36,428 bases of DNA from contig JBFMFJ010000001.1 of assembly GCA_040752235.1 (NCBI GenBank), positions 1 to 36,428 on the forward strand. The letters are read 5' to 3'. The stretch is from Candidatus Zixiibacteriota bacterium (lineage in GTDB: Bacteria > Zixibacteria > MSB-5A5 > GN15 > PGXB01). Each line of letters begins with the position of its first letter. Within the stretch, counting starts at the first letter, position 1. Below are positions 1-36,428 of the stretch, piece by piece. The notes under the pieces were generated by a model. The model was not told the DNA's origin. It saw only the letters and a program-made list of their open reading frames with translations, and searched no databases. Both the position numbers and the translations under genes were made by a program.

Positions 1-26
1 CCCTAAGACCGTATTTTTTCGCCTTG

Positions 27-3000
27 CTATGGACAGGCCGGCGGTGGACCGCCCTTATACAAATATCTGATCAGATATATAACATCGAGAATGTCAATGG
101 TTCCCGAGTTATTGACATCGGCATTATCCAGAGTATCCGGCGCCGGTCCGCCCTTATAGAGATAACTTATCAGGAATGTGATATCAAGAATCGTTATGGA
201 GCCGTCGCCGTCGATATCACCGCAAATAGTGCTGCATCCCGTGAAAAAGGCGCCCATGAGGGTGTTGCAACTGTTATTGTCGGGTGCGCATGGTGAAGCC
301 GGATCAAGACGAAAATCGCCGCCGCTCCGATTGCAGAAAAGAGGGTCGGCCGAAATATTGCCGTAGGCGTCACCGGCATACGGCGCCGCTATACCGGGAA
401 CCCAGTCGCCGCCTGGATTACCGTATGAATTATTGCAGGTGCACTCGGCATCGACCGTAAATAACACACGGAAACCGGTATCCGTGTTGAAGGCAAAAAC
501 ATTGCCCCGGATAAACGATGCCGGCATCATATCATCGATCATCCCATCTTTTGGCGGCTCATAGTCATACAGCATGCCGCAGCGGTTTTCGACGATGGTA
601 TTATTGTACATCTCCAGAGTTCCCGGCGCAAACAGCCTGTAGTGGACGCCGCAATCGCCGTTGCCCCTTATAAGGGTGCTGCATATGGCAATATCGGCCA
701 CCCATCGGACAAAAACCCCATCACTGTCATTGTATGATATATTGCAGTTAAACAATAACGGACGCGATTCATAATTGGGCCCGCCGCCAACCTGCAGGCC
801 AAAGCCCCGGTTTTGGATAATATCACAATCATATATACTCGGCGATCCGCCGTTGAGACAGCGGATGCCGTTGCCCTCATTTTCGATCACGATACAATCC
901 CGTATGATCGGTGTCGAATTATTGCATAAAATCGCGCCGCTGTCGGCATACATACTTGAGTATGCACCCGTTATCGTAAATCCCTCAAAAAGCGTCTGTT
1001 CGGTTTCGCCCTTATAGAATGCGACTCCGAACCGCGGGACCATATCGCTGCCTTCACAATCGATGACAGTCATCTGCGGGCCGGATTCCGAGACAACCAG
1101 AATACTCTTGCCCAGAAAATCCAGTTCGCGGTTGCCCGGCCCCGTGTAAGTTCCGGCCGCAACCAGGACCGTATCATAATCGGCCGAGAGGTCGATAGCG
1201 GCCTGGATGGTGGGGGCGTCACCGGTTCCATCGGCTTTCACATACCACTTCATGGACAACTCGCAGGCATCGCCGATGCCGTCCTCGTCGGTATCTTCCT
1301 GAAGCGGATTATAGACCGAGACGCAATTGTCGAATTCATCGGCCACACCATCCCCGTCGGTATCGCTATGCTGGCTGCAGCCGACATCATATTTGCCTAT
1401 CAGGACGCCGCACTGGTTCAATGGATGCGCCGCCGCGCACGGCGAAAGCGCATCGATATTGAGGCTCAGTTCCGTCGTATCGCAAAACATCGGATCAAGC
1501 GACAGGTTGCCGTTTTCATCGCCGGTGCTATAATCGGTCCCGACCCAATCGGCATTGCCGTTTCCAAAGGAGTTGCAGCAGAGAATTTCATAGTCGGAAT
1601 AGCCAAAGGCGTTCTCGATTCCATTGATAGTGTTATACGCGGACAGGCAGTAGGATAAGGTTGATACTGCCGGCATGGCTTTCTCTTCACCTTTCGGCGG
1701 TGTCCATTCGAAATAAAAACCACTTTTATTATTAAAGAATGTACAATTGCTGACATGAAACTCAATCGGCCAGAAAACAACCACCCCTTCAAAAGTATTG
1801 TTCATCACGGCGCAATCATACATATCAAAAATACAATCATCCCAGCCGCTTGCCATTATACCAATGTTGTTGCTGTCGAATATGGACCCGGTGACCCGTA
1901 TCGATGATTCGTTCACTGCCACCCCAAAAAGTCCGTTGCCGACAAATGCGCAATCGGTTATGGCAAATATTAACGGCACGCCATAGCTTCCATCGCAAAC
2001 CAGCCCGCAGTGGGCGTTGGCGGTAATAATACAATTGCGGATAGCGGCCGCCGAATTATCCAAATATATCGCCGCCCTGCCAATATAATTTCCTTCGTCC
2101 CAATATGCTCCGGTGATGGTGAACCCATCGATAACCGCTGTCGTATCCTCGCCGCTGTGAAGATAAAAGCCGCGATGCTGGTCGGGATCGCTACCCTCGC
2201 AGTCTATAACGGTCATATCCGCGCCGTCTTCCGATAACAGGATAATATTCTTGCCGTTAAAATCGAGATCGCGATTGCCGTCGCCGGTATAAGTCCCCGC
2301 CGCCACCAGCACCGTATCGAAAGCAATGGAAGAATCGATGGCCGCCTGGATGGTGGGGGCATCGCCGCTGCCGTCGGCCTTGACATACCATACTCGCGGA
2401 AGGACATCGCAACTGTCGCCGATTCCGTCGCCGTCAAGATCTTCCTGGGCGGGGTTGAAAACCGACACGCAGTTGTCGATCTCATCCGGGACACCATCCA
2501 TATCGGTATCGGTTACATACTGGCAGCCGGTGCCATAGGCGCCGATGAGAACGCCGCAGGGATTATAGGGATGCCCTGCCGCACAGGGCGAAAGTTCATC
2601 GATATGAAAATCCATCGCGGCCGTATCGCAGAAATATGGATTCATTGAAAAGTTGTTCCAGGCCGGATCCAGCTCTGTAGTCCCATGAAAATCGCCGCCG
2701 GCATTGCCATAGGCATCACAACACTGCAAATCCGGATAACTCCAGTCATAATCGATTCCATAGTTTTGATTGAAAGCAAAAAGACAATTCGTAATCATGC
2801 CCATTCTGCTGACCTTATCGGTTTTGGGCGGATCGTCAACGAGCTTCATGCCGCTGACATTGCCGACAAAAGTGCAGTTGTTGATTGTCTGTATCCCGAA
2901 AAAGCCATGCCGGAAGTAAAGTCCATATCCGGCATTATCGTACATCAAACAGCTATCCATATCCAGAATCGAAGGCGAATATGCCCCGACACCGTTAGAA

Positions 3001-3554
3001 TTGTTATGCAATATCTGGGAATTGCTGATATAAGCGCTGCCGTAAATAGTGACACCTTCCAGATTGTGAGAAATAATGCAATCACGTATTCTTACATAGT
3101 TGGGGTATGAGGCGCCGCTGATACCGGAGCAGTTATTATTCGTGATAATGCAATCGCGGATAGTCGCTGTGGCGCCGGTAACATAGACAGCGGCGAAATC
3201 ATCATAGGCATTGGTGATCGTGAAACCCTCTATTACCGCGCTTTCATCCTCCCCTTCATGAAGGTAAAACCCCCGATGATGCTCGACCTCGGTCCCGCCG
3301 CAATCGATTATGGTTAATTCCGGTCCCTGATCTCCGAGCAAAATCACATTTTTCCCAAGAAACTCCAGATCCCGGTTGCCGTCACCGGCGTAGGTTCCCG
3401 CCGCAACCAGCACCGTATCGCCGCTCAGGGCACCGTTGATGCCGAGCTGGATATTACTCGAATCCCCCGGAATGTGGATTAGTCCGGAGATGGCCGTAAA
3501 CGGAACCAAAAGGATAAGTCCCAGGGCAACAGCAAGTGTTTTGAATGTGACCAT
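27..3554 (-). CDS. Secreted protein with three tandem ~370-aa modules (parallel beta-helix / pectate-lyase-like repeats followed by thrombospondin-type-3 Ca-binding repeats) and a C-terminal dockerin
   Basis: Complete 1175-aa ORF with an N-terminal signal-like segment (MVTFKTLAVALGLILLVPFTA). The block TVLVAAGTYxGxGNRxLxFxGKxxxL...TVIDCEG occurs three times. Each module ends in DTDxDGVxDExDNCVSVxNPxQEDxDxDGIGDxC (TSP3-like). The C-terminus carries a duplicated dockerin motif (GDIDGDGSITILDITFLISYLYKGGPAPD and DVNNSGTIDILDVIYLIRYLYKGGPPP). Confidence 0.85.
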   Translation of the reverse strand: MVTFKTLAVALGLILLVPFTAISGLIHIPGDSSNIQLGINGALSGDTVLVAAGTYAGDGNRDLEFLGKNVILLGDQGPELTIIDCGGTEVEHHRGFYLHEGEDESAVIEGFTITNAYDDFAAVYVTGATATIRDCIITNNNCSGISGASYPNYVRIRDCIISHNLEGVTIYGSAYISNSQILHNNSNGVGAYSPSILDMDSCLMYDNAGYGLYFRHGFFGIQTINNCTFVGNVSGMKLVDDPPKTDKVSRMGMITNCLFAFNQNYGIDYDWSYPDLQCCDAYGNAGGDFHGTTELDPAWNNFSMNPYFCDTAAMDFHIDELSPCAAGHPYNPCGVLIGAYGTGCQYVTDTDMDGVPDEIDNCVSVFNPAQEDLDGDGIGDSCDVLPRVWYVKADGSGDAPTIQAAIDSSIAFDTVLVAAGTYTGDGNRDLDFNGKNIILLSEDGADMTVIDCEGSDPDQHRGFYLHSGEDTTAVIDGFTITGAYWDEGNYIGRAAIYLDNSAAAIRNCIITANAHCGLVCDGSYGVPLIFAITDCAFVGNGLFGVAVNESSIRVTGSIFDSNNIGIMASGWDDCIFDMYDCAVMNNTFEGVVVFWPIEFHVSNCTFFNNKSGFYFEWTPPKGEEKAMPAVSTLSYCLSAYNTINGIENAFGYSDYEILCCNSFGNGNADWVGTDYSTGDENGNLSLDPMFCDTTELSLNIDALSPCAAAHPLNQCGVLIGKYDVGCSQHSDTDGDGVADEFDNCVSVYNPLQEDTDEDGIGDACELSMKWYVKADGTGDAPTIQAAIDLSADYDTVLVAAGTYTGPGNRELDFLGKSILVVSESGPQMTVIDCEGSDMVPRFGVAFYKGETEQTLFEGFTITGAYSSMYADSGAILCNNSTPIIRDCIVIENEGNGIRCLNGGSPSIYDCDIIQNRGFGLQVGGGPNYESRPLLFNCNISYNDSDGVFVRWVADIAICSTLIRGNGDCGVHYRLFAPGTLEMYNNTIVENRCGMLYDYEPPKDGMIDDMMPASFIRGNVFAFNTDTGFRVLFTVDAECTCNNSYGNPGGDWVPGIAAPYAGDAYGNISADPLFCNRSGGDFRLDPASPCAPDNNSCNTLMGAFFTGCSTICGDIDGDGSITILDITFLISYLYKGGPAPDTLDNADVNNSGTIDILDVIYLIRYLYKGGPPPACP

Positions 3555-3628
3555 TTATTATCCCTCCAACAAATAGTAAGTAAGAATTTAATCGGTCCTT
3601 CGATTAATTGCGGACTGTTATTATATAT

Positions 3629-3658
3629 ATAATATATAAATTACTCGATTTCTGTCAA
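3629..3658 (-). promoter_or_regulatory. Candidate sigma70-type promoter for the 1175-aa gene
   Basis: On the minus strand: TTGACA (3658-3653), 18-nt spacer, TATTAT (3634-3629), about 70 nt upstream of the start codon at 3554. It sits in an AT-rich (TA)n-like tract. Confidence 0.45.
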
Positions 3659-3748
3659 CAAATGAGTTGTTCCGATTAAAATTAATATGCGATCCCTGAA
3701 AAGACATTGTGGGAATATAGATATTCCCCGGATGTTACTGATGGCTGA

Positions 3749-3769
3749 GGGCGGGTTTATAACCCGCCC
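3749..3769 (-). terminator. GC-rich hairpin downstream of the gatD-like gene
   Basis: Perfect 9-bp stem gggcgggtt / aacccgccc with a 3-nt loop, 49 nt past the stop at 3818. There is no clean U-tract on the minus strand, so it is only a probable terminator. Confidence 0.4.
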
Positions 3770-3817
3770 CGGCATGAATCATTTTATTTTAATAGTAATT
3801 ATTTAACAGTAAAGACT

Positions 3818-5239
3818 CTATCTGTGATAGCGGCCGATGAATTCCTCGACTTCGGGGATGCCGCCCTGCATGATCAGATAGCCGTCGAACGGTTCGCGGG
3901 CCGTAATCTCACCGGCAATCGGGGTCAGCATCATTTTCTTGACTTCGGTCGGATCGGTTGTCTGCGCCAGCACCCAGCCAAGCTTAGTATAGGCCGCTTC
4001 GGGAAGCATATTTTCCCCGGGAATAACCCCGAGTTCCATCATGTCGCGCCCGGTGTCATACACATACATCTGGACATAACCCCAGAGTGTCTGCACGGTC
4101 ATATAAACGGCGATGCCCTTTTCATGCGCCTTTTTCAAGGCGGGGTAAAGCGGTTTGTTGACATGACCAAGACCGGTCCCGGCAATAACTATTCCCTTAT
4201 ACCCGTTGTCAATCAATGATTCGATGATATCGGGCTGCATATTGGGATAGTAATAGACAATAGTGACTTTCTCTTCGAAAACCGCCTTAATATCGACATT
4301 ACGGTCATTGCGGCGGCGTTTGTAGTCGGTCTTGATCGGCGTAACTTTCTCCGGCGTGACAGTGGCGATGGGAAGATCGCCAATTGTCCGGAATGTGGAG
4401 CGGTATGACGAATGCATTTTGCGGACGCGGGTGCCGCGATGCAGCAGATTATATTCATCCGAAGTCGGGCCGAACATACAAACCATCACTTCGGCAATAT
4501 CGGAATGCCCGGCGGTAAAAGTTGCGCAGCGAAGGTTGAAGGCGGCATCGGATGAAGGCCGGTCGGATGATCGCTGCGATCCGACCATAACGATCGGAAC
4601 CGGGCTGTTCTGGACCATATACGATAACACCGAGGCGGTGTGATGCATGGTATCGGTTCCATGGCCGATGACAATGCCATCGACGCCGTTGCGAATCTGG
4701 CGGCCTATTTCCTCAGCCAGAGTTTTCCACTGTTCCGGGCCCATATTTTCCGAAAAGACGCCGAATAATTTCAATGTCTCCAGATTGCAAATATCGGCCA
4801 GTTCGGGCACGGCGCCATAAAGCTCTCCGGGAGTAAAGGCCGGAATAACGGCGCCGGTTCGGTAGTCAAGCCGCGAGGCGATAGTGCCGCCGGTTCCCAG
4901 AAGGGTCACGGCTGGCTTATTTTCGGAAAAAGGGAACTCTTTTTCGGGTATTTTATAAATTGCTTCTTTGAAACTGGTTTCCCTGATTTCATGAATACGG
5001 TCGGCCCTGATTCCGATATTGTAGCCGGTTTTCAGTTTAAGGACAATGTGATCACCGTCGGCCGTTTCCGAGCGGGGCAAAATCACCCCTTCAAAATTTC
5101 CCTTGTCGGTTTTCAGGACCACATTGGCCCAGACACGGCCGCCCAGAGACTGAAGAACCTCTTTGGCCCGGCCTTTATATCCTTTGAAAGCAGCATCATT
5201 CATCTTATTTATCTCGTCTCCAAATTCAATTTCTGACAA
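3818..5239 (-). CDS. gatD: Glu-tRNA(Gln) amidotransferase subunit D-like protein (asparaginase-family domain plus GatD-type N-terminal domain)
   Basis: 473-aa ORF. N-terminal domain NFEGVILPRSETADGDHIVLKLKTGYNIGI. Asparaginase motif LGTGGTIASRLDYRTGAV. Also GHGTDTMHHTA, GSQRSSDRPSSDA and VRKMHSSYRSTFRT, blocks I recognise from archaeal GatD. Confidence 0.7.
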   Translation of the reverse strand: MSEIEFGDEINKMNDAAFKGYKGRAKEVLQSLGGRVWANVVLKTDKGNFEGVILPRSETADGDHIVLKLKTGYNIGIRADRIHEIRETSFKEAIYKIPEKEFPFSENKPAVTLLGTGGTIASRLDYRTGAVIPAFTPGELYGAVPELADICNLETLKLFGVFSENMGPEQWKTLAEEIGRQIRNGVDGIVIGHGTDTMHHTASVLSYMVQNSPVPIVMVGSQRSSDRPSSDAAFNLRCATFTAGHSDIAEVMVCMFGPTSDEYNLLHRGTRVRKMHSSYRSTFRTIGDLPIATVTPEKVTPIKTDYKRRRNDRNVDIKAVFEEKVTIVYYYPNMQPDIIESLIDNGYKGIVIAGTGLGHVNKPLYPALKKAHEKGIAVYMTVQTLWGYVQMYVYDTGRDMMELGVIPGENMLPEAAYTKLGWVLAQTTDPTEVKKMMLTPIAGEITAREPFDGYLIMQGGIPEVEEFIGRYHR

Positions 5240-5890
5240 ATGAAAGATAAAAAGTGGAAATAGTCAAGTGGAGAAAATGGCCGAAGCCCGCCTTTCCCAT
5301 ACCTGCGGAGATATGCCAAATGTGGATAGGGCCGATATGGCAATGGCTGGCTGTGTTCCGAAAGAAATGACAAATTCTCCGCACAAGGGCCCGCTTGAAG
5401 GTCGGCAAACAAGTTTCTATAAACTGAGAGGGGTCAGAGAATCAATATTTCTTGTCTCGGGCTCCGATCTAAAATATTGCTATTCCAATACCGAGTGTTA
5501 TATTATTGGAGATTCAGGCGGGCGATAATTAAGCAAGAGGTAAGCTCGTTCCATGCAAAACAATTACCGTATTAAAAGATCCGACTGCCAGCTGCAAGTA
5601 GTACATGACGGCAATGATGTCTTTGACGGTGAAGGTTGGGATCGTTCATGCTATTCTTTCTGGAAAGACAAGTGGTTACATAAAATGGGCCCATAGGCCT
5701 GCTAAATATTATTGTAACGCCCGTATAGCCCGGATTTTACGACTTGCATCCGGGGGAAATTTTCAGTCTCGGTTCGAATATGACAGATATTTCAAAAATG
5801 GAAAGTATTTACTATTGCCGAAATAAAGCAGGACAACTTGTGTCGTCTTTTAAGCCAGGTTTCGGCCTATTTGTGGAGAGGTGAGATATT

Positions 5891-7348
5891 ATGACTGAAA
5901 AGGTGAAAACCGGTCTTGATGTAGAATCCGTAATGAGGAAGGCGGTTGAAGCCGCCGAGAGATTCAGGCAGTATGATCAGGAGAAAACCGATAAGGTCGT
6001 CAGGGCGGTATATGAAGCCGGGTTTGACAATCGGATTCACCTGGCTAAATTGGCCTGCAAAGAAACCAGACTGGGTATCTGGCAGGATAAAGTCATTAAA
6101 AACGTCATTGCCACCCGGTTTGTATATGAAGATATCAAGAACCTCAAAACAGTAGGTGTTATTTCCGAGGATAATGAAAACGGTATTATCGAAATCGCGC
6201 AGCCGATCGGGCCGATCTTTGCGGTAACGCCGGTTACCAATCCGACATCAACGGTTCTTTTTAAGATACTCATCTCTCTGAAATCCCGAAATCCGATAAT
6301 CATCCGCCCGCACGGAGCCGCCAGAAAATGCTCAATTGAGGCGGCACGCATCTGCTATGAAGCGGCAATTAGGGCAGGTGCTCCTGAAAACTGTGTCCAG
6401 TGGATCGGCAGTTCCACCGAGGAAGAAACGCTGGCATTAATGAGACACAAGAAGACTGCCATGATACTGGCCACCGGCTCGATGGCGCTGGTCCGAGCGG
6501 CCTACAGTTCCGGGAATCCGGCAATCGGGATCGGTCCGGGCAATGTCCCGGTATTTATCGGCAAGACGGCCGATGTCCCTTTTGCGGTGGAGCAAATCTT
6601 CCTTTCTAAGACTTTTGATAACGGGACTGTGTGCGCCAGTGAACAGGCTCTGGTGGTCAGGAAATGCCATGTCGAGCAAATGATACAAGAGCTTAAAAAG
6701 CGGGGGGCTTATTTTCTGTCGAAGGAGGAAATTGCCAAACTGGAGCCGGTCGCGTTTAATTCAGCCACACGAACCATGCGGCCGGAAGTAATCGGCCAGC
6801 CGGCCACCGTTATCGCCCGCCTGGCCGGAATCGACGTCCCCGAGGGCACGACCTTACTGATTGCCCAGCTTGAGGAGGTCGGTCTACAATCGCCGCTATC
6901 GCTGGAAATACTGGCGCCGATTCTGGCTTTTTATGTGGCCGAGGATATTGACCAGGCAATCGACCTGTGCCGAAGAATCAATCACAACGGCGGACTGGGG
7001 CATACCATCAGCATGTTCTCCAATAACGAGGAGCGGATATTATATTTCGCAACAGTCATGAATGCCGGGAGGATTCTGGTCAACACGCCGGCATCGCAGG
7101 GAGCGCTCGGCGGTTCTTACAATGCCCTGCAGCCATCGATGACTCTCGGCTGCGGAACCGGAGGCAAGAATATCACGACGGATAATATCTCGGCCAAGCA
7201 TCTGCTTAATATTCAGCGTATCGCCAAACGTAAAGAGAGTGAATGCGTCAAGTCGGGAAATGTGAATCTTTATTTCGATGAGTCAATCACGGCTCGGATA
7301 TTCGAAGAAAAATGCCTGGAAAATGGAGTAAATAAAAAGATATCCTGA
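5891..7348 (+). CDS. CoA-acylating (acetylating) aldehyde dehydrogenase, EutE / AdhE-N-terminal type
   Basis: 485-aa ORF preceded by a ggagaggtgag RBS. Catalytic-Cys block FDNGTVCASEQ, as in the AdhE aldehyde dehydrogenase domain. ALDH-like length and GxGxG segments (AIGIGPGNVP). Confidence 0.8.
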   Translation: MTEKVKTGLDVESVMRKAVEAAERFRQYDQEKTDKVVRAVYEAGFDNRIHLAKLACKETRLGIWQDKVIKNVIATRFVYEDIKNLKTVGVISEDNENGIIEIAQPIGPIFAVTPVTNPTSTVLFKILISLKSRNPIIIRPHGAARKCSIEAARICYEAAIRAGAPENCVQWIGSSTEEETLALMRHKKTAMILATGSMALVRAAYSSGNPAIGIGPGNVPVFIGKTADVPFAVEQIFLSKTFDNGTVCASEQALVVRKCHVEQMIQELKKRGAYFLSKEEIAKLEPVAFNSATRTMRPEVIGQPATVIARLAGIDVPEGTTLLIAQLEEVGLQSPLSLEILAPILAFYVAEDIDQAIDLCRRINHNGGLGHTISMFSNNEERILYFATVMNAGRILVNTPASQGALGGSYNALQPSMTLGCGTGGKNITTDNISAKHLLNIQRIAKRKESECVKSGNVNLYFDESITARIFEEKCLENGVNKKIS

Positions 7349-7371
7349 TTACATTGCATAATCAGGATATC
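7339..7371. terminator. Bidirectional hairpin terminator between the convergent ALDH and satP genes
   Basis: Perfect 12-bp stem gatatcctgatt (7339-7350) / aatcaggatatc (7360-7371) with a 9-nt loop. It is followed by a T-rich run on the plus strand and overlaps the ALDH stop codon. Confidence 0.6.
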
Positions 7372-7398
7372 CGACTTTTAATTTATATTGTCAGGATT

Positions 7399-7980
7399 TT
7401 ATTTTATTACTCCCAGAGGCAGCACAGTCTTTCCATATACCTCATTTAAAACCTGGGCGATGGCGGTGTAAAAGGCCGAGAGCCCGCAAATAATACCTTC
7501 AAAACCGGCCAGTCGCGTAATGGCGACATTACCGGTGGCATCGCCCAATGCCAGCAGCCAGAACAGGATGGTCAAAGAGGCAAAAACGAATTGCAGGGCG
7601 CGGTTGAGTTTAAGTGTTCCGATAAACATACAGCAGGTGAAAAATCCCCAAATAAACAGGTAGGCCGCCATGGCGCCTTTAGTCGGCCCTTCCCCCCAGC
7701 CCATTTTAGGCAGGACCAGAAGCGCCACCAGGGTCAACCAGAAAAGACCGTACGATGTAAAGGCGGTGGTGCCGAAAGTATTCTTTTTCTTCCACTCCAT
7801 AATGCCGGCTATAATCTGCGCCAGCCCGCCGTAGAAAATACCCATGCCGAGAATCATGGTATCGAGCCCGAAGAAACCGGCATTGTGAAGATTGAGCAGC
7901 ACGGTGGTCATGCCGAAACCGAGCAATCCCAGAGGAGCCGGGTTGGCAGTGCTGTCTTTGATCTCTCTAATATTATCCAT
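7399..7980 (-). CDS. satP: GPR1/FUN34/YaaH-family acetate/succinate channel
   Basis: 193-aa polytopic membrane ORF with the family signature [14 protein letters not shown] near the N-terminus. Confidence 0.85.
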
Positions 7981-8236
7981 CTTCCCTCTCAGAAAAGAAA
8001 TGTTTTATCGCAAAATCAGTTCAAAATCGATTTTGAAAATACTCAAAGGCCTGAAAATCTGCAAGGCAAATCAAAGCGGTAATATTGATTTTCATCACTA
8101 ACGAGAATTTAAGGGGACATTCTCACTCATGTTTTATCGACAATCCCATGGGCCAAAAAATGATTCGATTTTATATTATGTAATTCGTATGATTCTTTAA
8201 GTTTAGATAGCAAGAGACTTTTTGCATGGAGGCAAA

Positions 8237-9322
8237 ATGCCCCGTTCGAATAATATAATCATGATTCTTTTTCTGGTGATGGCTATTTCCTTTAAGGCTG
8301 AGGCGGCCTTCAATGATTCGGGCTGGACGGTTTTATATCAGGAAAATTTCGATACCAATTTTGAGGCGGCTGACGGGATGACTTTCGGGACCGATGACTG
8401 GCTGGTGTTCCAGCTATTGAACGGAGGGGCGATAACGGTGGCGAATGGTTATGCCTGGTTGAACGCCCCCGATTTCTGGAATGGGGCGCTTATCAGGAGT
8501 GTCGAATTGTTGCCGGATGAATACAAAGTCAGAACCAAAATCGGCTATATAAATTACGACCTGACCAATTATGAGCAGGCCGATTATGATGACCCTAATT
8601 TCGACGATCACGGCGGCTATTACGAGAACGGGATGTATTTCCTGACTATCACCGATGACACCTGCTCCGGCTATGAGTGCGCCGAGGAGTGGTGGCATTA
8701 TCATCGCAAGATGGTGATCGACGTTGACAACCATATCAATTACGGCGGCGGCAGTGAGACTTTCCACCCGGTTTATATGGTCTATATGGCGCCCGAAACC
8801 AACAGTGGCGGCAATCTCCTGAGAACCTGGACCGGCACCTATTGGGATACCTCGGACTGGAACTGGAACGTGGCCTATACTTACTCCTACAACACCTGGT
8901 ATTATGCCGAGCTGGAGAAGAAGGACGGTCACATAATCCTGCGGCTGTATGACGGTAATCAGAATATTTTGAGAGAGACGACGCCGGTCGATTTGAGCCT
9001 GGTTTTTGCCATGGATGTCGGTGAGTATTTGTATCTGGGGGAGCCGCACACCGATGATTACGAGGGTGATGTTCGGATCGATGAAATCACGCTTTTGGTC
9101 CCGGACAGCGGGCCGGGCTATATTTGCGGCGATGCCAGCGGCAACGGCCTCATAAATATTCTGGATGTCACTTTTATCATAAGTTACCTGTACAAAGGCG
9201 GCATGGCCCCGAATCCTCTGGAGTCGGCCGATGCCGACGGCAGCTGGCTTATTAATATTCTCGATGTAACTTACCTGATAGGCTATTTATATTTGAGCGG
9301 CCCCGCCCCGGTTTGCCAATGA
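8237..9322 (+). CDS. Secreted protein of unknown function with a C-terminal dockerin
   Basis: The ORF track starts at a TTG at 8222. The ATG at 8237 has a ggagg RBS 4 nt upstream and is the preferred start. Signal peptide IIMILFLVMAISFKAEA. C-terminal duplicated dockerin motif (GDASGNGLINILDVTFIISYLYKGGMAPNP and DADGSWLINILDVTYLIGYLYLSGPAP). Confidence 0.75.
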   Translation: MPRSNNIIMILFLVMAISFKAEAAFNDSGWTVLYQENFDTNFEAADGMTFGTDDWLVFQLLNGGAITVANGYAWLNAPDFWNGALIRSVELLPDEYKVRTKIGYINYDLTNYEQADYDDPNFDDHGGYYENGMYFLTITDDTCSGYECAEEWWHYHRKMVIDVDNHINYGGGSETFHPVYMVYMAPETNSGGNLLRTWTGTYWDTSDWNWNVAYTYSYNTWYYAELEKKDGHIILRLYDGNQNILRETTPVDLSLVFAMDVGEYLYLGEPHTDDYEGDVRIDEITLLVPDSGPGYICGDASGNGLINILDVTFIISYLYKGGMAPNPLESADADGSWLINILDVTYLIGYLYLSGPAPVCQ

Positions 9323-9340
9323 TTTGGCGGATTCTTTTTT

Positions 9341-9414
9341 GGCAATTCAATAGACTCTTTATTTGGTCAATTCAAAGTTTTTATATTAGGGCAGTTCGAT
9401 ATAGACTTTATTTG
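9341..9414. repeat. Three degenerate tandem repeats of ~24 nt
   Basis: ggcaattcaatagactctttattt / ggtcaattcaaagtttttatatta / gggcagttcgatatagactttattt, located between the dockerin gene and the tRNA promoter. Confidence 0.5.
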
Positions 9415-9533
9415 AGAAAAAACCGCCTATCCCCATTCATCTCAGCTTCGATGGCCAATTTACGGATTGGTTTTGGTTAAGATGTTCGGCGGCAATAAAT
9501 TTCTGTGGAAGTGAGAATATTATTTTCAATTAC

Positions 9534-9561
9534 TTGACAAAGCGATTAAAACGCATATATT
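9534..9561 (+). promoter_or_regulatory. Candidate promoter of the initiator tRNA gene
   Basis: TTGACA (9534-9539), 16-nt spacer, TATATT (9556-9561). The mature tRNA 5' end lies 13 nt downstream. Confidence 0.55.
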
Positions 9562-9573
9562 GGGACTCTTGAT

Positions 9574-9628
<55 letters not shown>

Positions 9629-9650
<22 letters not shown>

Positions 9651-10915
9651 AGTTTAAGCCCCTGAAGTTCAACAACTTCGGGGGTTGTGTTTTTCGGGGA
9701 ATTACCTTCAGAAACCGGATTTTCTAACAGTTTTCTAACAAAATTTCCGAAAACTGTTTCATCTAATCTCCGAGCTGCATCATTTTCAAGGTTTGGCATT
9801 AAATGTCCATACCGATCAAGAGTCGTCTTGGCCGACGCATGACCGAGCTGCGATTGTATGAACTTAATGTTCTCACCCTGAGAAATCAGAAGTGATGCAT
9901 ACGTGTGTCGGAGGTCGTGGAAGCGTATCCGGCGTAAGCCTGCTCTGTCCAGTGCGGGAAGAAATTCCCTCTTGATCAGGTTATCGGGATCAAGAGACAA
10001 GCCGTTCTCATTGGAAAAAACCAAGTCCATCTCGGATGCTCTTCCAATGAGGCGGTGCCGTTCAAGCGACTGACGAAGTACCGGGGACATTACTATCCTG
10101 CGGATCGAATTCTTCGTTTTCGGTTTAATGAATTCTCCTCGAAAGATAGAACGTCTAACCGATATTTCGCCGGAATTCCAATCAATATCACCCCATTGCA
10201 GTGCGAGAAGCTCACCGCGCCTCATGCCGGTCATTACCGCCGTCAGAAAAAACGCATAATGATTCGGGTTGACGTGTTCCAGGAATAGCCGGACTTCCTC
10301 CGAAGTGAGAAAATCCATTTCTTCCTGTTCGACGCGCGGACGCTTTACATACAATGAAGGGTCACGTTTGAGGTAACCCCAGATTACGGCGTGCTTGAAC
10401 ATTTCCTTAAAAGGAACCAGCATGTTGACGACAGACTTCGGACTTTGTTTCTCCTTCGTAATCTTATCGGATACGAATTTCTGAATGTCCGAAGTCGAAA
10501 TCCGGTGCAGGAACTGCTTTCCAAAGCAAGGATTCAGGTGAAGCCTCACAATGGCTTTGTAGCTGATATAAGTAGAGCTTTTCACGGAAACCTTGGCATA
10601 ATCGGATAACCATTTGGCGGCAAACTCCTCAAAGAGTATTTTCTCGCACTCCTGATAAGTGCCGCTGTTTATCTGATTCATCCGCTTTGCCAGAAGTTTC
10701 TCTGCGGCTCTCTTGCTGCTACCGGCTCGTTCCCACTTCTGAGTTCCTCCGTCCCGATAAACCGCATACCAAGTATCAGAGCGTAGCACAACGCTTCCTT
10801 TTGCCAATTCGTTCTCACCTCCTTTCCGGTTGGCACGATAAATAAGTTTAATTCCATCCGGCATGACCGATACCGACGGCCTGCCTATGGGTATGTGATA
10901 AATGGTCGAGAGCAT
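9629..10915 (-). CDS. int: Tyrosine recombinase / phage-type integrase
   Basis: C-terminal catalytic blocks FHDLRHTYASLLISQG and LGHASAKTTLDRYGHL, plus an N-terminal SAM-like domain. The true start may be the internal MPDGIKL at 10864. The last 22 nt of the ORF overlap the tRNA. Confidence 0.9.
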
Positions 10916-10949
10916 ACCGCAAGGTATCGATCAGCCGGATGATTGTCAA

Positions 10950-11156
10950 TCACACAGTTTGCGGCACATGCTCCACGCATTTGATCCTCAGGTAATCGGT
11001 TACTTCGGATTCGGAAAACCTTACGTATTTGCCTATTTTGTAATGCGGAATTCGTTCCGGGCCGGATTTTCTCGTCCGGTCGTAAATCCACGACAAAGGC
11101 ACATTCAGTCTTTGTGCCAATTCTTCGGCGGTCAATAAATTATCCACTGTCTCCAT
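10950..11156 (-). CDS. xis: Excisionase / AlpA-type helix-turn-helix DNA-binding protein
   Basis: 68-aa ORF LLTAEELAQRLNVPLSWIYDRTRKSGPERIPHYKIGKYVRFSESEVTDYL, the typical excisionase-family HTH, directly upstream of int. Confidence 0.75.
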   Translation of the reverse strand: METVDNLLTAEELAQRLNVPLSWIYDRTRKSGPERIPHYKIGKYVRFSESEVTDYLRIKCVEHVPQTV

Positions 11157-11163
11157 CCCCTTT

Positions 11164-12942
11164 CTATTGCCAGCGACCGTTTACGATCACTTCTTCCTCA
11201 TGGGTTATATCAACAATTCCAACATCCCGGTGAACAATCTGCAATCGACGTTCTTCGATGAGCCTGTCCACGGTTTGAGCGGGAAGGGCATATTTCTCGT
11301 TGGATAGTCTGACGACCTTCTCGCAGTCTTGCTTTCGCGCCCGGACTTCATCGACGAATGCGGTGAAAATCGGGATCGCCCTATCGTCCTTCAGTTTGAT
11401 TTGCGCATGGCGTTGGGGCTGACACATGATCCAGGCGATGTATTTTTCTCTCATTTCTTCAATGGAGTAAAACTGACGACTCGACAATTCCTGCTCCCGA
11501 ATAAATTCATAAAACGGAACAAGGCTCCTGCTCTCGGATTCCGATTCTCCATTACTTTGAACCTCGCTGAAACTCGAAGATGAGCCTGAGTTTGACATGG
11601 AAAAATCATTCGATGACGAACCGAATGATTCCGAATCCGTTATGGAATTGGTTTCTTCTGAGAAAAAGATATTATCGCCGGGGAAAACGTGATTGGCACT
11701 GCCGGTGCTGAACGAAGCGGACACACCGGAACCTATGCCGGAGCTTTCGGAAATTCCGTCACTTCTCACGTCGCCCTTTGAACGAGACCTCGTTTTTCCT
11801 TTCGTGACTACTTCCCGAACCGATTCGCTCGGAGTCGAAAAGGTATGGAACACCTCATCCTTTATTTGGTCGCCCCGGAATTGACCGGCGAATAATTCGC
11901 CAACCAGTTCCTCACTATCCTGTCTGCTCGACTTGAACGCCACTTTCACGTCGCAGTTGGTCATGACGTTTTCGTAATATCCCGGAATGCGTTTGATCTG
12001 CGTCAGTGTCTGATAACAAAGCGTGAAATAGATTCCGAATTTGCGAAGGGCCTGAAGCGAATATGGTAGATCGTTGGAGGTCAGTTCGGCAGCCTCATCG
12101 GCGATGACGAAAAATGGTTTCCTCGCCTGTTGCTTGGTTCGCTGAAACGAATAATTGATTATTTGATCGACAAGAAGAATTCCCAGTATTTGCTGACACT
12201 CTCGCGAGACTCTCAAAGGAGCGAGATTGACCAGGATGATTTTGCCCTGTTCAATGGCCTTACCGATATCGACGGTCGATTCCTGCTGGCCGATGATTCT
12301 TCGAATCGGATCGGATAGAATCATCTTGGCAGCCCGGTTTAAGGGCGCTTCGATCAGGTTCTCCTGTTCGGCGCGCTTTTTTATGGCGTCAAATCCCTGC
12401 CATTCCCGCTTGACGTACTCATTCCGAACATCTTCCATAACCGATTGACGGTATATCGAACTCGATACCGATAGAAAATCAAGCATATCCGCCAAAGTAA
12501 GATTCGCTTCGATAAGAGACATAAGCAGGTTGCGCTGCCAACGTTCAAGCCTGGGTTTCGTTTCACCCTCCGCTTCTCCGAAGACTTTGGCGATAGCTTT
12601 CATCACCTGTGATGCCTGAGCGGACACATCCATGCCATTCGGGGACAGGAAATTCAGACCCACGGCATTCTCACCGTCGTTGGAATTGATGAGAATCACG
12701 CGATTGCGGAACCCTGCGGCAGTAACGTAAGCCAGCACGTCGTTATACAAAGACCCATGAGGGTCCAACAGTAACAACCCATGATTGTTATCAAGATGAT
12801 ACCGCATACGTGATTCAAGCAATTTACTCTTACCCCTGCCGGTGCCTCCGACGATAAGCCAGTGAAGAAACATATCGTCATAGTCTATGGTCTGGGGCTT
12901 CCCATTCAGGGTGTTATGGCCGACATAAAACTGGTTTGTCAT
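11164..12942 (-). CDS. P-loop ATPase of the TraG/TraD/VirD4-FtsK-HerA type (conjugative coupling-protein-like), soluble, with a Ser-rich low-complexity insert
   Basis: Walker A VGGTGRGKSKL and Walker B FFVIADEA. No N-terminal TM segments. Residues ~381-473 are a Ser/Gly/Glu-rich tract. Confidence 0.7.
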   Translation of the reverse strand: MTNQFYVGHNTLNGKPQTIDYDDMFLHWLIVGGTGRGKSKLLESRMRYHLDNNHGLLLLDPHGSLYNDVLAYVTAAGFRNRVILINSNDGENAVGLNFLSPNGMDVSAQASQVMKAIAKVFGEAEGETKPRLERWQRNLLMSLIEANLTLADMLDFLSVSSSIYRQSVMEDVRNEYVKREWQGFDAIKKRAEQENLIEAPLNRAAKMILSDPIRRIIGQQESTVDIGKAIEQGKIILVNLAPLRVSRECQQILGILLVDQIINYSFQRTKQQARKPFFVIADEAAELTSNDLPYSLQALRKFGIYFTLCYQTLTQIKRIPGYYENVMTNCDVKVAFKSSRQDSEELVGELFAGQFRGDQIKDEVFHTFSTPSESVREVVTKGKTRSRSKGDVRSDGISESSGIGSGVSASFSTGSANHVFPGDNIFFSEETNSITDSESFGSSSNDFSMSNSGSSSSFSEVQSNGESESESRSLVPFYEFIREQELSSRQFYSIEEMREKYIAWIMCQPQRHAQIKLKDDRAIPIFTAFVDEVRARKQDCEKVVRLSNEKYALPAQTVDRLIEERRLQIVHRDVGIVDITHEEEVIVNGRWQ

Positions 12943-12944
12943 TT

Positions 12945-13571
12945 TTACCTCCTTGTTCCCTGCTGAAATAACTGCCGGTCGTAAAATTCCAGCAGTTCAT
13001 CAGCCATGTCGGGGAATTTTTTGTTTACCATTTTGATAAAAGCCGCCCGGTTCATTGCCTTTCTGGTGATGGAATCCAGAATCACCTGTTCTTTGGCCGC
13101 GAACAGCTTTTGTTGCCGTCTGATCTTCAGTAGCTCGTTGAGGTGTTCATCCTGTTTTTCAACGGGCTTATATTTTCCTTTAATCTGCAGCAACCGCTCA
13201 ATGATATCCACTTTCCACATAAGCCTTTCTCGCTTATGATTGACGATTGTCTGCTGTGTCTGTGCCTTGAGTAATCGTAACTTGTTCAGAATATCAGCGT
13301 ATTTTTGATATGTCTCCTCCTTCTTCTCCGCCATAATTAACCCTTGTTCCAGTTCTTCCAGTTGCTGTTGTCGAAAAGCGAGCTGTGCACGACGATTTCT
13401 TTCGTTTTCGATAAGAGTATCGAGCTCTCTGAGAATTTTGCTTCTCTGACTCCAATCAAGCGATTGGTCGTTTTTAACGTGCCGGGTAATTCGGCTTCGC
13501 AGCAATTCCAGAGAGCCAGTGCCGAGCAATTGCTCGGCACTGACATCGTATGTGACCGGGAGCGATTTCAC
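12945..13571 (-). CDS. Hypothetical coiled-coil protein
   Basis: 208-aa ORF, K/E/Q/L-rich with heptad-like character. It is tightly packed between neighbours (2-nt gap downstream, 4-nt overlap upstream). Confidence 0.55.
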   Translation of the reverse strand: MKSLPVTYDVSAEQLLGTGSLELLRSRITRHVKNDQSLDWSQRSKILRELDTLIENERNRRAQLAFRQQQLEELEQGLIMAEKKEETYQKYADILNKLRLLKAQTQQTIVNHKRERLMWKVDIIERLLQIKGKYKPVEKQDEHLNELLKIRRQQKLFAAKEQVILDSITRKAMNRAAFIKMVNKKFPDMADELLEFYDRQLFQQGTRR

Positions 13572-13885
13572 CTCAGCTCCATTTCCAATAGCCGATCGAG
13601 TATTCCCGAATTGTTCGGCGGAAGCATAACCGGTGGTTTTTTCTCTTCTTTTTCAAAGAGCTTGTATACGCCATAGATTGCCAGGCAGACTACCGCACCG
13701 GCAATGATTGAGGCTCCGGCATCCTGATGCCTGTCCTCGGTCAGACTGGTTCTTCTTTCATCCGTCATTTTCGTATCCTCCGAAAAATGGTTAAATGATT
13801 CCGTTGAGTTTTCATTCAACGGGTTTTGCATGGTTTTCCACATATCAAGCTTCTCCATTTCATAAGCGTTATTTGTTTGCATCAA
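13568..13885 (-). CDS. Hypothetical small membrane protein
   Basis: 105-aa ORF with one hydrophobic segment (GASIIAGAVVCLAIYGVY). It overlaps the next gene by 4 nt. Confidence 0.5.
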   Translation of the reverse strand: MMQTNNAYEMEKLDMWKTMQNPLNENSTESFNHFSEDTKMTDERRTSLTEDRHQDAGASIIAGAVVCLAIYGVYKLFEKEEKKPPVMLPPNNSGILDRLLEMELR

Positions 13886-14335
13886 TCTTCTCTATGTTCA
13901 GCCTTGGCGGGCTTTGTCGGGCCCGCCAAAGCGTTTTGTTCGGTTACAAAAAAAGCTTGGGCGTGGGCACAAACCTGTCGGAAGCTCTCGTGTAGTCCGC
14001 AAGCTTCGGGACATCGCCTGTGTCCTGGCTTTTTTTGCCGTTAGTGCATCGCACACCTCCTTCCGCAAGAGTTGTTCTTGCCTGTCGTTGTGCCTTTCCG
14101 CAGTTTTGGACATACCTGCAGAAAGCAAACCACAGCTAACTCTCACGGCCCGAAGGGAATACCCGTCGCGCGGGAGGTGTATTTTTACGGACAAAAAAAG
14201 CCGCAAAATCCCGAATAGACAGACCACTGCTGACTACAATTCGAGATTATGCGACTTAAAAAATTGAGACGCGAACCGTCCCCGGATTACCGGAGACTAG
14301 TTGCTATGATTGTGCTTTTCGCCCAAGCAGGGGCT

Positions 14336-14364
14336 ATAATAAAAAACACAAATTGATTTGTCAA
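14336..14364 (-). promoter_or_regulatory. Strong sigma70-like promoter reading leftwards
   Basis: On the minus strand: TTGACA (14364-14359), 17-nt spacer, TATTAT (14341-14336). The first convincing downstream CDS starts at 13885, implying a ~440-nt leader. Confidence 0.5.
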
Positions 14365-14558
14365 GAAGTTTTTTTACGAAATCAAAAAAATATTTTCAGG
14401 ATACGGCCTCACCGCCTCACCATTCCGTATTACGGAAATCTGTTATGGCGGAGATATCCGCAACCAGGACGTCAATTCCACCGCAATCGCGTCCTGCTTC
14501 CACGGAGTAGCTTGACTCGAATGAGAAGAACGGAATCGATGAGGCAGTGATACCGCGT

Positions 14559-15662
14559 TTACTCAATGAGACTTTGGAGCCCGTGTTCCGGATTTGGGGT
14601 AAGCCAACATTTCGAAAATATCCGTTCCGGTTCTTCGATGCTGAAAGACTGTGGCGGAGTAAACCAAAACAATGAATTCGTTGTAAAGAATTTTCCGAGA
14701 GTAGGAAGTTCCGCGAAGATGCCGGAGACGCGACCGGAAAGACGCTTATCCGGCCCGATCGCTCCGGGTGTAACAAACAGAACCTGAAACCCGGTAATCA
14801 TATTCCGATGTTCCGTGCTGTCGTCGGCGCACACGTCAAGTCCGACAATCTGCCCGTTCGGAAGCTGGCGGTACGCATATCGTTTCAGGAATTTCTGCGA
14901 TTTGCGGTACAATCTGTATCCAACGAGCTTCCGCCTGATGTCGGTGCGTTGCTTTGACGACACAATCGGTTCCGTTCCCCGGTCGATTTCCAGAAAATAA
15001 TGGACATTTCCGCGACCAACCACTTCCAGTCCGAAAAACGCGTCGGCATGAACCGGGAAACGCTCGTCTTCCCCTTTTTCATTGGCTCCGATGACGAAGT
15101 CCCTGATCAGGTCGCCCTGTTCCCAGAAAAGCAGGTTTACCCTGCCCTGCAATTGCTGACACGCAAGTCCCAGAATCGCGCGGAACGTGGCAACGCCCAG
15201 GGCGTGCTGCAGGAACGGTGACTTTACTCTGTTACTTTCGATAATCCTGCGGATTGCCTGAGACCGGACACCGGTCTTTTCCTCAAGGATTTTGGGGCTT
15301 TTGGGTCCCAGACCGTATATCGCCCGCGGCGAGCCGTATCCCCGGCCCATCGGCTGGTCGGTGATATAGTGCCGTTCCAGATACCTGGCGTTGAAAAGCT
15401 GTTTCAGGCGTTTGGATAAGGCCTGCGGGCCGAAACCGTATTGGGTCGGGCGGTTTTTCCCGTCTGAACCGACCGCATACGAAACGCCTGCGGTCTGGTC
15501 TTCCGACTTCAGCAAGTGCCATAGTAACTCGCCGCTTAGAAACCGATGGACATAGACCAGCCTGAGGATCGAAAAATCCCGGTCTCTTAAAACCAGATCA
15601 GGAAAAGCCTCTTTATTCGGGACATATCGCGAGAGTCGTTTCGTTTGGGCGGGTTTGCTCAT
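14559..15662 (-). CDS. Replication-relaxation (Replic_Relax) family protein
   Basis: 367-aa ORF. The N-terminus LVLRDRDFSILRLVYVHRFLSGELLWHLL matches the characteristic winged-helix opening of the Replic_Relax family. It lies next to a coupling-type ATPase, as in other small conjugative or mobilisable elements. Confidence 0.6.
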   Translation of the reverse strand: MSKPAQTKRLSRYVPNKEAFPDLVLRDRDFSILRLVYVHRFLSGELLWHLLKSEDQTAGVSYAVGSDGKNRPTQYGFGPQALSKRLKQLFNARYLERHYITDQPMGRGYGSPRAIYGLGPKSPKILEEKTGVRSQAIRRIIESNRVKSPFLQHALGVATFRAILGLACQQLQGRVNLLFWEQGDLIRDFVIGANEKGEDERFPVHADAFFGLEVVGRGNVHYFLEIDRGTEPIVSSKQRTDIRRKLVGYRLYRKSQKFLKRYAYRQLPNGQIVGLDVCADDSTEHRNMITGFQVLFVTPGAIGPDKRLSGRVSGIFAELPTLGKFFTTNSLFWFTPPQSFSIEEPERIFSKCWLTPNPEHGLQSLIE

Positions 15663-15706
15663 ATCATATAATCCTCATTATTCAATCTTTTCCGTTCTCA
15701 TTCCCG

Positions 15707-16155
15707 GACGCCCCCTCGTCGGCGGCCGAACTCGTCCCGTCAAACCGGACGTCCCGAAGGGCGCCGGTTTACGGCTGACGATTCGTGTCCGCCCGACTTC
15801 GCTCGCTTCGGTCTGCCCCTCCGCTGTCGTAAAAATGCGGGGCAGACCCGAGCTCGGAAACAACTCGTTGTTTCCGGCGAAGCCGAGTGCTCTCTGGCGG
15901 TTCCTGGTCTGTTTCGCATTCCGTTTTTGCACTCACTCTACCGCTTACCCGGTAGAAACAGACCAGGCAGAGAGCCGAGGGAAGGGAGCGAAGTCGGGCG
16001 GAGAACGACATCACGTTCCCTATATTTATCAACAACTTAGTTGTTGTCGAAAGTAGAAACGATAATATATCATTTCTACTTCTAAGAAGCATTACTTTAG
16101 TGCTTCTGGCAAGGGAAAAGTGATGGAGTGAGCCATAGCCCGACGAGGGGGCGTC
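15707..16155 (+). ncRNA. Ornate ~450-nt non-coding element of nested perfect helices (candidate structured RNA; alternatives are ssDNA origin/oriT or a MITE)
   Basis: Closing helix 15707-15722 / 16140-16155 (16 bp, perfect). Second long-range helix 15788-15804 / 15986-16002 (17 bp, perfect). Hairpins at 15810-15819/15839-15848 (10 bp), 15855-15863/15868-15876 (9 bp, ctcg loop) and 15903-15915/15955-15967 (13 bp), the last extended by 15890-15896/15968-15974 (7 bp). Four AT-rich hairpins lie between 16003 and 16107. The three non-Watson-Crick pairs I found inside or flanking helices are G:T on the plus strand, which favours plus-strand RNA. Confidence 0.4.
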
Positions 16156-16162
16156 TTAATTT

Positions 16163-16188
16163 CGACTGCGGAATGAGCAGTCGCTTTT
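16163..16188 (+). terminator. Small hairpin plus T-run immediately 3' of the structured element
   Basis: cgactgc-ggaatga-gcagtcg (7-bp stem) followed by cTTTT. There is no plus-strand CDS upstream, so it would terminate a plus-strand non-coding transcript. A perfect TATAAT at 15667-15672 lies 35 nt upstream of the element. Confidence 0.35.
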
Positions 16189-16331
16189 ATGGAGCTTATG
16201 ATGTTCGACGCTTGCGACAGTAATAGCATAAGTCTCCGAAATCTATCTTTCGTCGGCATACGGAGCATTTCGGTTGCTTCGGATACCGGCCTTGCCGTCG
16301 GCGAAACGGTGTTGCAGTTATTCTTCGCATA

Positions 16332-16868
16332 CTACGGGGCGAGAAGCCAGTTTTTCATTGGCCGGGCGGCGCATACATTTTGACGGATGTAGGTCAGTCC
16401 GACCGCCACGGCATCCAGCGTGTTCAGGTTATGCTGTCTGACCCAGGCGCGGTCGGACTGAAGCAAAACCTTCAATTCATCGAATAAGCCGACCAGCGTC
16501 TGGGCTACCCGTATCTTATTCGCGTTGCCGTCATTGCAAATCTCTTTGCGGATGGTTCTGGGGTCGAATTCGTACACGGGAACCCCGAATTTTCTGGCGA
16601 TATGCTTCATTTCGGAGACGGCAAGGGTCAGACGGTAATTTTGTCTGATCTGGGAAAACGTGTTCCGTTCCAGAACGAGACAATCCGGCGACTTCTCCTT
16701 AACGAGACGGATGACTATTTCCGCCAGGTGTCCCAGTATGGTTTGTTCGGACCCCTGTCTTAAGGTTTTCGTGCCGTAATCCACGAGTTCGGTTCTCTCG
16801 AACGCGGCGAATCCCATGCGTTTCGTGCCGGGATCGATGGCGAGGATTCTGACTTTATTTTTCCGCAT
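16332..16868 (-). CDS. RuvC-like Holliday-junction resolvase / RNase H-fold nuclease
   Basis: 178-aa ORF opening with VRILAIDPGTKRMGFAAFE (compare RuvC ILGIDPGSRxTGYG). The length is typical of RuvC. Confidence 0.65.
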   Translation of the reverse strand: MRKNKVRILAIDPGTKRMGFAAFERTELVDYGTKTLRQGSEQTILGHLAEIVIRLVKEKSPDCLVLERNTFSQIRQNYRLTLAVSEMKHIARKFGVPVYEFDPRTIRKEICNDGNANKIRVAQTLVGLFDELKVLLQSDRAWVRQHNLNTLDAVAVGLTYIRQNVCAARPMKNWLLAP

Positions 16869-17085
16869 ATTTGTTCAGGAGATAGAAGAATAAAGCAGAC
16901 TTCGACTTTTTAATTTTTTCCGTCGGCAGTTTGATCACGTGGTCGAACGCCTTCATAATTACCGCCTCGTCATGTCTTTCAAAGACGTGGCGATACAGAT
17001 CGATCCGTTGTTCCTCTCCGAGCGCTTTGGCGATTTCGGTTGCCAGTTCGTCCTTTGAGGCCGGTTTGGCATTTTTTGTTTCCAT
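16855..17085 (-). CDS. Hypothetical small protein
   Basis: 76-aa ORF that overlaps the RuvC-like start by 14 nt and lies in the operon with the HTH gene. Confidence 0.45.
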   Translation of the reverse strand: METKNAKPASKDELATEIAKALGEEQRIDLYRHVFERHDEAVIMKAFDHVIKLPTEKIKKSKSALFFYLLNKYAEK

Positions 17086-17130
17086 GTTTGTTTTCGTTAA
17101 TGATTTGATTATATGGAAAGTCGTTATGGT

Positions 17131-17391
17131 TTATTCGGGTTGTCTGCCGTACATTTCTTCCCGGATTCTCCTGAAGTGGTCGAGGAAAAGCAATTCGACG
17201 GGAGTTTGCAGGGCGGCGGAGAGCTTCAGCGCGTTCATAAGCGATGGCAATTTCCGGCCGGTTTCCCAAAGATACAGGTCGCAGGGCACTTTGAGGTCGA
17301 GAAGTTTCGAGACGTCCCGCTGCCGAAGATACCGTTTTTCACGGTATCTTCGGATTTGATTCCTCCTGATTGTTTTGAGGTTGCGGGACAT
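17131..17391 (-). CDS. XRE/Cro-C1-type helix-turn-helix transcriptional regulator
   Basis: 86-aa ORF with RRYREKRYLRQRDVSKLLDLKVPCDLYLWETGRKLPSLMNALKLSAAL, an HTH_3-like pattern. Confidence 0.65.
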   Translation of the reverse strand: MSRNLKTIRRNQIRRYREKRYLRQRDVSKLLDLKVPCDLYLWETGRKLPSLMNALKLSAALQTPVELLFLDHFRRIREEMYGRQPE

Positions 17392-17738
17392 GAATTTGCG
17401 ATATTTGTTTTTGTTTTGCTACGTAAACCTAAAACAGGCCGGAGCGACGATCAATAAGCCGAAGTACCACCGACCTGTGGATAACGAGATATATGAATAG
17501 AATAAATGCCCGTGAATAGCCTGTTTCATGGGGGTGGATAAATCCGTAAATGAAAACAGATGATTCTACCCGAAAACGGGAATAAATGCAACCCCTGGTT
17601 TATTGATAGTCAAAACCCAAGAATCGGAGGGTTTGTATAACGCCCAGATATGTTCTATATGACCAAACCTTAATATTAAAGAATACTAAATTACCCGGAA
17701 TAACCTACGGGCACTTCCCAAAACGCATATTATTCAAT

Positions 17739-18764
17739 TTAGTCTTTAACGCAACGAAGCGACAATCCGGATACCTTAGTCGTGCTGTAGCGATTGACTT
17801 CTGAATAATTGTAATACAGAATGCGGGACCACGCAGCATCACTATGGCTTTCGGTTGAAGACCAAAAGTAAGCGTATGTACCCACGCTGTTGAAGTGACC
17901 AATGGAGTTGCGGAGACCACCGGCAAGCGCGGTAAAACCGCTTTCGTTGGTAGCACCTTCGTTGGGGTTAATCCAATGCGCTGTCCCAGCCTCTTTTAGC
18001 TTACCGCCCACATTGAAAATCTTGGCACCACGCCAACCAGTCGTATCAGCCTCGGACCGACTCATACCAAGAAACATTTCCAACTGTTTCCACTCTTCAT
18101 CAGTCGGCACATGCCAACCGACCGGTGCGATATGGCGGCTGTCAGCTACTGCATACCAGTTATACAATCTGCCATAAATGGCGACATTATTTATATTATT
18201 GTCGTAATCACAATAAGCCCCATTGCGTTGGAATGCCCATGAGTCGTCACTTGTGACGTTGGGTATGGCATCGCCATTTCGATAATGAGTTACTTTAAGG
18301 TTCTCTGCCATCCACACCTGATTGCCAATAGTTACCGTTTGATATTCATTGCCATCAATATCGATTACCGTGCTTGCGGAAAATATTGTAGTAAACGACC
18401 TGGGGCTACCATACCCGGTTCCGGCACTGTTCGTGGCATAAGCCCTGACGAAGTAAGTTGTATTTGCAGATAAATTTGTGATTGAACTGGCGAAGATGCC
18501 AGTTCCCGAACCATCGGTGGTCTTACTATCGGCAAGAGTGGGTGTTTGATTGATACTCCAGCACACTCCACGAGCAGTCACGGTTGCACCGCCATCTGAA
18601 GTGATTGTTCCGCCACATTGAGCTGTAGTTTGTGTTATCGCACTGACGGTAGTAGTAGTTAATACTGGTACCGTAATATTATCCGGATTGGTACCCGAAT
18701 CATTCCCGCAGCCAATTATCAACGCGAGAATAATTGTACAAATAAACAAACTAAGAATCTTCAT
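17739..18764 (-). CDS. Lipoprotein with a Fibrobacter succinogenes major paralogous (FISUMP) domain
   Basis: Lipobox LALIIGCGND. FISUMP blocks: WMAENLKVTHYRNGDAI, GRLYNWYAV, APVGWHVPTDEEWKQLEMFLG, AGGKLKEAGTAHW, NESGFTALAGGLR, AYFWSSTE and GLSLRCVKD. Confidence 0.85.
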   Translation of the reverse strand: MKILSLFICTIILALIIGCGNDSGTNPDNITVPVLTTTTVSAITQTTAQCGGTITSDGGATVTARGVCWSINQTPTLADSKTTDGSGTGIFASSITNLSANTTYFVRAYATNSAGTGYGSPRSFTTIFSASTVIDIDGNEYQTVTIGNQVWMAENLKVTHYRNGDAIPNVTSDDSWAFQRNGAYCDYDNNINNVAIYGRLYNWYAVADSRHIAPVGWHVPTDEEWKQLEMFLGMSRSEADTTGWRGAKIFNVGGKLKEAGTAHWINPNEGATNESGFTALAGGLRNSIGHFNSVGTYAYFWSSTESHSDAAWSRILYYNYSEVNRYSTTKVSGLSLRCVKD

Positions 18765-18765
18765 C

Positions 18766-19482
18766 CTACCTCCTTTTCATGAATTGTGTTATTACGGTTT
18801 CATAGTTCTTCCGAATATCTTCAAGACTTTCGGTGCCGTATAAATCCCAGGTCGTCTTGACCGACGTATGCCCCAGAATCCGGGACAGCGATTCGATGCT
18901 TCCCTGTGCGTCCTTCCAGTGGCGAGCGAACGAGTGGCGGAATAGATGACAGGTGATGTTATGGTATTTCGGGTTCGGATTTCCGACGCCAGCGGTTTTT
19001 CCGATGTTTGCCACGATGCGGTTCAACTGCCTGCAACTGAGCCTTCGACCGTATCTGTTCAGAAAAATCGCTCCGTTTGTTCGGGTACCAATCAGGGAAT
19101 GAATGTCCTCCAATACGAAATCGGGAAGCGGCACGATCCGTTGCCTGCTACCCTTGCCGACACGTATCACAAGAAGCTTTTCGTCGTGGAGAACGTCATT
19201 GACGTCCAGTGCCGCGATTTCCGCACGGCGGAGTCCCGTGAAAGCCATGATTTCGATCAATACCCGGTCGCGCTGGCATTGGCTCGCCCTAATGATCTTC
19301 TCTATCTGCCTCAAAGTCAGATGATACTCCGCGTTCGATCCGGTTCTTTTTATCAATCCCTTTCTTCTTTTCCCTATTCTCCTCAAAAGGAGAGATTTCA
19401 CGCTGCCCAAAGAACGCCGGACAATTCCGGCGAATGGTGTCGAGCGTCCCAGTATTCCAGAAACGGGACGTTTATTCGGCAT
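18766..19482 (-). CDS. Short tyrosine recombinase (XerC/D-like)
   Basis: 238-aa ORF with GLRRAEIAAL, HLFRHSFARH and LGHTSVKTTWDLY catalytic blocks. There is a 1-nt gap to the lipoprotein gene. Confidence 0.8.
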   Translation of the reverse strand: MPNKRPVSGILGRSTPFAGIVRRSLGSVKSLLLRRIGKRRKGLIKRTGSNAEYHLTLRQIEKIIRASQCQRDRVLIEIMAFTGLRRAEIAALDVNDVLHDEKLLVIRVGKGSRQRIVPLPDFVLEDIHSLIGTRTNGAIFLNRYGRRLSCRQLNRIVANIGKTAGVGNPNPKYHNITCHLFRHSFARHWKDAQGSIESLSRILGHTSVKTTWDLYGTESLEDIRKNYETVITQFMKRR

Positions 19483-19773
19483 CGGTGAAATGGTTTGAAG
19501 GCGCTAATACGGGCATGGCTATAAGGATGAACGCGGCAGCCGCCGCGAATCCGCGGGAGGCTTGATAAAGCGATAGCCGCATGCTAAGATAAAGAAAAGT
19601 GCCGTATTTACTTGAGATTCAGGAGGTTAGGATGAGATAGAAAGGTCTCACTACTGGAAAAATAGGACATATGACGCGGGCTGTCAAGCGATATATTCGG
19701 AATATTTATCCCCAGTTAGGTGGGAGTTCGCACACTACACAATCCAGGAATTTCCAGATACTATTGGTCAGCT

Positions 19774-19932
19774 ATGGATATTCCGCAAAAAGCAAAAACC
19801 GAACTCAAGAACATTCACCTTAAACAAACCGGACTCACATTGACCGACCATGAAGCCGAAGTCATGGCTCAGAATCTTTTCCAGTTGTTTGAGGCGATCT
19901 ATCAGCCTATTCCCAAAGAATGGCTGAAATAA
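19774..19932 (+). CDS. Hypothetical small protein upstream of the serine recombinase
   Basis: The ORF track gives 19720-19932 from a GTG. The ATG at 19774 (MDIPQKAK...) is more plausible. It ends 16 nt before the recombinase ORF. No recognisable motif. Confidence 0.3.
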   Translation: MDIPQKAKTELKNIHLKQTGLTLTDHEAEVMAQNLFQLFEAIYQPIPKEWLK

Positions 19933-19948
19933 GCAGTCTACCATTTAA

Positions 19949-21619
19949 TTGAATCGATATATGATATCGTATTTCGTTTACGCCAGAAAATCCACGGAAT
20001 CCGGGGACAGACAAGCGCTGTCGATTGAAGCTCAAATAAATGAGCTGACATCGCTGGCACAAAAAGAGCAACTCAAGATAGCAAAGATATTCACCGAATC
20101 GCAATCTGCCAAGAATTCCGACCGACCGGTGTTCGGTAGTATGGTCAATGAACTGAAGCGAAACCGAATCCGGGGTATTCTCTGTTGGAAACTAGATAGA
20201 CTGACCAGAAATCTATCGGACGCGGCAAGGATATCGGACCTCCTGGAAAAAGGCGTTATCGACGAAATTCGAACACCCATGCAGATTTACAGAAACAACA
20301 GCATTGACCGGCTCATGAGCGGCATTGACTTTTTATTCGCGCGAAAATTCATAGATGACCTTTCGGAGAACGTGAAACGAGGGCTTAGACTCAAGGTGCA
20401 ACAAGGCTGGATGCCTGGAAGAGCGCCTATCGGATACTTAAGCGATCAGGCGGATAAGGGTTTTCGAAAAATCATCCCCGATCCCGAACGTTTTCCTCTC
20501 ATTCGCAAAATGTGGGATATGATGCTGAGCTGTAATTACTCCGTACCGCAAATATTGAGTATTGCCAATAAAGAATGGGGATTCAAGACCAGAAGAACAA
20601 AAAGACATGGGGCGGCGCCTTTATATAAAAGCACGCTATACAAGGTATTTACCGATCCCTTCTATTACGGCTGCTTTGTCTATCAGGGGGAGCTTCATCA
20701 AGGAAAACACAAGCCAATGGTTACCTTCGAGGAATTTGAACAAGTTCAGCAACTGCTCGGAACCAATAATAAATCCAAGCCTCAGGAACATACTTTCGAT
20801 TTTACCGGTCTTTTTCGATGCGGGCAATGCAATTCCCTAATAACCGCGGAGCGAAAATATAAGCTTCTCAGATCGACCAATGTGAAAAAGTCCTATATCT
20901 ATTATCATTGCACGCACGGGAAAAATCCAGACTGTCAGCAAGGATCGGTGACTGACATTAATTTGCTGGATCAAATTGACGGATATTTATCGAAAATAGC
21001 CATTCCACGGGAGCACCTGGAATGGATATTTAAATACTATGATGCTGTGTCTTCCCGAGAATTAAACAAAACTGAAAATGAAAAGCGGTCTATAAAAAAA
21101 GAATTGCAGTCCATCGACAAAAAGTTACAGAACCTGATGAATCTTAAAATAGCCCCGGAGAATGAAGATAACCAGTTGCTATCCGATGAAGAATACCTTA
21201 AACAAAAAAACAAACTTATACAGGAAAAACAGAGCCTAGACTACTCGCTGAACAATTACGATAAAGCAAACATGGAAATGCTTTCTCTTACCAAAGAGAC
21301 ATTTGAATTGTCTGCCTACGCCCGAATCTGGCTTTGTAAAGGGGACAAACAGCGGAAACAGACCATCATACGAAAGATATTCTCGAACCGGAAAATAGTG
21401 GATAAAACTGTGCTAATGAAAGCCAAAAGACCTTTTGAGTTAATTTCTGATATCCAATTGCCGTCGAATGGAAAAATAAAAACTTTCGAACCGACAAAAT
21501 ATGGCTTAGATAACACACAATCCGGCATATATGATGACGGATTATGTGCTCTCCTCCGGCAACTGGACGACATTAGAACTGAAATAGTGAAAATGGCCAA
21601 GGAAAACGGTCAAATATAA
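19949..21619 (+). CDS. Large serine recombinase (resolvase domain, recombinase domain, zinc-ribbon and coiled-coil)
   Basis: N-terminal YARKSTESGDRQALSIEAQ (catalytic Ser), LCWKLDRLTRN, Cys clusters CGQC...CTHG...C, and a C-terminal coiled-coil. An alternative start is MISYF at 19961. Confidence 0.85.
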   Translation: MNRYMISYFVYARKSTESGDRQALSIEAQINELTSLAQKEQLKIAKIFTESQSAKNSDRPVFGSMVNELKRNRIRGILCWKLDRLTRNLSDAARISDLLEKGVIDEIRTPMQIYRNNSIDRLMSGIDFLFARKFIDDLSENVKRGLRLKVQQGWMPGRAPIGYLSDQADKGFRKIIPDPERFPLIRKMWDMMLSCNYSVPQILSIANKEWGFKTRRTKRHGAAPLYKSTLYKVFTDPFYYGCFVYQGELHQGKHKPMVTFEEFEQVQQLLGTNNKSKPQEHTFDFTGLFRCGQCNSLITAERKYKLLRSTNVKKSYIYYHCTHGKNPDCQQGSVTDINLLDQIDGYLSKIAIPREHLEWIFKYYDAVSSRELNKTENEKRSIKKELQSIDKKLQNLMNLKIAPENEDNQLLSDEEYLKQKNKLIQEKQSLDYSLNNYDKANMEMLSLTKETFELSAYARIWLCKGDKQRKQTIIRKIFSNRKIVDKTVLMKAKRPFELISDIQLPSNGKIKTFEPTKYGLDNTQSGIYDDGLCALLRQLDDIRTEIVKMAKENGQI

Positions 21620-21734
21620 GATATTCGTCAAGAGACCCGACAGATAAACTTTCATCCATTATATCAAACCCTAGCGGTATCCACAAACCGGTGGGAGTTC
21701 CGCCATTCAAACCACATTTATGGGGACTGAGTAA

Positions 21735-21771
21735 ATAAAAAATGCTCCGTGCCATTGTTGGGCGCGGAGCA
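21735..21771 (-). terminator. Intrinsic terminator of the M23/T9SS gene
   Basis: On the minus strand: 9-bp hairpin (21763-21771 / 21743-21751, one mismatch) followed by TTTTTT (the 21737-21742 A-run on plus), 27 nt past the stop codon. Confidence 0.65.
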
Positions 21772-21797
21772 AGGAAATAATCTAATGTAGTTGCCTC

Positions 21798-24659
21798 CTA
21801 TTTCAGCAAGAGCATCTTTTTTGTTTCTGTAACCTCGGCAGTTTGAATTCTGTAGAAATACACGCCGGATGCGTACTTTGCGGCATCCCAGGTGATCGTA
21901 TGTTCACCGGCCGGTTGGTCGGCATCCATGAGCGTTTCCACCTTTTGCCCAAGAATGTTGTACACATCGAGCCGGACATGCGTAGCCTCCGGCACGGAGA
22001 ACGAAATCACGGTTGTGGGATTGAACGGGTTCGGGTAATTCCGGGACAGAGAGAAGCCAGACGGGAGGATTTGCTCCTCGGAGTAGGCAACCTTCGGGGA
22101 ACCGCCAGGACCGTTGAAATGGCCTGCGACCATCGCAATTTCCTTCAATGGATTGTAGTCGGTCCGCATCCACCAGCCGTCGTACCCGCCGGACATCGCG
22201 AAAGAAGAGCCGGTACTCCGGAATACATGGAGCCGAACGCCCGTGGAGTCATACATCATGCACACGTCCGGAATATTATCTCCGGTAAAATCACCAGATG
22301 CCACGTGCAGAATTTTATCTGCTTCGTAGTTTTCAGGCGGATTCCACCAGATCTGGTAGTAGGCGAAGGACGAACCTGTTGAACGGAAGAAATGCAGCCG
22401 GGTCAAATGCCCCTCACCGCCGGAGCGGTAGCCCATGTAATACGCCAGGGTAACATCGTCAATGCCGTCATTGTTGAAGTCGTCGGATACTGCGCCGTGC
22501 ACTCGGGCAGCTTCATAGCTGTCAGGGGAGCTCCACCACCCGGCATAGCCGTCCATGTCGAACGAGGAGCCCGTAGAGAGAAACATATGGAGCCGGGTCA
22601 GATACCCTTCTCCGGTGTCGCGATACCCCATGTAGTACACGATGCAGATATCGTCCGTGCCGTCATTGTCGTAATCCCCGGAGGTAAAGCCGTAGATATG
22701 TTCTCGGTAGTAGCTCATGATGCCGTCAGAATCCCACCAGGTCTGCTTGGTGAACGAGGAGCTTCCGTTGGACAGGAACACGTGCAGGAGGAGCCTGCTC
22801 GAAGTTTCTGCGTAGAGAACGGCGACGTCTTCGTAGCTGTCGCTGTTGAAATACCCGGAAACCATGCCCACAACCTTGGCTGGATCGTAACCCGAGGTGC
22901 TGAGCCACCAGCCGGTGCTGCCGGTCCAGTCAAAATCCTCGCCGGTCGAGAGGAACACGTGCAGACGGCGTGATGCGGAGTAGTTATACATATTAACCAC
23001 ATCATCATTCCCATCGCCATTAACGTCGGCCGAAACCGTTGCAAGTACATCGCTGATATTGTAGTTCGTGCTCATCCACCAGCCGTACTTGCCCTGGAAG
23101 TCGAAAGAGCCGCCATTAGACAGGCACATGTGAATCCTGCTCGAAGTGCCGCCGTAATCGTACCAGGTTGCAATGTCGGCGTAATGGTCGCCGGAAGGCC
23201 CGCCAGCAGAACCGACCTGATTGTTCCAGATTTCCGTACCCGCGCGGTTGTACACCCGCGTGATGCCATTGTCATCGACCATCCGGCCATACTTGAAGTA
23301 CTGGGTGCCGCTGAAACGGTCCGATGTCGGAGCACCGAGCGTATCAGGCATCCATACGTACTCACTCTTCGCGGGATTCCAGACCTTACCGAACGAGAAC
23401 GCATTGTAGAAGCCGCCATACACATAGTAAGCCAGGTTGTTACCAGCATGACCCCATCCTTCAACATCCACCCATGACTCTGGGTCATAGACGATAATGC
23501 CTTCGCCGTTCGTACCAAAGTCGTAGCGCTGAGCGTGATAGCTTGTACCTTGCCAGTTAATGTGAATCTTTTGTAGCGCACAACCGACGCCAACTCGTGC
23601 ACCATTTCTCTCATAGCAGTCTGCAATGAGGTAGGACCATTGCCGGTTCCAGCCGTCATCGGTCCAGCCGGGAGCGTAGGTAGGTAAATCGTTTACCGGA
23701 CCATAACCTTCGATAGTTATTTCATACGGCTGACGACCTTGGATATATTCGAGATACCCGAGCTGGAAATCCTGCCTGGCATGGCCTGCGCCAAGTTCAT
23801 ACTCGTTGGTAACGGGCATTCCGAAACATCCCGAAGGGCCATCATTTTCCGACCAGCCGTGTCCATAACCATCAGCCCAGAAACCGGTGCGAACGGTATA
23901 TGCCTGACGGGTGCCGCCCAGGGCATCATATACGATTCCGCTCCGGCTGAAAGTGCCTCCTGAATAGTCTCGGATATAGCAAGTATTGCTGGTATTGTAT
24001 TCCTCATCATATAGGTTATCAGGGGCCCAGGTTTCGTAGCCACCATACCAGTGGATATCTTGGAGCACTGTACCGAAGTTGGTACTACCGCCGTTGGCCG
24101 TGTATTCCAGGTCGATGATGTTGGAATTTTGAGAAGTGCACTGCTGATCTTCGACGGGTACCCCGACATCGTCGAATGAAGTCTGGATACTTGACCCGTT
24201 AAGTGTACTTTGAATCTGAAAGTGCACATGATAACCGGTTGAATTGCCGGTAGTCCCACAAGTTCCAATGACCTGGCCCTGTTGGATAAGCTCTCCTCTT
24301 CTGACAAATACCTGCTCCAAGTGACACATACGCGCATAGGTCCCATCCGACAATGCCAGAATTACATAATTACCCCATCCACTTGTACAACTTCCACATT
24401 GGAAGTAGCATTCTGCCACAGTAGCGTCCATCGGTGCGACAAGCGGATGGTTTATGTCGGACGAACCAAGTATATTGAAGTCCCAGGCATAAGCCATGCC
24501 GTACTCCGACCAATGGTCGTAGTCGCCATAGTGTGGAGCGTTGTTCCCTTGTGAACAAGTCCATTGCTCGCCACTCATCATTGGCATTTTGATTCCTGCA
24601 TTAACAGCCAGTGCTGTCAGCTGAGACATCAAGAACACTAATAGCATCCGTAGCTTCAT
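21798..24659 (-). CDS. Secreted M23 metallopeptidase fused to FG-GAP/VCBS-like repeats and a T9SS (Por) C-terminal sorting domain
   Basis: Start moved to MKLRMLLVFLMSQLTALAVNA (ATG 24659, aggag RBS upstream). M23 block GTCGTTGNSTGYHVHFQI. Five or more DxNxDGxDD repeats (DVNGDGNDDV, GDYDNDGTDDI, DDFNNDGIDDV and others). C-terminus NYPNPFNPTTVISFSVPE...ASGVYFYRIQ...KKMLLLK. Confidence 0.85.
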   Translation of the reverse strand: MKLRMLLVFLMSQLTALAVNAGIKMPMMSGEQWTCSQGNNAPHYGDYDHWSEYGMAYAWDFNILGSSDINHPLVAPMDATVAECYFQCGSCTSGWGNYVILALSDGTYARMCHLEQVFVRRGELIQQGQVIGTCGTTGNSTGYHVHFQIQSTLNGSSIQTSFDDVGVPVEDQQCTSQNSNIIDLEYTANGGSTNFGTVLQDIHWYGGYETWAPDNLYDEEYNTSNTCYIRDYSGGTFSRSGIVYDALGGTRQAYTVRTGFWADGYGHGWSENDGPSGCFGMPVTNEYELGAGHARQDFQLGYLEYIQGRQPYEITIEGYGPVNDLPTYAPGWTDDGWNRQWSYLIADCYERNGARVGVGCALQKIHINWQGTSYHAQRYDFGTNGEGIIVYDPESWVDVEGWGHAGNNLAYYVYGGFYNAFSFGKVWNPAKSEYVWMPDTLGAPTSDRFSGTQYFKYGRMVDDNGITRVYNRAGTEIWNNQVGSAGGPSGDHYADIATWYDYGGTSSRIHMCLSNGGSFDFQGKYGWWMSTNYNISDVLATVSADVNGDGNDDVVNMYNYSASRRLHVFLSTGEDFDWTGSTGWWLSTSGYDPAKVVGMVSGYFNSDSYEDVAVLYAETSSRLLLHVFLSNGSSSFTKQTWWDSDGIMSYYREHIYGFTSGDYDNDGTDDICIVYYMGYRDTGEGYLTRLHMFLSTGSSFDMDGYAGWWSSPDSYEAARVHGAVSDDFNNDGIDDVTLAYYMGYRSGGEGHLTRLHFFRSTGSSFAYYQIWWNPPENYEADKILHVASGDFTGDNIPDVCMMYDSTGVRLHVFRSTGSSFAMSGGYDGWWMRTDYNPLKEIAMVAGHFNGPGGSPKVAYSEEQILPSGFSLSRNYPNPFNPTTVISFSVPEATHVRLDVYNILGQKVETLMDADQPAGEHTITWDAAKYASGVYFYRIQTAEVTETKKMLLLK

Positions 24660-24729
24660 ATGAAGCTCCTTTCTCCTTTGGACAGCCTCTATTCCTGTCC
24701 TGTTTGATGTCAAAGAGCATTATTACTCT

Positions 24730-25404
24730 TTATTTTAGTTTGATTTGTTCTATTATTGATTCAAATATCTGTGATTGAGCTTGAGAGTCGATGGGATAGC
24801 TGATCCACATTTCCTCATACATGGTGCCGCTATTTAAGGGCGAGAATAAGTACCGACGAATATTATCTGGTGCGCTATTAGTCGTCGTGCGCGTGGTTTC
24901 CACAATACGAGTTGGTTTCTCGTCGATCTTGCCCTGTGTTTCTGAAGTAGTTTGCTCGGTTTCAAATCCAGTAGCACGATTGCTTATAACCATTTCACCC
25001 GATACGCGTGAGTCTGTTATTATAATTGTAAATGAAGGGTATGTCGTTCCATTAACTACTGTAGTTGAAACGTATTGTTCCTGAATAGTGGCTGTTGAAG
25101 GAATTGCAATGCTAAATGGGACAACATCGTTTGTATATGTAGTCGGCCCACTAATAGTGATTGCCGCGTTCGTATTATCATTACTTACAGAATTCGTATT
25201 AGAGGCATTGTTCGTTATTATGGGAATATTAGCATTTGCTCGCTCATTAACATTCAAAGCGACGTTCAAATTATCAGAATTATCATTTTCAGAGCTTGTA
25301 AAATACGCATAAATCCCATATCCGGCGATAACCAGGATAGCTACCAATAAAACTGCCCCGAGCGCTCTGGGCATTGGGTTGTTGGCTCTTGGTTGGTTTT
25401 CCAT
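24730..25404 (-). CDS. Hypothetical membrane-anchored protein with an Asn/Thr/Ser-rich ectodomain
   Basis: 224-aa ORF with a single N-terminal TM segment (LGAVLLVAILVIAGYGIYAYF). No recognisable motif. Confidence 0.5.
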   Translation of the reverse strand: MENQPRANNPMPRALGAVLLVAILVIAGYGIYAYFTSSENDNSDNLNVALNVNERANANIPIITNNASNTNSVSNDNTNAAITISGPTTYTNDVVPFSIAIPSTATIQEQYVSTTVVNGTTYPSFTIIITDSRVSGEMVISNRATGFETEQTTSETQGKIDEKPTRIVETTRTTTNSAPDNIRRYLFSPLNSGTMYEEMWISYPIDSQAQSQIFESIIEQIKLK

Positions 25405-25546
25405 AGGTATTGTATTAATAGTCTTATTTCTTCATCCTACCAAACCGGTTAGCTTAGTCAATCCCTGTGAACTCGAATAATTCCCTAAATGGAAAAGAAA
25501 ATCCGCCGTTCCCGGCGGTTTCAAGAAGAGTGATCCTTGCAATCCT

Positions 25547-26332
25547 TTATGTCAATCCGGTAAGGATTCTGCCGGAGACATCCTTGATGCGCTGGATTGA
25601 GTGAATCAGCATTTCTTTGTCGCCTTTGTAAAGCTGGATATAGTCCGAAAAGGCGGTGTTGGTATCTAGGCCGATAAACTGGCAGACGACATAGGCGACG
25701 GCTTCAGCTTCGGTTTCCTTCTGCGTCTTCGATAGCTTTTCGCCGGAGTGATGCAGAAACTCATGAGCCAGTTCGTGGACTTTCACACCGAAATCTTGAG
25801 CCGGAGACAAACCGGAACGGATAACGATCTTGCCGCCGGTCGAACAGCCGTCCGCGGGCAAGGTATCCGAATACTCAAGAGTAATACCGTTAGCGGAAAT
25901 AAAATTACCGAGCATTTCCAGATAACGGGAGGGATCGCCTTGCACCCGGGCGAATTCGGGCAGTTCGGCTCCGTCGGTTTGGCTTACGTCAAAAACGTAA
26001 ACGGCCTTGAAACCGTTAACTTCGGTGACATTGGAACGGTTGTCATCATCTTCAACCGTTTCTTTTTTGTAAACCAATGGAGCGATGATAACGATGCCGT
26101 TTTCGCCTTTTTTGACGAACCGGCCAAGCTTTTTCCAGGTGTGAAATCCGGCGACATGAGTGGCACTCGGCTTCTGAAGAGCGATGAGCAGGATATTGCC
26201 GAAGCTGTAGCGATGGAATCTGCTCATCGTCTGAAGGTACTTCTTCAGTTCATCACTCTGACCAGCTTCGAGAGACTCGGTCAATGAAGTGAGAGCGTTT
26301 TCAATCAGTTGTTTTGCTTTGTTGTTCTTCAT
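25547..26332 (-). CDS. ardC: ArdC-like anti-restriction protein (ssDNA-binding N-domain plus HExxH metalloprotease domain)
   Basis: N-terminus FHRYSFGNILLIALQKPSATHVAGFHTWKKLGRFVKKGENGIVIIAP (ArdC-N pattern). C-terminal VHELAHEFLHH zinc-protease motif. aaggag RBS upstream. Confidence 0.7.
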   Translation of the reverse strand: MKNNKAKQLIENALTSLTESLEAGQSDELKKYLQTMSRFHRYSFGNILLIALQKPSATHVAGFHTWKKLGRFVKKGENGIVIIAPLVYKKETVEDDDNRSNVTEVNGFKAVYVFDVSQTDGAELPEFARVQGDPSRYLEMLGNFISANGITLEYSDTLPADGCSTGGKIVIRSGLSPAQDFGVKVHELAHEFLHHSGEKLSKTQKETEAEAVAYVVCQFIGLDTNTAFSDYIQLYKGDKEMLIHSIQRIKDVSGRILTGLT

Positions 26333-26522
26333 AATGTTTCTCCTTCGTTAAACGGGTTTTTGGTTCCTTCACCCACAGGCAAGAGGAACCCAAAAATCCG
26401 CGAGAAGGAGAAATCCCCCTACGGGAACAACTAAGCAAATATGAAATTACGCTCGATTATTAAGCGAGGCCACGATGGTCATTATGTCTGTGAGTCGAAC
26501 TGATGCGCAGTATATACTTAGG

Positions 26523-27551
26523 TTAAATACCGGCTTCTGCAATATGACAATACAGATTATACGATTGGATATAGCTGAACTCCGGAGGCAAAGCATTACC
26601 TATTAGCAAAGATATTGATGTTTTTGTGATAGTTTCCGGAAACTTGTAATCGCGCGGAAACGTCTGTAGCAGTGCTGCTTCTCTCGCAGTGATGGCTCTA
26701 TCTTCTACCGGATGCAAGAATCTTCCTTTGGACGGATTCAGGCATCCTCCGGTGATCGTGGACGAATAGTCGTCCCAGGAAAGACGGCCATATATATCGT
26801 TAAAGCCAATGTTGTCTTTGTCATGACAAGCCAATGTGAACTCGGGAATGTCCTTTCGACTTCCACCGTTTTTTGGAACAGCTTTTATTCGTCGCATTAC
26901 ATCCGTTGAATGAGTGGCGACAATTCGATGAATTGGATCGTTAGTGTCCGCAATTGACTCCAAACCGCCGATTGCGTCTCTCACCGTTACTTTCTCTTCG
27001 ACGGGCTCAGGAAACTCAAGTTTACCGAGCAGCGAGCCGATCAATACCAGACGTTTGCGTCGCTGCGGAACACCGTAATCTTGAATATTGAGAATTTCCA
27101 CTTGCGGCTTGTACCCCAAGTTGTCAAGCTCCTTCACAACTCGCTTAAACAGGTAATAATTGACCAAACCCGGAACATTCTCCATCATAATTGTCAGCGG
27201 CTTGAGTCCCTTAACAAATCGCAAGTATTCCAGAACTAGACTGTTACGTGTATCTCTTGTACTTCGCTTTCGGTTCAATCTTCGGACGGAGGAAAATCCC
27301 TGGCACGGTGGGCAACCAGCAAGCAGGTGGAGCGTTTTTCCATTTATCACAGATTTGACTTCAGATATTTTGATATCACGAATATCCCTGTCAAAAACAT
27401 GTGTTTTGGGATGATTAAGTCTGTAAGTTTTTATGGAATCCGAATCGTTATCTAAGGCCGCCACAACCGAAAAACCGGCCTTTCTCATTCCTTCTGAAAG
27501 ACCACCACATCCGGAGAATAAATCCATGGCGTAGTATTTGCTCATACTCAT
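26523..27551 (-). CDS. DNA (cytosine-5)-methyltransferase (second Dcm of the operon)
   Basis: Motifs I DLFSGCGGLSEG, IV GCPPCQGFS, VI MENVPGL, VIII QRRKRLVLIG, X GNALPP. ATGA start/stop overlap with the upstream gene (27548-27551). Confidence 0.9.
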   Translation of the reverse strand: MSMSKYYAMDLFSGCGGLSEGMRKAGFSVVAALDNDSDSIKTYRLNHPKTHVFDRDIRDIKISEVKSVINGKTLHLLAGCPPCQGFSSVRRLNRKRSTRDTRNSLVLEYLRFVKGLKPLTIMMENVPGLVNYYLFKRVVKELDNLGYKPQVEILNIQDYGVPQRRKRLVLIGSLLGKLEFPEPVEEKVTVRDAIGGLESIADTNDPIHRIVATHSTDVMRRIKAVPKNGGSRKDIPEFTLACHDKDNIGFNDIYGRLSWDDYSSTITGGCLNPSKGRFLHPVEDRAITAREAALLQTFPRDYKFPETITKTSISLLIGNALPPEFSYIQSYNLYCHIAEAGI

Positions 27552-28954
27552 CCCGTAGTGGAAAAAAAGTTATTTAACATCGTATCAAAAAGTTCCTTCA
27601 TTGAGGACGGATAATCCGGTACCCCGTAACCTCCCAACACCGAGAAGATGTGTTGCATTACCGGGGTCAGGAATGGTTCCGATAGTGAGCACATTTTCAC
27701 AGTACCCGTCCACGACGCATATTTGAGTGGCGTGTTCTTTCTTTCTTTAAGAGTCATGTCCTTGACGATCTGAGGAATGGGAATACTTAGCGTCTTGATT
27801 TCTTTAGGCACAACCACAAAATTCTTGTAATCCGAGCCGAGTTTCAGAAACGGCAAAATGAACGGACCTTCCGGTAAGCCATCTATATTGCCCGTTAGAT
27901 GCTTTATCCGATGTTGTTTTAGGTTGTCATCATTGACGCATATGGTAAGCATCTCTTTCAGTTTCGAGTTCGACACCTCAAGCGCATTAAGCGGAAGTAC
28001 ATTTATCAGACCCAGATTCTTATGCCAAAATCTTGCCAAATCACAGTCGGCCGATACAACCATGAAGTGTTTACTTTCAATTTCGACGATATCGCCTCTT
28101 CTGACCATTCCGTCAAAGTCGCCAATTGCTGATTCACACGGTAAGTATAACCGATAAGACCATATCCGTTTTAGTAATTCCTTATCGACGGCTGCGCCCT
28201 GTTGCCCTTGATTCGGCACGTCAAGATTAGGCAATTCGGACGTCGTCAGACCCGACCTGAATCTCTCTGCGACAAAATCCACCAGGTCTCTTTTGTCGCC
28301 GGAATCTTCCATGTTGAGATAGTTCTTTAGTTCATTCAAGGTAGCCCTGCCTAGGTCGGACAAAACACCATCCATTACTTGCATGGTCATCCTTCGAAGC
28401 CGTCCGGCAAATCGGAATGAGAAATTGCCGTCATATAGTTCTTTGGCCTTGGTAATGAGAGCATTGGACTGTTCTTCCTCATTCTTTGTCTTGTCCAGAA
28501 AATGCAGCCTTTTCTCGAATTCCTTAAACTCGGGCTTACCCAACACCGCGGTTATCTCGTCTTGCTTATCGGCACCGGAGAAAATGAAAATCAAACAAAA
28601 GGTGCTCTTAAGAATCTGGAGTAATATATCTTCCGAATTGGTACCTGCTCCAAGTCCAACTCCGGGATAGTCCCAATCATACACTATGATGTCAAACCGG
28701 ATGAGCCCGTCTTTTAGACTATTTATCAATAAGGACGGATTGGTTAAACCGTAGACCTCCCACTTATGACTTACTTGGTCTTCTTCTTTCTCATCTAATA
28801 GCGTTTTGATCAGATTCTTAACAACTTCGTCCGTCCACTGTTCTTTGGCAATGAGATAAGCCAAGTTTGAAGAGTTAAGGAGGTCCGTATCCCTCATATG
28901 TTCTGCAGCGGAAGCTGGAATTTTGTCGTCTATTACGCATATTGAATACTGCAT
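27548..28954 (-). CDS. Receiver (REC)-like N-terminal domain fused to unassigned ~300-aa C-terminal region; putative effector partner of the upstream kinase-like protein
   Basis: 468-aa ORF. D9-D10 (ICVIDDK), D93 (IIVYDWDYPG, compare CheY VISDWNMPN), S126 (FIFSGADK) and K155 (FLDKT) reproduce the receiver acid-pocket/phospho-acceptor/Ser-Thr/Lys layout, with an insertion between beta1 and beta3. The C-terminal part (RRGDIVEIESKHFMVVSADCDLARF...) is not recognised. There is a 1-nt gap after the upstream stop. Confidence 0.55.
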   Translation of the reverse strand: MQYSICVIDDKIPASAAEHMRDTDLLNSSNLAYLIAKEQWTDEVVKNLIKTLLDEKEEDQVSHKWEVYGLTNPSLLINSLKDGLIRFDIIVYDWDYPGVGLGAGTNSEDILLQILKSTFCLIFIFSGADKQDEITAVLGKPEFKEFEKRLHFLDKTKNEEEQSNALITKAKELYDGNFSFRFAGRLRRMTMQVMDGVLSDLGRATLNELKNYLNMEDSGDKRDLVDFVAERFRSGLTTSELPNLDVPNQGQQGAAVDKELLKRIWSYRLYLPCESAIGDFDGMVRRGDIVEIESKHFMVVSADCDLARFWHKNLGLINVLPLNALEVSNSKLKEMLTICVNDDNLKQHRIKHLTGNIDGLPEGPFILPFLKLGSDYKNFVVVPKEIKTLSIPIPQIVKDMTLKERKNTPLKYASWTGTVKMCSLSEPFLTPVMQHIFSVLGGYGVPDYPSSMKELFDTMLNNFFSTTG

Positions 28955-28955
28955 A

Positions 28956-31706
28956 CTATTTGTTCCCTTCCGTCTCGCGACTGTCAGGGACGCGGCCGAA
29001 ATCCAACGTAAACTGTGCGCCCGCCATATTTTTGATACGATCGCGCTGACTGGTCAGATATATATCCCCTTTCATTTGCTGCATGTAATAGCGGCAAATA
29101 TACAGTCCAAGGCCGCTGGGCGGGATCCGCATGCTATATCCGGGCTGAAACAGGTATGGCATAATCACGTCGCCGATGCCCGGACCTGAATCGGCCACCG
29201 TGATCATACGGTTGGACTCATCTATTTCAATAACTATTGATCTGTCCTCTATTGTGACGGTTTTCAACCAGTACCAGCTATTGTCGATGAGGTTTGAAAA
29301 TATTTGGATAACCGCTCCATACCTTCCATAAACCGAAAAATCTTGGTTTCCGCCAATCTTTATTTTTATAGATGCCTTTTCGAGCTTGGAGCGATTGATA
29401 TCAATCGTATATCGAATTGCCTTAAGCACACCGAATTGTGTCGGTGATTCGGTTTTTATGGCACGAACGGGACCCAAACGCCTTAATTCCGATTGAAGAG
29501 AGGCTGACGCCTTTTTGAGTTCGTCTAGTTTTTCTTTACTGGGTTGTTTTGCCTTGAGAAGTGTTGTCACTCCGTAGTAAAAGTTCGCGGCAATTTTGGC
29601 GATTTCATGCACCGATACGGCAACCGCCATACCGTATCCGGCCTGTTCGGTAAGCAAGTCCTGGGATTCTTGCAAGAGCTTAATACTCTTTTGAAGGTTT
29701 CTGAGTGAGGTAGAGAGGCTTACCAATCTGTCTTCACGCTTCTCCACTCCGCCCATTGAACCGAGTATATTGTATGGGTCTTTGTCAATCGGATAGTTAT
29801 CCTTAATGCCGTCTATAACTTTTGCGCCCTGCTTGGCATAATCGGCTAACAATTTGGGGTCTCGCACTACACTTTCAGTGAGCTTGCCATACTCCTCGCG
29901 TTTTCCAATAAACCTCACCTCAATAATGGAAGAGATAATGCTGCGAACCAATTTTGTGAGGTCGCTAAACGCCCTGTTGCCGATAAGGCCTTCGCGATCG
30001 GTCTTGTCAACAAGATGAATATTTTGAGTTTGGTCGACTTCGAGATTACCAATCATGTTATAATAGGACATTCGAAAGCCTTGCTTGATGTGAGTTTTGC
30101 TAAGGTCAAGCCAGTCCGTCTCCGCACCCCACTCGGCGGGAAAAATGTTAAGGCCGTCTCTGAATATCGAGATGCCTCCAAATTTCGTCAAGTAGTCTAT
30201 GAAGTTCTTTCCGTCGGGACCGGAGACGGTAACCCACGGAGTCCTCCTGTACCAAACGTCAATATGTAAAAAGAACTGCCCGCAAGCAGGTGTCCGTAGC
30301 GAGGCTCCTTTTCCCAAATCAGCCCAGTAATCCGCCTCAAATTTTCGGAGATCGACATTTTTTTCCTTAAAAGTCTCTCCCGGCATCGGAACCGAGCGTG
30401 GCGGATTGAATTTGAGTTCGTATTGTAGTGCACCCCTTTCATCCACCAATCCATCGAATGAGAAGGTCGCCGGAAACTGATCGACCGGGCTGTCTGTCGG
30501 AAGTTCTCCCAGTTGGGGGCACTCCAAAAATGCATTGAATCCAGTTGTCAGCGATTGTTTACCAGGGGACGGATGTGGCGAATTGAGACCTATCACCGAC
30601 CGATGCAATTCCTCAATTGTGTCCTTGTCCCAATAAAATCCTTCGCGGCCACCGTAAATTACCAATTGCGTACCGGAGTTTGTCGACCCGTAGTCACGGG
30701 ACGGTGATTGTCTGGTCAAAGCAATGCCTACTTTTTCCAGATCCGTAACTTCATTTGGTCTGGTATTGAAGTCATCCCAATCCACTTCAAGAATATATTC
30801 ATAATCCAGATCACTGACTTTGGTTTTTAGCATTAAATGCTTACCAAGTCTGTGTGCGGCGAATCGGCCGACTCCCTTTTCTCCGAGAGGAATTCGACCT
30901 CCGCGTTCCTTTTTAAGCTCTGAAATCAGTCGGTCAAACGTACCCAGCTTGCCGGACTTGGCCGCCTTTTCACGCTCATGTTTGATTTGCTCTTTTACGA
31001 CGGTTTTGATTGTTGACGCGGGACGAAGCCACCCATGTTCGATAACTTCACGCGTCATTCCCGAACCATCATCCTCAATTATGATTACAGGGCCCGGCAG
31101 TTTGGGATATTCCAGTTCGGATTTGTCCAAGCTTCCAAGAGAAGGCACATTTTCGATCCGTATTCGACAATAAGAGGCACCGGCATCGTAGGCGTTCTTA
31201 ATCAACTCAAGTATGCCAACTTTTTCTGAACCGATAAGTTGCTCTCCCAAGACCCGCACTAAATGAGCATCAGCCCGAAAGTTAAGGATTACCTTCCCAT
31301 CCAAGCAGATTTCCTCAAACAAACCCGCTGGGATTTGTCTCACGGCATTCTGTGAATTGTAGTACTTGGATTTTACTTCTCGGATATTCCCCTCCAAGTC
31401 TTTCAGCGGGACAGGTTCCGCAAAGGCTTTGTAATCATCAACTTCCACAAAATAATGACCATGCTCTCGTTTGTCTTCTTTCGGAGCTTGTTTGATCTTG
31501 CCACACCCAAAATAGACGCCTTGCCCGCCCGATCTGGTAGGCTCATAGTAAATGAACTCTACCGGTAGATTTTTGAATTGTCCCAAGTACTTCTTTGGAA
31601 AGTGATACGCACGACCGATGAAGTCGTTGTATCCACTTTCTTCCCTAGACTGTACCAGAACTAAATAGTTTTCTTTCATAAATTTCTCTTGTTTATTTCT
31701 CTTCAT
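28956..31706 (-). CDS. Dual-GHKL protein: unassigned N-domain, MORC/MutL/Hsp90-type ATPase module, and a C-terminal histidine-kinase core (DHp-like H-box plus CA domain)
   Basis: Start moved to MKRNK (ATG 31706), which forms an ATGA overlap with the glycosylase stop. GHKL-1: ELIKNAYDA, IIEDDGSGM, GEKGVGRF (about 30850-31211). HK core: SVHEIAKIA (His codon 29607-29609), N-box FSNLIDNS, G1 VADSGPGIG, F-box LFQPGYS, G2 SGLGLYICR (about 28994-29654). Confidence 0.75.
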   Translation of the reverse strand: MKRNKQEKFMKENYLVLVQSREESGYNDFIGRAYHFPKKYLGQFKNLPVEFIYYEPTRSGGQGVYFGCGKIKQAPKEDKREHGHYFVEVDDYKAFAEPVPLKDLEGNIREVKSKYYNSQNAVRQIPAGLFEEICLDGKVILNFRADAHLVRVLGEQLIGSEKVGILELIKNAYDAGASYCRIRIENVPSLGSLDKSELEYPKLPGPVIIIEDDGSGMTREVIEHGWLRPASTIKTVVKEQIKHEREKAAKSGKLGTFDRLISELKKERGGRIPLGEKGVGRFAAHRLGKHLMLKTKVSDLDYEYILEVDWDDFNTRPNEVTDLEKVGIALTRQSPSRDYGSTNSGTQLVIYGGREGFYWDKDTIEELHRSVIGLNSPHPSPGKQSLTTGFNAFLECPQLGELPTDSPVDQFPATFSFDGLVDERGALQYELKFNPPRSVPMPGETFKEKNVDLRKFEADYWADLGKGASLRTPACGQFFLHIDVWYRRTPWVTVSGPDGKNFIDYLTKFGGISIFRDGLNIFPAEWGAETDWLDLSKTHIKQGFRMSYYNMIGNLEVDQTQNIHLVDKTDREGLIGNRAFSDLTKLVRSIISSIIEVRFIGKREEYGKLTESVVRDPKLLADYAKQGAKVIDGIKDNYPIDKDPYNILGSMGGVEKREDRLVSLSTSLRNLQKSIKLLQESQDLLTEQAGYGMAVAVSVHEIAKIAANFYYGVTTLLKAKQPSKEKLDELKKASASLQSELRRLGPVRAIKTESPTQFGVLKAIRYTIDINRSKLEKASIKIKIGGNQDFSVYGRYGAVIQIFSNLIDNSWYWLKTVTIEDRSIVIEIDESNRMITVADSGPGIGDVIMPYLFQPGYSMRIPPSGLGLYICRYYMQQMKGDIYLTSQRDRIKNMAGAQFTLDFGRVPDSRETEGNK

Positions 31707-32320
31707 GCCCTTGAGTCCACATATTTCCAAAGGTACCAACAGGCAATCGTGCGAAACGGTCTCCATCTATCGGTGATCAGATCAATTTCGTCTTCTCCAC
31801 AATATTCGTCGCCATAAAGCTTTTTAATCGCATTTATAATTCCTTTGTCGGTAGAAGGAAACACATCAGGACGGTGTAGAACGAACATAAGATACATTTG
31901 TGTCGACCAAGGACCAATCCCTTTCACCTGAGTGAGCACCTCTGTAATACGCTCATCTGACATGTTGGACAATCGCCTTAGCCTGATTGAGCCATCTTCA
32001 ATCTGGTGAGTCAGTTCACGAATCGTCTTGGTCTTAGCTTTAGAAACACCAACATTGAACAAGGCTTCATCATTGATTGTGGAGATTCTATCCGTCGTGA
32101 TCGTTTGGTTACCCATTGCCTCTTTTAGATGCTGGAAAATAGTGGCAGCGGCTTTGCTCGACAACTGCTGCCCGACGATAATACGAACCAGTGACTCAAA
32201 CGAATTGTTGCGCCTGTAGACCTTGTAAGGTTCGACGTCTCGTATGATTGTCGAGAGAATCCGGTCTGAATTCTTCAAATGTCGAATCGCGTCAATAACT
32301 AATTTGCGCTCTTTCGTCAT
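31703..32320 (-). CDS. HhH-GPD superfamily DNA glycosylase (AlkA / 3-methyladenine glycosylase II-like)
   Basis: IVGQQLSSKAAATIF and VKGIGPWSTQMYLMFVLHRPDVFPSTDKGI (helix-hairpin-helix, GPD region with catalytic Asp). Start taken at MTKERK (32320), which forms an ATGA overlap with the vsr stop. The ORF track start is 32353. Confidence 0.8.
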   Translation of the reverse strand: MTKERKLVIDAIRHLKNSDRILSTIIRDVEPYKVYRRNNSFESLVRIIVGQQLSSKAAATIFQHLKEAMGNQTITTDRISTINDEALFNVGVSKAKTKTIRELTHQIEDGSIRLRRLSNMSDERITEVLTQVKGIGPWSTQMYLMFVLHRPDVFPSTDKGIINAIKKLYGDEYCGEDEIDLITDRWRPFRTIACWYLWKYVDSRA

Positions 32321-32733
32321 CCTTGTTTCTCTCTGGTTCTTCTGGTCTTCCAAACTGCCATGATTTGCGGAAACCGTTCCCTCAAATCATGCTCCCAATA
32401 TCTAAATATTTTCCAGTCATGGTTTTTGTAATATCGTGATACTTCTCCGTCTCTTCTTCTATTTCGCGATATTTTCTGTTTCCAAAACTCTTTTCTAGTT
32501 TCGGGTAGCTGACAATGTTTCTTGCATCCGTGCCAAAAACAGGAGTCGAGAAATATCACTATCTTGCGAGACTTGAGGAGAATATCCGGTTTGCCGAAGT
32601 AGCCTGAGGGGTTTTTGCGATATCGATATCCGAGTTGCCAAAGAGCTTTGCGAAAATCCACTTCCATTTTGCTGTCGCGATCTCTTATGCGCGACATGAT
32701 CTCGCTTCTCTTAGTTTTACTTACCTTGTCCAT
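32317..32733 (-). CDS. vsr: Very-short-patch repair endonuclease
   Basis: 138-aa ORF with RSEIMSRIRDRDSKMEVDFRKALWQLGYRYRKN, GKPDILLKSRKIVIFLDSCFWHGC and WEHD, which are canonical Vsr blocks. Confidence 0.9.
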   Translation of the reverse strand: MDKVSKTKRSEIMSRIRDRDSKMEVDFRKALWQLGYRYRKNPSGYFGKPDILLKSRKIVIFLDSCFWHGCKKHCQLPETRKEFWKQKISRNRRRDGEVSRYYKNHDWKIFRYWEHDLRERFPQIMAVWKTRRTREKQG

Positions 32734-32736
32734 TCA

Positions 32737-33798
32737 CTAGTTTATCTCCCAATCCTTCGGTAAAGTGATCTTGTCGTATCCCCGGCTCAACATAAACGGT
32801 TTCAATTCCGTACTTGAAGGAAATTCCGCCACGAATTCATTCTCCACATCCCTAAGAAGGGTTTTCCCCAGTTTGTCGCGATACTTTCCGCTCAAACAAA
32901 GATTATACCAATCATCAAGATCGCTCAAAGTTATTATACCCTTGATTCTTTCTCCCCAGCCAACCTGGGCCAGAAGTGACTCAATCGCCTTCTTCTCCGA
33001 ATCCAAACACACTATTACAATTCTGTCGGCGACTATGTCTCCCGCGATATCTTCAACAACCTTGGGGGTCAGAGAAAGATGTTTAACCTGAAAAGCGACG
33101 CCGAAATTCGACCACATATCCAATCCACGATCCGCCGCGTTCGTCACCCCGACACGATAGAGTGCTGCCGGAACCACCGCTTTGGGATTCTCGTCGTCGA
33201 TACCAAGCACCATGCTCAGAAAAGGTCCGAAGTCCCGCAAAATCTCTTTGTCTTCATTCAACACTTCAACGGTAATCTGAGCCTTCAACGCTCTGACAAT
33301 TGAGGTGAACAACGCGTAAACGAAAATCTCATACATTTTGTCCACACTGCGACGCAATCCCGGACTGTTCTGAAAGAGCAAAACGACTTTTTCCAAAGAG
33401 AATTCCGAAGGTGACGAATCGTGAATGTGTTTCTGAATGTCATATACTGAGCCCAGTCGATGCTCAAGACATTTGTAAACGTACGCCTCCACGAACCCCT
33501 TTCCGGCTTTGTTGAGTTGCCCCAAACGCGCGAGAAGTTTTGGTGGCATGGCGTTGGCTTCGAAAACGTTGTCTTGGTATTTTTGGCTTGACGTGCTTTT
33601 TCTTCCCACCAATCGCAACGACACAGCGTCGCGCCACTTCTTGGACACGTTTCTGTATGACTCCAGGTCTTCCAAATCCCAACCGTCTTTTGATCTATGT
33701 TGGAACAAAATCTCCGCAATTTGAATCGGCTTGTATAAGTGCACGCGCGATTTCCTGATAATCGTGTCCAACGCCTTCTTTGCTTTATCAGTGGGCAT
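32737..33798 (-). CDS. Probable type II restriction endonuclease (possibly HaeII-family)
   Basis: 353-aa ORF sandwiched between a Dcm gene (11-nt overlap) and vsr (3-nt gap). The N-terminal RVHLYKPIQIAEIL block resembles what I recall of HaeII-family REases. That subfamily call is from memory and not verified. Confidence 0.55.
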   Translation of the reverse strand: MPTDKAKKALDTIIRKSRVHLYKPIQIAEILFQHRSKDGWDLEDLESYRNVSKKWRDAVSLRLVGRKSTSSQKYQDNVFEANAMPPKLLARLGQLNKAGKGFVEAYVYKCLEHRLGSVYDIQKHIHDSSPSEFSLEKVVLLFQNSPGLRRSVDKMYEIFVYALFTSIVRALKAQITVEVLNEDKEILRDFGPFLSMVLGIDDENPKAVVPAALYRVGVTNAADRGLDMWSNFGVAFQVKHLSLTPKVVEDIAGDIVADRIVIVCLDSEKKAIESLLAQVGWGERIKGIITLSDLDDWYNLCLSGKYRDKLGKTLLRDVENEFVAEFPSSTELKPFMLSRGYDKITLPKDWEIN

Positions 33799-34780
33799 AA
33801 ATTCTCTGTGCTTGTACGGTCGCGAAAATCTCGGCTTGATACATTTCGCTCACCGGTTTTGAATTAAGCGCTTTTACCAACTCCTTCGCCACGGCTTCTA
33901 TCTTGGGAACCACGACGCTGTTCCCCGCTTGCTTGCGAACCTGAGTATCGTTGACCACTATCTTGAATGAGTCGGGGAATCCCTGAAGCCTCAGCATCTC
34001 TCTCGGAGTCAAACGTCGCCTCCCGTTAACGAGCAAATAATTATACGAAGCGTTCGCTCTCAACGCGCATGAAAACGGATGAATGCCTATATTACCGGAT
34101 TTATTCTCGTGCCAAACAGTGGGTTCTTTGGGAATCGTCTTGACTCGTTTCTTCAACTTGTTCTTTATATGGTCGGATATGAAGAACTTCTCACTCACTT
34201 TCTCGTCCGGCTCGAGGATTTCAGCCAAGGATCGCTTCGTGATGCCGCTATTGCCGTTCGGAAATTGGAAAGGCCGATTCTGGTCGAATCCCACTAAAAC
34301 CACCCTTTCCCGTTTCTGGGGCACTCCGAAATCCAGTCCATTGAGAACCTTGTAATGGACGAAATAATCGAGTTTTTCCAGGTGGTCCAAAATCACTTTG
34401 AGAGTTCGCCCTTTGTCGTGCGAGGTCAATTGTCTGACGTTTTCAAGAAGAAACGCTTTTGGGCGTTTCGCTCTTAGAATTCTCTCTATTTCAAAAAACA
34501 ACGTTCCTCTGGTGTCCGCAAAGCCCAAACGTTCACCTATGATACTAAAGGCTTGACAAGGAAATCCGGCGGCTAAAATGTCGTGATCTGGGATATCGTC
34601 GGCATCAACCTTCATGATGTCGCCGACGGGTCGATCTCCGAAATTCGCCTCGTAAGTGTCCTGACAAGACTCGTCCCACTCGCTGGAAAATACGCACGTT
34701 CCACCCGCTCTTTCCAGAGCCAGGCGAATACCACCGATGCCGGCAAAGAGGTCGATGAATGTGTATTTCTTTTTGCTCAT
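33788..34780 (-). CDS. DNA (cytosine-5)-methyltransferase (first gene of the operon)
   Basis: Motifs I DLFAGIGGIRLA, IV GFPCQAFS, VI LENVRQL, VIII QKRERVVLVG, X GNSVVVP. Start taken at MSKKKYTF (ATG 34780, gaaggg upstream) rather than the track's 34813. Confidence 0.9.
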   Translation of the reverse strand: MSKKKYTFIDLFAGIGGIRLALERAGGTCVFSSEWDESCQDTYEANFGDRPVGDIMKVDADDIPDHDILAAGFPCQAFSIIGERLGFADTRGTLFFEIERILRAKRPKAFLLENVRQLTSHDKGRTLKVILDHLEKLDYFVHYKVLNGLDFGVPQKRERVVLVGFDQNRPFQFPNGNSGITKRSLAEILEPDEKVSEKFFISDHIKNKLKKRVKTIPKEPTVWHENKSGNIGIHPFSCALRANASYNYLLVNGRRRLTPREMLRLQGFPDSFKIVVNDTQVRKQAGNSVVVPKIEAVAKELVKALNSKPVSEMYQAEIFATVQAQRIYAH

Positions 34781-34849
34781 GTGGCCCTTCAAAATTACTA
34801 CGCCCAGATACAATTCCAGCGCGTCATAAACAGTTTATCGCATTTATAT

Positions 34850-34878
34850 ATTATACAATGTTTTAAGTCAATTCGCAA
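34850..34878 (-). promoter_or_regulatory. Candidate promoter of the seven-gene R-M/defence operon
   Basis: On the minus strand: TTGCGA (34878-34873), 17-nt spacer, TATAAT (34855-34850) preceded by TG. It lies about 70 nt upstream of the Dcm start. Confidence 0.5.
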
Positions 34879-34937
34879 ATCACTTTTTTACTATTCATTA
34901 CTCTGCATGCAGATAGAACGACGTCGACAACGTTTAA

Positions 34938-34965
34938 GAAAAAAAGGCGGAACAGTAGTCCCGCC
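34938..34965 (-). terminator. Candidate intrinsic terminator after the 87-aa ORF
   Basis: On the minus strand: ggcgg-N10-ccgcc hairpin (34961-34965 / 34946-34950) followed by an 8-nt run of T interrupted by one C (34938-34945 on plus is gaaaaaaa). The stem is short. Confidence 0.4.
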
Positions 34966-35038
34966 CGGAAAGAGCAAAAAATCCGATATAGCCGTTAATC
35001 ATCTCTGCGGGCCGATAATCGCGCTTTTTACGATTCAA

Positions 35039-35302
35039 CTAACGAACAATGGCCGGATCAGTCGCTTTTGTAATCAGGCTCTTCCCCATATGCAGATCAT
35101 CCTCCGAGAGTTCGGACTGATAATCCTCAACTATCTTTCTGATCCAAGCAAGCAAGTCAGGGGCCGCGGATATTAGCACAGCATCCTCGGGGCTGAGATT
35201 CCAGTCCTCGTAATCAAGAATGGCGGTGCCGCTGGCATCAGAGAGTACTCCAAAGTCAGTCCATTGCCAGGGACCTTCGGAGTGTTTATTTGTATCTGGC
35301 AT
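35039..35302 (-). CDS. Hypothetical acidic small protein downstream of the AbiEi-like gene
   Basis: 87-aa ORF, 30 nt after the AbiEi-like stop. No nucleotidyltransferase motif. Confidence 0.4.
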   Translation of the reverse strand: MPDTNKHSEGPWQWTDFGVLSDASGTAILDYEDWNLSPEDAVLISAAPDLLAWIRKIVEDYQSELSEDDLHMGKSLITKATDPAIVR

Positions 35303-35332
35303 GTTAAGACCTTTCGTTTTCCGTTTATAGAA

Positions 35333-36157
35333 TCAGTGAATTCTCCATTCAGTCAGATTGGCGGGATTCACGTTAACAATCAAATTCCAGTCGCCGTCTC
35401 GCGTGACGGTCGTTTCCTTATAGCCCGGATCCAACAAGGCAAAATTCGGGGTTTTGTGCTTTAAGAGCTCTTTGCGTGTCCTGGGTTTGTTTAATTCCAG
35501 TATATCCAAAAGATAACCGAGGCGCTTGATTACGGCTCCGTTTTTCAGCTTCAGGGAATAGTTCAATAGCTTTTCATGGTCAAGCTCTTTGCGTCCGTTC
35601 CACAGACCTTTGACCACTTCTACGATTTCGCCGCAATAGCGGGGCTGATCCAGACAGTCGATGATGGCTTTTTCCTTGTCGGCGACTGATACCTTCAAGT
35701 TGCCGACCCAGTGGTCTTCATATCCGAAAAACTTGTTATTTTTGAGCTTGATGAATTTTATCATCATCCCCTGCATTTCCAGGGGTAGCTTGGTCTTCTG
35801 CGTGGCGACAAAAATCGTTTTGGACGGTTGTTCGGTCCAACCGTAAAAAGACAGAGCTGTCCAGTAGCTCAGGTAATATGGCTCAATCAACTGCGAAGCG
35901 ATGACAATACCCTCTTCGGTGTACTGCCCTGCCTTCCAAGCTTCCGGCGGTATCAGCAAATATTTGGCCTTCTCGATGCGCTGGATTTTCTTTTTCTCAG
36001 CCAGTCTATGAATGATCTGTGACGCTTCGGTATTACTGATATTGAGCAACTGCGCGGCTTCGGCTACCGTGAACACTCCAAGCCCTTTGCTGCCGATAGT
36101 AGCAATTAGTTCGGTCTCTTTTGGCCCCAGTCCTGTCATTTTTTTTCGATTAACCAT
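35333..36157 (-). CDS. AbiEi-family (type IV TA antitoxin-like) transcriptional regulator
   Basis: 274-aa ORF. N-terminal wHTH VFTVAEAAQLLNISNTEASQIIHRLAEKKKIQRIEKAKYLLIP. Then PYYLSYWTALSFYGWTEQ and a C-terminal KEKAIIDCLDQPRYCGEIVEV, the pattern I associate with AbiEi_3/4 domains. An alternative start is at 36139. Confidence 0.6.
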   Translation of the reverse strand: MVNRKKMTGLGPKETELIATIGSKGLGVFTVAEAAQLLNISNTEASQIIHRLAEKKKIQRIEKAKYLLIPPEAWKAGQYTEEGIVIASQLIEPYYLSYWTALSFYGWTEQPSKTIFVATQKTKLPLEMQGMMIKFIKLKNNKFFGYEDHWVGNLKVSVADKEKAIIDCLDQPRYCGEIVEVVKGLWNGRKELDHEKLLNYSLKLKNGAVIKRLGYLLDILELNKPRTRKELLKHKTPNFALLDPGYKETTVTRDGDWNLIVNVNPANLTEWRIH

Positions 36158-36278
36158 TATTGCTTCTCATGCAATAATAATAGAACAAATAAATACCGAT
36201 TGTCAAGGAAAAAAATCGCTACTTACTGGATATAGTATTTCTCGAAAGTTTTGTCGTTTAATATTGGGAATGGTGGCT

Positions 36279-36316
36279 CAGACATTCTTGTCTGAGCGCG
36301 CAGACAGGAATGTCTG
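36279..36316. promoter_or_regulatory. Tandem palindromic operator-like site upstream of the AbiEi-like gene
   Basis: CAGACA-ttct-TGTCTG (36279-36294), agcgcg, CAGACA-ggaa-TGTCTG (36301-36316). A TTGACA-18-TATTAT promoter (minus strand, 36206-36177) lies between it and the gene. Confidence 0.5.
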
Positions 36317-36428
36317 CGCTACCACTTATGGGAAATCATAATTTATAATTCGCCATACCAATCGCGACAATAATTTCGAGAACCAATATAGAGAAAAAAC
36401 GGGTTTCGATATGAAAATCCGTTTACAT

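Follow-up and report, generated by a model that had tools for sequence, protein, structure and literature searches.

What is the large, elaborately folded stretch of DNA that adjoins a relaxase gene in a small, integrated mobile element? We addressed this question in a 36,428-nt stretch (hereafter the window) from a Candidatus Zixiibacteriota bacterium (assembly GCA_040752235.1, contig JBFMFJ010000001.1, positions 1–36,428, forward strand), in which the structured element measures about 480 nt. A preliminary description, based on the letters of the window and its open reading frames, had placed this element in a 670-nt non-coding gap. This extent did not hold, as a zinc-ribbon ORF (16196–16330, minus strand) takes up part of the gap; the truly non-coding part is 15663–16195 (533 nt).

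Genomic context of the element

The 3' end of a tyrosine integrase gene (9629–10915, minus strand) runs into a tRNA-Met gene (9574–9650, plus strand), and this overlapping pair (9574–10915) marks the left end of the integrated element. An att-site search of the window found no repeat of the tRNA 3' end, so the right border is undefined. All genes of the mobile element lie on the minus strand. Its mobilisation module comprises a VirD4/TraD-like coupling ATPase (11164–12942, minus strand) and a MOBC-type, PD-(D/E)XK relaxase/nickase of the Replic_Relax family (14559–15662, minus strand), for which nicking is inferred. The relaxase matched Pfam PF13814 with 52.6 bits (cut-off 25.3), a family that has been equated with MobC (PMC5357655) and given a PD-(D/E)XK fold (PMC3424549). 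Residues D207, E225, D227 and K245 were invariant across 31 sequences, and the PHROG annotation is 'replication initiation by nicking'. The AF2 model has a winged helix at the N-terminus; a Foldseek search with this model returned no RNA-related protein, its matches being limited to winged-helix regulators and, weakly, FokI, and an exact-protein look-up of the relaxase returned no record.

On the other side of the element, the zinc-ribbon ORF encodes a basic protein of 44 aa with a CxxC...CxxC motif. It is convergent with the element, conserved in most loci, and coupled to a gene for a RuvC-like Holliday-junction resolvase (16332–16868, minus strand). The RuvC-like gene, noted as a neighbour in the preliminary description, proved to be a frequent but not obligatory one: six loci that lack both it and the zinc-ribbon ORF still carry the element.

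Secondary structure of the element

Positions 15706–16156 of the plus strand form a closed three-domain fold with at least 13 helices, two multi-helix junctions, long-range closing helices, invariant cores and hypervariable tips. Between the relaxase start codon and the first helix lies a pyrimidine-rich leader (15673–15705), which in most relatives contains a small covarying hairpin, P0 (CCGGC-TTG-CCGG, CCCGC-AAA-GCGGG, CCAAC-TTG-TTGG, and similar variants); P0 is absent from the window and from locus L001. The whole structure is closed by the long-range helix P1, whose 5' arm (15706–15723) pairs with the 3' arm (16138–16156) and includes an inverted repeat of 16 nt with 100% complementarity (15707–15722/16140–16155). 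Compensatory changes were found in 7 of the 11 consensus pairs of P1, and 98% of its cells were paired.

Domain A (15724–15785) consists of P2 (15727–15736/15777–15785) and the hairpin P2a (15737–15754/15759–15774). The cells of the P2 helices were 100% paired, with double changes in 6/9 pairs, and 20 of 37 relatives have an additional hairpin following GCCGAAAG. In domain B (15786–16004), P3 (15786–15809/15981–16004) encloses three helices: P3a (15810–15819/15839–15848), P3b (15852–15863/15868–15878) and the long P3c (15887–15896/15968–15976 plus 15903–15915/15955–15967), the latter with a hypervariable tip. An inverted repeat of 29 nt (15788–15816/15974–16002; 86% complementary) includes the 17-bp core of P3. 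Double changes occurred in 12/19 pairs of P3, the core of which (CCCGACU/AGUCGGG) is invariant, and in 8/11 pairs of P3c, whose segment at 15903–15915/15955–15967 is a perfect 13-bp helix.

Domain C (16005–16137) is AT-rich. The preliminary description had listed four AT-rich hairpins here, which held only in part: the domain is a four-way junction, closed by P4 (16009–16021/16112–16125) around three hairpins, P4a (16030–16036/16040–16046), P4b (16051–16064/16068–16081; invariant AAGUAGAA/UUCUACUU) and P4c (16085–16094/16098–16107), after which comes the conserved junction GGAGUGA. A closing helix with exactly three hairpins was present in 33 of 34 sequences, and the P4c hairpin was kept in 34 of 35 although the sequences are unrelated. 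All helices named in the preliminary description were otherwise confirmed, and its three G:T pairs (15706:16156, 15752:15761 and 16092:16100) can be read directly in the sequence.

The pentamer CCGAC is enriched 4.4-fold in the element and sits in invariant helix cores. An all-against-all covariation scan for pseudoknots and tertiary pairs gave none that could be claimed, as phylogenetic two-state signals dominate, and no RNA-specific tertiary motif (GNRA/receptor, K-turn or pseudoknot) could be demonstrated. Two further pairings were considered and dropped. A kissing pair between the P4a loop (CUUA) and the loop of the downstream hairpin T1 (UAAG), checked by eye, was not consistently co-present, and an alternative GCUUCGG-GCGAAGC pairing is not kept by relatives.

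The fold is conserved by selection

With RNA parameters, the minimum free energy (MFE) of the plus strand was −259 kcal/mol, against −170 ± 7 kcal/mol for dinucleotide shuffles (z = −12.9). For comparison, the fold is ordinary in two further intergenic gaps of this mobile element (z = −2.7 and −2.2). When homologues were folded one sequence at a time, their MFE structures contained P1 and P3 in 37/37 cases and P4 in 36/37, plus every hairpin. The preliminary description had named covariation among homologues as a check on its helices, and compensatory double changes were indeed found in 51 of 73 consensus pairs (37 sequences). In the same sequences, 96.1% of cells were paired, as compared with 83.1% after shuffling and 39–48% when the structure was slid, and the covariation score was 0.412 versus 0.166, a value reached by 0 of 500 shuffles. 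For domain C, a covariance-model alignment revealed double changes in 28/33 pairs (0/500 shuffles). The fold of the element is thus conserved by selection. A coding reading was rejected, as indels do not come in multiples of three, variation tracks the helices, and the overlapping ORFs are not conserved.

The fold acts on the plus strand

G:U and A:C pairs were counted on the RNAalifold consensus pairs. On the plus strand, G:U wobbles numbered 91 and A:C 13 (p = 1e-15), and the functional strand is therefore the plus strand of the window, which runs divergent from the relaxase gene. A projection of the window MFE structure on the raw full-length MAFFT alignment was too noisy for the G:U/A:C ratio to be informative, as the variable hairpins are misaligned there. 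The MFE was also lower on the plus than on the minus strand in 32 of 37 sequences (Wilcoxon p = 2e-6). This asymmetry and a conserved plus-strand terminator (see below) support the orientation assigned in the preliminary description.

The strand assignment bears on two of the rival explanations. According to the first, the element is a minus-strand mRNA leader or spacer, namely a relaxase 5' UTR or a zinc-ribbon 3' UTR, that regulates the relaxase in cis. Its position between co-oriented minus-strand genes, the good fold of the minus strand itself (z = −11.95 against shuffles) and the lack of a strong relaxase promoter in our searches would fit this idea. On the minus strand, however, the 91 wobble cells turn into A:C mismatches, the MFE is worse in those 32 sequences, and covariance-model scores are about 60 bits lower, the last partly by construction. 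We consider a leader or spacer very unlikely.

The second rival is a double-stranded DNA site, either a MOBC oriT or cruciform-forming inverted repeats that serve as substrates for the RuvC-like resolvase. MOBC oriT regions (for example, pAD1 oriT2) have a large inverted repeat beside the relaxase gene, as is the case here; the winged-helix domain of the relaxase is of a type that binds double-stranded DNA, and a RuvC homologue is usually adjacent. A cruciform or palindromic site, however, predicts no asymmetry between G:T and A:C, at odds with the counts of 91 and 13. In addition, the element has at least 12 helices that covary independently of one another, along with unpaired junctions that are conserved and loops that are hypervariable, unlike protein-binding palindromes, and it is retained in the six loci without RuvC and the zinc-ribbon gene. 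This explanation is accordingly very hard to sustain, but the possibility of an oriT inside or beside the element (P0, T1/T2) is not ruled out.

The strand asymmetry cannot separate RNA from single-stranded DNA (ssDNA), because G:T is the most tolerated mismatch in DNA.

Promoter and terminator signals

A candidate promoter divergent from the relaxase gene (15645–15672, plus strand; TTGGGC, 16 nt, TATAAT) extends across the relaxase start codon, which reads CAT on this strand (15660–15662). It scored 9/12 in a promoter scan, the coverage of which does not extend to promoters of the FCB group. The TATAAT reported in the preliminary description (15667–15672) is present in the window but not conserved as such; only a looser TAnnnT recurs: in 12 of about 28 loci it starts with the T of CAT, and in about 20 it lies within +2 to +13. 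The −35 box is poorly conserved in relatives, and the promoter is suggestive only.

Downstream of P1, the hairpin T1 (16163–16189; arms 16163–16169/16177–16183) is followed by CTTTTAT and is a candidate intrinsic terminator on the plus strand, in agreement with the hairpin and TTTT described earlier at 16163–16188. Relatives carry a second hairpin, T2 (AUUYCAAUC/GAUUGRAAU), ahead of the U-run. Terminator-like hairpins with a T-run no more than 110 nt past P1 were found in 26 of 35 loci on the plus strand and in 3 of 35 on the minus strand, a count that is inflated because the plus strand 3' of P1 is generally T/C-rich.

A promoter formed within folded ssDNA, of the Frpo type, had been suggested in the preliminary description and was not supported. 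The longest helices (18–24 bp) fall short of promoter length, no −35/−10 boxes are conserved in the stems, and the sole sigma-70-like match in the fold (16044–16073) is not conserved.

The element is co-inherited with a relaxase subfamily

The element lies directly upstream of every Replic_Relax relative with at least 42% identity. It was present at a constant position in about 45 loci whose relaxases are 42–93% identical, and its DNA could still be aligned where the relaxase proteins were only about 50% identical. It was absent beside relaxases of about 25% identity; in these distant loci, a P3-core regular expression gave only chance-level matches. Each locus has one copy, and R1, a covariance model of domain C, found one in every element-bearing locus. 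These results show that the element is strictly co-inherited with this relaxase subfamily. Its length reaches about 600 nt in relatives.

The hosts are Zixibacteria, Ignavibacteria and Bacteroidota, together with some archaeal MAG contigs; the element family spans several bacterial phyla and possibly archaea.

The linkage data all but exclude a MITE or nested insertions of palindromic repeats, another option of the preliminary description. The perfect terminal inverted repeats, P1 and P3, are nested, as such an origin would suggest. These 'terminal repeats' covary, however, no target-site duplication was seen, and the element occurs once in the 36-kb window and once per locus, in a fixed place by the relaxase in some 45 divergent loci.

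As the preliminary description had stated, the element belongs to no known RNA family. An Rfam 15 scan of the whole window at the gathering threshold detected only the tRNA. The families that failed this threshold include OLE, GOLLD, ROOL, HEARO, raiA and group I/II introns, and likewise RNase P, tmRNA and 6S. Relaxing the cut-off to E ≤ 10 for the element region yielded chance miRNA/lncRNA matches far below threshold, and scans of 16 related loci gave no match, with only chance matches at E ≤ 5 in the relative L063. Neither blastn of the element against PLSDB (72,556 plasmids) and 50,697 phage records nor tblastn of the relaxase against PLSDB found a match, and a 21-base gapped motif used as a pattern against IMG/VR had 0 matches.

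Function of the element

We favour the view, to which we assign a probability of about 0.6, that the element is a previously undescribed structured ncRNA of about 480–600 nt. It would belong to a mobilisation module, composed of a MOBC/Replic_Relax relaxase and a VirD4-like coupling protein, in a family of small mobilisable elements that integrate at tRNA genes. There is no transcript evidence for this RNA. The reading is the best supported one because of the heavy covariation, the G:U asymmetry, the conserved plus-strand terminator and the lack of an Rfam match. The elaborate architecture is also typical of large ncRNAs and goes far beyond described ssDNA origins. The explanation ranked first in the preliminary description, a large structured ncRNA carried by the mobile element, is thus supported as the best reading.

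In the proposed mechanism, transcription would start at the weak promoter across the relaxase start codon and proceed rightwards, divergent from the relaxase gene. The RNA is predicted to fold as three domains closed by P1 and to end at T1/T2. It may work with the relaxosome at the adjacent transfer origin, partnering the restriction-endonuclease-fold relaxase in a structural or recognition role, and its 5' leader might additionally act in cis as an antisense brake on the 5' UTR of the relaxase. By analogy, the sgm-sRNA that SGI1 requires for mobilisation offers a precedent. Several observations speak against an ncRNA: the promoter is weak, with only loose conservation; the fold is equally favourable as ssDNA (z = −15.4 with DNA parameters); the adjacent nickase would yield ssDNA in need of a priming signal; the plus strand, as the template strand, corresponds to the strand transferred in F-like systems; the terminator count is inflated; and no RNA-specific tertiary motif could be demonstrated.

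These objections lead to the only serious rival left, which sequence data cannot exclude and which we regard as possible: that the fold acts as ssDNA. Nicking by Replic_Relax would displace or transfer the plus strand, on which the structure would then be a priming site like an sso, or else mark the transferred strand for recognition or termination, much as sso1 of ICEBs1 or the plasmid ssoA, ssoU and ssoT function. Such sso elements are orientation-specific, act via structure rather than sequence, and in ICEBs1 lie beside the relaxase gene (PMC4595007). In favour of this rival, the fold is strand-specific, equally stable with DNA parameters, and adjoined by the nickase/relaxase gene, the oriT of which has not been located. 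Because the mobile element has all its genes on the minus strand, its template strand is the plus strand, and in F-like systems the template strand is the transferred strand. The CCGAC enriched in invariant helix cores could represent protein sites.

Several points argue against the ssDNA reading. Described sso elements are about 150–300 nt with one to three stem-loops, as opposed to at least 13 helices in three domains, and closing arms 170–430 nt apart would be expected to pair with difficulty in SSB-coated ssDNA. The CS-6 motif of ssoA (TAGCGW) is effectively absent, occurring at chance positions in 2 of 37 sequences, and the element resembles no PLSDB plasmid or phage record. The plus-strand hairpin/T-run terminators (26/35 versus 3/35) would have no role in an sso, and at one conserved position G:U is the commonest pair (15/37).

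If the ncRNA reading is correct, a bolder version, which we consider unlikely, can be formulated: the RNA is an obligate cofactor of the MOBC relaxase, forming a ribonucleoprotein relaxosome. The RNA of about 500 nt would then supply origin recognition, strand handling or piloting, which HUH relaxases achieve by covalent attachment. MOBC relaxases, a poorly understood family of PD-(D/E)XK nickases, are not known to form a covalent intermediate; those analysed here belong to small mobilisable elements found in uncultivated phyla.

Discoveries of large, heavily structured bacterial RNAs are rare, and earlier classes (OLE, GOLLD, ROOL, HEARO and omega RNAs) each opened unexpected biology. If the element is an RNA, it would be only the second case, after the sgm-sRNA of SGI1, of an RNA factor within a DNA-mobilisation module, and by far the most elaborate. 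If it acts as ssDNA, it would exceed all described single-strand origins or signals in size and complexity, and would be the first from beyond Firmicutes and Proteobacteria. Either reading is directly testable, now that at least 37 full-length sequences are available, together with a consensus structure, an assigned strand and defined boundaries.

Comparison with known systems

The sgm-sRNA of SGI1 is encoded between a relaxase-like gene and oriT, is essential for transfer, and does not behave as a classical regulatory sRNA (PMC9299015). Like the element, whose function as an RNA is inferred, it is an RNA gene beside a relaxase-like gene in an integrative mobilisable element. By contrast, sgm-sRNA is small and processed from an mRNA 3' end, and its partners MpsA/MpsB are tyrosine-recombinase-like, whereas the neighbour of the element is a PD-(D/E)XK protein; there is no homology between the two systems.

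ICEBs1 sso1 and ssoA/ssoU/ssoT/ssoW share with the element a strand- or orientation-specific fold beside a nickase/relaxase gene (PMC4595007), with structure conserved above sequence. The element differs in its size, which is two to three times theirs, in its far greater branching, in lacking a CS-6/RSB motif and any similarity to plasmid records, and in having plus-strand terminator signals. Frpo and ssi are reportedly ssDNA promoters of the leading regions of conjugative plasmids (Masai and Arai 1997). Frpo resembles the element as a folded, transferred-strand element near the oriT of a conjugative or mobilisable element. It is one long imperfect hairpin, the stem of which rebuilds the −35 and −10 boxes, whereas the element has no helix longer than about 24 bp and no conserved promoter hexamers in its stems.

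MOBC oriT regions (pAD1 oriT2, CloDF13) and the antisense RNA FinP can be grouped with the element by inverted repeats and a position immediately upstream of the relaxase gene; as with FinP and other antisense RNAs of transfer operons, the 5' leader of the element would be antisense to the relaxase 5' UTR. pAD1 oriT2 is one inverted repeat of about 140 bp with short direct repeats, and FinP is 79 nt long. Neither has a covarying multi-domain fold of about 450 nt, as the element does.

There is also a likeness in form to OLE, GOLLD, ROOL, HEARO and raiA. These large, 'ornate' bacterial ncRNAs, whose functions are unknown or only emerging, are in the same size class of several hundred nucleotides, have several heavily covarying domains in which cores are invariant and tips variable, and were likewise discovered from metagenomic sequence; GOLLD and ROOL (prophages, plasmids) are also carried on mobile DNA. 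The element matches none of them in sequence or structure and, unlike them, occurs in strict linkage with the gene for a MOBC-type relaxase, on integrative mobilisable elements whose hosts include Zixibacteria and Ignavibacteria.

Fold of the element

The structured element lies on the plus strand (15706-16156) beside the Replic_Relax relaxase gene (14559-15662, minus strand). Its plus strand has a minimum free energy (MFE) as RNA of -259 kcal/mol, versus -170 ± 7 kcal/mol for dinucleotide shuffles (z = -12.9). As RNA, the minus strand gave z = -11.95, and DNA parameters gave z = -15.4; two further intergenic gaps in this mobile element were ordinary (z = -2.7 and -2.2).

The features listed in the preliminary description, made from sequence alone, all held and were each located in the window: a perfect 16-bp helix (15707-15722/16140-16155), an inner helix (15788-15816/15974-16002; 29 nt, 86% complementary), a perfect 13-bp stem (15903-15915/15955-15967), three G:T pairs, a TATAAT at 15667-15672, and a hairpin with a T-run at 16163-16188. 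The non-coding gap was corrected to 15663-16195, as 16196-16330 on the minus strand is taken by a conserved 44-aa zinc-ribbon ORF, and the four AT-rich hairpins described proved to be a four-way junction.

On the plus strand, helix P1 (15706-15723/16138-16156) encloses three domains. Domain A consists of P2 and P2a; domain B of P3 (~24 bp) around P3a, P3b, and a long P3c with a hypervariable tip; and the AT-rich domain C of a junction of P4a, P4b, and P4c closed by P4. A pyrimidine-rich linker 3' of P1 is followed by hairpin T1 with a U-run. The strand-specific structure measures ~450 nt, or ~480 nt including T1. Relatives also have a small hairpin, P0, in the stretch from the relaxase start codon to P1, an additional hairpin inserted in P2 (20/37 sequences), and a second 3' hairpin, T2, which is deleted in the window. 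In most sequences, conserved flanks, ACGAC...GGAGU (16005-16010 with 16126-16130 in the window), lengthen P4 by way of a tandem G-A/A-G mismatch; one related locus, L061, has Watson-Crick pairs in place of the mismatch.

Conservation of the fold and its functional strand

RNAalifold analysis of 37 distinct sequences yielded 73 consensus pairs; compensatory double changes were present in 51. Paired cells amounted to 96.1%, versus 83.1% in shuffled alignments and 39-48% in alignments slid by 1-3 columns; the covariation score was 0.412, versus 0.166 and 0.07-0.12, respectively. None of 500 shuffles matched the observed value on any of five measures. Variable hairpins, which MAFFT misaligned, were checked without an alignment. 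Individual MFE folds contained P1 and P3 in 37/37 sequences and P4 in 36/37, and no hairpin was present in fewer than 36/37; P4c formed a hairpin in 34 of 35 sequences despite unrelated sequence. Folded alone, domain C gave the closing helix and exactly three hairpins in 33/34 cases. Its covariance model found each element once, and the resulting alignment showed double changes in 28 of 33 pairs, with observed values reached by 0/500 shuffles. These results show that the fold is conserved by selection, and that the signal is strong and real.

Several helix cores are invariant: CCCGACU/AGUCGGG in P3, GUCG/CGAC in P1, and AAGUAGAA/UUCUACUU in P4b. Compared with shuffles, the pentamer CCGAC shows a 4.4-fold enrichment. 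Together, these features suggest sequence-specific recognition besides pairing. CCGAC sites occur in the invariant P3 and P1 cores, at the junction between domains B and C, and at the T1 base (CGAC at 15794, 16006, 16141, and 16163; inverse GTCG); the pentamer may serve for recognition by a protein or have a link to the nic site.

Among the 73 consensus pairs, G:U cells exceeded A:C cells, 91 to 13 (binomial p = 1.4e-15), and at one position G:U was the commonest pair (15/37 sequences). Without an alignment, the plus strand folded better in 32/37 sequences, by a mean difference of -11.4 kcal/mol (Wilcoxon p = 2e-6). This identifies the functional molecule as a single strand of window plus polarity, which diverges from the relaxase gene and converges on the zinc-ribbon gene. 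A cruciform or protein site is all but excluded by this asymmetry, as is a minus-strand mRNA leader by the plus-strand polarity.

Linkage to the relaxase gene

We collected 110 relaxase homologues (41-93% identity) and, from scans of genome and metagenome collections, 94 loci. The element was detected by blastn, nhmmer, and the covariance model, and by inspection in two loci (L018 and L069). One copy lay directly upstream of the relaxase gene in every locus with a relaxase at least 42% identical and enough upstream DNA, and its DNA alignment persisted at only ~50% relaxase protein identity. Loci with relaxases of ~25% identity had no element and carried a coupling-protein gene directly upstream instead. 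Synteny around the element is conserved, and the element is kept in six loci lacking RuvC and the zinc-ribbon gene. The linkage to a relaxase subfamily is thus shown. The preliminary description had also considered a MITE; this option failed, as the element is single-copy in the window, occurs once per locus, and has a fixed position upstream of the relaxase.

Recorded hosts were Zixibacteria, Ignavibacteria, Bacteroidota, an 'uncultured archaeon', and a Methanosarcinaceae MAG, and Patescibacteria appeared among the names of homologous proteins. The relaxase and structured element are found on contigs binned as archaea (L006, L014), and the relaxase also in candidate-phyla-radiation bacteria (proteins P0061 and P0093, Patescibacteria); either very broad transfer or mis-binning is possible. 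The 4.46-Mb Zixibacteria contig JAWLBI010000001.1 carries the whole element family twice, 2.2 Mb apart (L017 and L019); each copy has a relaxase and a structured element to itself, and RuvC and the zinc-ribbon gene are missing from both.

Genetic context

A tyrosine integrase gene overlaps tRNA-Met (9574-9650). The leftward-reading genes that follow encode a VirD4/TraD-like coupling ATPase, three small unknown ORFs, and the Replic_Relax protein, after which comes the element; beyond it lie the zinc-ribbon ORF, a true RuvC homologue (16332-16868, minus strand), a 76-aa ORF, a Fib_succ_major protein, and a second tyrosine recombinase. Replic_Relax (PF13814) corresponds to the MOBC class of relaxases (PMC5357655), with a PD-(D/E)XK fold (PMC3424549), and the AlphaFold model (pLDDT 87) shows a winged helix at the N terminus. 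Gene content and relaxase class therefore indicate a small integrative mobilisable element. A Zixibacteria MAG contig (L005) shares 99% identity with the window. A search of the window for an att repeat of the tRNA 3' end came back empty, leaving the right border undefined.

Across window 9574-19482 and L001-L070, the order int2, (Fib_succ_major), orf76, RuvC, ZnR, element, relaxase, a variable segment, orf105, orf208, T4CP, int1, tRNA is kept, defining a ~10 kb mobilisable element with two tyrosine recombinases. The previously unlisted zinc-ribbon ORF (16196-16330, minus strand; 44 aa, very basic, MRRITATPFRRRQGRYPKQPKCSVCRRKIDFGDLCYYCRKRRTS) starts one base past the RuvC-like stop codon, is kept in most related loci, and was lost jointly with RuvC in six; its product possibly binds nucleic acid. 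In the orf76/Fib_succ_major gap, a perfect 13-bp hairpin, CCGAAGATACCGT/ACGGTATCTTCGG, followed by ATTTGATT (17323-17353, plus strand), is terminator-like; the remainder has no unusual structure (z = -2.2). A recombinase and defence island (19949-36157) adjoins the mobile element, with a large serine recombinase (19949-21619), an ArdC-N anti-restriction gene (25547-26332), a 936-aa double-HATPase protein together with its unknown 468-aa partner (27548-31766), an M23 peptidase carrying a T9SS sorting tail, two C5 methylases, HhH-GPD, Vsr, HaeII endonuclease, and AbiEi.

RNA or single-stranded DNA

We favor, at a probability of about 0.6, the inference that the element is a large, new ncRNA belonging to a mobilisation module, although transcription has not been shown. 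Plus-strand terminator asymmetry is shown: 26/35 loci have a hairpin with a T-run no more than 110 nt from P1 on the plus strand, against 3/35 on the minus strand. Also counting toward RNA, a T-run directly follows T1 in the window, where T2 is deleted, and TAnnnT boxes turn up repeatedly at the reverse-complemented start codon of the relaxase. At least 13 helices, together with long-range closing helices, give it the architecture of a large ncRNA. In SGI1, an RNA factor is encoded between a relaxase-like gene and oriT (PMC9299015), a precedent for this reading.

Alternatively, the fold may act as ssDNA, of the single-strand origin (sso) or transferred-strand type, a reading we consider the weaker of the two. 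In its favor, the adjoining gene product is annotated as a nickase (nicking is inferred), sso elements are strand-specific structures next to relaxase genes (PMC4595007), the DNA-parameter fold is equally good, and DNA tolerates G:T. The transferred strand of F is the template strand, and the element's genes all use the plus strand as template. Against known types, however, the CS-6 motif of sso is absent apart from chance occurrences, no plasmid or phage record searched is similar to the element, and every helix is too short to rebuild a promoter of the folded ssDNA (Frpo) type.

Under the favored RNA reading, the transcript would start 10-45 nt upstream of P1, fold as three domains closed by P1, and end at T1/T2. 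More speculatively, it may partner the PD-(D/E)XK relaxase's relaxosome at an adjacent origin, with P0 or T1/T2 as candidate nic regions; no binding partners or transfer effect have been shown. The 5' leader, antisense to the purine-rich relaxase 5' UTR, could conceivably also damp relaxase translation.

Comparison with known systems

No Rfam 15 family matched the element, and the literature searched described no RNA or structured element with Replic_Relax/MOBC genes or in these phyla. The large ornate RNAs OLE, GOLLD, ROOL, and HEARO are nearest by kind, SGI1 sgm-sRNA is nearest by context, and ICEBs1 sso1 and plasmid sso types are nearest for the ssDNA reading, but the element is a member of none of them. 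If it is an ssDNA origin, it would be an extreme form of an already known kind rather than a new category. The element establishes a new family, represented by at least 37 distinct full-length sequences, and its novelty lies at the level of family and context.

Follow-up and report, generated by a model that had tools for sequence, protein, structure and literature searches.

What does a histidine-kinase-like gene do when a receiver-like gene starts one nucleotide past its stop and a cytosine methyltransferase gene follows directly? The question is raised by positions 1 to 36,428 of contig JBFMFJ010000001.1 from Candidatus Zixiibacteriota bacterium; by the window we mean this whole stretch of 36,428 nucleotides. 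A sequence-only reading had described the pair as an undescribed two-component defence module inside a restriction-modification (R-M) operon. The sequence features it listed are all present where it had placed them, far beyond chance, and lie within the following genes and domains.

26523..27551, minus strand: cognate C5 cytosine DNA methyltransferase, catalytic Cys83 in PCQ (Pfam PF00145, E 1.2e-59)
27551..28954, minus strand: receiver-like protein, 468 aa (REC-like domain, helical linker, C-terminal barrel)
27551..28183, minus strand: PemK/MazF-like beta-barrel with large insertions, predicted effector (AlphaFold2 pLDDT 87.7 and Foldseek)
28184..28474, minus strand: four-helix linker (aa 161-238, conserved NFSF motif) and variable spacer (AlphaFold2 secondary structure, conservation)
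28475..28954, minus strand: REC-like domain of the 468-aa protein (D9, D10, D93 with codon 28676-28678, S126, K155)
28956..31706, minus strand: sensor kinase-like protein (916 aa from ATG 31706; 907 aa from ATG 31679)
29004..29312, minus strand: histidine-kinase CA (ATP-binding) domain (Pfam PF02518 HATPase_c, aa 819-921, E 2.5e-15)
29451..29669, minus strand: DHp-like helical hairpin, H-box His720-Glu721 (profile alignment to the YF1/FixL H-box)
29670..30758, minus strand: conserved middle region, ~360 aa (high conservation in the alignment)
30759..31217, minus strand: MORC/MutL-type GHKL ATPase (HATPase_c_3; Pfam PF13589, aa 184-336, E 8e-12)
31293..31679, minus strand: EVE/YTH/PUA-like domain, predicted modified-base reader (AlphaFold2 pLDDT 91.4 and Foldseek)
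31703..32353, minus strand: HhH-GPD (AlkA/Mag-type) DNA glycosylase (Pfam PF00730, E 1.2e-10)
32317..32733, minus strand: Vsr very-short-patch repair endonuclease (Pfam PF03852, E 7.7e-26)

At its full open length the kinase ORF (28956-31766, minus strand) encodes 936 aa. Its start is likely either ATG 31706, which overlaps the glycosylase stop as ATGA (4 nt), or ATG 31679, the position at which the kinase homologues begin. The kinase stop (TAG 28956-28958) is followed by a single spacer base and the ATG of the 468-aa ORF at 28954, and the stop of that ORF overlaps the methyltransferase ATG, again as ATGA (4 nt). The three gene junctions thus measure 4 nt, 1 nt and 4 nt, and the kinase, receiver protein and methyltransferase genes are translationally coupled.

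The two Bergerat-fold modules claimed for the large ORF were both recovered by Pfam, and its more than 1,400 homologues, each of ~900 aa, carry PF13589 together with PF02518 in every case. In the MORC-type module (motifs ELIKNAYDAG, IEDDGSGM and GEKGVGRF) the N-box residues E187/N191/D194, the G1 box D232-G-x-G and the G2 box GEKGVGRF are invariant in 36 homologues. The C-terminal module has the N, G1, F and G2 boxes NLIDNS, DSGPGIG, LFQPGYS and GLGLYI, and the family profile matches ThkA (3a0t, E 7e-12) and YF1/FixL (4gcz, E 1.2e-7), which confirms the predicted histidine-kinase core. In the alignment of profiles, SVHEIAK is paired with the AHELNQ H-box, placing His720 (codon 29607-29609) at the phospho-accepting histidine of FixL/YF1. 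His720-Glu721 is invariant in the same 36 homologues and, in a set of 115, conserved to at least 90%; the H-box has no T/N at +4, the residue that HisKA kinases use for phosphatase activity. The middle region had no Pfam or PDB sequence match and is possibly an S5/transducer and DNA-clamp part.

The N-terminal part of the 468-aa protein is, judged from its residues, receiver-like. The layout that had been read from the letters is upheld by its relatives: D93 never varies among 41 close and 65 distant relatives, D9 is kept in 96% and D10 in 90%, position 126 is S or T, and K155/157 is retained. Pfam PF19192 (Response_reg_2) matches 35 of the 41 close relatives, and the canonical PF00072 4 of the 65 distant ones; the window's protein alone matches neither. 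An hhalign comparison with CheY pairs D93 with D57 (pairwise E 3e-4, probability 39%). Conservation extends over the entire 450-500-aa protein, with 336 clusters in a library of 1.84 billion proteins and matches covering positions 1-460.

Structure prediction suggests identities for the two terminal domains. In the PDB, Foldseek matches the AlphaFold2 model of the kinase N-domain to the EVE protein 1zce (E 2e-5, TMq 0.71), and further matches include 2gbs, YTHDF2-m6A, the McrB N-terminal domain (6n0s), the EVE-HNH enzyme VcaM4I (6yex) and THYN1 with 5mC DNA (5j3e). Searches at the sequence level gave no match, and the modelled domain looks like an EVE/YTH-like reader of modified bases. At the other end of the pair, the model of the receiver protein's C-terminus looks like a MazF-type toxin fold. 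MazF toxins make up the top 17 Foldseek matches in the PDB throughout (E 5e-4, probability 1.0, TM 0.6 on target length, rmsd ~6 Å), with CptN besides, and the top BFVD matches are annotated 'PemK-like protein'. This assignment comes from a single method, predicted structure with Foldseek; Pfam PemK (PF02452) did not match, and hhalign against MazF/Kid/EndoA was insignificant. The barrel's conserved residues are R285, G287, D288, C304, G315, P368, E426, F428, G444 and D447, and an RRGDIV segment sits at the place of the MazF RGD[IV], in an hhalign register that is not significant.

The pair can no longer be called undescribed. A computational study (Bellieny-Rabelo, Pretorius & Moleleki 2021, Genome Biol Evol 13:evab024; PMC8011034) reported a 'two-component-like' Response_reg_2/HEF_HK pair, first spotted through its up-regulation in Pectobacterium during potato infection, adjacent in 91.6% of 644 regions and linked to C5-methyltransferases, Vsr, type II R-M and paraMORC ATPases; Pfam PF19192 and PF19191 (HEF_HK) derive from that work. 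The window pair is a divergent member of this family. It shares the soluble 'group 1' kinase (HATPase_c_3, a DHp with His-Glu, HATPase_c), the adjoining receiver-like protein, ~450-500 aa long and otherwise free of Pfam domains, and the neighbouring C5-methyltransferase and Vsr. However, its branch is made up largely of proteins of uncultured Patescibacteria, Acidobacteriota and Chloroflexota, its proteins fall singly below the PF19192 and PF19191 thresholds (kinase homologues reach 13-15.5 bits with PF19191, which is sub-threshold), and its operon has the inserted AlkA-type glycosylase. The 2021 study assigned neither the kinase N-terminus nor the receiver C-terminus, and our literature search found no account that makes the EVE-like or PemK/MazF-like assignment and no experimental study of the pair.

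Across genomes, where a related locus includes enough DNA, the kinase, receiver protein and methyltransferase genes are almost always contiguous, and they are co-directional in every case. These three core genes are co-conserved across phyla, among them Patescibacteria, Acidobacteriota, Chloroflexota, Aminicenantes, Verrucomicrobiota, Syntrophales and Thermodesulfovibrionia. In most related loci the gene immediately after the pair is an orthologue of the methyltransferase (about 470-560 bits), in line with the proposed wiring to cytosine methyltransferases, and a Vsr gene flanks the trio, usually first or last. The portable unit is a four-gene cassette of Vsr, sensor kinase, receiver-effector and C5-methyltransferase. 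It is patchily distributed and horizontally mobile, and copies lie on integrative or mobile elements beside R-M, AbiE and ArdC genes. Copies at three loci (L012, L016 and L018) are decayed (pseudogenised), a fate that one would predict for defence or toxin genes with a high cost. Co-conservation, translational coupling and the invariant His and Asp together bear out the kinase-receiver pairing.

We infer from the domains, the invariant residues, the coupling and the co-conservation that a sensor of cytosine methylation may control a toxin-like effector via His-to-Asp phosphotransfer, for defence or addiction. This is the best explanation available, held with somewhat less than even confidence. 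Against it count the structure-only basis of the EVE-like and MazF-like calls, the absence of a MazE-like gene, the middle kinase region with no match, the sub-threshold Pfam scores and the H-box with no T/N at +4. The methyltransferase would mark host DNA with 5-methylcytosine, and Vsr would repair the T:G mismatches that arise from it. The soluble kinase would read the cytosine-modification state of DNA through the base-flipping pocket of its modelled EVE-like domain, while the MORC-type GHKL ATPase would clamp the DNA. The outcome of this reading would set autophosphorylation of His720, and transfer of the phosphoryl group to Asp93 would then release or silence the PemK/MazF-like domain, a putative toxin and most likely an endoribonuclease. 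Growth might thereby be halted on DNA without the self mark (phage, plasmid) or upon loss of the cassette. It is not obvious how a modified-base reader would sense an unmethylated site in a given sequence context, and the proposed signal could therefore have either polarity.

A cognate methyltransferase at nearly all loci and Vsr at most, with no other nuclease constant, would also suit a direct ATP-dependent restriction enzyme. Its receiver C-domain would be either a novel DNase or a gyrase poison like CcdB, the MORC-type ATPase would loop or translocate DNA, and unmethylated foreign DNA would be cut or blocked with the cell left unharmed, much like classical R-M under an unusual switch. A partnership of paraMORC ATPases with nucleases has been predicted for R-M systems (PMC2292703), the GHKL-nuclease fusion VcSduA (paraMORC3) is directly anti-phage (PMC12137116), the MazF fold is common to CcdB, and the GHKL part has a weak NCBIfam match to the restriction enzyme BbrUII/HgiDII. 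We nonetheless regard restriction as unlikely: Pfam, PADLOC and PDB profile searches gave no PD-(D/E)xK, HNH, PLD or other DNase signature, the Foldseek matches are to RNase toxins (MazF, CptN) and not CcdB, and there is no sequence-specific DNA-recognition domain besides the methyltransferase. The EVE-like domain could instead detect foreign modified cytosines, such as 5hmC or glucosyl-hmC in phage DNA, and trigger the toxin, as a modification-dependent (type IV-like) sensor beside which the methyltransferase is merely a hitch-hiking or decoy gene. EVE/PUA-like domains are described as sensors in modification-dependent enzymes such as VcaM4I (PMC7897488), and McrB is among the structural matches. 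However, a 5mC writer is coupled to the pair and kept in nearly all loci, so that a toxin triggered by 5mC would be suicidal if the pocket did not exclude that base, and type IV systems normally have no methyltransferase; we think this reading very improbable.

The authors of the 2021 study speculated on a regulatory role, in which the two-component system would sense an intracellular cue, for example NTP level or DNA state, and adjust how strongly nearby R-M genes are expressed or act, with no effector function of its own. Enrichment of such genes near the pair and its induction in potato infection agree with this, but Pfam, AlphaFold2 and Foldseek revealed neither a helix-turn-helix nor any other output domain for DNA binding in the receiver protein, its 300-aa output region is kept as one block in the 336 clusters, and the adjoining R-M type differs or is missing where the cassette's own methyltransferase is constant, so that regulation appears distinctly unlikely. 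Least probable among the readings weighed is a non-defence epigenetic or chromosome-maintenance module, with the MORC-like ATPase compacting or surveying methylated DNA and the phosphorelay reporting damage or replication state. The parts do parallel 5mC silencing in eukaryotes (a C5-methyltransferase with DNMT1 as its best matches in the PDB, a MORC-type ATPase, a domain resembling 5mC readers), and a DNA glycosylase and Vsr share the operon; against it stand the patchy, mobile distribution in so few clusters, carriage by integrative elements alongside R-M, AbiE and ArdC genes, the pseudogenised copies and the predicted toxin-like output.

The methylation-sensing relay that we favour resembles several named systems. 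Like Detocs (DtcA-DtcB-DtcC; Rousset et al. 2023), it would pass from histidine kinase to a receiver-effector, with an effector domain and not a transcription factor as output, and be anti-phage, as shown there and proposed here. The earlier distinction from Detocs stands: PADLOC gave no match, the window pair lacks the TPR sensor, stand-alone buffer receiver and PNP (ATP-degrading) effector, and it has in addition an EVE-like module, a MORC-type module and a cytosine methyltransferase that is obligatory. In prokaryotes, the MORC/paraMORC ATPases that belong to R-M systems (Iyer, Abhiman & Aravind 2008; PMC2292703), the paraMORC3/Shedu-type VcSduA among them, are partnered with helicase, HNH or PD-(D/E)xK nuclease, whereas the window's ATPase is extended by a full DHp-CA kinase core and partnered with a receiver protein. 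VcaM4I and McrB-type readers share the predicted fold of the kinase N-domain and its place at the N-terminus of a defence-type protein; here, in contrast, it is fused to an ATPase-kinase and not to a nuclease or GTPase, an architecture not among the entries of an EVE census (PMC7641849), and is coupled to a methyltransferase. The predicted barrel with its C-terminal helix is shared with MazF/PemK/Kid and ToxN/CptN, but it spans ~210 aa with large insertions versus ~110 aa, and with no MazE-like or RNA antitoxin present, control would fall to the fused receiver domain.

Of the R-M operon described in the sequence-only reading, the methyltransferase at 26523-27551 is the only R-M-type gene of the window that belongs to the cassette. 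The upstream Dcm1-HaeII pair, a type II R-M, was considered as a cassette part and rejected: it is an independent neighbour, because cassettes on related contigs adjoin type I, II or III R-M or none. The glycosylase gene (product matching the 3-methyladenine glycosidase 2h56, E 6e-30) is an insertion between Vsr and kinase specific to the window and was not found in the related cassettes examined. The window also holds a mobile-element context of tRNA-Met, integrase, VirD4-like, relaxase, ArdC and AbiEi genes.

On sequence evidence, the kinase and the receiver protein of the window appear to form a divergent new member of a family known from computation only. Bellieny-Rabelo, Pretorius and Moleleki (2021; PMC8011034) defined the kinase architecture HATPase_c_3 + HEF_HK + HATPase_c, found kinase-like and receiver-like genes adjacent in 91.6% of 644 regions, associated the pair with C5-methyltransferases, Vsr and type II R-M, and connected it with the paraMORC ATPases described by Iyer et al. 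(2008). In the receiver-like protein these authors detected no further domain, and their suggestion was a regulatory function. The sequence-only reading had proposed an undescribed system; the pair had in fact been published in 2021 (PF19192, Response_reg_2, and PF19191, HEF_HK), and our literature search found no experimental follow-up of it. With this family the window shares the HATPase_c_3 + DHp + HATPase_c architecture, the adjacency of the two genes, and a C5 DNA methyltransferase and Vsr as immediate neighbours, while its proteins fall on a divergent branch in which neither reaches the PF19192 or PF19191 threshold. The genes and kinase domains concerned are as follows.

26523-27551, minus strand: C5 cytosine methyltransferase of the cassette
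27548-28954, minus strand: receiver protein, 468 aa (ORF listing)
28956-31766, minus strand: kinase ORF, 936 aa (ORF listing and translation)
31293-31679: EVE-like domain, first 129 aa of the kinase (AlphaFold2 model, pLDDT 91.4)
Kinase aa 184-336: HATPase_c_3 (PF13589), Pfam E 8e-12
Kinase aa 819-921: HATPase_c (PF02518), Pfam E 2.5e-15, 57 bits
31703-32353, minus strand: AlkA/Mag-type 3-methyladenine DNA glycosylase (PDB 2h56, E 6e-30)
32737-34813, minus strand: complete HaeII-type R-M system, with RE_HaeII at 32737-33798 (Pfam E 2e-123) and a C5-methyltransferase at 33788-34813

The real unit is a portable cassette that adjoins R-M genes rather than lying within an R-M operon. All ORFs of 21 related loci, from Patescibacteria, Acidobacteriota, Chloroflexota, Aminicenantes, Verrucomicrobiota, Syntrophales and Thermodesulfovibrionia, were scanned with profiles of the window genes. 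The pair co-occurs elsewhere: kinase, receiver protein and an orthologue of the 26523-27551 methyltransferase adjoin and are co-directional where the DNA suffices, with four exceptions. These are three Chloroflexota loci, where the methyltransferase has a more divergent sequence and lies beyond a 0.7-1.6-kb gap, and a decayed Tunturiibacter copy (locus L016), in which the profile scan detected no methyltransferase. Vsr is found directly upstream or downstream of the trio in most of the 21 loci. The neighbouring R-M system is of HaeII type in the window and in the Patescibacteria contig L005, where the same layout recurs, of type I in contigs L019 and L020, and of type III in L003; L001 has no R-M system beside the cassette. 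Because what flanks the cassette differs between loci, the Dcm1-HaeII pair (32737-34813) is a separate type II system, and the earlier placement of the two genes inside an R-M operon has to be given up. Three copies of the cassette are decayed, being frameshifted or fragmented.

L012:9953-11417: receiver gene split, in a Chloroflexia MAG
L016:8670-12063 and L018:1011-3051: kinase/receiver/methyltransferase fragments, in the Tunturiibacter lichenicola chromosome and a Terriglobia MAG, respectively

Within the window, one base separates the kinase stop from the receiver-protein ATG, and the receiver-protein stop overlaps the ATG of the downstream methyltransferase. A promoter and terminator scan gave sites that fit an operon from 34813 to 26523, yet these were no commoner than in shuffled sequence. 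The glycosylase gene has Vsr on one side and on the other the kinase, to which it is translationally coupled (ATGA, 31703-31706). It is particular to the window, with none in the related cassettes examined; its product may repair alkylation side-products from the two methyltransferases. Since the kinase ATG at 31706 overlaps the stop of this upstream gene and the homologues begin at the second ATG, 31679, either start is possible. Compared with solved structures, the cassette methyltransferase is matched best by eukaryotic DNMT1 catalytic domains (E 2.8e-35, 125 bits), against 94 bits for M.HaeIII and 55 bits for M.HhaI. As a side observation, a DNMT1-like methyltransferase, a MORC-type ATPase and an EVE-like reader mirror the parts list of eukaryotic 5mC silencing.

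The features first read from the sequence of the pair, namely two GHKL modules, a histidine-kinase core, receiver residues and a tight gene junction, are all present in the ORF listing, the Pfam results, a 36-homologue profile and the conservation data. The kinase carries two separate GHKL modules in Pfam. The first is of the MORC/paraMORC type, with intact and invariant ATP-binding motifs; the second is a CA domain with N, G1, F and G2 boxes. For the C-terminal 150 aa, NCBIfam and PDB matches are to sensor histidine kinases only. Searched against solved structures, the profile of 36 homologues matched ThkA over the CA domain (E 7e-12) and YF1/FixL (E 1.2e-7), and the 'SVHEIAK' of the kinase falls on the 'AHELNQ' H-box in the YF1/FixL alignment. 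His720 aligns with the YF1/FixL histidine and is followed by an acidic residue, as expected of a DHp domain; His720-Glu721 and all ATP-binding motifs of both GHKL modules are invariant among the 36 homologues. On the homologues HEF_HK (PF19191) reaches only 13-15.5 bits, where the cut-off is 24.1; these sub-threshold matches fall on the H-box position, and the window kinase itself has none. Residues 337-700, where an S5-fold domain would follow the GHKL module, gave no Pfam or PDB sequence match. The DHp-CA part (aa 692-923) also matches phrog_8137, a phage family of unknown function (E 3.7e-30); a related kinase-like C-terminus is therefore encoded by some phages.

The kinase N-terminus is a predicted EVE/YTH-like domain and a candidate reader of modified bases. 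Structure comparison of its predicted model shows a beta-barrel of the EVE/YTH type, and its closest PDB structures are modified-base readers of the EVE, YTH and related PUA-like kinds. Among them is Atu2648 (1zce; E 2e-5, TMq 0.71). There are 34 PDB matches at E<=1e-3, mostly YTH domains, the others being several EVE/PUA-like structures (1zce, 2gbs, PH1033, VcaM4I, THYN1) and one McrB N-terminal domain; named matches include YTHDF2 with m6A, the EVE-HNH enzyme VcaM4I and THYN1 bound to 5mC DNA. Invariant aromatic residues are numerous (Y, H, F, Y, Y and F in 'YNDF..YHFP..YYE..YFGYG'). The N-terminal profile found no match among the sequences of solved structures. A fusion to a kinase or GHKL module is not among the architectures in the EVE census of Bell et al. 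2020 (PMC7641849).

The N-terminal part of the 468-aa protein is probably receiver-like. The window protein alone has no Pfam, PADLOC, PHROG, NCBIfam or PDB match. PF19192 matches 35 of 41 close homologues at E<=0.1, and on three full-length homologues that are 45-57% identical to the window protein (P0014, P0098 and P0100) it scores 28.5-29.5 bits, above the cut-off of 27. Membership of PF19192 thus holds at the level of the family, since the homologues match and the window protein alone does not. The canonical receiver model PF00072 matches 4 of 65 distant relatives. D93 is invariant in both the close (41) and the distant (65) set, D9 and D10 are conserved at 90% or more, position 126 is Ser or Thr, and a Lys at 155/157 is conserved. 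In an hhalign comparison with CheY and Spo0F, D93 falls on CheY D57 over 95 columns, with a probability of only 39%. The call of a receiver fold rests on these data and the published models. An exhaustive profile search of 1.84 billion proteins with the receiver protein yielded 336 clusters (50% identity), and because their matches span positions 1-460, the architecture of receiver plus 300-aa output is fixed. A tblastn search of plasmid and phage collections with this protein gave no match.

For the C-terminal part, one-method fold evidence points to a MazF/PemK-like barrel, if confirmed. Residues 160-468 were modelled with a pLDDT of 87.7 (AlphaFold2) as a four-helix region followed by a variable spacer and then a beta-barrel. 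In Foldseek against the PDB, MazF toxins fill the top 17 places (E 5e-4 to 6e-3; TM 0.58-0.65 on toxin length), with CptN next at rank 18, and the best matches in the viral library BFVD are annotated 'PemK-like protein'. This one predicted structure thus shows a MazF/CcdB-type barrel at the level of fold. Among sequence searches, Pfam PemK (PF02452) was absent from the 65 relatives, hhalign against MazF, Kid, EndoA and CcdB sequences was insignificant, and neither the protein nor its family profile found anything relevant among the sequences of solved structures; a search with B. subtilis EndoA, intended to supply a MazF profile, returned only proteins at least 94% identical and gave no usable profile. 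Residues R285, G287, D288, C304, G315, P368, F428, G444 and D447 are kept across the wide family. No small antitoxin gene of the MazE type is conserved beside the protein's gene in the related loci. The conserved GD...SADCD...H residues were also considered as a PD-(D/E)xK or cysteine-protease site, an idea that was dropped because no profile or fold supported it. If confirmed, the EVE-like and MazF-like assignments would both be new for the pair; we did not find them in the related literature.

The most economical reading of these parts is a methylation-guarded switch. Among the cassette loci, no further nuclease recurs as a constant part. The cassette would combine a 5mC writer and its mismatch-repair companion, a soluble kinase uniting a reader, a MORC-type DNA-dependent ATPase and a DHp-CA core, and a receiver joined to a toxin-like barrel. 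The kinase would sample DNA, its EVE-like domain binding 5mC, and the phosphorylation of His720 would depend on whether the self mark is there or missing. Since a modified-base reader alone is blind to an unmethylated site, density-sensing or timing on the MORC clamp would be needed. Phosphotransfer from His720 to Asp93 would then control the MazF-like domain, a putative RNase which, on the signal polarity we infer, would arrest the cell or destroy transcripts upon unmarked DNA or loss of the cassette, giving a presumed defence or addiction phenotype. A fuller version, which we offer tentatively and consider rather improbable as a whole, is an R-M-like immunity of a new class that works without cutting DNA: a DNMT1-like writer, an EVE-like reader on a MORC-type clamp, a His-to-Asp relay and a receiver-MazF-like RNase would make up an epigenetically guarded abortive-infection or addiction switch, a bacterial module in which a writer, a reader and a MORC part, as known from eukaryotic 5mC silencing, are already joined.

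Several rival explanations have to be set beside the methylation-guarded switch. The cassette could be an ATP-dependent restriction enzyme that acts directly, through a new DNase or a gyrase poison. It could instead detect foreign hypermodified cytosine, as a type IV-like sensor. The pair may have the regulatory role suggested in 2021, or the cassette an epigenetic role outside defence.

Among known systems, the sequence-only reading was right to separate the pair from Detocs. DtcA has a TPR sensor and DtcC is a receiver-PNP protein, whereas the window proteins lack TPR and PNP domains in Pfam and have no PADLOC match; DtcB is a stand-alone buffer receiver, and the window operon has no stand-alone receiver gene. 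PADLOC, PHROGs and NCBIfam gave no defence-system match for either protein and only generic kinase matches, together with a weak NCBIfam match to BbrUII/HgiDII. MADS (methylation-associated defence system) was rejected, as it consists of an N6-methyltransferase together with eight further genes, and the kinase figures in the MADS paper only as an island boundary marker. In the DefensePredictor report (2026), TPR, HATPase and REC appear among the abbreviations of a figure legend, and the text, in presenting the highlighted systems, names a purine phosphorylase domain; its HATPase/REC example was provisionally taken as Detocs-like and not as the cassette.

The main interest lies in the family as a whole, which Pfam has listed since 2021 with no function assigned and to which the EVE-like and MazF-like assignments, if confirmed, would give a concrete and unusual mechanism. 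The two assignments make point-mutant predictions possible, concerning H720, D93, the EVE pocket, R285/D288/C304 and methyltransferase C83. If the logic of the switch holds, methylation would separate self from non-self through a reader and a phosphorelay to a toxin, not through a methylation-blocked nuclease. This would be a second, mechanistically distinct use of two-component signalling in immunity besides Detocs, and would provide a bacterial setting for the co-occurrence of MORC ATPase, C5-methyltransferase and 5mC reader that is central to eukaryotic silencing.

The cassette lies in a stretch, 9574-36428, with the appearance of a mobile element integrated at tRNA-Met.

9574-9650: tRNA-Met
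9629-10915: tyrosine integrase
11164-12942: VirD4/TraG-like ATPase
14559-15662: Replic_Relax protein (relaxase)
19949-21619: large serine recombinase
25547-26332: ArdC-N
35039-35302, minus strand: 87-aa ORF after the AbiEi-like gene, no family match
35333-36157, minus strand: AbiEi antitoxin-like gene (PADLOC E 2e-77)

The AbiEi-like gene has no AbiEii toxin beside it in the window. ArdC-N and serine recombinase genes also follow right after the cassette in contig L019. The putative element further encodes a 971-aa secreted protein (21798-24713, minus strand) with an M23 peptidase, FG-GAP repeats and a type IX secretion C-terminal sorting domain, and dockerin and Fibrobacter 'Fib_succ_major' domains occur in genes nearby.

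Follow-up and report, generated by a model that had tools for sequence, protein, structure and literature searches.

A HaeII-type restriction-repair cassette and a kinase, receiver and methylase cassette joined in a probable mosaic defence operon of Candidatus Zixiibacteriota

Seven genes that mix restriction, repair and signalling functions lie tightly packed and in the same orientation on the minus strand, at positions 26523-34780, of a 36,428-nucleotide stretch of a Candidatus Zixiibacteriota contig (the window, meaning the whole stretch analysed). The question raised by this locus is whether the genes form one system or two. From the first gene (g1) to the last (g7), the junctions are -11, +3, -4, -4, +1 and -4 nt, and the -4 junctions are ATGA overlaps at 32317-32320 (g3/g4), 31703-31706 (g4/g5) and 27548-27551 (g6/g7). 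When the ORF coordinates and spacings were re-measured, they matched those in a preliminary description of this DNA exactly. The gene identities given there (two Dcm, Vsr, HhH-GPD, a dual-GHKL kinase-like and a REC-like protein) agree with family and structure searches, and each of the seven ORFs has its own family support from profile or homologue searches. All features located below are on the minus strand.

The first three genes are the most familiar. g1 (33788-34780) encodes an M.HaeII-like C5-cytosine DNA methyltransferase (PF00145, 6e-96; TIGR00675, 1e-100) that is 85% identical to the gene in locus L025 and 54-72% identical in nearly all HaeII loci with a g1 match, the lower values coming from end fragments and from L092. 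g2 (32737-33798), which overlaps g1 by 11 nt, encodes a HaeII-family type II restriction endonuclease that covers 338 of the 338 profile positions of PF09554 (RE_HaeII, 2e-123), matches the PADLOC model REase_II (1e-113) and is 90% identical to the L025 gene. g3 (32317-32733) is the sole Vsr very-short-patch (T:G) repair endonuclease gene in the operon (PF03852, 8e-26; TIGR00632, 6e-36). Its product is 71% identical to that of L025, 62-68% identical to most HaeII-linked Vsr and 58% identical to that of L020, and in a neighbour-joining tree it groups with L025 within the HaeII-linked Vsr clade. The order Dcm-REase-Vsr had been described as standard for type II systems, and Dcm-HaeII-Vsr is indeed the usual form, recurring in most of 60 metagenome HaeII-type loci. 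Families, order and tight spacing are shared with HaeII/NgoAI-type restriction-modification (R-M) systems with Vsr (the REBASE 'V' genes). However, here there is an extra fourth gene, for an AlkA2/Mag-type glycosylase, which was found only here and in L025, and the operon runs on into a second system.

The fourth gene, g4 (31703-32320), encodes a short AlkA2/Mag-type HhH-GPD alkylbase DNA glycosylase with Asp158 as the catalytic residue (PF00730, 1e-10). Its relatives in the PDB include 2H56 (5e-30), Deinococcus radiodurans AlkA2 (2YG8, 1e-25), and Schizosaccharomyces pombe Mag1 and Mag2. With the short AlkA-type enzymes (DrAlkA2, Mag1/Mag2 and Bacillus halodurans 2H56; E-values to structures 5e-30 to 1e-22) it shares the HhH-GPD core and the catalytic Asp, and likewise it has no AlkA N-terminal domain. 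Among its seven closest homologues that were examined, six occupy the final position in a type II R-M operon, and one close homologue (L024) is in a housekeeping context. Genes of the g4 clade recurrently close such operons, a linkage that is new here and of which no description was found in the literature searched. Mig.MthI is reportedly a precedent for an R-M-linked HhH-GPD enzyme and, like g4, is encoded beside an R-M system. However, g4 is not of the MutY/EndoIII/Mig type, and T:G repair by g4 is thus unlikely.

What g4 contributes can be read in two ways. The nearest relatives of g4 close SacI-type operons with a D12-class methylase and without any C5-methylase. As the clade thus ends two unrelated kinds of type II operon, one with a C5 methylase and HaeII and the other with a D12 methylase and a SacI-like enzyme, a shared 5mC-specific repair role cannot explain the linkage. 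This pattern, and the broad pockets of AlkA-type enzymes (PMC5128194), would suit an offensive role, in which g4 complements module A in the manner of a type IV-like restriction glycosylase, excising modified bases of phage DNA that has escaped cleavage by HaeII. We consider such a role fairly unlikely. The closest characterised relatives are all alkylation-repair enzymes, among them DrAlkA2, which excises 1-methyladenine and 3-methylcytosine (PMC5128194), and there is the close homologue in a housekeeping context. Moreover, alkylation damage arises from DNA methyltransferases, according to a preprint (bioRxiv 10.64898/2026.01.24.701492), and alkylation by-products are plausible with either methylase class.

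Comparison with other loci separates the seven genes into two parts. L025 has the order Dcm, HaeII, Vsr and HhH (the last 55% identical to g4), followed by an unrelated CD-NTase gene, and does not contain g5-g7. The genes g5 and g6, for a GHKL kinase and a REC-like protein, and g4 were found in none of the 60 HaeII loci, which show Dcm-HaeII(-Vsr). In the other direction, g5-g7 (module B) recur in more than 20 loci that lack HaeII and the glycosylase. The GHKL, REC-like and Dcm genes occur in 19 genome loci and four contig loci (L020-L023), with Vsr on one side or the other, and none of these 23 has g4. The kinase and receiver-like genes adjoin in every complete locus, and where HaeII is missing the trio lies behind a type I, type III or NotI-like R-M system or behind none. 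In L020, the closest relative (GHKL 80%, REC-like 67%, Dcm 74% and ArdC 86% identical), a type I R-M system stands in place of the window's HaeII genes. The only other locus with HaeII next to module B is L001, which lacks g4. Given the four-gene order of L025 without module B and the absence of g4 from module B loci, g4 is an accessory gene of the HaeII module and not of module B. Hence, g1-g4 (module A) amount to a HaeII-type type II R-M system of the ordinary kind plus two repair genes. The division into a restriction trio and four further genes that had been suggested initially was right in recognising a two-part composite, but the partition is 4+3, not 3+4.

The joint itself (31679-31706), comprising the g4 stop codon, the ATGA overlap and two possible g5 starts at 31706 and 31679, supports this partition. 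In blastn comparisons, similarity to L025 ends at about 31716 and similarity to L020 begins at about 31697, some 18 nt before the ATG at 31679 is reached. These alignments place a clear recombination breakpoint between 31697 and 31716, at the g4/g5 boundary, where the modules meet within about 10 nt.

The locus is, with a probability that we put at about 0.72, a mosaic defence operon made of two independently mobile cassettes arranged head-to-tail on a mobile element and probably served by one upstream promoter. What was directly observed comprises which genes are present, their junctions, the modularity, the intactness of the catalytic motifs and the recurrence of each cassette. The mosaic reading corresponds to the first alternative of the preliminary description, a composite of two systems sharing an upstream promoter, and the comparative loci back it. 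The second alternative was one integrated system that links 5mC status mechanistically to base excision by g4 and to a phosphorelay. The tight junctions with three ATGA overlaps, the one promoter-like site with no internal terminator, and the second HaeII/module B adjacency in L001 are in keeping with it. However, this alternative is very improbable and largely refuted by the comparative data, namely the absence of g4 from L001 and the 23 other module B loci, the absence of g5 and g6 from 60 of 60 HaeII loci, the relatives of g4 in operons with no C5-methylase, and the breakpoint. The preliminary description had named as refuting evidence homologous loci in which the two trios always occur independently and never adjacent, and the loci come close to this: the trios are independent almost everywhere, with the one further adjacency in L001.

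Co-transcription of the two modules was considered next to the sequence signals at either end. The 5' boundary of the operon is marked by the strong intrinsic terminator of an upstream 87-aa gene (34966-34945; a nine-pair stem with six G-C pairs, then a T-run). Just past it, in the region's sole intergenic gap, the predicted promoter-like site upstream of g1 is present at 34850-34878 (TTGCGA-17 nt-TATAAT). This is the best sigma-70-type match in the region (10 of 12 positions) and the only one in an intergenic gap. However, 16 sigma-70-like sites were found in the region and 14.4 were expected from shuffles, so that the promoter rests on position, not statistics, and this counts against the mosaic reading. 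The consensus is that of sigma-70, and the host's may differ (FCB-group); an alternative Bacteroidota-type -7 motif (TAnnTTTG-type), TAATTTTG, lies at 34797-34790. No convincing terminator splits the operon, as the terminator-like matches inside it are weak, intragenic and at chance frequency (16 found, 11.5 +/- 3.8 expected). We infer a single transcript across the seven genes. The strict co-expression that had been deduced from the ATGA overlaps is plausible, but the conserved g5 start is probably 27 nt further downstream. In the nucleotide alignment, the L020 start falls on a second in-frame ATG, at 31679, and most of 16 g5 homologues start at or near it. The ATGA at 31703-31706 is real, yet may not be the start used by g5, in which case the gap is 23 nt.

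No convincing terminator was found directly 3' of g7, and the first strong one (25503-25518; six G-C pairs, then a T-run) lies past an eighth gene, so the transcript may extend to that gene. It is an ArdC-N-domain, anti-restriction-like gene (25547-26332; PF08401, 3e-13), 86% identical to the gene in the equivalent position in L020, and belongs to the mobile-element backbone. The 190-nt spacer between g7 and ardC (26333-26522) is structured, as judged by comparison with L020 and by folding. Its last ~140 nt are about 93% identical to L020, compared with 73% for the flanking coding DNA, and a hairpin (-48.4 kcal/mol, z = -2.6) is predicted to pair with the ardC ribosome-binding site. This part of the spacer, which matches no Rfam family, is probably a conserved structured leader of ardC.

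In module B, g5 (28956-31706) encodes a 916-aa soluble sensor kinase with matches to HATPase_c_3 (8e-12, residues 164-316) and HATPase_c (2e-15, residues 799-901). The protein begins with a conserved N-terminal domain of ~115 aa that includes a YHFP motif and has only weak EVE matches. The motifs of a paraMORC-type GHKL ATPase (Iyer et al. 2008, PMC2292703) follow at 167-177, 211-217, 275-283 and 344-352. The DHp H-box contains His700, the histidine kinase N, G1, F and G2 boxes are at 805-870, and histidine kinase structures match residues 691-889. The GHKL motifs, His700 and the four boxes are invariant across 17 homologues. g7 (26523-27551; PF00145, 1e-59) encodes the second C5-cytosine methyltransferase. 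As the conserved methylase of module B, it keeps 59-74% identity in most of the module B loci, including those whose receiver protein is no more than ~29% identical.

Between them, g6 (27548-28954) encodes a 468-aa receiver-domain protein that has 174 full-length homologues and was analysed using an alignment and an AF2 model. g6 itself has no Pfam match, and 29 of 35 homologues match PF19192. The protein consists of a REC-like domain, a helical linker and a fixed C-terminal domain. Across 35 homologues, Asp9/10, Asp93, Ser126 and Lys155 of the REC-like domain vary little or not at all, and the model matches REC domains with a target-normalised TM-score (TMt) of 0.65-0.75, which confirms the fold. 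The C-terminal domain retains R285, G287, D288, D303, C304, D305, K312, E426 and H435, and in 239 representative clusters it is always in the same position, fused to REC and never free-standing. In Foldseek searches with its model (pLDDT 72), the top 18 PDB matches were all MazF-family toxins (MazF/MoxT), the top 12 with a probability of 0.99-1.0; TMt was ~0.6 and E-values were ~2e-3. This domain is therefore predicted, at the level of the fold and from a medium-confidence model, to be MazF/CcdB-like, an assignment that is new here. Residues ~285-440 are predicted to share the MazF strand and helix order of MazF/PemK/CcdB. However, HMM and HHalign comparisons gave no MazF signal, and the MazF beta1-beta2 catalytic loop is absent, other residues (D303, C304, D305, K312, E426 and H435) being kept instead. 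These properties, together with the model confidence, weigh against the mosaic reading as regards the effector.

A pair of this kind, HEF_HK (PF19191) and Response_reg_2 (PF19192), was described in 2021, computationally only (Bellieny-Rabelo et al., PMC8011034). g5 has the same soluble HATPase_c_3, H-box and HATPase_c architecture, the adjacent g6 retains all REC catalytic residues, and a link to a C5-methylase, Vsr and other R-M genes is common to both. However, g5 and g6 fall below both Pfam models and their homologues match weakly, with sub-threshold PF19191 matches on the H-box in 4 of 10 g5 homologues. In addition, the methylase here is downstream instead of upstream, the cassette's own Vsr is missing, and the ~115-aa N-terminal kinase domain is noted here. 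Module B is a divergent and rare branch of the pair, with a putative function deduced from its genes.

Detocs offers a comparison of logic. There, a cytoplasmic histidine kinase reportedly detects infection and passes a phosphate to a receiver domain that has a toxic effector as its fusion partner, and the genes of module B suggest a similar logic. However, no buffer receiver protein DtcB was found for module B, its effector is not a PNP-type ATP nucleosidase, its sensor has a MORC-like GHKL module in place of TPR repeats, and, unlike Detocs, it brings a DNA methylase and a T:G repair gene of its own. A PADLOC search gave no match for g5 or g6.

Under the mosaic reading, the module A methylase would mark RGCGCY-type sites as 5mC and the endonuclease would cut unmarked DNA. 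Vsr would nick at T:G mismatches left by 5mC deamination and the glycosylase would most likely remove aberrantly alkylated bases, both limiting the collateral cost of methylation. In module B, g7 would mark self DNA, and g5 may probe DNA via its N-terminal domain and a MORC-like ATP-driven clamp, autophosphorylate on His700 and pass the phosphate to Asp93 of g6. Phosphorylated g6 might then switch on or release the MazF/CcdB-fold domain as a toxic effector that halts growth or attacks nucleic acid. T:G repair seems an integral part of module B, as a MutY/EndoIII-type HhH-GPD gene takes the place of Vsr in L006 and L008. Module B normally comes with a T:G repair gene of its own, but in this locus that gene is missing and the cassette sits behind the Vsr of module A. 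As module B includes no recognisable DNA nuclease besides this borrowed Vsr, a restriction-like outcome is unproven.

The relaxase, serine and tyrosine recombinase and ArdC genes around the operon, and the same ArdC and recombinase backbone in L020, place the cassette on mobile elements and bring in another function. Instead of acting against phages, module B might serve the element for addiction (post-segregational killing) or for epigenetic regulation. This is quite unlikely, as is the route it would take, in which loss of the element dilutes g7 methylation and the kinase/receiver pair arrests the cell or alters gene expression. The 59-74% identity of g7 across phyla, unlike the diversifying specificity expected of phage-pressured R-M, the toxin-like effector fold and the lack of PADLOC models for g5 and g6 fit it. 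However, a defence role would follow the same logic, R-M systems serve both ends, module B is recurrently associated with bona fide defence genes, and no typical DNA-binding output domain of a regulator was found.

The position of module B bears on one further reading, in which it is coupled to the upstream R-M system as a guard or regulator that watches R-M activity or its inhibition and fires a toxin when restriction fails. Among 17 distinct loci, 9-10 have module B co-oriented behind a complete type I, II, III or IIG-like R-M system, at a spacing of ~1-150 nt, mostly <=40 nt, which usually leaves no intergenic room for a promoter of its own. This hints at a functional link that pure juxtaposition, as in the mosaic reading, ignores. 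In L013, the type III mod and res genes flank module B on either side. HaeII is gone from L020, yet the Vsr there looks HaeII-linked in type, which suggests that the joint was retained while the cassette upstream of it was exchanged. R-M domains are also over-represented near the HEF_HK/Response_reg_2 pair, and control of R-M was speculated (PMC8011034). On the other hand, the R-M systems that partner it work by unrelated mechanisms, which makes a specific physical interaction unlikely. A methylase and a T:G repair gene are already part of module B, there is no R-M system directly upstream in L003, L006, L008, L009 and L010, and defence-island clustering with operon compaction on mobile elements could give the same pattern. 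Coupling is therefore unlikely. The logic would be PrrC/EcoprrI-like: the PrrC anticodon nuclease is embedded in the EcoprrI type I R-M operon, likewise a latent toxin cassette in or appended to an R-M operon, although the proteins are unrelated and module B has its own methylase and joins many R-M types. If module B does guard R-M, the seven genes would be two cooperating layers and not a chance fusion.

The operon comprises seven genes of one orientation on the minus strand (26523-34780), as seen from the ORF listing and translation. These encode, in order of transcription, a C5-methylase (g1, 33788-34780; PF00145, 6e-96), a HaeII-family endonuclease (g2, 32737-33798; PF09554 over its full length, 2e-123), Vsr (g3, 32317-32733; PF03852, 8e-26), an HhH-GPD glycosylase (g4, 31703-32320; PF00730, 1e-10), a dual-GHKL kinase-like protein (g5, 28956-31706; HATPase_c_3 and HATPase_c), a receiver-like protein (g6, 27548-28954; no Pfam match, 174 homologues) and a second C5-methylase, Dcm (g7, 26523-27551; PF00145, 1e-59). 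The junctions from g1 to g7 are -11, +3, -4, -4, +1 and -4 nt, and the ORFs, family matches and measured junctions agree exactly with the seven-gene operon of the preliminary description. On the 5' side of the operon, the preceding gene ends in a strong terminator (34966-34945), and a promoter-like TTGCGA-17-TATAAT (34878-34850) is found upstream of g1. All terminator-like and promoter-like matches within the operon are weak and intragenic, and such matches in the region were not above the frequency found in shuffled sequence. Downstream of g7, a 190-nt spacer and an ArdC-N gene precede the first strong terminator (25518-25503), so the transcript may include eight genes, the ArdC-N gene among them.

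Judged by which genes are linked elsewhere, this operon is a 4+3 mosaic, made up of module A (g1-g4) and a two-component-like module B (g5-g7). The preliminary description had left a choice between a composite of two systems that share regulation and one larger, integrated system. The comparative data favour the composite and do not support the integrated system: g1-g4 travel together in one other locus (L025) and g5-g7 in the module B loci, and the seven do not travel as a set. The module B loci, recovered via g6, are 19 genome loci and L020-L023, all of which carry the GHKL, REC-like and Dcm genes. Vsr is present in nearly all of them, either 5' or 3', and none includes a g4 homologue. In L025, the order is Dcm (85% identity), HaeII (90%), Vsr (71%) and HhH-GPD (55%). 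The next gene there (3970-4863) is of the CD-NTase type (CBASS-like), a further case of defence cassettes stacked behind a module of the A type. A search with g2 found 60 HaeII-type metagenome loci with the same C5-methylase and RE_HaeII pair, usually followed by a Vsr 62-68% identical to g3; g4, g5 and g6 were absent from all 60. In several HaeII-type loci (L035, L047, L048, L050 and L054), Vsr is immediately followed by another C5-methylase with 34-39% identity to g7 (e.g. L047 6863-7867), and GHKL and REC-like genes are absent. The Dcm-HaeII-Vsr-Dcm2 arrangement exists independently.

The joint between the modules could be mapped. At the nucleotide level, similarity with L025 stops at about 31716 and that with L020 starts at about 31697, so that the breakpoint falls at the g4 stop codon. 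Among the loci recovered via g6, the closest relative is L020 (GHKL 80%, REC-like 67%, Dcm 74% and ArdC 86% identity), with a type I R-M system in the position of the window's HaeII system. The g5 frame offers two candidate ATG starts separated by 27 nt. The one at 31679 aligns with the L020 start in the nucleotide alignment and, in most of 16 homologues, coincides with the start or is close to it, whereas the one at 31706, which forms the ATGA overlap with g4, does not align with homologue starts. The overlap may thus have arisen incidentally when the two modules recombined, and may not mark the start codon that is used. The 4+3 partition with its mapped joint is new.

In module A, two damage-limiting genes accompany an ordinary R-M system of the HaeII type, with a predicted RGCGCY specificity. 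The C5-methylase and RE_HaeII genes are co-oriented with an 11-nt overlap, and HaeII R-M systems with Vsr are textbook examples. Avoidance of HaeII sites is weak in the operon and absent from the window: RGCGCY occurs once in the 8.4 kb of the operon (26523-34878; 4.8 +/- 2.2 expected, p about 0.04), whereas the whole window has 27 sites (31.6 expected) and is not depleted. The g3 product matches both PF03852 (90 bits, cut-off 27) and TIGR00632 (123.5 bits, cut-off 97.85), adjoins the C5-methylase gene set and groups with HaeII-linked Vsr proteins in an NJ tree. In that tree, which has no bootstrap support, it pairs with the L025 Vsr within the HaeII-linked clade. Most module B loci have a Vsr gene, and g3 was considered as a module B gene, but this was rejected and g3 assigned to module A on the basis of L025, the 60 HaeII loci and the Vsr tree. 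Module B here has no T:G repair gene of its own and sits behind the module A Vsr. The L020 Vsr, which is 3' of the type I R-M genes, also seems to be nested in the HaeII-linked clade (NJ tree, no bootstrap). This suggests an exchange of the cassette that lies upstream of the Vsr/module B joint, with the joint itself retained. The observation concerns L020 567-6092 and L021 991-6850.

By domain, loop, catalytic Asp and homology, the second damage-limiting gene, g4, is classified as an AlkA/Mag-type HhH-GPD alkylbase glycosylase. It scores 42 bits against PF00730 (cut-off 26.2), its PDB relatives are 2H56 (5e-30), 2YG8 (1e-25) and 3S6I (6e-24), and G134-I-G-P-W is present together with D158, which aligns with the template catalytic Asp. 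A Mig-like T:G mismatch glycosylase was rejected, because g4 is of the AlkA2/Mag type and lacks the MutY/EndoIII signature. PADLOC has no model matching g4. The closest homologue is that of L025 (55% identity), and the next five examined are each the terminal gene of a D12-methylase/RE_SacI operon. In all, 5/7 of the closest homologues end operons of a D12-class methylase and an RE_SacI_N endonuclease (L026-L030, L032), where the glycosylase often overlaps the preceding gene by 8 nt (e.g. L026 380-3060), and one of the seven sits in a housekeeping context. AlkA2-like glycosylases apparently recur as accessory genes in type II R-M systems. No description of such linkage was found in the literature searched, and the R-M-linked clade is new.

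Rosic et al. in 2018 reportedly described alkylation damage caused by methylases. A recent preprint likewise states that DNA methylases cause such damage (bioRxiv 10.64898/2026.01.24.701492), and DrAlkA2, a relative of g4, excises 1mA and 3mC (PMC5128194). Since DrAlkA2 is among its relatives and methylases are known to damage DNA by alkylation, our preferred reading is that g4 repairs alkylation by-products of the methylases. The alternative, that g4 is offensive and acts on modified phage DNA, is less favoured. As a repair clade, the g4 group could be a dedicated R-M accessory that clears off-target 3mC/1mA lesions left by methyltransferases.

The kinase and receiver genes of module B belong to a cassette that has already been described, yet only in one computational paper, and is uncharacterised. 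That paper described the pair as HEF_HK (PF19191) and Response_reg_2 (PF19192) and noted its association with genes for C5-methylases, Vsr and R-M systems; it includes no experiments, on phosphotransfer or otherwise (PMC8011034). In line with this, the kinase and receiver genes are adjacent in every complete locus, Dcm is within the cassette in all complete loci, and nearly all of them also have Vsr or an HhH-GPD gene in its place. The window proteins differ in that both miss the Pfam models. The architecture of g5 fits that of the HEF_HK kinase (HATPase_c_3, a DHp with conserved His-Glu, and HATPase_c), but PF19191 does not match it at E <= 10. Among g5 homologues, the model matches the H-box region in 4/10 (E 0.0016-0.15, 13-19 bits, cut-off 24.1). 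Similarly, PF19192 does not match the window g6 but matches 29/35 aligned g6 homologues at E <= 1 (best 6.7e-6), and a precomputed match was recorded for 7 of the 120 g6 homologues listed. From these profile comparisons, g5 and g6 are classified as a divergent branch of HEF_HK/Response_reg_2. Detocs is a three-gene set of kinase, buffer receiver and receiver-effector. Module B has no second receiver-only gene and the resemblance is one of logic only; PADLOC gives no match for g5 or g6.

PADLOC also has no model for g5, and NCBIfam returned only generic HK matches. The protein contains a paraMORC-type GHKL domain (HATPase_c_3, 164-316) with intact Bergerat motifs (for paraMORC background, see PMC2292703), an S-V-H700-E-I H-box and a complete HK catalytic domain (HATPase_c, 799-901). 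The GHKL, H-box and HK motifs are invariant across 17 homologues, and no transmembrane segment is evident on inspection of the sequence. The family is different from that of paraMORC3/Shedu (PMC12137116). Before the GHKL domain there is a conserved N-terminal domain of ~115 aa (YHFP...YYEP...G.G..FG.G). A profile search of the PDB with this domain gave only noise, and one of a 5.8-billion-protein set gave nothing beyond fragments of this family, all without a different architecture. Pfam produced weak EVE matches in 3/17 members (best E 0.06), and a PUA/EVE-like reader would be a guess.

In g6, the receiver domain has invariant D93 and K155, with D9 and S126 in at least 90% of 35 sequences, and the acidic pair is conserved. 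Its model matches REC domains in Foldseek (target-normalised TM-score, TMt, 0.65-0.75). Neither NCBIfam nor PADLOC returned anything for g6, and no relative was found in the plasmid collection. The C-terminal domain was modelled separately (pLDDT 72), and the top 18 PDB matches to this model are all MazF-family toxins, with TMt about 0.6 and, for the top 12, probability 0.99-1.0. Nothing meaningful was found for this domain by PDB phmmer/hmmsearch, by Pfam with 16 members or by HHalign against E. coli MazF, and g6 gave no Pfam, PDB-HMM or HHalign signal for MazF/PemK/CcdB membership (PF02452, PF01845). As there is no sequence or profile signal, we refer to g6 as MazF-like in fold and not as a member of the MazF family. 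The MazF-like fold of the output domain, tentatively assigned from the model, is new here. In a search of 1.84 billion proteins (239 representative clusters), this domain was only ever fused to the same receiver domain.

Module B is often found behind R-M genes. A complete, co-oriented R-M system is directly 5' of it in 9-10/17 distinct loci, and this habit of adjoining diverse R-M operons downstream is new. The upstream system is type I in L018, L020 and L021 (nearby in L005), type II in the window, L001 and L004, and IIG-like in L016. Type III systems accompany it in L002 and L013. In L013 (5281-15650), the GHKL/REC/Dcm/Vsr cassette lies inside a type III-like R-M operon, between mod, which stops 3 nt before the GHKL gene, and res (ResIII and RE_endonuc). 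Its position in an operon behind unrelated R-M systems could point to a guard or regulator of the upstream R-M system, a role that we regard as improbable.

The Vsr slot is occupied by a MutY/EndoIII-type HhH-GPD gene in L006 (10270-10929) and L008 (11661-12335). The products are 219-224 aa with an N-terminal PWRKRRTPY motif, and the gene sits between the receiver and Dcm genes. This looks like a new case of non-orthologous replacement of T:G repair, with Vsr exchanged for a Mig/MutY-type glycosylase. It was also considered whether Vsr supplies the nuclease activity for the MutL-like g5, but this is unlikely to be its main role because a glycosylase substitutes for it in these two loci.

Flanking genes for relaxase-like, RuvC-like, tyrosine integrase, large serine recombinase, AbiEi and ArdC proteins place the operon in the accessory part of a mobile element; T9SS-tail and Fib_succ_major proteins are also encoded. 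The host probably belongs to the FCB group. An 87-aa gene (35039-35302) and an AbiEi-type antitoxin/regulator (35333-36157) are just upstream of the operon. The spacer between g7 and ardC (26333-26522, minus strand) was compared with L020 11672-11865, and the last ~140 nt are about 93% identical, against 73% for the flanking coding DNA. This part folds into a long hairpin (-48.4 kcal/mol, z = -2.6), in which UUUCUCCUUC is paired with the Shine-Dalgarno sequence of ardC. No Rfam family matches the spacer. It may serve as a leader in translation, or as a single-strand promoter from which ardC is expressed early once transfer has occurred.

From the intact motifs, gene linkage and fold observed for module B, we infer a model of a methylation-gated phosphorelay toxin. 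The g7 methylase would mark self DNA, g5 would sense the DNA state via its N-terminal domain and MORC-like clamp, His700 of g5 would hand phosphate to Asp93 of g6, and the MazF-fold domain would become activated. The fusion of a MORC-like clamp to a histidine kinase could read the methylation written by the module's own C5-methylase, and the relay to a receiver-fused MazF-fold toxin could report non-self DNA or failure of the upstream R-M system. The cassette could spread by attaching itself, with no promoter of its own, to the end of restriction operons, whatever their type. We give about a one in four chance to the reading that module B is a new immune/addiction class and, separately, that the g4 clade is a dedicated R-M accessory glycosylase.

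Taken as a whole, the operon is no new integrated machine. It illustrates how defence cassettes on mobile elements are stacked and share promoters and repair genes. The recurrence of one glycosylase clade at the end of type II R-M operons suggests that alkylation side-products of their own methylases are a cost that bacteria bear and repair, one discussed so far mainly for eukaryotic DNMTs. If the proposed role is correct, the g4 clade would parallel, in bacteria, the DNMT-ALKB2 link proposed in eukaryotes. Likewise, if the model for module B is correct, a methylation-gated phosphorelay to a toxin-fold domain would be a new way for bacteria to tie the epigenetic marking of self to a response that is abortive or restrictive, and module B might inform how MORC ATPases read methylated chromatin.
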